The notes: a model not told the origin generated them from the letters alone. Positions 1 through 22,368 are shown, counted from the stretch's first letter. The stretch is 22,368 bases of DNA from an uncultured bacterium (GCA_965371515.1 CBDUYR010000046.1:1-22368), one strand, 5' to 3'. Numbers and translations: made by a program.

Positions 1-263
1 CTGCGGCGGGCGAGAATCCAGACGATCCACGCGGACTTGAGCGCTTCCTCGATAAAGGGAGCGACATATCTCGCATATGGGGTCAGCTCAAGCCCTGTCG
101 CAGGCTTGAGCTGTTGAGTAATAAAATAGGCTGCGACCGCCGCGACAGATCCGGCACTGAGGCTCGCAGCCACGTGACGGAAACGGACGAGCTTGAAGCT
201 GTCCATCGCCTTGAGGACGAGGAGGAACACGAGGACAGGAATGATTGCGATGAGGTAGTTCAA
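1..263 (-). CDS. prsW: PrsW-family glutamic-type intramembrane protease (5' part; runs off the window edge)
   Basis: Not in the ORF track. Manual translation from TTG at 263 (in-frame TGA just upstream at 290-288): MNYLIAIIPVLVFLLVLKAMDSFKLVRFRHVAASLSAGSVAAVAAYFITQQLKPATGLELTPYARYVAPFIEEALKSAWIVWILARR. Several hydrophobic helices plus the PrsW-type AP-x-x-EExxK motif. Starts 19 nt after the upstream gene's stop. Confidence 0.8.
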   Translation of the reverse strand, partial: MNYLIAIIPVLVFLLVLKAMDSFKLVRFRHVAASLSAGSVAAVAAYFITQQLKPATGLELTPYARYVAPFIEEALKSAWIVWILARR

Positions 264-282
264 CTTATAATATCTCTGCCTG

Positions 283-3200
283 TTACCTCAGTATCTTCAA
301 GGATAGCATCAACTCTTCCCTTGGGGCGTAGCCGTCCTCGAAGGCGAAGGCATAACCTGCCGAGAAGGTAGTCTGCAGGGAAGAGAAGAAGACGATCTTC
401 AGGTTGAGCTGCGAGCCGACGTTAGCAATCTCGACACCCTCATAGTCGGCGTCTACATTGGTCGCGATCGCCGAGCCGAAGAAGGCGAGGCTCGCCCAGT
501 TGGCGTAGAGCGACGGCCATCCGAGAGAGGAGAACCTCAGCGGCGGGAGCGTCCACTCGACCATTCCCTTGAGAAAGTTTGTGCCGCCGATCTCGTTGAG
601 CTCGACTCCGGGGAAGGTATAGAACTCTCTGTACCTGTCGACTCCCTGGTGGTCGACCCAGTTGTTCCCGAATCCCCCGAAGAAGAAGTATGAGTTCGAT
701 TCCTTCCTGTCGCCGAGGGAGAAGCCCCCCGACGTTCTGAGCCATATCGAGGAATGGTCCCACGGAAGAAGGAATCCATAATCAAGAGTGCTCCAGAATA
801 ATGGATAGAGCTCGCCATTGACCAGCGAGGAATATTCGTTGAGGGAGAATTTGATTCCCTTTTCCGCCTGTATCCCGCCTATCGTCCTCCGCACATGCCT
901 GTAATTCAGGGACCCTTCGAGGGTGTAGAAATCCTTCATCGTTGCCAGGATGTTCTGGTAATGGGGGAGGTATTCCAGGTTGCCGTAGGCGGCGGCCTTG
1001 ACGTTCAGTCCGAGTTTCTTCGGTCTGTCGACGATGAATCCGTAGTCATAGTTCAGGGCTAGCGAGTGCCCTTTCCTGCTGACCTTCGTCGGGCCAAAGA
1101 GGTCGTAGAAATCGGCACGGTTATAATAGCCGGTGGCGGCCCATCGGCCTCTGGAGTATTTGAACCTGAAATGACCCCGCTCGTTCTCCGGCAGGTTCGT
1201 GTTCGGCGTGTAGGAAACAGCCATGTCTAGGGCGTTTATACCGACTGGGTCCATCATGTTGAACCTCAGTCCGATGGTGCCGTAATCCTTGTATCCCTCG
1301 ACGATCGGGTAGAGCGACGTGACCCTGAGGTTCCGTGTCACCTTGTACTCGCCCTCGTACGTCTTCAGCGAGTCTATCTCGATCTCACGCGGCGAGCTCA
1401 GCATCCAGTCCTCCAGCTCGGGATGCTCTAAGATGACAGCCTGTCCGAGGTATTTTACAGCGTATATGTCTTCTATCGGGTTAACGGGGATCATGACCGG
1501 CTCGAATCCGCTGCCGGTGTACCTGAAGGTTATGAGCGAGTCGTCCGACACGGGCAGGGGCCGGAAGGCCCCGATCTCGAAGTTGCTCAGCGCTTCGATC
1601 TTCCATTCCTCGAAATCGAACCTGAAGATATTCGAGGTGCCGGTAGAGTAGGAGGTTCCGTAGAGATACCGCCCGTCGGCCGAGTGGACGAAGTTCGCCG
1701 CGTTGTTATCGGTGAACTCGTGAAGCAGTTCCCAGGTGCCGTCCCCGATCATCAGTCTCGCCGTTTCCATCCTGATCAGCCGCTGGTTGCCGCTTATGTC
1801 GGTCATGGTACCGGTGAGCCACTTCCCGTCGGGCGAGATGTCGATGTCGAACATGTCGTACCCGTACCTCAGCTTGAGCAGCTCGTACCCGTCCTCGTAC
1901 GGTGGAGGGAACATCACGATACTCGTGAATCCGTTGTCGTGCCTCATGCCCCAGATCGTCGAGTCTGCCCTGCTGTAGACGAGGTCGCCTGTCCGGTTAT
2001 CCTTGCAGAGTACCTTTGTCTTTCCCGTGGCGATGTCGACCGAGTTGAGGTCGCGAAAGCCCCTGCTGTTGTCTGTCGTGAAGAAGAGGGTCCCGCTCTC
2101 AGGATCATGAGCGAGGCCTGTGACGTAGTAGAGGGCCGGGGTCTCTATCTCGCAGATCTTCCTCATCTCTCCCGAGTCGATATTGATCGCCGCGATATGA
2201 GAGAACTCGCCGGGATAGTTCACAGCCGCGTAGAGCGTCCGGCTCTCCGCATCGAAGAACTCCCTCGAGACGGAGCCGAGCGCACGCTCGCAGAGCGGCC
2301 GGGCGGGTGTTACGGGATATTGACGTATCGAGTCGAGGTTTGTCTCCTGCCACTGTTTCTCGAATTCGATCCATTCGTTCCACTTCTCGTAGATCGAAGC
2401 GTCGAACACCTTGCGGAACTGGGTTGAGAAGTAGGCGCCGCTTCCCTCGTTACGGCGCACCCATTCGACCACCGAATCGGGGCCGTGCATCAGGGAGAGA
2501 TAGCTGAAGAAGCGCGTGCCGTAGAGGTACGACACCTGGCCGATCTGGAAATCCTTCGCCGTGCCCTCCGACTCCAGGCCAACAACGGTGTAGAACTCGA
2601 TGCTGTCGCGGACCATCGCCCTGAAGGTCATCTCGTCGTACCCGGTGAGCGACCGGCCGATCCCGCCCGCCATCCAGGTCTCCATGAATACGGCTATTCC
2701 CTCGTGGTACCACCTCGGTGCGTACAGGCGCGGCGTTGTGAGGTATGCGTAGAATATCGAGAGAGGGTCCTCGGCGACGGGGTGGACCTTGCCGAAGAAG
2801 AGCTTCCTGAACCGGGAATCCCACCCGGTCGCCTGGTCGGAGGCGGTAACATGGACGAGTTCGTGGTTCATCACCCAGTTCATCCGCTCGTTTGTCGGGC
2901 ACGTGTCGTAGACGTACTCGAAAGGTTCGATGCCGAGAGTGATCCAGTTGTTGGGGATCACTGTGGTTCCGGCATAACCGTAATCGTCGTCGTCGTTGAA
3001 GTAGACGGTCACCGGACCGCTCGGCGTGTAGTCGAAGAATTTCTGGTGATAGCGGAATGCGTTCTCGAAGCAGCGGGAAATGTGCTCTATGACGTACTCC
3101 TGCTCCTTGTAAAAGTAGAAGACCTTGAGGTCTTCCGTCTCGTACGTCCTGTATTTGAGCTGGTAGGGTTTTTCATCCTCGCTTTCGCTCGATGCCCGGC

Positions 3201-3285
3201 CCGGAACGAAACATATCGCCGCGGCGGCGATAAGGATAGGGATCGAGCGTGTGATGAATCCGGCTGTCGCTGTGAATCGATTCAT
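283..3285 (-). CDS. ~1000-aa exported multidomain protein: MA-clan (gluzincin-like) zinc peptidase + TolB/PD40-like beta-propeller + C-terminal Omp85/BamA-like beta-barrel
   Basis: Start moved from 3372 to ATG 3285 (AAGGGAAG RBS-like, followed by signal peptide MNRFTATAGFITRSIPILIAAAAICFVPGRASS). HELVH at 2851-2865 with downstream PRWYHEGIAVFME (third zinc ligand Glu, 2701-2703). Propeller blades DISPDGKWL, HSADGRYLY, HDPESGTLFF. C-terminal third has alternating aromatic beta-strands and BamA-like FFFGG...GGTNFLKGMVEWTLP. Confidence 0.8.
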   Translation of the reverse strand: MNRFTATAGFITRSIPILIAAAAICFVPGRASSESEDEKPYQLKYRTYETEDLKVFYFYKEQEYVIEHISRCFENAFRYHQKFFDYTPSGPVTVYFNDDDDYGYAGTTVIPNNWITLGIEPFEYVYDTCPTNERMNWVMNHELVHVTASDQATGWDSRFRKLFFGKVHPVAEDPLSIFYAYLTTPRLYAPRWYHEGIAVFMETWMAGGIGRSLTGYDEMTFRAMVRDSIEFYTVVGLESEGTAKDFQIGQVSYLYGTRFFSYLSLMHGPDSVVEWVRRNEGSGAYFSTQFRKVFDASIYEKWNEWIEFEKQWQETNLDSIRQYPVTPARPLCERALGSVSREFFDAESRTLYAAVNYPGEFSHIAAINIDSGEMRKICEIETPALYYVTGLAHDPESGTLFFTTDNSRGFRDLNSVDIATGKTKVLCKDNRTGDLVYSRADSTIWGMRHDNGFTSIVMFPPPYEDGYELLKLRYGYDMFDIDISPDGKWLTGTMTDISGNQRLIRMETARLMIGDGTWELLHEFTDNNAANFVHSADGRYLYGTSYSTGTSNIFRFDFEEWKIEALSNFEIGAFRPLPVSDDSLITFRYTGSGFEPVMIPVNPIEDIYAVKYLGQAVILEHPELEDWMLSSPREIEIDSLKTYEGEYKVTRNLRVTSLYPIVEGYKDYGTIGLRFNMMDPVGINALDMAVSYTPNTNLPENERGHFRFKYSRGRWAATGYYNRADFYDLFGPTKVSRKGHSLALNYDYGFIVDRPKKLGLNVKAAAYGNLEYLPHYQNILATMKDFYTLEGSLNYRHVRRTIGGIQAEKGIKFSLNEYSSLVNGELYPLFWSTLDYGFLLPWDHSSIWLRTSGGFSLGDRKESNSYFFFGGFGNNWVDHQGVDRYREFYTFPGVELNEIGGTNFLKGMVEWTLPPLRFSSLGWPSLYANWASLAFFGSAIATNVDADYEGVEIANVGSQLNLKIVFFSSLQTTFSAGYAFAFEDGYAPREELMLSLKILR

Positions 3286-3312
3286 CTTCTTCCCTTGAAT
3301 AAGATGCGGTAC

Positions 3313-3349
3313 GAAGGAGGCAGCCCGGTCAGTGCCGGGCTGCTCCTTC
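3313..3349 (-). terminator. Strong intergenic stem-loop between the repeat-protein gene and the peptidase/Omp85 gene (partial terminator or mRNA 3' stabiliser)
   Basis: GAAGGAGGCAGCCCGG-TCAGTG-CCGGGCTGCTCCTTC: 15-bp stem with one bulged base. No clear U-tract after it on the minus strand. Confidence 0.6.
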
Positions 3350-3393
3350 TTACCACACACCACTTCTTCCACTTCATGTCAAAGTCGAGATCC

Positions 3394-5349
3394 CTAGATC
3401 TCCCTGCGCATCGACGATCTCTCCATCATGGAGGCTCTGTTGAATATTGACGCCTTTTCCTGCAGCGAGGTGCGCCCCATTATCGAGGCCTTCTCCTGGA
3501 GGGAGGCCCTGTTGAATATCGATGCCTTTTCCTGGACCGAAGCGCGCCGCATGATGTTGGATTTCTCCTGGACCGAGAACCTGTCCATCAGGGACGCCTT
3601 CTCCTGGATCGAGAACTTGCCGATGATGGAGGCTTTCTCCTGCATCGGGAGCTTGTCGAAAGCTTCCATCGTTATCGAGGCCCTCTTTAGGATCGAAGTA
3701 CGGTCCTGCAGAGAGAGGCGCTGCATCAGTTCGGACCGCTCCTGGATCGAGGCGCGGTCGAATATCGAGGCCTTCTCCTGCATGCAGCAACGCTCGAACA
3801 TGTCGACCCGCTCCTGGATGTTTGCCTTGGCGAATATATTCGACTTCTCATGGATAGAAGACCTGTTGAAGATCATGGCCTTTTCCTGGATGTTGACCCT
3901 CTCCATCAGAGAGGACTTCTCCTGGATATTGGCCCGCTTCATCAGCGAGCTTTTTTCCTTAAGAGAGGCGCGCTCCATGATGTTGGACTTTTTCTGAAGC
4001 GAGAACCTGTCCATCAGGGAGGCCTTCTCCTGGATCGAGAACTTGCCGATGATGGAGGCTTTCTCCTGCATCGGGAGCTTGTCGAAGGCTTCCATCGTGA
4101 TCGAGGACTTCTTGAGGAGCGACCTGCGGTCCTGTACGGAGAAGCGCTGCATCAGCTCGACGCGCTCCTGGATAGTGGCTCGCTTGAATATCGAGGCCTT
4201 TTCCTGGATCGAACTGCGCTGCATGATATCGGAGCGCTCCTGGAGCGATGCCTTCTCGAAGAGGAAGGCCATGCCCATAAGGCTGGTCCTCTGCATGATC
4301 GCGGACTTCTCCTGTATCGTAGCACGCTGCATCAGGTCGGCCCTCTCCTGGAGCGATGCCTTCCGCATGATATTGGACTTCTCCTGGATCGAGAACCTGT
4401 CCATCAGGGAGGCCTTCTCCTGGATCGAGAACTTGCCGATGATGGAGGCTTTCTCCTGCATCGGGAGCTTGTCGAAGGCTTCCATCGTGAGCGAGTGCCT
4501 CTCGAGGATGGAAGTGCGCGCGTACGGTCCGAGCTCCTTGAAGACTTTCATCTTTCCCTGGATGGTGGCGCGCTTGAAGATCGCGGCCTTCTCCTGGAAA
4601 GTAGCCCTCTCGAGGATCGAGGCACGCTCGGCTATCGAGGCGCGGTTGAATATTGTCGCCCTCTGCTGTAGCGAGGACCGCTGCATGATGTCGAGTCTCT
4701 CCTGGATCGATGTGCGGTTGAAGATCGCCGCTTTCTGATGTATCGAGGCGCGCATCATGATATCGGCCTTCTCCTGGAGGGAAAGCCTCTCCATGATAGC
4801 GGCTTTTTCCTGGATAGTGGCTTTCTTCATCAGAGAGGCCTTCTCCTGGATGGAGAACTTCTCTATGATCGCGGCCTTCTCCTGCATCGGGAGCTTGTTG
4901 AACGCCTCCATTGTGAAGGATGTTCTCTTGAGGAGACCGGCCCCTTGCTGAAGCGCATAACGCTCGAACATCGAAATACGTTCCAGAGGGGTCGCGCGTT
5001 CGATCAGGGAAAAGCGCGCATGATCGATAGCAATAGAGGCGAATGCCGCTTTCTCCTGAATCGAAGACCTCTGCAGAAGGTTGGACTTCTCCTGGAGCGA
5101 AGTTCGCTCAAAGAGAGCCGCCATTTCCTCGGGAGAGATCGTGTTGTCCATCGTGTATTCCGACTCGTAATCCCCCTCGAAGTTCAGTACAACGTCCTTG
5201 TCGCTTATCTGCTGGTTACGATACTTGTCCACCGCTCCAATCGTTCCCTCAGCGCCGTCACGGCCTGTGGGAGGATGGAAGAAGGCGAAGTAGGCAACCA
5301 CTACGATTGCGATCAGGACAACCACCAGCAGAACCTTGTTCTTCCCCAT
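3394..5349 (-). CDS. 651-aa single-pass membrane-anchored tandem-repeat protein (12-aa helical repeats), function unknown
   Basis: Strong RBS AAGGAGGT upstream of ATG 5349. Basic N-terminus and hydrophobic segment aa 6-24. Residues 82-651 are repeats with consensus [RK]ASIQEKASI[MF]x. Confidence 0.9.
   Translation of the reverse strand: MGKNKVLLVVVLIAIVVVAYFAFFHPPTGRDGAEGTIGAVDKYRNQQISDKDVVLNFEGDYESEYTMDNTISPEEMAALFERTSLQEKSNLLQRSSIQEKAAFASIAIDHARFSLIERATPLERISMFERYALQQGAGLLKRTSFTMEAFNKLPMQEKAAIIEKFSIQEKASLMKKATIQEKAAIMERLSLQEKADIMMRASIHQKAAIFNRTSIQERLDIMQRSSLQQRATIFNRASIAERASILERATFQEKAAIFKRATIQGKMKVFKELGPYARTSILERHSLTMEAFDKLPMQEKASIIGKFSIQEKASLMDRFSIQEKSNIMRKASLQERADLMQRATIQEKSAIMQRTSLMGMAFLFEKASLQERSDIMQRSSIQEKASIFKRATIQERVELMQRFSVQDRRSLLKKSSITMEAFDKLPMQEKASIIGKFSIQEKASLMDRFSLQKKSNIMERASLKEKSSLMKRANIQEKSSLMERVNIQEKAMIFNRSSIHEKSNIFAKANIQERVDMFERCCMQEKASIFDRASIQERSELMQRLSLQDRTSILKRASITMEAFDKLPMQEKASIIGKFSIQEKASLMDRFSVQEKSNIMRRASVQEKASIFNRASLQEKASIMGRTSLQEKASIFNRASMMERSSMRREI
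3397..5142 (-). repeat. Intragenic 36-bp (12-codon) tandem repeat array, organised into higher-order blocks
   Basis: From R82 (5106): 44 twelve-residue units plus four 10-residue TMEAF[DN] units. One further degenerate unit (TISPEEMAALFE) precedes them. TTCTCCTG recurs at about 36-nt periodicity on the plus strand. Confidence 0.95.
3574..4490. repeat. Three near-identical 101-bp direct repeats (3574-3674, 4000-4100, 4390-4490); a divergent fourth copy at about 4816-4916
   Basis: 4000-4100 and 4390-4490 are identical by eye, and 3574-3674 differs at 3 positions. Spacings 426, 390 and 426 bp match protein super-repeats of 142, 130 and 142 aa. The copies encode TMEAFDKLPMQEKASIIGKFSIQEKASLMDRFS. 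Confidence 0.92.
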
Positions 5350-5406
5350 CTGATGACCTCCTTTTTGGGAATGGGTTTCTACCGCTCGCTAATTTACTGT
5401 TCACCC

Positions 5407-5435
5407 TAAATACAGCCGACTTCCCTCAATGTTGG
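5407..5435 (-). promoter_or_regulatory. Putative ECF-sigma promoter for the repeat-protein gene (CCAAC-N16-TGTATTTA)
   Basis: Minus strand reads CCAAC attgagggaagtcggc TGTATTTA, 57 nt upstream of ATG 5349. The same boxes and spacing occur in front of the sigma gene. Resembles SigW-type AAC-N16-CGTA geometry. Confidence 0.65.
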
Positions 5436-5454
5436 TCGGCCGCGCCGGATTATT

Positions 5455-6192
5455 TTATCCGCCGGCGACGAATCTCATGGCTGTGACCGTTTTGCCGTCG
5501 GTGAAGATACGCAGCACGACAGCCGCGGTCTCCGCCGATCTGAACCTGATGACGTATTTAGCCTTGCCTTGATGTACGAGCAGGAGGCTCTTCTCGTCGA
5601 CTTCCATCTGGTAGGCCGCTCCCTCGTTCGATCTGATCGACTCGAAAGAGACGTCGCCCTCGAACTCGAGGAGGACGCTGGTCTCCACATCGGAAGCCAG
5701 GTCTATCGTGACAGTCATGGAGCTGCTTTCTACTACGGGCAGCACGCTTCCCTTGACGCCGAAGGCATCGAATGCTTCGGTAGAGCTTTTCTCACTTTCA
5801 GCGGCTCCGATCGTCGCTCCGTAACCGTTTTCCTCCGGTGTCCGGTCAGTAAACGGACTTATCGCAGCGAATATGATGAATCCCGCCGCGACACCGGCGG
5901 CGAAGACGGGAGCGAATGACCGCCAGAAGGTGCGTCCGCCCGCTGCCTGTACCGAGATCTCCTCCCGGGAGCGCCCGTATATCGAATCGAATATCCTCGC
6001 CCTGAGCTCCGGGGGAGGCTCGAGCTCTCCCGCGCCGTCTATGGCTCCGACCGTTTCTTTCAGTTCCTCATAGTACATTTGAGCCTCGGGATCGGACTTT
6101 ATATAAGCGGCGAGCTTTTCCGCGTTCCCGCCGGATATGATCCCGTCGATCTCCTCGTTCATCAGCCTTATGTAGAATTCGTCTATGCTCAT
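5455..6192 (-). CDS. Membrane-spanning anti-sigma factor (ZAS-like N-terminal helices lacking zinc ligands, one TM, extracytoplasmic beta-rich domain)
   Basis: Begins 3 nt after the ECF sigma stop. N-terminus LMNEEIDG...EKLAAYIKSDPEAQMYYEEL...PPPELRARIF follows the anti-sigma domain pattern. TM FAPVFAAGVAAGFIIFAAI. Confidence 0.8.
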   Translation of the reverse strand: MSIDEFYIRLMNEEIDGIISGGNAEKLAAYIKSDPEAQMYYEELKETVGAIDGAGELEPPPELRARIFDSIYGRSREEISVQAAGGRTFWRSFAPVFAAGVAAGFIIFAAISPFTDRTPEENGYGATIGAAESEKSSTEAFDAFGVKGSVLPVVESSSMTVTIDLASDVETSVLLEFEGDVSFESIRSNEGAAYQMEVDEKSLLLVHQGKAKYVIRFRSAETAAVVLRIFTDGKTVTAMRFVAGG

Positions 6193-6195
6193 GAT

Positions 6196-6726
6196 TTACC
6201 CTGCCCCGGTGAGAATTTCCTTCATCCGCTGTCTTGCCGAGTAGAGCCTGGACTTCACCGTCTTCTCGGGAATCCCCAGCACGTCGCCCATTTGACGGTA
6301 AGAGAGGTCGACGAAATGTCTGAGGATGATGGCCACCCTCTGATCCTCGCCGAGTTTCTTCAGCGCGGACTGCACGAGCCCGTTCGACTCCTTGCGTATG
6401 ATCTGCTGCTCCGGCCCCGGAGCGCGGGAGGGGAGGTCGAACTCGATGTGCACGATCCTGCGCTGTCTTTTCACCTGGTTCAGGGATTCGTTGACGCCCA
6501 TCCTGTAAAGCCAGCTGAAGAACTTCCTCGATGGATCGAAGGTCTCCAGCCTTTCGAAGGCCTTTACAAATACTGTCTGTGTGACATCCATGGCATCCTC
6601 GTAGTCGCCGCAGATCCTGAACGCGAGGTTGAAGATCCGTCGTTCGTACTTCTCCACTAGCCTTCCGAACGCTTCCCTGTCTCCATTGAGCGTTTCGATA
6701 ACCAGCGATGAATCCGTTGTCGACAT
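6196..6726 (-). CDS. ECF-family RNA polymerase sigma factor (SigW/RpoE-like)
   Basis: Region 2: GDREAFGRLVEKY...DAMDVTQTVFVKAF...FFSWLYRMGVNESLN. Region 4: LSYRQMGDVLGIPEKTVKSRLYSARQRM. Start ATG 6726 (MSTTDSS) preferred over 6792; start uncertain. Confidence 0.93.
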   Translation of the reverse strand: MSTTDSSLVIETLNGDREAFGRLVEKYERRIFNLAFRICGDYEDAMDVTQTVFVKAFERLETFDPSRKFFSWLYRMGVNESLNQVKRQRRIVHIEFDLPSRAPGPEQQIIRKESNGLVQSALKKLGEDQRVAIILRHFVDLSYRQMGDVLGIPEKTVKSRLYSARQRMKEILTGAG

Positions 6727-6754
6727 AAATACAGGCCAACCGCGAAAAAGTTGG
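6726..6754 (-). promoter_or_regulatory. Putative autoregulatory ECF promoter motif (CCAAC-N16-TGTATTTA) abutting the sigma start codon
   Basis: Minus strand reads CCAAC tttttcgcggttggcc TGTATTTA(TG), matching the copy at 5407-5435. Overlaps a GCCAAC-N9-GTTGGC inverted repeat. Confidence 0.55.
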
Positions 6755-6915
6755 CAGACCGGTTTGGAAAAATGTCCTCCGTCCGGCGCCATGGAAGGCC
6801 GGTGACGGAGGACGATGCCGGATAACCGGCCCGTGCCACAGCCGTCACTCTCGTGCAGCAGATGCTTTTAAATCCCTTGTAGTTGAGAGCTTGTGAGAGG
6901 AGAGTAAATGAACTT

Positions 6916-7203
6916 TTACTTTATGTCAAATATAAAGTCGAAGCCGGCAATCGTGAAGATATCGCGGATGTGAGGGGTCATGTTAGCGATCTCGAGTTTG
7001 TAACCGTTGTCGTTGAGCCGTTTCTGGGTGGCGAGAAGGAGGCCGAGTCCGGCGCTGGAGATGTAGCGAAGTTCAGCGAAGTCTATGGTCGTCGTAGATC
7101 CCACTTTCTCGAGGATCTCCCTGGTCATGTTGACCTGGTTCGAATCGAGCCTTCCGTTGAGCCTGATCGTCCCGTCGCCCGCTACCGTAATGTCGAACAT
7201 CAT
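6916..7203 (-). CDS. STAS-domain anti-sigma-factor antagonist (RsbV/SpoIIAA-like)
   Basis: 95 aa. LNGRLD, IDFAELRYISSAGLGLLL (phospho-Ser motif), IRDIFTIAGF. ATGA overlap with the upstream kinase gene. Confidence 0.93.
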   Translation of the reverse strand: MMFDITVAGDGTIRLNGRLDSNQVNMTREILEKVGSTTTIDFAELRYISSAGLGLLLATQKRLNDNGYKLEIANMTPHIRDIFTIAGFDFIFDIK

Positions 7204-7604
7204 TCGTCCTCCAGGCGTTTTCTAGCCGTGACAACAAGAGTACCCTCATCGTAATCATAATCGAGCCCGTCCGCCATCTTTTTCACGAGATGGATGCCGA
7301 GCCCGCCTGGCTCGCGTTCCATCAGTGGTGCCTTCGTGTCCACATCCCCGAGAGAGTCACCGTCGAACGGCTCCGTGTCCCGGTCGGTCAGTCGGATGGT
7401 CAGGAGATCGTCTTCCAGTTCGATCTCTATCTCGATTACGTCGGTCCCCGGCGCATGCCGCACGAGGTTAGTGAAGAGTTCTTCCAGCGTCAGGTCGAGA
7501 AAGTACGATTGAGAGTCGTCGAAACCGTTATCGTTCTCGAACTCGCCGGCGAACGTGAATATCCCGTCGAGTGATTCGAGATCTCTCCTGAAGTTTCTCT
7601 GCAT
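7200..7604 (-). CDS. Anti-sigma regulatory factor / Ser kinase (RsbW/SpoIIAB-like HATPase)
   Basis: Start moved to ATG 7604 (GGAAGGA RBS; MQRNFRRDLESLD, 134 aa). N-box LEELFTNLVRHA, DRDTEPFD, G2 box PGGLGIHLVKKMAD. Confidence 0.9.
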   Translation of the reverse strand: MQRNFRRDLESLDGIFTFAGEFENDNGFDDSQSYFLDLTLEELFTNLVRHAPGTDVIEIEIELEDDLLTIRLTDRDTEPFDGDSLGDVDTKAPLMEREPGGLGIHLVKKMADGLDYDYDEGTLVVTARKRLEDE

Positions 7605-7641
7605 CTGTCCTTCCGCGGGATGGCTCGTGGATCGAGAGCCC

Positions 7642-7670
7642 ATATTAACGGGCATCCGATATTTATGCAA
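7642..7670 (-). promoter_or_regulatory. Putative sigma70-type promoter for the RsbW/STAS pair
   Basis: Minus strand TTGCAT-N17-TAATAT, 37 nt upstream of ATG 7604. Confidence 0.45.
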
Positions 7671-7707
7671 GATGGAACAGACAGAATCAGTCGAGCTGTC
7701 GACGTTC

Positions 7708-7736
7708 TTGACATATCCGGCATTCTGACCGAAACT
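7708..7736 (+). promoter_or_regulatory. Possible sigma70-type promoter for gnd-zwf-pgl
   Basis: Perfect TTGACA followed by N17 and a weak -10 (GAAACT), in the divergent intergenic region. Confidence 0.3.
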
Positions 7737-7802
7737 GTAACTATTCTGGAAATATATCCGCCGCTGAGTCGAGCGGGGGAACCTGGACGTGGAGGTGACA
7801 CG

Positions 7803-8708
7803 ATGAAGATCGGCATGATCGGGCTGGGGAAGATGGGCGGCAACATGGCTGAGCGGCTGATGAAAGGCGGACACGAGATCGCGGGGTACGCCCGTCACGA
7901 GGAGACGGTCCGCGCCTTCGAGGAGAAGGGTGGAAGGGGGGCCGGCTCGATCGCGGAGCTGGCGGGGATGCTTGAAGCCCCGAGGATCGTCTGGCTGATG
8001 GTGCCGGCCGGAGGCCCGGTCGACTCGGTGATAGAAGAGCTGATGCCTCATCTCGATGAGGGCGATATCCTCATCGACGGGGGGAACTCACGGTATACGG
8101 ATACGAAAAGGCGAGCCGCAGCTCTGCTGGAAAAAGGGCTGAACATGGTTGATGTCGGCACGAGCGGAGGTGTGTGGGGACTGGCGGAAGGATACAGCAT
8201 GATGGTGGGCGGGGAGAAAGCGGCGGTCGATACACTCCGGCCTGTCCTCGAGACTCTCGCACCCGCTCCCGATATGGGATGGGGACATGTCGGCCCGTCC
8301 GGAGCCGGTCACTTCGTCAAGATGGTGCACAACGGGATCGAGTACGGGATGATGCAGGCGTTCGCCGAAGGATTCGCGATAATGAAGGCGAAGGAAGAGT
8401 TCGACATAGATCTCCACGCTGTATCGGAGATTTGGCGGTACGGAAGCGTAGTCCGCTCCTGGCTCCTCGACCTGATCGCGGATGCCCTGGACGGCGACGA
8501 GGATCTCGCCGGTATAGCGCCGTTCGTTTCCGATTCGGGGGAAGGCAGATGGACGGCGATCGAGGCGATCGATCTCGGTGTTCCCGCGCCGGTGATCTCA
8601 CTGGCCCTGTCAGAGAGGTTCCGCTCGCAGGATGACAATTCTTACGCCGACCGGCTGCTCGCCGCAATGAGGAACCAGTTCGGCGGACACGAGATGAGGT
8701 CGAAATGA
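7803..8708 (+). CDS. gnd: 6-phosphogluconate dehydrogenase, decarboxylating (short-chain, 301 aa)
   Basis: Start ATG 7803 after GGAGGT. IGMIGLGKMG Rossmann motif, LMVPAG, IDGGNS, DVGTSGG, GAGHFVKMVHNGIEYG, DSGEGRW, AMRNQFGGH. Confidence 0.96.
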   Translation: MKIGMIGLGKMGGNMAERLMKGGHEIAGYARHEETVRAFEEKGGRGAGSIAELAGMLEAPRIVWLMVPAGGPVDSVIEELMPHLDEGDILIDGGNSRYTDTKRRAAALLEKGLNMVDVGTSGGVWGLAEGYSMMVGGEKAAVDTLRPVLETLAPAPDMGWGHVGPSGAGHFVKMVHNGIEYGMMQAFAEGFAIMKAKEEFDIDLHAVSEIWRYGSVVRSWLLDLIADALDGDEDLAGIAPFVSDSGEGRWTAIEAIDLGVPAPVISLALSERFRSQDDNSYADRLLAAMRNQFGGHEMRSK

Positions 8709-10150
8709 ACATACCTTCGCACATCTTCACGATATTCGGCGCCAGCGGCGACCTGACAAAGAGAAAGATCCTGCCCGCGCTGTTCCATCTTTTCGCAGAA
8801 GAGAGGATAGGCCCCGACTGCATAGTCGTCGGCACCGGCAGAAAACCGATGGACGACGAGACGTTCAGGGCCCTGACGCTAGAGGCCCTTTCTGAATCTG
8901 GTCTCGGGGGGGGAGAGGGCGCGGCGAAATGGTGCACCGGATGTGTCTTCTACCATTGTCTCGGGGACGGATCGGCCGGGAATTACACACTTCTCGGGGA
9001 GAGACTCTCAGAGCTGGAGAAGGAACACGGCATCCCCGGGAACAGGGCCTTCTATCTCGCGCTGCCGCCCGACGCCTTCCCACCTGTCATAGAGAATATC
9101 GGCGAGGCCGGACTTGCCGACTCGGAAGGGTGGTCGAGGCTCGTCATAGAGAAGCCGTTCGGCCGTGACCTGGATTCAGCGGAAAAGCTCAATGAGCATA
9201 TACATCGCTGGTTCGATGAGGACCAGATCTACCGGATAGACCACTATCTCGGCAAGGAGACGGTTCAGAACCTCCTCGTCTTCCGCTTCGCAAACGCGAT
9301 TTTCGAGTCGATATGGAACCGCGATCGTGTCGACCACATACAGATCACGGTGGCCGAGTCCCTCGGCGTTGAGCACCGGACGAAATACTACGATACGGCC
9401 GGAGCGGTAAGGGACATGGTACAGAACCACATCGCCCAGCTGCTGACCCTGATCACGATGGAGGTGCCCGGCGCGTTCGAAGCCCGCGCGATAATGCAGG
9501 AGAAGATCAAGGTCTTGCGGAGTATCACGCCGCTTCAACCGAAGGACATCGTTCTCGGGCAGTACGACGCTGGAGATGAGATGCCAGGGTACCGCGATGA
9601 AGAAGGGACCGGCGAGGACTCCGCGACACCGACTTTCGCCGCCGTCCGGCTTCATGTCGATACGTGGAGATGGAAGGGGACCCCGATTTATATCAGGACA
9701 GGCAAGAGGATGCCGGTAAAGACGACGCAGATCTCGGTTGTATTCGAAAATCCGCCGGTCTGTTTCTTCCAGACGATGGAAGGATGCACGCTTCGTCCCA
9801 ATGTCCTTAACATCACTATCCAGCCCGACGAGAGTTTCACGCTCTCTTTCGACGTCAAGAAACCGGGCGAGCCGTTTACTCTTGAGCCGCAGGATCTTCA
9901 CTTCAGCTATGCCGATACATTCGGCAGGCTGCCCGACGCCTACGAGACCCTTCTTCTCGATATCATGACGGGCGATCAGACACTCTTCGTCCATGCCGAC
10001 GAAGTGGAGGCCTCCTGGAAACTCTTCGAGCCGGCGCTTGACCGTGGACTGCCGCTGGCGCGTTACGCGGCCGGGACATGGGGGCCGGATGAAGCGGCAG
10101 AACTGCTCCTGCAGGACGGCCGCGCCTGGTCGGTCAGGCGGGGCGGGTAG
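8705..10150 (+). CDS. zwf: Glucose-6-phosphate 1-dehydrogenase
   Basis: IFGASGDLTKRK, IEKPFGRD, YRIDHYLGKETVQN, RDMVQNH, DAYETLL. ATGA overlap with gnd. Confidence 0.98.
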   Translation: MNIPSHIFTIFGASGDLTKRKILPALFHLFAEERIGPDCIVVGTGRKPMDDETFRALTLEALSESGLGGGEGAAKWCTGCVFYHCLGDGSAGNYTLLGERLSELEKEHGIPGNRAFYLALPPDAFPPVIENIGEAGLADSEGWSRLVIEKPFGRDLDSAEKLNEHIHRWFDEDQIYRIDHYLGKETVQNLLVFRFANAIFESIWNRDRVDHIQITVAESLGVEHRTKYYDTAGAVRDMVQNHIAQLLTLITMEVPGAFEARAIMQEKIKVLRSITPLQPKDIVLGQYDAGDEMPGYRDEEGTGEDSATPTFAAVRLHVDTWRWKGTPIYIRTGKRMPVKTTQISVVFENPPVCFFQTMEGCTLRPNVLNITIQPDESFTLSFDVKKPGEPFTLEPQDLHFSYADTFGRLPDAYETLLLDIMTGDQTLFVHADEVEASWKLFEPALDRGLPLARYAAGTWGPDEAAELLLQDGRAWSVRRGG

Positions 10151-10152
10151 AG

Positions 10153-10896
10153 ATGCAGCGCGCCGTTCGCGTATTCGATGACCTCGAATCGATGAGCGTT
10201 GCCGCGGCCGCGGCGGTTGTGGAACTGGCCGCAGGATCGCCCGGCCCATTCTCGATCGCCCTCGCAGGAGGAGGCACTCCGCGCCGCCTTTACGAGATAC
10301 TCGCTGAAGATTCTGCCGGCATCGACTGGGAGAAGGTTCACCTCTTCTGGGGTGACGAGAGATTCGTCTCTACCGGCGATCCTGAAAGCAATTTCGGAAA
10401 TATCCGACCGGTTCTTCTCGACAGGATCGATATCCCCGATGGAAACATTCACGCCATCCCCGTCGATGCGCCGACAGCGGTCGATGCGGCGGAGATATAC
10501 GAGAAGGAACTAAAGGACTTTTTCGGGATTCAGGAAGATGGATTCCCCGAGTTCGACCTGATCCTGCTCGGCCTCGGCGATGACGGACACACCGCTTCGA
10601 TATTCCCCGGAGATTCCGTAATCGAAGAGAGGCACAAGTGGGTTTCGTCCGTGACTGGACCGGCGGGTATCGAACCGGCGGAGCGAGTCACACTCACCCT
10701 TCCGGTCCTGAATGCAGCAGGAAATATCTTCCTCCTCGTCTCGGGGGAATCGAAGGCCGATGTCCTTCACGACATACTCTTCGCCGGCCGGCTGGCTGAA
10801 GCAGAATATCCCGCAGCGATGATCTCTCCCGACGGCCCGCTCGTATGGTTCATCGACCGGGCGGCATATGGCGGCGACCCCGATTCCTGCCGGTGA
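10153..10896 (+). CDS. pgl: 6-phosphogluconolactonase
   Basis: IALAGGGTP, LFWGDERFV, FDLILLGLGDDGHTASIFP, RVTLTLP. Follows zwf by 2 nt. Confidence 0.96.
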   Translation: MQRAVRVFDDLESMSVAAAAAVVELAAGSPGPFSIALAGGGTPRRLYEILAEDSAGIDWEKVHLFWGDERFVSTGDPESNFGNIRPVLLDRIDIPDGNIHAIPVDAPTAVDAAEIYEKELKDFFGIQEDGFPEFDLILLGLGDDGHTASIFPGDSVIEERHKWVSSVTGPAGIEPAERVTLTLPVLNAAGNIFLLVSGESKADVLHDILFAGRLAEAEYPAAMISPDGPLVWFIDRAAYGGDPDSCR

Positions 10897-10900
10897 ATAC

Positions 10901-10929
10901 TTGATTATATCCCCGACAACGGTTAATCT
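10901..10929 (+). promoter_or_regulatory. Putative sigma70-type promoter for the nitroreductase/ATP-grasp pair
   Basis: TTGATT-N17-TAATCT immediately after the pgl stop, 37 nt before ATG 10967. Confidence 0.4.
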
Positions 10930-10966
10930 CCTTTTCATGTTTTCCAAGATGCGAAAGGAGACCCCG

Positions 10967-11701
10967 ATGAGATACCTGACGATTGTACTGCTTGCGGCCT
11001 GTATCCTGATGCCCTCGGGTGCGTGGAGCGGCAAGTATACCCTCGAGCACAACGCTCTCGCGACAATAGAACTGCCGAAGCCTGTCCTGGACAGCGAGTT
11101 CTCGATAGAGAAGGTCCTCCAGGAGCGAAGATCGGTCAGGAGCTATACAGATGAGCCCGTTACGCTGGAAGAGGTCTCCCAGCTTCTCTGGTCCGCCTAC
11201 GGGATCACGTACACGAGGGAGGGTCTGCCCGATTTCATACGCGGGGGATTCAAGACAGCGCCGTCAGCCGGGGCCCGATATCCGCTCGAGATATATCTCG
11301 TCGCCGGTAACGTCAGTGGCCTTCTGCCCGGGATCTACTGGTACGTTCCCGAAGGCCACGTGATCCACAGGCTCGTCGACGGCGATGTCCGGATCGACCT
11401 CCAGGCCGCGTGCCTCAGTCAGAAGTTCGCAGGCGAGGCGCCGATCTCGATCGTCTGGTCTGCCGTCTACGAGAGATGCACGGAGAAATACGGGGAGCGC
11501 GGCACAGACAGGTACGTCTGTATGGACCTCGGTCACTCGGCTCAGAACGTTTACCTCCAGTGCGGATCGCTCGGGCTCGGAACCTGCGCCATCGGCGCCT
11601 TCACAGACGATTCACTGAAGAATCTGATCGGCATGACCGAAGAAGAAGTGCCGCTGTACGTAATGCCTGTGGGAAGGCTTCCGAGGGAACATAAAAAATG
11701 A
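10967..11701 (+). CDS. SagB/ThcOx-family FMN-dependent dehydrogenase (nitroreductase fold) with N-terminal signal peptide
   Basis: Start ATG 10967 after AAAGGAG. RRSVRSY, VSQLLWSAYG, TAPSAGARYPLEIY, DLGHSAQNVYL, LGLGTCAIGAF. N-terminus MRYLTIVLLAACILMPSGAWS. Confidence 0.9.
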   Translation: MRYLTIVLLAACILMPSGAWSGKYTLEHNALATIELPKPVLDSEFSIEKVLQERRSVRSYTDEPVTLEEVSQLLWSAYGITYTREGLPDFIRGGFKTAPSAGARYPLEIYLVAGNVSGLLPGIYWYVPEGHVIHRLVDGDVRIDLQAACLSQKFAGEAPISIVWSAVYERCTEKYGERGTDRYVCMDLGHSAQNVYLQCGSLGLGTCAIGAFTDDSLKNLIGMTEEEVPLYVMPVGRLPREHKK

Positions 11702-12867
11702 TAATCCTCGACAGGCCGTACGTGTCCGACTTCCTCGCCTCGACCCTTCAGCGCCTCCGGACGCCTGTGCTGCGTAACGGCGTCTCCGAGGCTATTGCCG
11801 AGGAGTACGATCTCAACCTTATCGACGAGGTGGAATTCGCCGCCAGGGCCAACAAGGAAAAGTATCCACTGATATATACCAGCTCTGAGGATGCGATAGG
11901 GTGGATCGCGAAGAACCTCGAACCGTCCGGACTGCCCGCCAGGATCGACCGGTTGAAAAACAAGATCCATTTCCGCAGCATGATCGAAGAGGATCATCCC
12001 GGTTTTTTCTATGCCGGTATCGATCTCGAGGCGCTGCGGCACCTTGATCCATCCGAACTTCCCAAGCCGTTTATCGTAAAACCCGCCGTGGGATTCTTCA
12101 GCGTAGCGGTCCGCAAGGTAGAATCTGATGCCGAGTGGCCCGCCGCACTGAAGTCCATAGAGGAGGATCTCGAAAGTTTCGGGGGGATGTATCCCGGACA
12201 AGTATTTGATCCGGGTAAGTTTATTATCGAGGAAGGCATAAAGGGTGAGGAGTTCGCGATCGACGTCTATTACGACGAGATCGGCCGGCCCGTGATCCTC
12301 AATGTCCTTCATCATCTCTTCTCTTCGGGGACCGATGTCAGCGATACTACATATGTTACTTCGAAAAGGATCGTCGAATACGGGCTACAGATGTTCACAG
12401 GACCGCTCGCCCGTATCGGGAAGCTGGCCGACCTGAAGAATTTCCCGATCCATATCGAGATGAGAGTAGACGGTCGTGACATCGTTCCTATAGAGGCCAA
12501 TCCGATGAGATTTGCGGGCTTCGGCGGGACGGATTTCGGTTGGTATGCCTGGGGAATAAATACTCACGAATATTTTCTCGAGCGAAAGATACCCGACTGG
12601 AAGGCGATATTTGACGGGAAAGAAGATCGCGTCTACTCGATGTATGTAGCTTTCATACCCGAGGATGTTTCCGTCTCAAGGGTAAAGGATATAGATTACG
12701 ATGGCTTCGTGGCCAACTTCACGAAGGTGCTGGAACTCCGTAAGACAGACTGGCGCAATTATCGCGTCTTCTCCTTCGTCTTTACGGAAACAGGTCCGGA
12801 GACCGCATCCGAGATCGAGCGGAACCTCCAGCTCGACCTCTCTCCATACGTACTTATGAAGGACTGA
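11698..12867 (+). CDS. ATP-grasp domain protein (putative amino-acid/peptide ligase)
   Basis: PFIVKPAVGFFSVAVRKV, IIEEGIKGEEFAID, HIEMRV, PIEANPMRFAG. ATGA overlap with the upstream gene. Confidence 0.88.
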   Translation: MIILDRPYVSDFLASTLQRLRTPVLRNGVSEAIAEEYDLNLIDEVEFAARANKEKYPLIYTSSEDAIGWIAKNLEPSGLPARIDRLKNKIHFRSMIEEDHPGFFYAGIDLEALRHLDPSELPKPFIVKPAVGFFSVAVRKVESDAEWPAALKSIEEDLESFGGMYPGQVFDPGKFIIEEGIKGEEFAIDVYYDEIGRPVILNVLHHLFSSGTDVSDTTYVTSKRIVEYGLQMFTGPLARIGKLADLKNFPIHIEMRVDGRDIVPIEANPMRFAGFGGTDFGWYAWGINTHEYFLERKIPDWKAIFDGKEDRVYSMYVAFIPEDVSVSRVKDIDYDGFVANFTKVLELRKTDWRNYRVFSFVFTETGPETASEIERNLQLDLSPYVLMKD

Positions 12868-12889
12868 GGCTGTCTTCGCCGGTCAGTCC
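12861..12889. terminator. Possible bidirectional hairpin spanning two convergent stop codons
   Basis: GGACTGA-GGC-tgtcttc-GCC-gg-TCAGTCC. No U-tract. Confidence 0.3.
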
Positions 12890-15800
12890 GAAACGACAGG
12901 GAATATCTTTCTGCCGAGTATCTTCAGATCTTCCAGTATCAGGTAGAGGCTCGGGATTATAATCAGGGTTATCCCCGTTGCGAACAGCACACCCCATCCG
13001 AGTCCGGCAGCCATCGGGATGAGGAACCTTGCCTGAAGAGATCTCTCGAGAAGCATCGGCGTCAGACCTATGAACGTCGTTAATGAGGTGAGTATGATCG
13101 CCCTGAACCTCAGCTCGCCGGCGGTGCTGATCGATTCTATCGCCGTCCTGCCGCCCCCGTGAATCCTGTTCGTCGCCTCGATCAGTACGAGCGAGTCGTT
13201 CACGACCACTCCCGACAGGCCGACTATTCCGAAGAGGCTCATCATATTCAGATCGTAGCCCATCACGATGTGGCCCAGGACTGCTCCAACCATTCCAAAG
13301 GGGATCGCCGTCATTACTATGAGCGGTTGTGTGAACGATTTGAAAGGTATGGCGAGGAGCGCATAGATCAGGAAAAGCGCTATGACGAACGACTTGAGGA
13401 TCGACGACATGAATTCCTGGTCTTCGCGTCCCTCTCCTTCGACGGCGAACCGGACGTCGGGATGTGATTCACGCATAGCGGGAAGTATCGTTGTCTCCAA
13501 TGCGCGGTTTACCTCTGTATTGTTGGCCTGTCCCTCCTCGATATCGGCCGATACGGCGATGACCCGCTTTCTGTCAGCCCTCGAGATGGTCGCATAGCCC
13601 TGGACGGTGTTTACCTCGGCGACCTGCCTGAACGGTACCTCGGTGCCGTCCGGCATGCGGATCCGCATACCGCTGACGTTTCCGATCGATCTGCGTTCAT
13701 CGTCCGGGTATCGCACGAGGACTTTGACCTCGTCCTCGCCTATCTGCATGCGCAGGGCCTCGGAGCCGTAGAAGGCGGCCCTTACCTGGCGGGCAAGATC
13801 GCTCAGCGTCAGACCGAGACTTCTCGCTTCATGTTTGAGTTTGAGCTGCATCTCCTGCTTGCCGGGCATGTAGTCGTCGGCGACCTCGATCAGTCCGGGG
13901 TACGCATTCAGTTCGGTCTTGAGGGCTTCGACAGCTTCGAAGAGTTTGACGTTGTCGTCTGACGAGAGGTGTACCTCGATCGGTGCGTTCACCCTTCCTG
14001 TCTGCCCCTTGAACGAGACAGCTTCGGCATCGGGGATTCGCCCGACCTTCTTGCGCCATTGGCCGACGAGGTATCGAGACTTGATGTTTCTCTTTTCTCC
14101 CTCGAGAAGCTGAATGTGTACCTGGGCCAGGTGCCCGCCTATCTCAAAAGTAGCGAAAGGTCCATGTCCGCCCATATGGACCCCGATCAGTGTGAAATAT
14201 TCCTCCATCACGGACGGTGCGTCATCGGGCCGCCGGCTGTCCGCCTCCTTCATCGTCTCGAGAGCGGCCTGTTCTATACGGGCAAGCACCTCCTCGGTAC
14301 GGCTGACCGGCGTACGCGGAGGCATCACTACGGAGCATGAGAGATAGTCCGCATCGAGGCGCGGCATCAATGTAAGCTTTATCCGCCCGCTGGCGATGAT
14401 GCTTATCGTGAAGATCAGAAGGGCCACACCGACTGCCACAGTGACATATCTCCACTTAAGGCAGAGCGCGAGAAAACGCCTGTAAGGTCCCCTTACAAAG
14501 TCTTTTAACCATCTGTCAGCCAGCTTGGTCCGCGTCTCTCCCGGATTATGGTTGAATGTCTTGAACCGGCTTCTGGCAAGATGAGCAGGCAGTATCAGGA
14601 GCGCCTCGATCAGCGATCCGGCCAGGACGGCGATGACCACGATCGGGATATTGCGCATGAAGTTTCCGCGGGTTCCCGGTAACATCAGGAGGGGCCAGAA
14701 AGCCGCTATCGTCGTCAGTACGGCGAAGATGACCGGCTTGCTCACCTGCGAGGCTCCCTGGACGGCCGCCTCAAATGGCGGGACCCCTTTCTCGCGCTTC
14801 CTGTATATGTTCTCGCCGATGATGATCGCGTCATCGACGACGATTCCCAAGATCAGTATAAATCCGAAGAGTGAGATCATGTTGATCGAGATACCGAAAA
14901 GGGGAAGCAGCCACAGGCCCGTGGCGAAAGATATCGGTATACCCATCGTTACCCAGAAGGCGAGTTTCACGTTGAGGAAGAGCGACAGGAGAATGATGAC
15001 GAGGACGAGTCCGAGCGCCATATTCTTGATGAGGAGACTGATCCTGCTTTTGAGGAGGGTCGATCTGTCCTGAAAAAATACCGCGTCCATTCCCTCGGGC
15101 AGATCGTCGCGGATGTCTCCGACGTACCTCTTCACTGTGGATGCCACCTCGAGTGCGCTCTGGTCGGCGACGCGGTAGACCTCGATGAAAGCAGCCGGTT
15201 TACCTCTCGTGGAGACCTTCAGATCGTTGTCTTCGAATCCGTCGGTGAGTGTGGCAATCTGTCCGAGCGTGACTTTCGACCCGTCGGGGCGCGCTATTAC
15301 AGCGATGTCGGCATACTCGTCGGCAGTATATCTGCGGCCCTTTGTCCTTATGAGGACCGTCCCTTCCTTCGACCTGACCGAACCGGCGGGAAGGTCCAGG
15401 CTGGATTTCTGCACGATGGCCGCGACCTGGTCGAGCGTCAGCCCGTATCGCCTGAGGTTTGTCTCCGAGATATCGATATGGATCTCGGCGCGCCGAACGC
15501 CGAAGATCTCGACGAGGGTTATACCGTGCATATTGACCAGATCGCTCTTCATCTTCTCGGCGAGATGCTTGATCGTCGATTCCGGCGCGTCGCCGTACAG
15601 GGCAATATTTATCACCTGTATCTTGCGCACGATCTGCCTGACGATAGGTTTCTCAGCCTCGTTGGGGAAGGTCCTGATGCGGTCTACCTCGCTCTTGACA
15701 TCGTTGGTCAGATCGACGAGGCTCCATCCGCTGAGGAGCTCGATCGTGACGGTTCCGAATCCCTCGCGAGCCGATGCGGTGATCCTCTTAATCCCGGCAA

Positions 15801-16023
15801 GGCCGGCAACACGTTCCTCGATCCTGCGGATGATCGCTTCCTCGACCTCTTCGGGTGAGGCGCCTGGATATTCCATCGATACCGAGATCATATCCGGAGA
15901 AGAATCCGGGAAAGCCTCTATCTTGATATTTTGAACGGTCCACAGGCCGGCGAGCAGCACGAAGACCATCAGCAGATTTGCAGCGACGTGGTTTTCAGTA
16001 AACCAGCCGATCAACTTATCCAT
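12883..16023 (-). CDS. RND efflux transporter permease subunit (AcrB/AcrD/AcrF family)
   Basis: 1046 aa with two 1+5 TM halves and large periplasmic loops. YPGASPEEVE, GIVVDDAIIIGENI, GVVVNDSLVLIE, RFRAIILTSLTT. Confidence 0.97.
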   Translation of the reverse strand: MDKLIGWFTENHVAANLLMVFVLLAGLWTVQNIKIEAFPDSSPDMISVSMEYPGASPEEVEEAIIRRIEERVAGLAGIKRITASAREGFGTVTIELLSGWSLVDLTNDVKSEVDRIRTFPNEAEKPIVRQIVRKIQVINIALYGDAPESTIKHLAEKMKSDLVNMHGITLVEIFGVRRAEIHIDISETNLRRYGLTLDQVAAIVQKSSLDLPAGSVRSKEGTVLIRTKGRRYTADEYADIAVIARPDGSKVTLGQIATLTDGFEDNDLKVSTRGKPAAFIEVYRVADQSALEVASTVKRYVGDIRDDLPEGMDAVFFQDRSTLLKSRISLLIKNMALGLVLVIILLSLFLNVKLAFWVTMGIPISFATGLWLLPLFGISINMISLFGFILILGIVVDDAIIIGENIYRKREKGVPPFEAAVQGASQVSKPVIFAVLTTIAAFWPLLMLPGTRGNFMRNIPIVVIAVLAGSLIEALLILPAHLARSRFKTFNHNPGETRTKLADRWLKDFVRGPYRRFLALCLKWRYVTVAVGVALLIFTISIIASGRIKLTLMPRLDADYLSCSVVMPPRTPVSRTEEVLARIEQAALETMKEADSRRPDDAPSVMEEYFTLIGVHMGGHGPFATFEIGGHLAQVHIQLLEGEKRNIKSRYLVGQWRKKVGRIPDAEAVSFKGQTGRVNAPIEVHLSSDDNVKLFEAVEALKTELNAYPGLIEVADDYMPGKQEMQLKLKHEARSLGLTLSDLARQVRAAFYGSEALRMQIGEDEVKVLVRYPDDERRSIGNVSGMRIRMPDGTEVPFRQVAEVNTVQGYATISRADRKRVIAVSADIEEGQANNTEVNRALETTILPAMRESHPDVRFAVEGEGREDQEFMSSILKSFVIALFLIYALLAIPFKSFTQPLIVMTAIPFGMVGAVLGHIVMGYDLNMMSLFGIVGLSGVVVNDSLVLIEATNRIHGGGRTAIESISTAGELRFRAIILTSLTTFIGLTPMLLERSLQARFLIPMAAGLGWGVLFATGITLIIIPSLYLILEDLKILGRKIFPVVSD

Positions 16024-17228
16024 TATTTTCCAGAGCTCCCCGTCTTACCGTGTTTTACCTTCATGCCTTCAGTTACTATCTTCATCGGTGAAGTGACGAT
16101 CAGGTCTCCGCTTTCCAGCCCGGAAAGGATAAGGACCTCGTCCCTGTCATACCTGGCAATTTCGACTTGTCTGAAGCGGATCCTGCTCTCGTGGTCCACT
16201 ATGTAGACGATGCTTCCCTCACGGAGCGAGCCACGGGGGAGCCAGATAGCGTTCGGCAGGGTGACTCCTTCGATCTCTACGCGTACGAAGAGACCCACCG
16301 CGAGCGGCGGCATCTTGTCATAGGGCCGCTCTACCCGGACGATGACGTTGACCATCCTCGTCCTGGCGTCGAGGCGGCCTTCGGTGCGCATCAGTTTCGC
16401 CTCACGGATTACCGTCTGGCCGGCGATATCGGCGATGACTCTTGCCTCCGACTCTCCGGTGTCGCCGGCTGTGAAACCGGGTACATCGATCCAGCGAAGG
16501 TCGACGTCCTCGAGCGGAACCGAGATCTCGGCCGCTTCGACTGAGAACAGGGTTCCGAGTCTCTGGCCTGCGCCGACAAACTGTCCCAGGTCGACAGACT
16601 TGGAACTGATCCGTCCGTCGAACGGGGCCTTGATATTCGTCCTATCGAGATTGAGTCTCGCCTTGTCGAGATCGGCCTTCGCTCCGGCCAGCGCAGCATT
16701 TGCGGCGGCAAGCTGCGGCTCTTTCGCCACGAGCGGGGGAGGGGAGGTCTTGTCATCGCTGCCGTTCTGTATCTCCCATTCCTCGCGGGCTGCCTCGGCC
16801 TCTTCCTCGGTCAGCATCAGTCTGCTCTCGAGGTCCTTGACCCGTGCCCGGGCCGCCTTTACGGCCAACTCGTAATCGACCGGATCGATGCGAAAAAGCA
16901 CGTCTCCCTTCGAGAACATCCCGCCGTCGACAAGAGCGGGGGACATGAACACGACCCTGCCGCCTACCTGCGGCACGAGATCGATCTCACGGAGGGGAGA
17001 GACGGTGCCCTCGCCGGTGATCCTGACCCTCGTCGGGCCCACATCGGCTGCTTTCACATTCACCCTCGGAGCGGGCAGTGTCATACGCTGCCTCGTCACC
17101 TCTTCGCGTGATGTCATCATCACAGCGAATATCATGAGTGCCGCAACGATGAGGAGCGCAACGACAGATGCCTGGAAGGCGCCGGGCCTCTTGTCCCTGA
17201 ATTCGAGTATCTTTTCCTTGAGACTCAT
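16023..17228 (-). CDS. RND periplasmic adaptor (membrane fusion protein)
   Basis: N-terminal TM, PQVGGRVV...KGDVLFRID lipoyl half, coiled coil, IKAPFDGRI, GLESGDLIV. TAATG coupling to the permease. Confidence 0.95.
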   Translation of the reverse strand: MSLKEKILEFRDKRPGAFQASVVALLIVAALMIFAVMMTSREEVTRQRMTLPAPRVNVKAADVGPTRVRITGEGTVSPLREIDLVPQVGGRVVFMSPALVDGGMFSKGDVLFRIDPVDYELAVKAARARVKDLESRLMLTEEEAEAAREEWEIQNGSDDKTSPPPLVAKEPQLAAANAALAGAKADLDKARLNLDRTNIKAPFDGRISSKSVDLGQFVGAGQRLGTLFSVEAAEISVPLEDVDLRWIDVPGFTAGDTGESEARVIADIAGQTVIREAKLMRTEGRLDARTRMVNVIVRVERPYDKMPPLAVGLFVRVEIEGVTLPNAIWLPRGSLREGSIVYIVDHESRIRFRQVEIARYDRDEVLILSGLESGDLIVTSPMKIVTEGMKVKHGKTGSSGK

Positions 17229-18679
17229 CGGTTCTCTTCCTCCGTATTATCGGGTTCGATCCAGTTGCCGCCGAGGGCGCGGTGAAGCGTGACGCGGTTG
17301 GTCAGTATGGCGAGGTCAACGAGAACGAGGCTGTCTTCTGCCTGGAACCTCGCCGCCCACGCATCGAGTACCGTAATATATTCGATAAGACCGCGGTCGT
17401 ACCTGCTCTGTGCAATGGTGAGTGTAATGCGTGCCTTATCGAGAAATTCGATGATATATTCGCGCTTTTCGAGTTGTTCCTTCCTGGTCAACAGGGCGCC
17501 CTCTACCTCGGCGAAAGCGCCGAGTACCGTTTTGGCGTAGTCAATCAGACCCTGTTCGTATCTCGCCCGCGCCGCGTCTTTCTCGGTGAGCAGCATCTGC
17601 GAGTTGAATATCGGCTGGGTGATCCCTGCGAAGAGGTTCCACAGAATCTGGTCGGGCCTGAAGAGTCCGTCGAGCTCCCTGCTCGTGTAACCGTAATTGC
17701 CCGTGAGGGTGATGCTGGGGAAGAGATTGCCTATGGCTACGCCGTACCTTGCGTTGAGCGCCCGCAGCCTCTCCTCGGCTCCCCTCACGTCGGGCCTCGA
17801 CGCAAGAAGGTCGGAGGGAAGTCCTGCCGGTACGGGGGCGAGGCGCTTGAAATAATCCTCGGGATGTTCCCTCGGAGGAGAGGATTCAGGGTACCGGCCT
17901 AGTATGACGGCGAGTCTGTGCTGAAGCTTGCCGAGCTCCTGCCTGTACTGGGGGAGTATCGATCTGGCGTTGGCGAGCGAGCGCTGCGCCTGAGTCAGGT
18001 CGAGGACGTTTGTGAGACCGCGCTTGTAGCGCGCCTCGATCGTCCTCACGCTTTTCGCGTAGCTGTCGATGAGATCCTCTGATATCTGGATCCTTCGCTC
18101 TGTAGCCTCGATCTGGAAGTAGAGAGTCGCTGTCTCCGCAATGATCGACTGGATGATCGTGTTCCTGTTCTCGATCGACCCGGCGAGATCGGCGCGGGCC
18201 GCCTCGTGGGCCCTCGACCACTTGCCCCAGAGGTCCCACTCGTACGAGGCACCGAGAGAGAGGTTCCAGCTCTCCGTTGTGCCGCTGACAGAACCGCCCT
18301 GGGTGTTGTATGCGTCGGGCAACTTCTGCTTGGACCAGTCACCGCCCATCATAATCGATGGGAGCCTGTCGGCTAGTGCCTTGCGGCTGTAGGCGGCCAT
18401 TTCTGCCACCGACGCTGTGGCCTTCCTGATATCGAGGTTGTTCACTGCCGATTCCTCAACGATCCTGTTGAGAGTGGTGTCCCCGAAGACCTCCCACCAG
18501 CGGATCTGCGGAAGGACCGAGGTGGTGTCGCCGTCGGCCTGAACAAACGAGTCGGGAGCGTCGAATTCCACCACTTCCTCGGGACGCTCGTAATCGGGGC
18601 CGACCCTGAAGCCGACGCCGCACGAAGCGAGGAGTGCTGCGGTGGACAGTGCGATGATTATTCGGAATCGTAGTTTCAA
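17225..18679 (-). CDS. Outer-membrane efflux lipoprotein (TolC/NodT/OprM family)
   Basis: Lipobox LASC, VGPDYERP, WWEVFGDTTL, NNLDIRKA, YEWDLWG, GLPSDLLASRPDV, LHRALGGNW. Start TTG 18679 (AGGAAG upstream) preferred over ATG 18721. Confidence 0.95.
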   Translation of the reverse strand: MKLRFRIIIALSTAALLASCGVGFRVGPDYERPEEVVEFDAPDSFVQADGDTTSVLPQIRWWEVFGDTTLNRIVEESAVNNLDIRKATASVAEMAAYSRKALADRLPSIMMGGDWSKQKLPDAYNTQGGSVSGTTESWNLSLGASYEWDLWGKWSRAHEAARADLAGSIENRNTIIQSIIAETATLYFQIEATERRIQISEDLIDSYAKSVRTIEARYKRGLTNVLDLTQAQRSLANARSILPQYRQELGKLQHRLAVILGRYPESSPPREHPEDYFKRLAPVPAGLPSDLLASRPDVRGAEERLRALNARYGVAIGNLFPSITLTGNYGYTSRELDGLFRPDQILWNLFAGITQPIFNSQMLLTEKDAARARYEQGLIDYAKTVLGAFAEVEGALLTRKEQLEKREYIIEFLDKARITLTIAQSRYDRGLIEYITVLDAWAARFQAEDSLVLVDLAILTNRVTLHRALGGNWIEPDNTEEENR

Positions 18680-18719
18680 ATATCTTCCTGCAATCAAGAT
18701 TGATGATGGCCGAATCAGC

Positions 18720-18728
18720 ATTTTATCA
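18720..18728 (-). promoter_or_regulatory. Putative extended -10 promoter (TGATAAAAT) for the efflux operon
   Basis: TGnTAAAAT in an AT-rich intergenic stretch, 40 nt upstream of TTG 18679. Confidence 0.4.
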
Positions 18729-18787
18729 AATATCTCCGAAATTATCTAACGTCATGCTATCGAATAATAATATTTCGGGCGAAAGCG

Positions 18788-18812
18788 CTGCCTTGACCGG
18801 GGTCAAGCGCAG
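18788..18812. promoter_or_regulatory. Palindrome CTTGACC-GG-GGTCAAG (TTGAC-N4-GTCAA): operator-like site or terminator hairpin
   Basis: Perfect 7-bp arms at 18792-18798 and 18801-18807, extendable by CTGC/GCAG with one bulge. Confidence 0.45.
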
Positions 18813-18823
18813 TCGAGTTCCTC

Positions 18824-19270
18824 TCAGTCGCCCGAATGGTCATCTTCGTGGCGTTTTCCTCTCCCGGGTCCGCGCCCGCGGCGCCCGCTTCTTCTCTTCT
18901 TCATCATCTCGCGGATCTCCTCCATCCTTTCCTCGAGGACTTTCACCTGTTCCTCGTCGAGGAGGGCCTTGATCCTGTCGAACTGCCGCGTAGCCGCTGT
19001 CTCAAGAGAATCGCCGAATTCAGAGGACAGCCTGTTCATCTCGGGCATCGTTTCCTCGATGATCCTGTCGACCTCAGTGTGCTGTTCGTCGGTCAGATCC
19101 ATTCCCCTGAGCGCATGATGTACGACACGGGCGTTCATGTGCGCAGGCCCTCTCTCGATAAACTCTTTCACGTGTTTTCTGATGATCAGGCCAGAACCGA
19201 AGAATCCGACGGCGATGCCGCTGAGAAACAGCAGAACCATCCCGATCCATATCCTTGTCTTTCCCTGCAT
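18824..19270 (-). CDS. Membrane-anchored periplasmic helical protein, Spy/CpxP/ZraP/CnrX-like sensor
   Basis: Start ATG 19270 after GGAAGGA. N-terminal TM, MDLTDEQHTEV and LLDEEQVKVL (LTxxQ-like motifs), His/Met-containing, basic Gly/Arg tail. Confidence 0.7.
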   Translation of the reverse strand: MQGKTRIWIGMVLLFLSGIAVGFFGSGLIIRKHVKEFIERGPAHMNARVVHHALRGMDLTDEQHTEVDRIIEETMPEMNRLSSEFGDSLETAATRQFDRIKALLDEEQVKVLEERMEEIREMMKKRRSGRRGRGPGRGKRHEDDHSGD

Positions 19271-19303
19271 TGTCAATTCCTTCCCTGCTCGTCTGCCGGA
19301 CCG

Positions 19304-19615
19304 TTACACGAACGGCGAGGAGAAGAGCATGCTCGCCGGATCGTCGAGCAGCTTCACGGCCAGGTCCTGGTACGGCACGATGCCGGTCGACAGGGTCCAT
19401 GCCACGAGGGCTAGTGCGGCCGCCGCCGCGGCAATCGAGACGCGAAGGACGAGGCTGCTGAATCCGTTGGTCGAGGAATATTCCGCAGCGGACGAAGCAG
19501 TCCTGATCGTGGACATGACGCCCGCCTTCCAGTCCTCTCCCGGATTGATCTCGCCGGCATCCCGCCATCCGGCGGCGAGGAGCCTGTCGATCCTGTCCCT
19601 TTCATTCTGGTTCAT
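19304..19615 (-). CDS. Small single-pass anti-sigma factor (putative)
   Basis: 103 aa, ATGA overlap with the ECF sigma stop. IDRLLAAG...PGEDWKAGVMSTI then TM VSIAAAAAALALVAWTL. Confidence 0.7.
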   Translation of the reverse strand: MNQNERDRIDRLLAAGWRDAGEINPGEDWKAGVMSTIRTASSAAEYSSTNGFSSLVLRVSIAAAAAALALVAWTLSTGIVPYQDLAVKLLDDPASMLFSSPFV

Positions 19616-20199
19616 TTTCTTTCCTCCAGCTTTTCCAGTATCTTCTTCAGTTTCTTTCTCGACCTGTGTGCTCTCACCTTTACGTTGGCAACGCTCCAGC
19701 CGAGCAGGTCGGCCGCCTCCCTGACCGGTCTCTCCTCGAGGTGGACGAGCTCGATCACTGCCCTGTCGGCGGGGGAGAGGTGCGCGAGGGCCCTCATTAC
19801 GACATCCCGCGCCATCATCCTCGACTCGGTCCTGTCGAAAGATGTCTCCGGCTCTCCCGCTTTCGTGTTCTCGAGCCAGTCAGCGTGTTCCTCGTCGAGC
19901 GAACTCATCGGGGATTCCTTCGAACGGTATCGCTCGCGCCAGTAATCATGGCATGTCCGTACCGCTATCTTCGAGAGCCACCACTGAAAGGGGCTCTCGC
20001 CCCTATATGAAGCGAGGGAAGACCAGGTCCTTACGAACACGTCATGAGACACTTCATCGACGTCCTCACGGGGAACGCGTCTCCCGACGATCCGGAAGAC
20101 GTGTTCCCTGTGCCTGTCTATCAACCTGCCGAACTCGTTCGACTTTCCTTCGAGCACTTCGCTGATGATATTCTGATCGTATCTTTCCTCGGTCTCCAT
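19612..20199 (-). CDS. ECF-family RNA polymerase sigma factor
   Basis: EFGRLIDRH, VDEVSHDVFVRTW, FQWWLSKIAVRTCHDYWR, region 4 VREAADLLGWSVANVKVRAHRSRKKL. Start at ATG 20199 or 20226; uncertain. Confidence 0.93.
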   Translation of the reverse strand: METEERYDQNIISEVLEGKSNEFGRLIDRHREHVFRIVGRRVPREDVDEVSHDVFVRTWSSLASYRGESPFQWWLSKIAVRTCHDYWRERYRSKESPMSSLDEEHADWLENTKAGEPETSFDRTESRMMARDVVMRALAHLSPADRAVIELVHLEERPVREAADLLGWSVANVKVRAHRSRKKLKKILEKLEERK

Positions 20200-20252
20200 G
20201 CTCTCTCTCGAAACAGGCAGGCTCATTACGTATGCGGCGCTGAGGCTCAAAG

Positions 20253-20882
20253 CTACCTGGCGCGCCGTTCCCGACGTTCTTCACGGTGATCGTTCCTGAG
20301 CTCGTGGAGCTCGCGAAGTTTCTTCATCTGGTCTTCGTCCAGGACCTTCGCGAACTTTTCCTCGGTCTCGTCGCGGTGCCTCTTGATGCGGCGTTGCATC
20401 TTCTCGCGGTTCTTCTCGAATTCGCGTCTCTCTCTGCGCATGCGGCCCCGCATCTCTGTGCGGTCGACTCTATCACAGTCGCTGTGACGGTGCACACGAT
20501 TCCTTCGAGCTTCGTGTCTGCCGTACATTTCCCTGTCTTGGCGCCCGGTCATCATACGGCTGTCGAATTTCATTCTCTTCTCGTGCTGCTTGGCCAGTAT
20601 TCCTCTGATTTCCTCAGCCTGTTTCTCCGAGAGATCAAGCACGATCTCGAGATATTCCACATGTCCTACCGGATCGGCTCCGATATAGTGCGGGCCGGAG
20701 TGTGACCTGTCGGCAAAGTTTCTGCCGCCCCTGCCCTCTCCATATCCGTATTGACCGTCCTGTCCACTGGCGGAGAGCGGTGAGAAGAGTACCAGGCCGA
20801 ACAGTGCCAGGAGGAGGGCTGCGCCGCCAGTGAACCTGACCAGCCTCTCGAATCCCGTTTTCTTTCCTGTGATCGAGTTCAT
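20253..20882 (-). CDS. Exported Spy/CpxP-like (LTxxQ) helical protein, Arg/Glu/His/Met-rich
   Basis: GGAGGT RBS, signal peptide ending LSASG, LDLSEKQAEEIRGIL and VLDEDQMKKL motifs flanking a highly charged insert. Confidence 0.75.
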   Translation of the reverse strand: MNSITGKKTGFERLVRFTGGAALLLALFGLVLFSPLSASGQDGQYGYGEGRGGRNFADRSHSGPHYIGADPVGHVEYLEIVLDLSEKQAEEIRGILAKQHEKRMKFDSRMMTGRQDREMYGRHEARRNRVHRHSDCDRVDRTEMRGRMRRERREFEKNREKMQRRIKRHRDETEEKFAKVLDEDQMKKLRELHELRNDHREERRERRAR

Positions 20883-20937
20883 CTCGATACCTCCATGGTT
20901 GATGTTTAAGAGCTCTACCGCGGCTCTTAATGTCAGT

Positions 20938-20964
20938 GTCGGTTCAAAGGGGAGGGAGGTTACA
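20938..20964 (-). promoter_or_regulatory. Putative ECF promoter TGTAAC-N17-CGAC for the Spy-like/sigma/anti-sigma operon
   Basis: Minus strand TGTAAC ctccctcccctttgaac CGAC, 55 nt upstream of ATG 20882. Followed by an 8-bp inverted repeat TTAAGAGC-N9-GCTCTTAA (20906-20930). Confidence 0.6.
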
Positions 20965-21124
20965 TCTTTGTAGACTCCGGTCAGATTTATATTCTACCTG
21001 GAGCCGGATCCGTCATATAATCCACAGCGATAATCATGACGATATTGAAAAGTCTGATATGGCGCTTCCTGCTGCTGAGCAGGGTTTTCATCTCCGGCCT
21101 GACTTTCGGAGGCGTCAAGAGCTG

Positions 21125-22309
21125 ATGGCAGAAAAGCGCTTCAGGAATGTCTATCTCCTCGGTCTCGTAAGCCTTTTTACTGATTTATCCAGCCAGATGA
21201 TCTTCCCTCTGCTGCCGCTCTTTATGATATCTGTCCTTGGAGCCGGCGCGATGATGGTCGGGCTTGTCGAAGGAGGGGCCGAGGCTGTCGCCTCGATTCT
21301 GAAGGCCGTATCGGGGATGTGGTCCGATCGTGTGCGCAGGCGCAAGCCGTTCATCGTTGCCGGGTACGCGATGAGCGCACTGGCCAAACCGCTGTTCGCC
21401 GTTGCAGGCTCATGGGCAGGAGTGCTCGGCATCAGATTGACGGAAAGGGTGGGGAAGGGGCTGCGCAACGCCCCTCGCGACGCCCTGATCGCAGAGTCGG
21501 TCGATGCGGAGAACAGGGGAAGGGCGTTCGGATTCCACAGGTCGATGGACGGGATCGGCTCTGTCCTCGGCGCGCTCGCGGCTTTCCTGCTGCTGCCCAC
21601 ACTGGGATTCAGGAAGCTTTTCCTCGTGGCGATCATCCCCGGGGTGATAGCGATATTCTTCACGCTGCTCATCGTCGAGAGGTGCAGGAACGGAACGAAG
21701 GAAAAGGAAGAATCAGGGACCCAAAGGCGGAAGATCAGCTTCCGCGTCCTTCCCTCGAATCTCAAACTCTATATATTTGCCTCATCCGTTTTTACTCTCG
21801 GACACTTCGGATATCCATTCCTGCTGCTCAGGGCGAAAGATGTCGGGCTCACCGACGTGAGGGCCATACTCTTCTACGTTGTCTTCTATGTCGTCTATAC
21901 GATCGTGTCGATTCCGGCGGGTGCACTGTCGGACAGGATAGGGCGGAAGCCCGTGCTGATGTTCTGCTACCCGTTCTTCGGCGCGATCTCGGTCCTGCTC
22001 TGGCTGTCGGCGACTCCCTGGATGGTTTTAACATGCTTCGCTCTCTACGGATTATTCTACGGGATGATAGACGGAGTGCAGAGGGCGTTCGTTGTGGACC
22101 TCGCGCCCGCCGAACTCAAGGCGACGGCGCTCGGGGCGTTCCATTCCGCGATAGGCTTGGCCGCACTGCCGGGGGGTCTTATATCGGGTATTCTCTGGCA
22201 GCAGATATCACCATCGGCCACATTTGTCTTTGGCGCCGTGATGAGTCTCGTCGGCATGCTGCTGGTCGCGCTCGTGGCTGTCCCCGGGTTGCGTAATCAG
22301 AGCACCTAA
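21125..22309 (+). CDS. MFS transporter (394 aa)
   Basis: Start ATG 21125 (MAEKRFRNVYLLG; GGAGG 12 nt upstream). Motif A in both halves: GMWSDRVRRRKP and GALSDRIGRKP. About 12 hydrophobic segments. Confidence 0.93.
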   Translation: MAEKRFRNVYLLGLVSLFTDLSSQMIFPLLPLFMISVLGAGAMMVGLVEGGAEAVASILKAVSGMWSDRVRRRKPFIVAGYAMSALAKPLFAVAGSWAGVLGIRLTERVGKGLRNAPRDALIAESVDAENRGRAFGFHRSMDGIGSVLGALAAFLLLPTLGFRKLFLVAIIPGVIAIFFTLLIVERCRNGTKEKEESGTQRRKISFRVLPSNLKLYIFASSVFTLGHFGYPFLLLRAKDVGLTDVRAILFYVVFYVVYTIVSIPAGALSDRIGRKPVLMFCYPFFGAISVLLWLSATPWMVLTCFALYGLFYGMIDGVQRAFVVDLAPAELKATALGAFHSAIGLAALPGGLISGILWQQISPSATFVFGAVMSLVGMLLVALVAVPGLRNQST

Positions 22310-22368
22310 GATGCTCTGCCTTACAAACAGGGGGTCACCCAGATCTGCGATCTCGAAGTCCTTCTTGG

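Follow-up and report, generated by a model that had tools for sequence, protein, structure and literature searches.

A candidate self-inducing system for the release, maturation and export of repeat-protein precursors in diderm bacteria

Why would an ECF sigma factor, an anti-sigma factor, a membrane-anchored repeat protein, a zinc peptidase joined to a predicted outer-membrane barrel and a PrsW-family intramembrane protease be encoded side by side? The question is raised by the window discussed in this article, the whole of a 22,368 nt contig (C46) from an uncultured bacterium (GCA_965371515.1 CBDUYR010000046.1), where the gene order is RsbW-like kinase, STAS, ECF sigma, anti-sigma, repeat protein, zinc peptidase-propeller-divergent Omp85 and PrsW. 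The original prediction placed a module of five co-oriented, closely spaced genes at 1..6754, and those five do lie together on the minus strand with gaps of 3, 105, 108 and 19 nt, but its extent was drawn too short, missing just beyond its edge the STAS anti-sigma antagonist (95 aa, 6916..7203, minus strand, Pfam/NCBIfam) and the RsbW-like anti-sigma kinase (HATPase_c_2, 134 aa, 7200..7604, minus strand, Pfam), whose stop is overlapped by the STAS start. The RsbW-like N-box is found in 45/47 matches and the STAS serine motif in 39/47, and a GAF-phosphatase is often near the pair. Gene order, promoters, motifs, intact catalytic residues, fusions, a three-gene core and a sister clade are seen in the sequence itself, and the reading I favour, with a confidence a little short of an even chance, is that the locus induces itself and serves to release, mature and export a precursor, yielding short peptides.

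Homologues of these genes are syntenic elsewhere, the opposite of the outcome named beforehand as refuting the module: the cluster recurs across several diderm phyla, little-studied ones among them, with its genes in 42-62 of 42-62 informative loci (RsbW-like 42/42, STAS 42/42, precursor 49/49, PrsW 62/62) and the anti-sigma in 45/47, counts that come from loci related to each other and selected by similarity to the query and that leave out the homologues P0043 and P0012 (Thiomargarita- and Pseudomonadota-labelled). Among 47 Bacteroidales-type loci, the precursor is present in 34/36 and PrsW in 29/30, the anti-sigma in 0/29 and STAS in 0/24. As judged from sequence, the irreducible core is the repeat protein, the Omp85 fusion and PrsW, with sigma and anti-sigma accessory. 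One locus (L251) has a different, short PrsW at the same position, and in another type (P0025; 4 members, equal length) PrsW, a signal-like segment and the Omp85 protein are fused into one. No relatives were found in plasmids or viral contigs, nor in a first metagenome scan with P0025 as the lone query.

The sigma factor (175 aa, 6196..6723, minus strand) matches TIGR02937 at 120 bits (cut-off 42.9), and its best-scoring named model is the SigW equivalog, at 118 bits under a cut-off of 209; a search for its ECF group context gave no match in the main text or one supplement of PMC7826278. The promoter-like motif claimed before both the sigma and the repeat gene holds up: CCAAC-N16-TGTA lies at 6727..6754 and again at 5408..5435 (minus strand) and, at orthologous positions, before 47/50 sigma genes and 34/54 repeat genes. 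A matrix built with the window's genus left out of its training was scanned against the 3.08 Mb genome, and these two were the only sites above 18 bits (33.9 for the first, the best, and 23.2 for the second). Since such sites numbered 1, 0 and 1 in three shuffled genomes, the weaker 23.2-bit site rests on position and conservation. The sigma ATG directly follows promoter 1, so that a leaderless mRNA is predicted; the repeat gene has a Shine-Dalgarno-like site (5356-5363, minus strand). A generic sigma-70 promoter and terminator scan returned none above chance.

The anti-sigma (245 aa, 5455..6192, minus strand; NF052375 E=9e-8, below cut-off) consists of an anti-sigma domain, a single membrane helix (5860-5907), a juxtamembrane motif (5803-5820) and a periplasmic domain of ~110 aa. 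The TIGA motif said to be shared with the repeat protein is indeed in both, its family-wide form being D-h-x-G-T-h, which occurs in 23/32 further anti-sigmas (two of them repeat training loci) against 16/249 background single-helix ORFs and 0/5 other anti-sigmas of the genome; it sits 10-15 residues past the membrane helix in precursors and mostly 14-16 in anti-sigmas. The common D-h-x-G-T-h site is compatible with the signal peptidase I -3/-1 rule as well, a point against the favoured reading. In 9/54 loci, the anti-sigma domain is fused onto the repeat protein, and on a quick tree these fusions are scattered over about 8 separate positions, every one of them retaining an internal ribosome-binding site and start. 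Motif and recurrent fusions therefore support a common proteolysis of the two proteins, as originally proposed, and the feedback on the sigma factor that was proposed with it would be a predicted consequence.

Who makes the cut? The window holds only the first 87 aa of PrsW (1..263, minus strand, EExxK at 36-50), where the contig end cuts the gene, and this fragment alone scores below cut-off; an 80%-identical protein (L031) matches PF13367 at 67.8 bits (cut-off 23.5), relatives run to ~340 aa and conserve a C-terminal domain, and a search of the assembly turned up no other PrsW match. The family motifs EExxK, FxxxE and two His are invariant in 60/60, with the catalytic residues placed by charge bias on the periplasmic side. 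Against the PrsW equivalog NF033739 the score is 32.5 bits, under 225, and the window-type PrsW belongs to a separate subfamily; its tail found only matches under 0.9 in the ESM Atlas. The claim that PrsW acts on the repeat protein gains from the loci that keep PrsW without an anti-sigma, and the release itself would then be its probable role.

Alternatively, signal peptidase I might be the first to cut both proteins, at their small-x-G site, leaving PrsW to clear the leftover anchor or to sense, with later steps as in the peptide-release reading. Signal peptidase sites usually lie closer to the helix than the 10-16 residues found here past an 18-residue helix, F or Y stands at -3 in 10/39 anti-sigmas, and PrsW tracks exactly the anchored-type precursors and was not found beside the signal-peptide type. 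These points make this alternative very unlikely, even with a position three before the cut that is mostly A, V, T or L, a last residue G, ordinary signal peptides on the precursors of the sister clade described below, and the precedent of signal peptidases as site-1 proteases for RsiV and RsiP (PMC8844934).

The same regulators could belong to envelope-stress signalling without export, in which the repeat protein would serve in the periplasm as bait, sponge or ruler, the outer-membrane peptidase would degrade it or incoming peptides, and the output would be sigma activation as in SigW-RsiW-PrsW. Some precursors carry STI1-type repeats, which bind hydrophobic helices, and in the 9 fused loci the precursor forms the anti-sigma's outer part. 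The sigma score against SigW and the role of PrsW as site-1 protease of RsiW (PMC8767453) point the same way. However, the predicted regulon is limited to the locus, which would leave a pure sensor without output; the three-gene core is retained where neither sigma nor anti-sigma is nearby (a statement about neighbourhoods, compatible with a distant sigma); and the sister clade runs the same machine with another regulator set. I consider this explanation unlikely, and return to a system that releases and exports its precursor.

Such a system would need the 1000 aa protein at 283..3285 (minus strand), predicted as a zinc peptidase, a PD40 propeller and a divergent Omp85-type barrel. Its HELVH zinc motif (2851-2865) and third-ligand Glu (within 2698-2712) belong to a HExxH plus downstream Glu pattern (gluzincin / peptidase MA) that is invariant in 70/70, with a Peptidase_MA_2 match to P0001 below cut-off (E=8e-5). 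The propeller is represented by PD40 in 7/18 members and by weak TolB and lactonase structure matches, with scores mostly below cut-off, and PDB sequence searches with the large protein gave weak propeller matches only. The assignment to Omp85 made in the original prediction stands in part. PF01103 (Omp85 barrel) matches 11 times in the genome but never at this gene, Omp85_2 reaches 17.7 bits, below its cut-off of 23.1, and no POTRA domain was matched by Pfam in the window's protein or the members scanned; profile comparison (hhalign) of the C-terminal domain with the C-termini of 8 PD40-Omp85 paralogues gave P=92% and E=5e-7 over 288 columns (reversed control E=0.16), and with 6 BamA/TamA-like proteins E=0.007 over 48 columns only. 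VRG[FY] is the Omp85 hallmark motif in loop 6. It is absent from that loop here (about 604-684, minus strand), where a conserved [ST]FPG follows an insertion at the aligned position. What upholds the assignment is the likeness to paralogues; the hallmark is missing.

The presumed substrate, the repeat precursor (651 aa, 3394..5349, minus strand), has a basic tip, a membrane helix, a conserved leader (5206-5247 and ~10 residues beyond) and then degenerate 12-residue repeats organized in a 142-residue super-repeat. Taking the genomes common to both search listings, the leader occurs in 20/20 that have the Omp85 fusion and is strong in 0/26 that lack it. The window's repeats match MgtE_N, a folded helical repeat family (67 bits, cut-off 25.9), and those of other precursors match STI1/GerD, also over cut-off; the ESM Atlas gave no usable match to the precursor. 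A left-handed beta-helix was considered from LpxD/LpxA matches, which arise from a 6-residue periodicity and are all below cut-off, and helix-capped 12-mers were preferred; judged by eye, some precursor tails could be read as T9SS-like or as beta-signals, an idea also set aside, the feature not being shared by the window's clade. Between the precursor and the Omp85 gene, the hairpin noted earlier proved sound: a strong stem-loop without a U tail (3313..3349, minus strand) has z = -5.4, as stable in 0/200 shuffles, and z < -2 is found in 60/84 related loci (8 shuffles each). A codon-bias proxy for high expression showed weak bias, measured against 8 reference genes only.

Could the product leave intact? 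PrsW might free the repeat protein, the peptidase trim the leader only and the barrel export a folded helical solenoid or rope, whose use might be that of a surface fibre, an adhesin or a polymer of the matrix, as in two-partner secretion. The above-cut-off MgtE_N, STI1 and GerD matches, the super-repeat, repeat periods that are mostly 9, 12, 18 or 24 residues with helix-capping patterns (86 precursors), a conserved helical domain of ~225 aa in Bacteroidales-type precursors (chance-level matches only in a PDB sequence search and Pfam) and a hairpin that would favour product excess are all in keeping with this, but the units span 5-20 residues, some Gly/Pro-rich and non-helical, with no common sequence, and short orphan precursors of ~110-125 aa with the same promoter occur inside the PrsW clade (L115, L117), too short for a fibre. 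Nor was an adhesin, catalytic or toxin domain found in 24 precursors scanned, and the substrates of the sister clade are plainly tandem peptides. I regard an intact product as rather unlikely.

It is the sister clade of the Omp85 fusion that brings short peptides into view. The two clades, supported at 97% (sister) and 96% (window's), are joined at 100%, and in 8/8 sister loci a tandem-core precursor lies upstream of the fusion, with exact tandem 16-mer cores, a related leader and a short signal peptide, mostly ending at a unit boundary. No PrsW was found beside these 8 loci in the stretches covered; they adjoin a sigma-54 activator, and 5/8 have Opp permeases and a TPR-bearing Ser/Thr kinase, an Opp-type importer or other peptide sensor being conserved beside none of the window-type loci. 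The leaders of both clades align with a score of 14.0 (best of 30 column shuffles 10.85), over 11 columns only. Homology between the window's repeat unit and the sister 16-mer was sought by matrix scoring and not found: the sister-repeat matrix scores 8.3 on the window's repeats, below their own shuffles (11.7 +/- 1.2), and among 30 precursors L127 alone is clearly above shuffles. Core-like repeats do occur inside the PrsW clade (L127, L100, L277), and near-identical units ending at a boundary, as in a multi-core precursor, are found in the sister clade and some PrsW-clade members, the window's 12-mers being degenerate. By analogy, the sister clade suggests that the repeats may be cut into peptides and not assembled intact, a change to the earlier proposal of export or assembly. 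The window's repeats themselves look folded and helical, unlike the sister cores, and a signal peptide need not tolerate their degeneracy; both observations weigh against short peptides.

In the peptide-release reading, PrsW would cut the membrane-anchored precursor free at D-h-x-G-T-h, the zinc peptidase-propeller-barrel protein would capture it through its conserved leader, the peptidase would chop it into short peptides, and these would leave through the predicted outer-membrane barrel. The same PrsW cut would destroy the anti-sigma and raise transcription of sigma and precursor, the hairpin would leave more precursor than machinery, and RsbW/STAS might gate the loop, possibly through the PrsW cytoplasmic domain. 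By analogy, the product would most likely be extracellular signal peptides. A wider hypothesis, possible but doubtful, is that these loci are widespread, undescribed circuits for peptide cell-to-cell signalling in diderms, all built around an Omp85 barrel with a maturation protease of its own. In one branch, Opp, a TPR kinase and sigma-54 would complete the circuit; in the window's branch, PrsW would act as a regulated signal peptidase, a single cut by which would send off the precursor and at the same time liberate the ECF sigma.

If true, this would provide a first substrate and function for a catalogued, uncharacterised Omp85 subfamily, a second role for PrsW as a dedicated release protease, and a pointer to peptide signalling in diderm phyla, Bacteroidales-type lineages included, where it is not generally expected. 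Even with an intact product, the locus would stand for a new way of secreting helical repeat proteins, directed by their leader. Both the three-gene core and the sister clade's short precursors lend themselves to expression in a laboratory host, which makes a direct test feasible.

How does the locus compare with known systems? Gram-positive peptide quorum sensing combines a precursor, a protease, Opp and a TPR sensor, and RiPP precursors can be multi-core. In the sister clade the counterparts are tandem-core precursors, Opp, a TPR kinase and a sigma-54 activator, and both clades are predicted to be autoregulated as in quorum sensing, but here the hosts are diderm, maturation would fall to an outer-membrane protease-barrel, no modifying enzymes are seen and the window's clade has no conserved importer. 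In two-partner (type Vb) secretion, a TpsA cargo is served by a TpsB transporter of the Omp85 superfamily. Here a membrane anchor holds a cargo of helical or peptide-like character, a protease is part of the transporter, and neither a TPS domain on the cargo nor POTRA on the transporter was matched in Pfam or NCBIfam; the likeness lies in a dedicated Omp85-superfamily protein for each repeat-rich cargo, a conserved N-terminal recognition segment and adjacent genes (PMC4104836).

Also comparable is the WD40-like Omp85 subfamily, for which Heinz and Lithgow proposed a BamA-BamB-like role (2014; PMC4104836) and which likewise has a propeller and an Omp85-type barrel without POTRA; the word "peptidase" is absent from the main text of that paper. 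The window's fusion is homologous along its entire length to stand-alone peptidase-PD40-Omp85 paralogues, but the tree sets its clade apart, neither VRG[FY] nor a terminal aromatic residue is present in that clade, and almost all informative loci have a repeat precursor ahead of the fusion. PrsW was proposed by Zhang et al. (2012; PMC3482391) as the release protease for exported polymorphic toxins, being fused to toxin domains mainly in Gram-positives, whereas here it is a separate gene with an Omp85 partner, none of the 24 precursors has a toxin domain, and the Omp85 gene directly follows the precursor, where an immunity gene would be expected. With B. subtilis SigW-RsiW-PrsW (PMC8767453, PMC8844934), the locus shares an ECF sigma, a single-helix anti-sigma, a PrsW with intact motifs and an autoregulated promoter. 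Unlike that system, it keeps PrsW in the operon, even where no anti-sigma is present, and with an extra C-terminal domain of ~130 aa; its predicted regulon is the locus itself (2 promoter sites, both local); and it sets RsbW/STAS beside the ECF sigma and adds a predicted second substrate and an outer-membrane protease.

The five genes that the original prediction had proposed as one module were confirmed at their predicted positions on the minus strand of the window, which spans one entire contig, and they encode an ECF sigma factor, an anti-sigma factor (NF052375, below the cut-off), a membrane-anchored 651-aa protein built of 12-residue repeats (the precursor, 3394..5349), a 1000-aa protein with weak matches to PD40 and Omp85_2 (the large protein, 283..3285) and, as a fragment of its 87 N-terminal residues, a PrsW protease (1..263), the remaining part of which has no match elsewhere in the assembly. 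Directly upstream, two more genes adjoin this set, one for STAS and one for an RsbW-like kinase, and the nearest relatives, some labelled Candidatus Krumholzibacteriota, are 85-91% identical in the large protein. When species-representative genomes were scanned, 248 stretches matched, and the best 80 represent 74 loci labelled Krumholzibacteriota, Eisenbacteria, Ignavibacteria, KSB1, Calditrichota, Rhodothermales, Acidobacteriota and others; among loci whose flanks are long enough to tell, the precursor is present in 49/49, PrsW in 62/62, sigma in 45/45, anti-sigma in 45/47, and STAS and RsbW in 42/42. Gene order among the loci listed is rsbW-STAS-sigma-anti-sigma-precursor-barrel-prsW, three rearranged loci retain all seven genes, two others (L109, L070) retain RsbW/STAS and lack sigma and anti-sigma, and a protein cluster represented by a GAF-SpoIIE phosphatase was found in 25 of the 74. 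Among 151 genomes from the phylum, 56 contain a match to the precursor leader (seven of them a weak one), mostly once per genome, and among genomes listed in both searches a strong match occurs in 20/20 with the large protein and 0/26 without it. Since these loci are kin and were chosen by similarity, the counts should be read as evidence of linkage rather than as independent events. The predicted feature is real and conserved.

A separate cluster in the same genome (G000:C29:2057-9011) combines an RsbW-like gene with four STAS matches and may feed into the partner-switching pair of the locus. At 12883-20882 (minus strand) the window also encodes a second ECF sigma together with a small membrane protein, two small unassigned proteins and the RND efflux components OEP, HlyD and AcrB, a set that looks like an ordinary envelope or efflux module. 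At 7803-12867 (plus strand) it carries the pentose phosphate genes gnd-zwf-pgl, followed by genes for a nitroreductase-family protein whose N-terminus is signal-like and for an ATP-grasp protein.

The precursors follow a common plan, namely a basic tip, a single membrane helix and the leader D-h-x-G-T-I-G...K-Y-R-x-E-Q-I-x-x-x-D-V, followed by a region that is unrelated between lineages (89-799 residues counted from the motif) with repeat periods mostly of 9, 12, 18 or 24; no catalytic or toxin domain was found in 24 precursors scanned. Only the first half of the leader motif is common to the anti-sigma; it occurs in 23/32 further anti-sigmas (two repeating training loci), and in 16/249 background ORFs and 0/5 other anti-sigmas of the genome as controls. 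In nine of 54 loci (L043, L056, L065, L072, L074, L082, L083, L085, L087) the anti-sigma domain is joined directly onto the precursor, and a quick tree built from 45 loci groups just two of these fusions as a clade. By eye, all nine still have a start codon and a ribosome-binding site from which the free precursor could be translated, so one fusion gene would give two in-frame products. Release of the precursor in these genomes, by whatever agent, would also cut the anti-sigma, which makes the fusions the best evidence for feedback, the step in which the PrsW cut would free sigma as well. Two loci (L276, L277) hold two precursor paralogues each, those of L277 with their own promoter-like sites and different non-helical repeat units, and with net charges of -29 to -38 the precursor bodies of L072, L185 and L084 are strongly acidic, the window protein being basic.

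The catalytic residues of PrsW are invariant in 60 full-length homologues and, the positive-inside rule being applied to the charge bias, are predicted to be periplasmic with a cytoplasmic 130-aa tail; judged by sequence, this PrsW is a distinct subfamily. In the large protein the HExxH and a downstream Glu are invariant in 70, and the C-terminal third, without a PF01103 match, aligns with the barrels of eight stand-alone peptidase-PD40-Omp85 paralogues (P=92%, E=5e-7, against E=0.16 for the reversed control), has the loop-6 motif VRG[FY] replaced and is best called a divergent Omp85-type barrel. Two stand-alone propeller-Omp85-type homologues (G000:C7:72242-75201, G000:C54:1992-5303) occur in the same genome, whose 11 PF01103 matches in all make a large Omp85 repertoire. 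At its core, the system probably releases the precursor and handles it with a dedicated outer-membrane protein.

A metagenome scan with a distant alignment as query returned 556 stretches, and among the best 80, 47 loci group with Bacteroidales-labelled proteins. These contain the precursor (34/36) and PrsW (29/30) with anti-sigma in 0/29, sigma in 2/25, STAS in 0/24 and RsbW in 0/22, so that PrsW is retained where an anti-sigma is absent nearby (a distant one may exist); one locus (L251) has a different, short PrsW at the same position, and PrsW is fused to the barrel in P0025 (four members of equal length). These loci bear on the alternative that the locus is purely a stress sensor, which I consider improbable. 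I give still less credence to a first cut by signal peptidase instead of PrsW. In favour of that alternative, the site common to precursor and anti-sigma also suits signal peptidase I, and signal peptidases are known to act as site-1 proteases (PMC8844934).

As to the product, many Bacteroidales-type precursors end in Q/N-rich repeats holding inserted basic or aromatic 6-9-mers that are found again at the C-terminus, and the L100 and L277 precursors share this pattern. The family tree (quick method, 62 rows, 22/58 branches open) separates the PrsW-linked clade (96%) from a sister clade (97%), the two being joined at 100% versus the stand-alone paralogues. All eight sister loci fetched, four cut by contig ends, have a tandem-repeat gene directly upstream, and the fetched stretches contain no PrsW, ECF sigma, anti-sigma, STAS or RsbW. 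Sister precursors (75 homologues found) combine a short signal peptide with the leader V-E-x-A-x-R-Y-R and with near-perfect 16-mers, each a constant spacer plus a variable 7-residue aromatic-basic core, and mostly terminate at a unit boundary. Five of the eight loci are flanked by Opp permeases and by a Ser/Thr kinase that includes AAA and TPR parts, a sigma-54 activator is confirmed in L242 with look-alike ORFs in L243 and L246, a site resembling the -24/-12 consensus lies upstream of 3/4 complete precursor genes, and an alignment of the leaders from both clades spans 11 columns with a score of 14.0, which none of 30 column shuffles reached. Given these 16-mer precursors, neighbours and aligned leaders, a plausible role of the sister machine is to mature tandem peptides for signalling, and PrsW occurs where an anchor replaces the signal peptide.

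I favour short peptides as the product over the fibre, stress-sensor and signal-peptidase readings, tentatively and at somewhat less than even chances. Several results count against peptides: the sister repeat shows no likeness to the window repeat (score 8.3 vs shuffles 11.7), only 1/30 precursors is clearly above its own shuffles with the sister repeat, and no importer is conserved near window-type loci. The window repeats also match MgtE_N above the cut-off, which suggests that they form a fold, presumably the helical superhelix of MgtE_N, and so supplies an intact-fold argument against peptides; an intact fibre as the product is nonetheless unlikely in my judgement.

The unannotated sister precursor family (L242:7869-8585, L243:12589-12957, L244:7394-7714, L246:11548-11865; P0272-P0346) has Opp, the TPR Ser/Thr kinase, the sigma-54 activator and two histidine kinases as neighbours; in Ignavibacteria the set looks like a complete peptide-signalling circuit and merits separate study. 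Some sister-clade proteins (P0027, P0030, L242, L243, L246) have an extra N-terminal region of ~260 aa (weak AMIN match), which further proteins in the same genomes carry too.

As for regulation, CCAAC-N16-TGTA lies upstream of 47/50 sigma genes, usually with the ATG immediately after, and of 34/54 precursor genes. A matrix built from 72 sites of other genera finds two sites >18 bits in the whole genome (three shuffled genomes: 1, 0, 1), and since both fall within the locus, the predicted regulon is the locus alone. In two genomes, short precursors lie as orphans far from the machinery, behind the same ECF promoter motif (L115:6181-6507, L117:6319-6882), that of L115 ending in a Trp-rich tail and then the same type of stem. 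The stem-loop 3' of the window's precursor gene (z = -5.4) recurs in 60/84 window-type vs only 13/42 Bacteroidales-type loci in a rough test with 8 shuffles. A GGRGATGC-like stem sequence 3' of the precursor stop is often common across phyla (L050, L055, L089, L092, L095, L104, L123, L181, L183, L198), a likeness exceeding what structure alone demands, and is possibly recognised by a protein or nuclease.

The full-text literature searched, mostly without subscription papers and with the supplements of PMC4104836 (which may list architectures or neighbours) outside its scope, holds no description of the system and no paper combining Omp85, PrsW and ECF, while a WD40-Omp85 term occurs in two papers; nor is it described in passages of PMC4104836, PMC13067283, PMC11358297, PMC9424270, PMC3482391, PMC8767453 and PMC8844934, or in the main text and one supplement of PMC7826278. 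By these searches, the system is undescribed.

Follow-up and report, generated by a model that had tools for sequence, protein, structure and literature searches.

A hypervariable repeat protein encoded beside an Omp85-like protein is a candidate cargo of a two-partner-like export route in uncultured bacteria

What might a bacterium do with a membrane-anchored protein that consists almost wholly of short repeats? This question is raised by a 651-residue protein, here termed REP, encoded in the window that we analyzed, a stretch of 22,368 nucleotides from an uncultured bacterium (GCA_965371515.1, CBDUYR010000046.1:1-22368; Table 1). An initial annotation had described a membrane-anchored, tryptophan-free protein with about 48 twelve-residue repeats and four separating ten-mers, and our re-examination agreed with it on each point. 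A hydrophobic anchor lies near the N terminus, there is no Trp among the 651 residues, and from residue 82 the protein parses without gaps into 5, 11, 10, 11 and 7 twelve-mers. The ten-mers begin at residues 142, 284, 414 and 556, each followed by a K-L-P-M-Q-E-K-A unit, which gives 44 + 4 units, the last ending at residue 649 with two residues left over. Self-identity was 0.344 at a lag of 12 residues, compared to 0.155 for the best lag among 1000 shuffles, and reached 0.50 at lag 142 and 0.53 at lag 272, with lag 130 as another higher-order period; the DNA showed periods of 36 and 426 nt. The twelve-mer is itself composed of two six-mers (identity of 0.241 at lag 6), and the units at residues 106-141 and 272-283 are degenerate. 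Orthologues from the same genus are 74-86% identical, and comparison with three of them gave an ectodomain dN/dS of 0.19-0.22, which indicates purifying selection and thus a real conserved gene. Both the length (651-654 residues) and the hinge pattern are constant in six relatives, down to 52% identity, and more distant twelve-mer members have different block lengths.

Table 1. Features of the REP locus, in positions of the window
Feature	Position	Strand	Remark
PrsW-family intramembrane protease gene, 5' part	1..263	-	contig ends; rest on contig C8
OM protein gene	283..3285	-	likely ATG 3285; ORF caller GTG 3372
Strong RNA hairpin between REP and OM	3313..3349	-	z -5.44; predicted stabilizer or partial terminator
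REP (repeat protein gene)	3394..5349	-	ORF from 5349 to 3394, 651 aa
48 REP repeat units, aa 82-649	3403..5106	-	44 twelve-mers and 4 ten-mers; predicted one helix per unit
REP ten-mer interruption 4, aa 556-565	3655..3684	-	
REP ten-mer interruption 3, aa 414-423	4081..4110	-	
REP ten-mer interruption 2, aa 284-293	4471..4500	-	
REP ten-mer interruption 1, aa 142-151	4897..4926	-	
REP family-defining motif, aa 35-57	5179..5247	-	predicted to dock on OM protein
REP N-terminal transmembrane anchor, aa 6-24	5278..5334	-	hydropathy 3.28 over 19 aa; kept across family
REP Shine-Dalgarno AGGAGG	5357..5362	-	upstream of REP start
Predicted ECF-type REP promoter, CCAAC-N17-GTA	5411..5435	-	second-best site in genome
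Single-pass anti-sigma factor	5455..6192	-	G-A-T-I-G-A after TM at 5803-5820, variant of shared motif
ECF sigma factor	6196..6726	-	likely ATG 6726; ORF caller 6792
Second promoter copy	6730..6754	-	ends 3 nt before sigma ATG; best site in genome
STAS anti-anti-sigma protein	6916..7203	-	
RsbW-like kinase / anti-sigma	7200..7604	-	start inferred from orthologue length

A homologue search with the whole REP protein yielded 2 matches out of 7998 candidates, one of them an acyl-CoA ligase fusion that looks chimeric, so the N-terminal motif was needed to collect the family. A search with residues 1-60 alone, a check proposed beforehand, proved decisive and revealed both the family and a gene cassette absent from the initial annotation. 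Scanning 1.84 billion representatives with HMMER returned 261 matches, the best 150 of which were taken, and 76 of the 152 proteins collected carry a single motif following a transmembrane helix. This motif, G-T-I-G-x3-K-Y-R-x2-Q-I-x3-D-V-x-L, comprises 23 residues and is described by no family in Pfam or NCBIfam. Conservation is confined to residues 1-57, with no conserved C terminus, and no enzyme or toxin domain was found behind the motif. The family is defined by the anchor and the motif, not by the repeats. Among 60 ectodomains (182-1096 residues, median of 372; Trp absent from 44), the period was 12 in 18, 9 in 15, 8 in 3, and 7, 10 and 11 in one each, with 21 irregular; the nine-residue members resemble STI1/DP repeats. 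On a tree of 51 partner proteins from the neighboring gene OM (17 of 68 rows were omitted for want of a classified partner), the repeat class underwent at least 15 changes (minimum of 6, shuffled mean of 27), and by this measure it is clustered by lineage yet repeatedly replaced.

REP lies in a minus-strand cassette of seven genes, in the order RsbW, STAS, ECF sigma, anti-sigma, REP, OM and PrsW, which is conserved in relatives. Loci were chosen by OM alone, as the best 80 of at least 586 confirmed, and the REP motif was present in 66 of these 80 and in all 65 with at least 1 kb of upstream sequence. At loci with room for the respective genes, we found PrsW in 64 of 68, the ECF sigma factor in 48 of 53, the anti-sigma factor in 45 of 53, STAS in 50 of 53 and RsbW in 47 of 53; these counts, like the genome counts below, are descriptions rather than tests because kin are not independent. 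Labels among the best 80 of at least 586 OM loci include Krumholzibacteriota, Eisenbacteria, Latescibacterota, Acidobacteriota, Bacteroidota/Ignavibacteria, KSB1, Calditrichota, Marinimicrobia, Zixibacteria and Gemmatimonadota, suggesting that the cassette is spread across about ten phyla of uncultured bacteria. The closest named OM relative in this set (88%) is labeled Candidatus Krumholzibacteriota, so the host likely belongs to that phylum. A survey of 151 genomes of the phylum detected the motif in 49 and OM in 47, all 47 of which hold the motif; in one of the two motif-only genomes the contig ends inside REP, and in the other an assembly N-run lies there. The host genome holds no REP paralogue, and one relative has a repeat paralogue with a degenerate motif and no cassette. 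Neither the cassette nor the motif is described in the freely accessible literature searched, including the available parts of PMC3482391, PMC8134430, PMC11014939 and PMC7826278. The seven-gene cassette is apparently undescribed, and the ECF re-classification, of which PMC7826278 was available in part, may bear on its novelty.

The gene next to REP encodes OM, a protein of about 1000 residues with a signal peptide, a gluzincin-like domain (HELVH, W-Y-H-E-G), a TolB-like propeller and a predicted 16-stranded Omp85-like barrel. An AF2 model built from 68 sequences (pLDDT 92, pTM 0.90) placed a helical zincin domain, the propeller and a short linker ahead of 16 barrel strands, the 11th and 12th of which are joined by a long loop; the model contains no POTRA domain, and no POTRA family in Pfam matched. 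Omp85_2 matched 29 of 44 OM members (best E of 7.5e-08), with the window copy below the cut-off. Profile searches of the PDB gave 0 matches for the barrel alignment, hence no sequence match to any solved Omp85, and 3 chance matches for the zincin alignment. When the whole model was used for structure searches, the result lists were filled by propellers, and the ESM Atlas returned hypothetical and PD40/Omp85 clusters. The clan MA signature is well preserved, with HExxH in 80 and R-W-[YF]-x-E-G in 78 of the best 80 of at least 586 proteins and Peptidase_MA_2 in 16 of 33 members, so that OM is a putative peptidase with apparently intact catalytic motifs. The genome has 11 other Omp85 matches, which makes OM an accessory barrel. 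FecIRA-type cell-surface signaling is defined by a TonB-dependent 22-stranded receptor, whereas the OM barrel has 16 strands. Going by the available part of PMC4104836, OM is nearest to the WD40-Omp85 group: a TolB-like propeller precedes the Omp85 barrel in WD40-Omp85 and Metallo-Omp85 proteins as in OM. Unlike Metallo-Omp85, which uses PF00149, OM has an MA-clan HExxH domain ahead of its propeller, and that part of PMC4104836 describes no partner protein or cassette.

We then modeled residues 25-61 of REP together with residues 72-1029 of OM. The complex scored 0.81, compared to 0.02 for the best of 3 controls, with at least 93% of contacts agreeing between runs and a partner pLDDT of at least 66; the mark used for such scores, which 116 of the 157 solved pairs and 2 of the 215 mismatched ones attain, is roughly applicable to REP and OM. 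The predicted contacts start exactly at G35, and the stretch from G35 to F57 sits among the zincin domain, the propeller and the pre-barrel linker, with the catalytic residues and metal ligands of OM absent from the contact list. Conservation of the predicted interface was 0.70, compared to 0.67 for the other periplasmic part, and 2276 of 10000 random sets were as high. The model thus predicts that residues 35-57 dock on the periplasmic zincin/propeller part of OM; with an intact zincin so close to this site, degradation of the cargo is an equal possibility. The REP motif starts only about 10-11 residues past the anchor, so, given the width of the periplasm, docking on OM likely requires release.

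A candidate site for such release is shared with the anti-sigma factor. We found G-[TSA]-[ILMV] 4-24 residues past the transmembrane helix in 38 of 45 stand-alone anti-sigma factors, compared to 33 of 215 control windows, with Asp common at position -3, as in REP; the window's own anti-sigma reads G-A-T-I-G, with A instead of G at the first motif position. Seven loci encode the anti-sigma domain and REP as one fused protein and have no separate anti-sigma gene, and a Shine-Dalgarno sequence precedes an internal ATG in all 7 (a count made with no control), which suggests that one gene likely yields two products. A cut of REP just outside the inner membrane at the G-T-I motif is likely, with PrsW the probable protease. 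Its P-x-x-E-E-x-x-K motif is intact in 64 of 65 proteins, and PF13367 scored 67.8 bits against a cut-off of 23.5 on the orthologue L016, with the NCBIfam equivalog at 32.5 against 225. However, PrsW is not dedicated to REP. Its subfamily occurs in 73 of 151 genomes, about 25 of which lack REP or OM, it is absent from 4 of 68 OM loci with room, and at 17 PrsW loci outside the cassette STAS lies within 150 nt upstream in 16 and REP or OM in none, pointing to a REP-independent, STAS-tied role. The candidate cleavage site, as [AVTL]-x-G, also fits the signal peptidase I rule given in the available part of PMC8844934, where the site-1 cut of RsiP is made by signal peptidase; PrsW is the site-1 protease of RsiW, according to the available part of PMC8767453.

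The cassette has several sequence features of PrsW-type regulated proteolysis, with an ECF sigma factor (48/53 loci) and an adjacent single-pass anti-sigma factor (45/53). With the SigW-RsiW-PrsW-RasP pathway, as covered by the available parts of PMC8767453 and PMC8844934, it shares these two factors, the E-E-x-x-K motif of PrsW, M50 site-2 protease candidates elsewhere in the genome and an autoregulatory promoter, here predicted from its motif. In contrast to that pathway, the hosts here are diderm, PrsW is a 340-residue, STAS-tied protein with a C-terminal extension, and there is a second putative substrate with the common juxtamembrane motif; moreover, RsiW is cut 40 residues from its own C terminus, whereas the putative site here is adjacent to the membrane.

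The regulatory sequences suggest that REP is made in quantity. CAAC-N17/18-GTA occurs upstream of REP in 45 of 53 non-fused loci, compared to 451 of 10400 random windows (4.3%), and upstream of the sigma gene in 47 of 48. When the genome was scanned with a matrix of REP sites (the window site included), the sigma site scored 27.4, the REP site 25.4 and the next site 20.0. The sigma gene thus has a predicted autoregulatory bipartite promoter, and its regulon apparently extends no further than the cassette; according to the available part of PMC7776599, ECF sigma factors usually regulate themselves from promoters with 16-18-bp spacers. After the REP stop codon, a hairpin with z<-2 was found at 54 of 58 loci (with 8 others set aside as broken or atypical), compared to 6 of 40 controls behind OM. 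With its own promoter and this hairpin, REP is likely made in bulk as the main, excess product of the small sigma regulon. A single sequencing run, probably of DNA in the form of contigs, yielded coverage chiefly of REP in relatives and gives no ranking of the genes.

The initial annotation had proposed an alpha-solenoid of the MgtE N-domain type, a claim with moderate support: Pfam, the AF2 helices and the structural match favor it, and the weak Z score and non-helical periodicity do not. MgtE_N scored 67.4 bits on REP (cut-off of 25.9), and single-sequence AF2 gave one 9-10-residue helix per unit at low confidence (mean pLDDT 60.5, pTM 0.34). In a VIA structural search with this model, MgtE N-domains ranked first (Z 7.7, rmsd 4.8, 119 aligned; weak for repeats), while Foldseek found only generic eukaryotic solenoids (TM at most 0.22) and the ESM Atlas gave no usable match. 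S/T-x-x-E is a helix-cap pattern, and among 298 units from 18 proteins, position 3 is S/T in 84%, position 6 is E in 75% and position 4 is Pro in 12%. Hydrophobic periodicity nevertheless peaks at 6 and 2, not at the helical 3.6. These periods, together with LbH_EIF2B at 55.3 bits (cut-off of 54, with no single stretch passing) and LpxD-type NCBIfam matches, would suit a hexapeptide beta-solenoid like LbH, but we regard this fold as improbable for the REP copy, since the NCBIfam matches are all far beneath the cut-off, lags 12 and 24 are stronger than lags 6 and 18, the proline position would point inward and the AF2 model is helical. LED_rpt was also under its cut-off. Modeling thus makes a helical solenoid the likely ectodomain fold. 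The MgtE N-terminal domain and the FliG superhelix (PF03448) consist of 12-residue helix-turn units, such as are predicted for REP. Unlike these, REP has 48 units and is extracytoplasmic, and only the MgtE_N part of the MgtE transporter matches it; REP has a single transmembrane helix and no CBS pair or five-helix channel domain. Database 'MgtE' names on REP-type proteins are repeat-driven misannotations, which the repeats explain.

The arrangement resembles known export systems in part. In two-partner secretion (type Vb, TpsA/TpsB), as set out in the available part of PMC5422565, a long repeat-rich protein carries a conserved N-terminal tag, as REP does, and the adjoining gene encodes a barrel of the Omp85 type dedicated to it, with 16 strands and a periplasmic part that binds the tag, as predicted for OM. 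The modeled OM has such a barrel but, unlike type Vb, a zincin and a propeller in place of the two POTRA domains, and REP, conserved only in residues 1-57 and matching no TPS family, has a 23-residue tag and a predicted alpha-helical passenger instead of a beta-helical TPS domain of about 250 residues. The precursor here is also membrane anchored and has its own ECF circuit, and its export is a proposal. TAM, as presented in the available part of PMC11014939, also pairs a long inner-membrane-anchored protein with an Omp85 protein, but TamB is a beta-structured taco that binds TamA by its C terminus, whereas REP is predicted to be helical, is hypervariable with no conserved C terminus and would bind near its N terminus. 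In PrsW-dependent polymorphic toxin export, PrsW is proposed to release variable C-terminal cargo, as for REP, but the available part of PMC3482391 has PrsW fused to the cargo, mainly in Gram-positives, and no toxin or enzyme domain was detected in REP members. By analogy, the cassette may work like two-partner secretion coupled to PrsW-type proteolysis while belonging to neither type Vb nor TAM.

Together, these findings led us to favor, with a probability of about one half, the reading that the sigma factor induces REP as a cargo, which proteolysis releases and a two-partner-like route without POTRA domains exports. A constant tag, exchangeable repeats, a dedicated Omp85-type partner and excess expression form the pattern of a secreted or displayed substrate (compare the available part of PMC5422565). 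The gene, repeats, motif, cassette, promoter motif, hairpin and fusions are read directly from the DNA, and to the modeled helix per repeat, OM architecture and motif binding we add what we infer on cleavage, protease identity, export and feedback. The sigma factor would induce REP at high copy, the anchor would likely insert it in the inner membrane, and a cut at the G-T-I motif, likely just outside the membrane and probably by PrsW, would free residues 35-57 for their predicted docking on the periplasmic zincin/propeller part of OM. The Omp85-like OM would then pass the predicted helical rod to the cell surface, where the variable repeats may form a lineage-specific filament or coat, a role compatible with this reading. 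Since REP has its juxtamembrane motif in common with the anti-sigma, a single protease might process the cargo and at the same time release the sigma factor that drives REP transcription. A bolder version, which we consider possible but speculative, is an undescribed form of Omp85-superfamily secretion, in which a POTRA-less exporter takes a tag exposed by PrsW, displays hypervariable alpha-helical filaments and reports their flux to its own sigma factor through the common cleavage motif or a dual-start protein. Counted against export were the lack of excess interface conservation, PrsW outside the cassette, the variant motif of the window's anti-sigma, an OM without POTRA domains or a sequence match to solved Omp85 and with the window's Pfam match below cut-off, the non-3.6 periodicity, the signal peptidase I fit and the cassette-less repeat paralogue in a relative.

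The regulatory genes also allow REP to be a periplasmic sensor, bait or co-regulator in an envelope-protease signaling switch, where released REP binds OM for degradation by the zincin, the load on PrsW sets anti-sigma cleavage and the barrel is a mere anchor. The 7 anti-sigma fusions, the prevalence of RsbW (47/53) and STAS (50/53), two intact proteases in the cassette, a regulon that seems confined to it, the persistence of PrsW with STAS alone and the role of PrsW as RsiW site-1 protease (available part of PMC8767453) all fit this account. We nevertheless find it doubtful, as a protein that only senses would require neither a promoter and hairpin of its own nor 180-1100 freely exchanged repeat residues, the sigma factor would have no output beyond its own circuit, and the predicted contacts do not include the OM catalytic residues.

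If the zincin instead chopped docked REP at its basic residues, REP would be a polyprotein of related peptides (hexapeptides here) that leave through the barrel as signals or effectors. K or R recurs every 6 residues in REP, in 13 of the 14 other proteins examined the most common K/R gap is one repeat unit long, the zincin is intact in 80 of the best 80 of at least 586 proteins, and REP has features of high expression. A composition of 14% K+R alone, however, gives one such residue per 7-10, so this spacing does not discriminate, and the units retain helix-cap and core patterns, 21 of 60 ectodomains are irregular, and the ten-mer hinges, which peptides would not need, stay in place at 52% identity, all of which makes a polyprotein unlikely. 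The fixed periplasmic ruler of the initial annotation is itself unlikely with ectodomains of 182-1096 residues and a predicted partner-binding motif that adjoins the inner membrane. For an uncut, TamB-like scaffold joining the inner membrane to OM we see very little probability: an N-terminal anchor and a long rod beside an Omp85 gene recall TamB/TamA (available part of PMC11014939), and length and hinge pattern are constant at 651-654 residues in six relatives, but length varies six-fold across the family, there is no conserved C terminus, and the predicted OM-binding site is membrane-proximal, whereas TamB binds TamA by its C terminus (same source).

These findings propose a partner and a job for an uncharacterized Omp85 branch with a peptidase and a propeller but no POTRA domain. 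This branch occurs widely among uncultured diderm phyla, and the REP motif offers a short portable tag with predicted OM binding. A motif common to cargo and anti-sigma would be a defined recognition site for the PrsW family, and one reaction would then both mature a secreted protein and activate its sigma factor. If export holds, alpha-helical proteins would have a new path to the cell surface and the seven genes would offer a compact tool for display; bacteria of about ten phyla in sediment and soil, all uncultured, might carry filaments of this kind.

The cassette genes and their promoter are rearranged, fused or reduced in several loci of relatives (L-handles; features in the table below). 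In locus L081, the anti-sigma gene abuts the Omp85-like protein gene (OM), and the gene for the repeat protein (REP), together with its promoter, now lies behind PrsW. The reduced cassettes L055, L056, L068 and L075 lack sigma and anti-sigma genes at the locus; since the promoter is kept in L055, L056 and L068 despite the missing sigma gene, a sigma factor acting from elsewhere is implied for these three. The longest REP ectodomain (1096 aa, period 8) belongs to L068.

Coordinates of promoter and gene features in the window and in loci of relatives
Feature	Location	Strand	Remark
Sigma-gene promoter and sigma ATG	window 6726-6754	-	predicted promoter motif
Orphan REP-like paralogue, 699 aa	L024:9079-11178		anchor and 12-mer repeats, degenerate motif
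REP of L081	L081:12886-13653		displaced to behind PrsW, promoter retained
Second ECF sigma gene	window 19612-20250	-	within 12883-20882 (-) region
gnd, zwf, pgl, nitroreductase gene, ATP-grasp gene	window 7800-12867	+	

The anti-sigma domain is fused to REP in seven loci (L045, L058, L067, L069, L078, L093 and L101) and ten database proteins (P0009, P0012, P0042, P0081, P0093, P0097, P0105, P0115, P0142 and P0177), with an internal Shine-Dalgarno sequence and ATG within the fused coding frame and, in L045, the promoter inside it as well. The orphan paralogue in L024 has neither promoter nor cassette around it; GAF-PP2C and ion-channel-like genes lie upstream, and its genome also carries a full cassette. 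L020 and L021 (genome G006) are near-identical copies, one with many frameshifts; errors in the assembly, or a contig present twice, are the likely explanation. Database protein P0001, an acetoacetate-CoA ligase joined to REP-family 12-mer repeats on a 2.9-kb contig, is likely a chimeric assembly.

Elsewhere in the window, the plus-strand genes are genus-level neighbours only, outside the cassette. In the 12883-20882 (-) region, the second ECF sigma gene is accompanied by genes for a small anti-sigma factor, for Spy/CpxP-like proteins and for the RND efflux components OEP, MFP and AcrB; no copy of the REP promoter was found there.

The same 340-aa PrsW lies directly behind STAS in about 25 genomes without REP or OM (loci L111-L128; 16 of 17 loci examined), which suggests that its C-terminal extension may be regulated by STAS. 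An Rrf2 regulator precedes the pair in several of these genomes, and the arrangement looks as if the cassette middle were deleted.

Among the 47 loci with a promoter before the sigma gene, the gap from promoter end to sigma ATG is exactly 3 nt in 33. Either the sigma mRNA would be leaderless, with unusual geometry, or the transcript would lack the sigma start codon, as predicted when ECF promoter geometry, with G at -12, is applied to this gap. Under the latter alternative, only the anti-sigma factor and downstream genes would be made, giving a built-in negative feedback.
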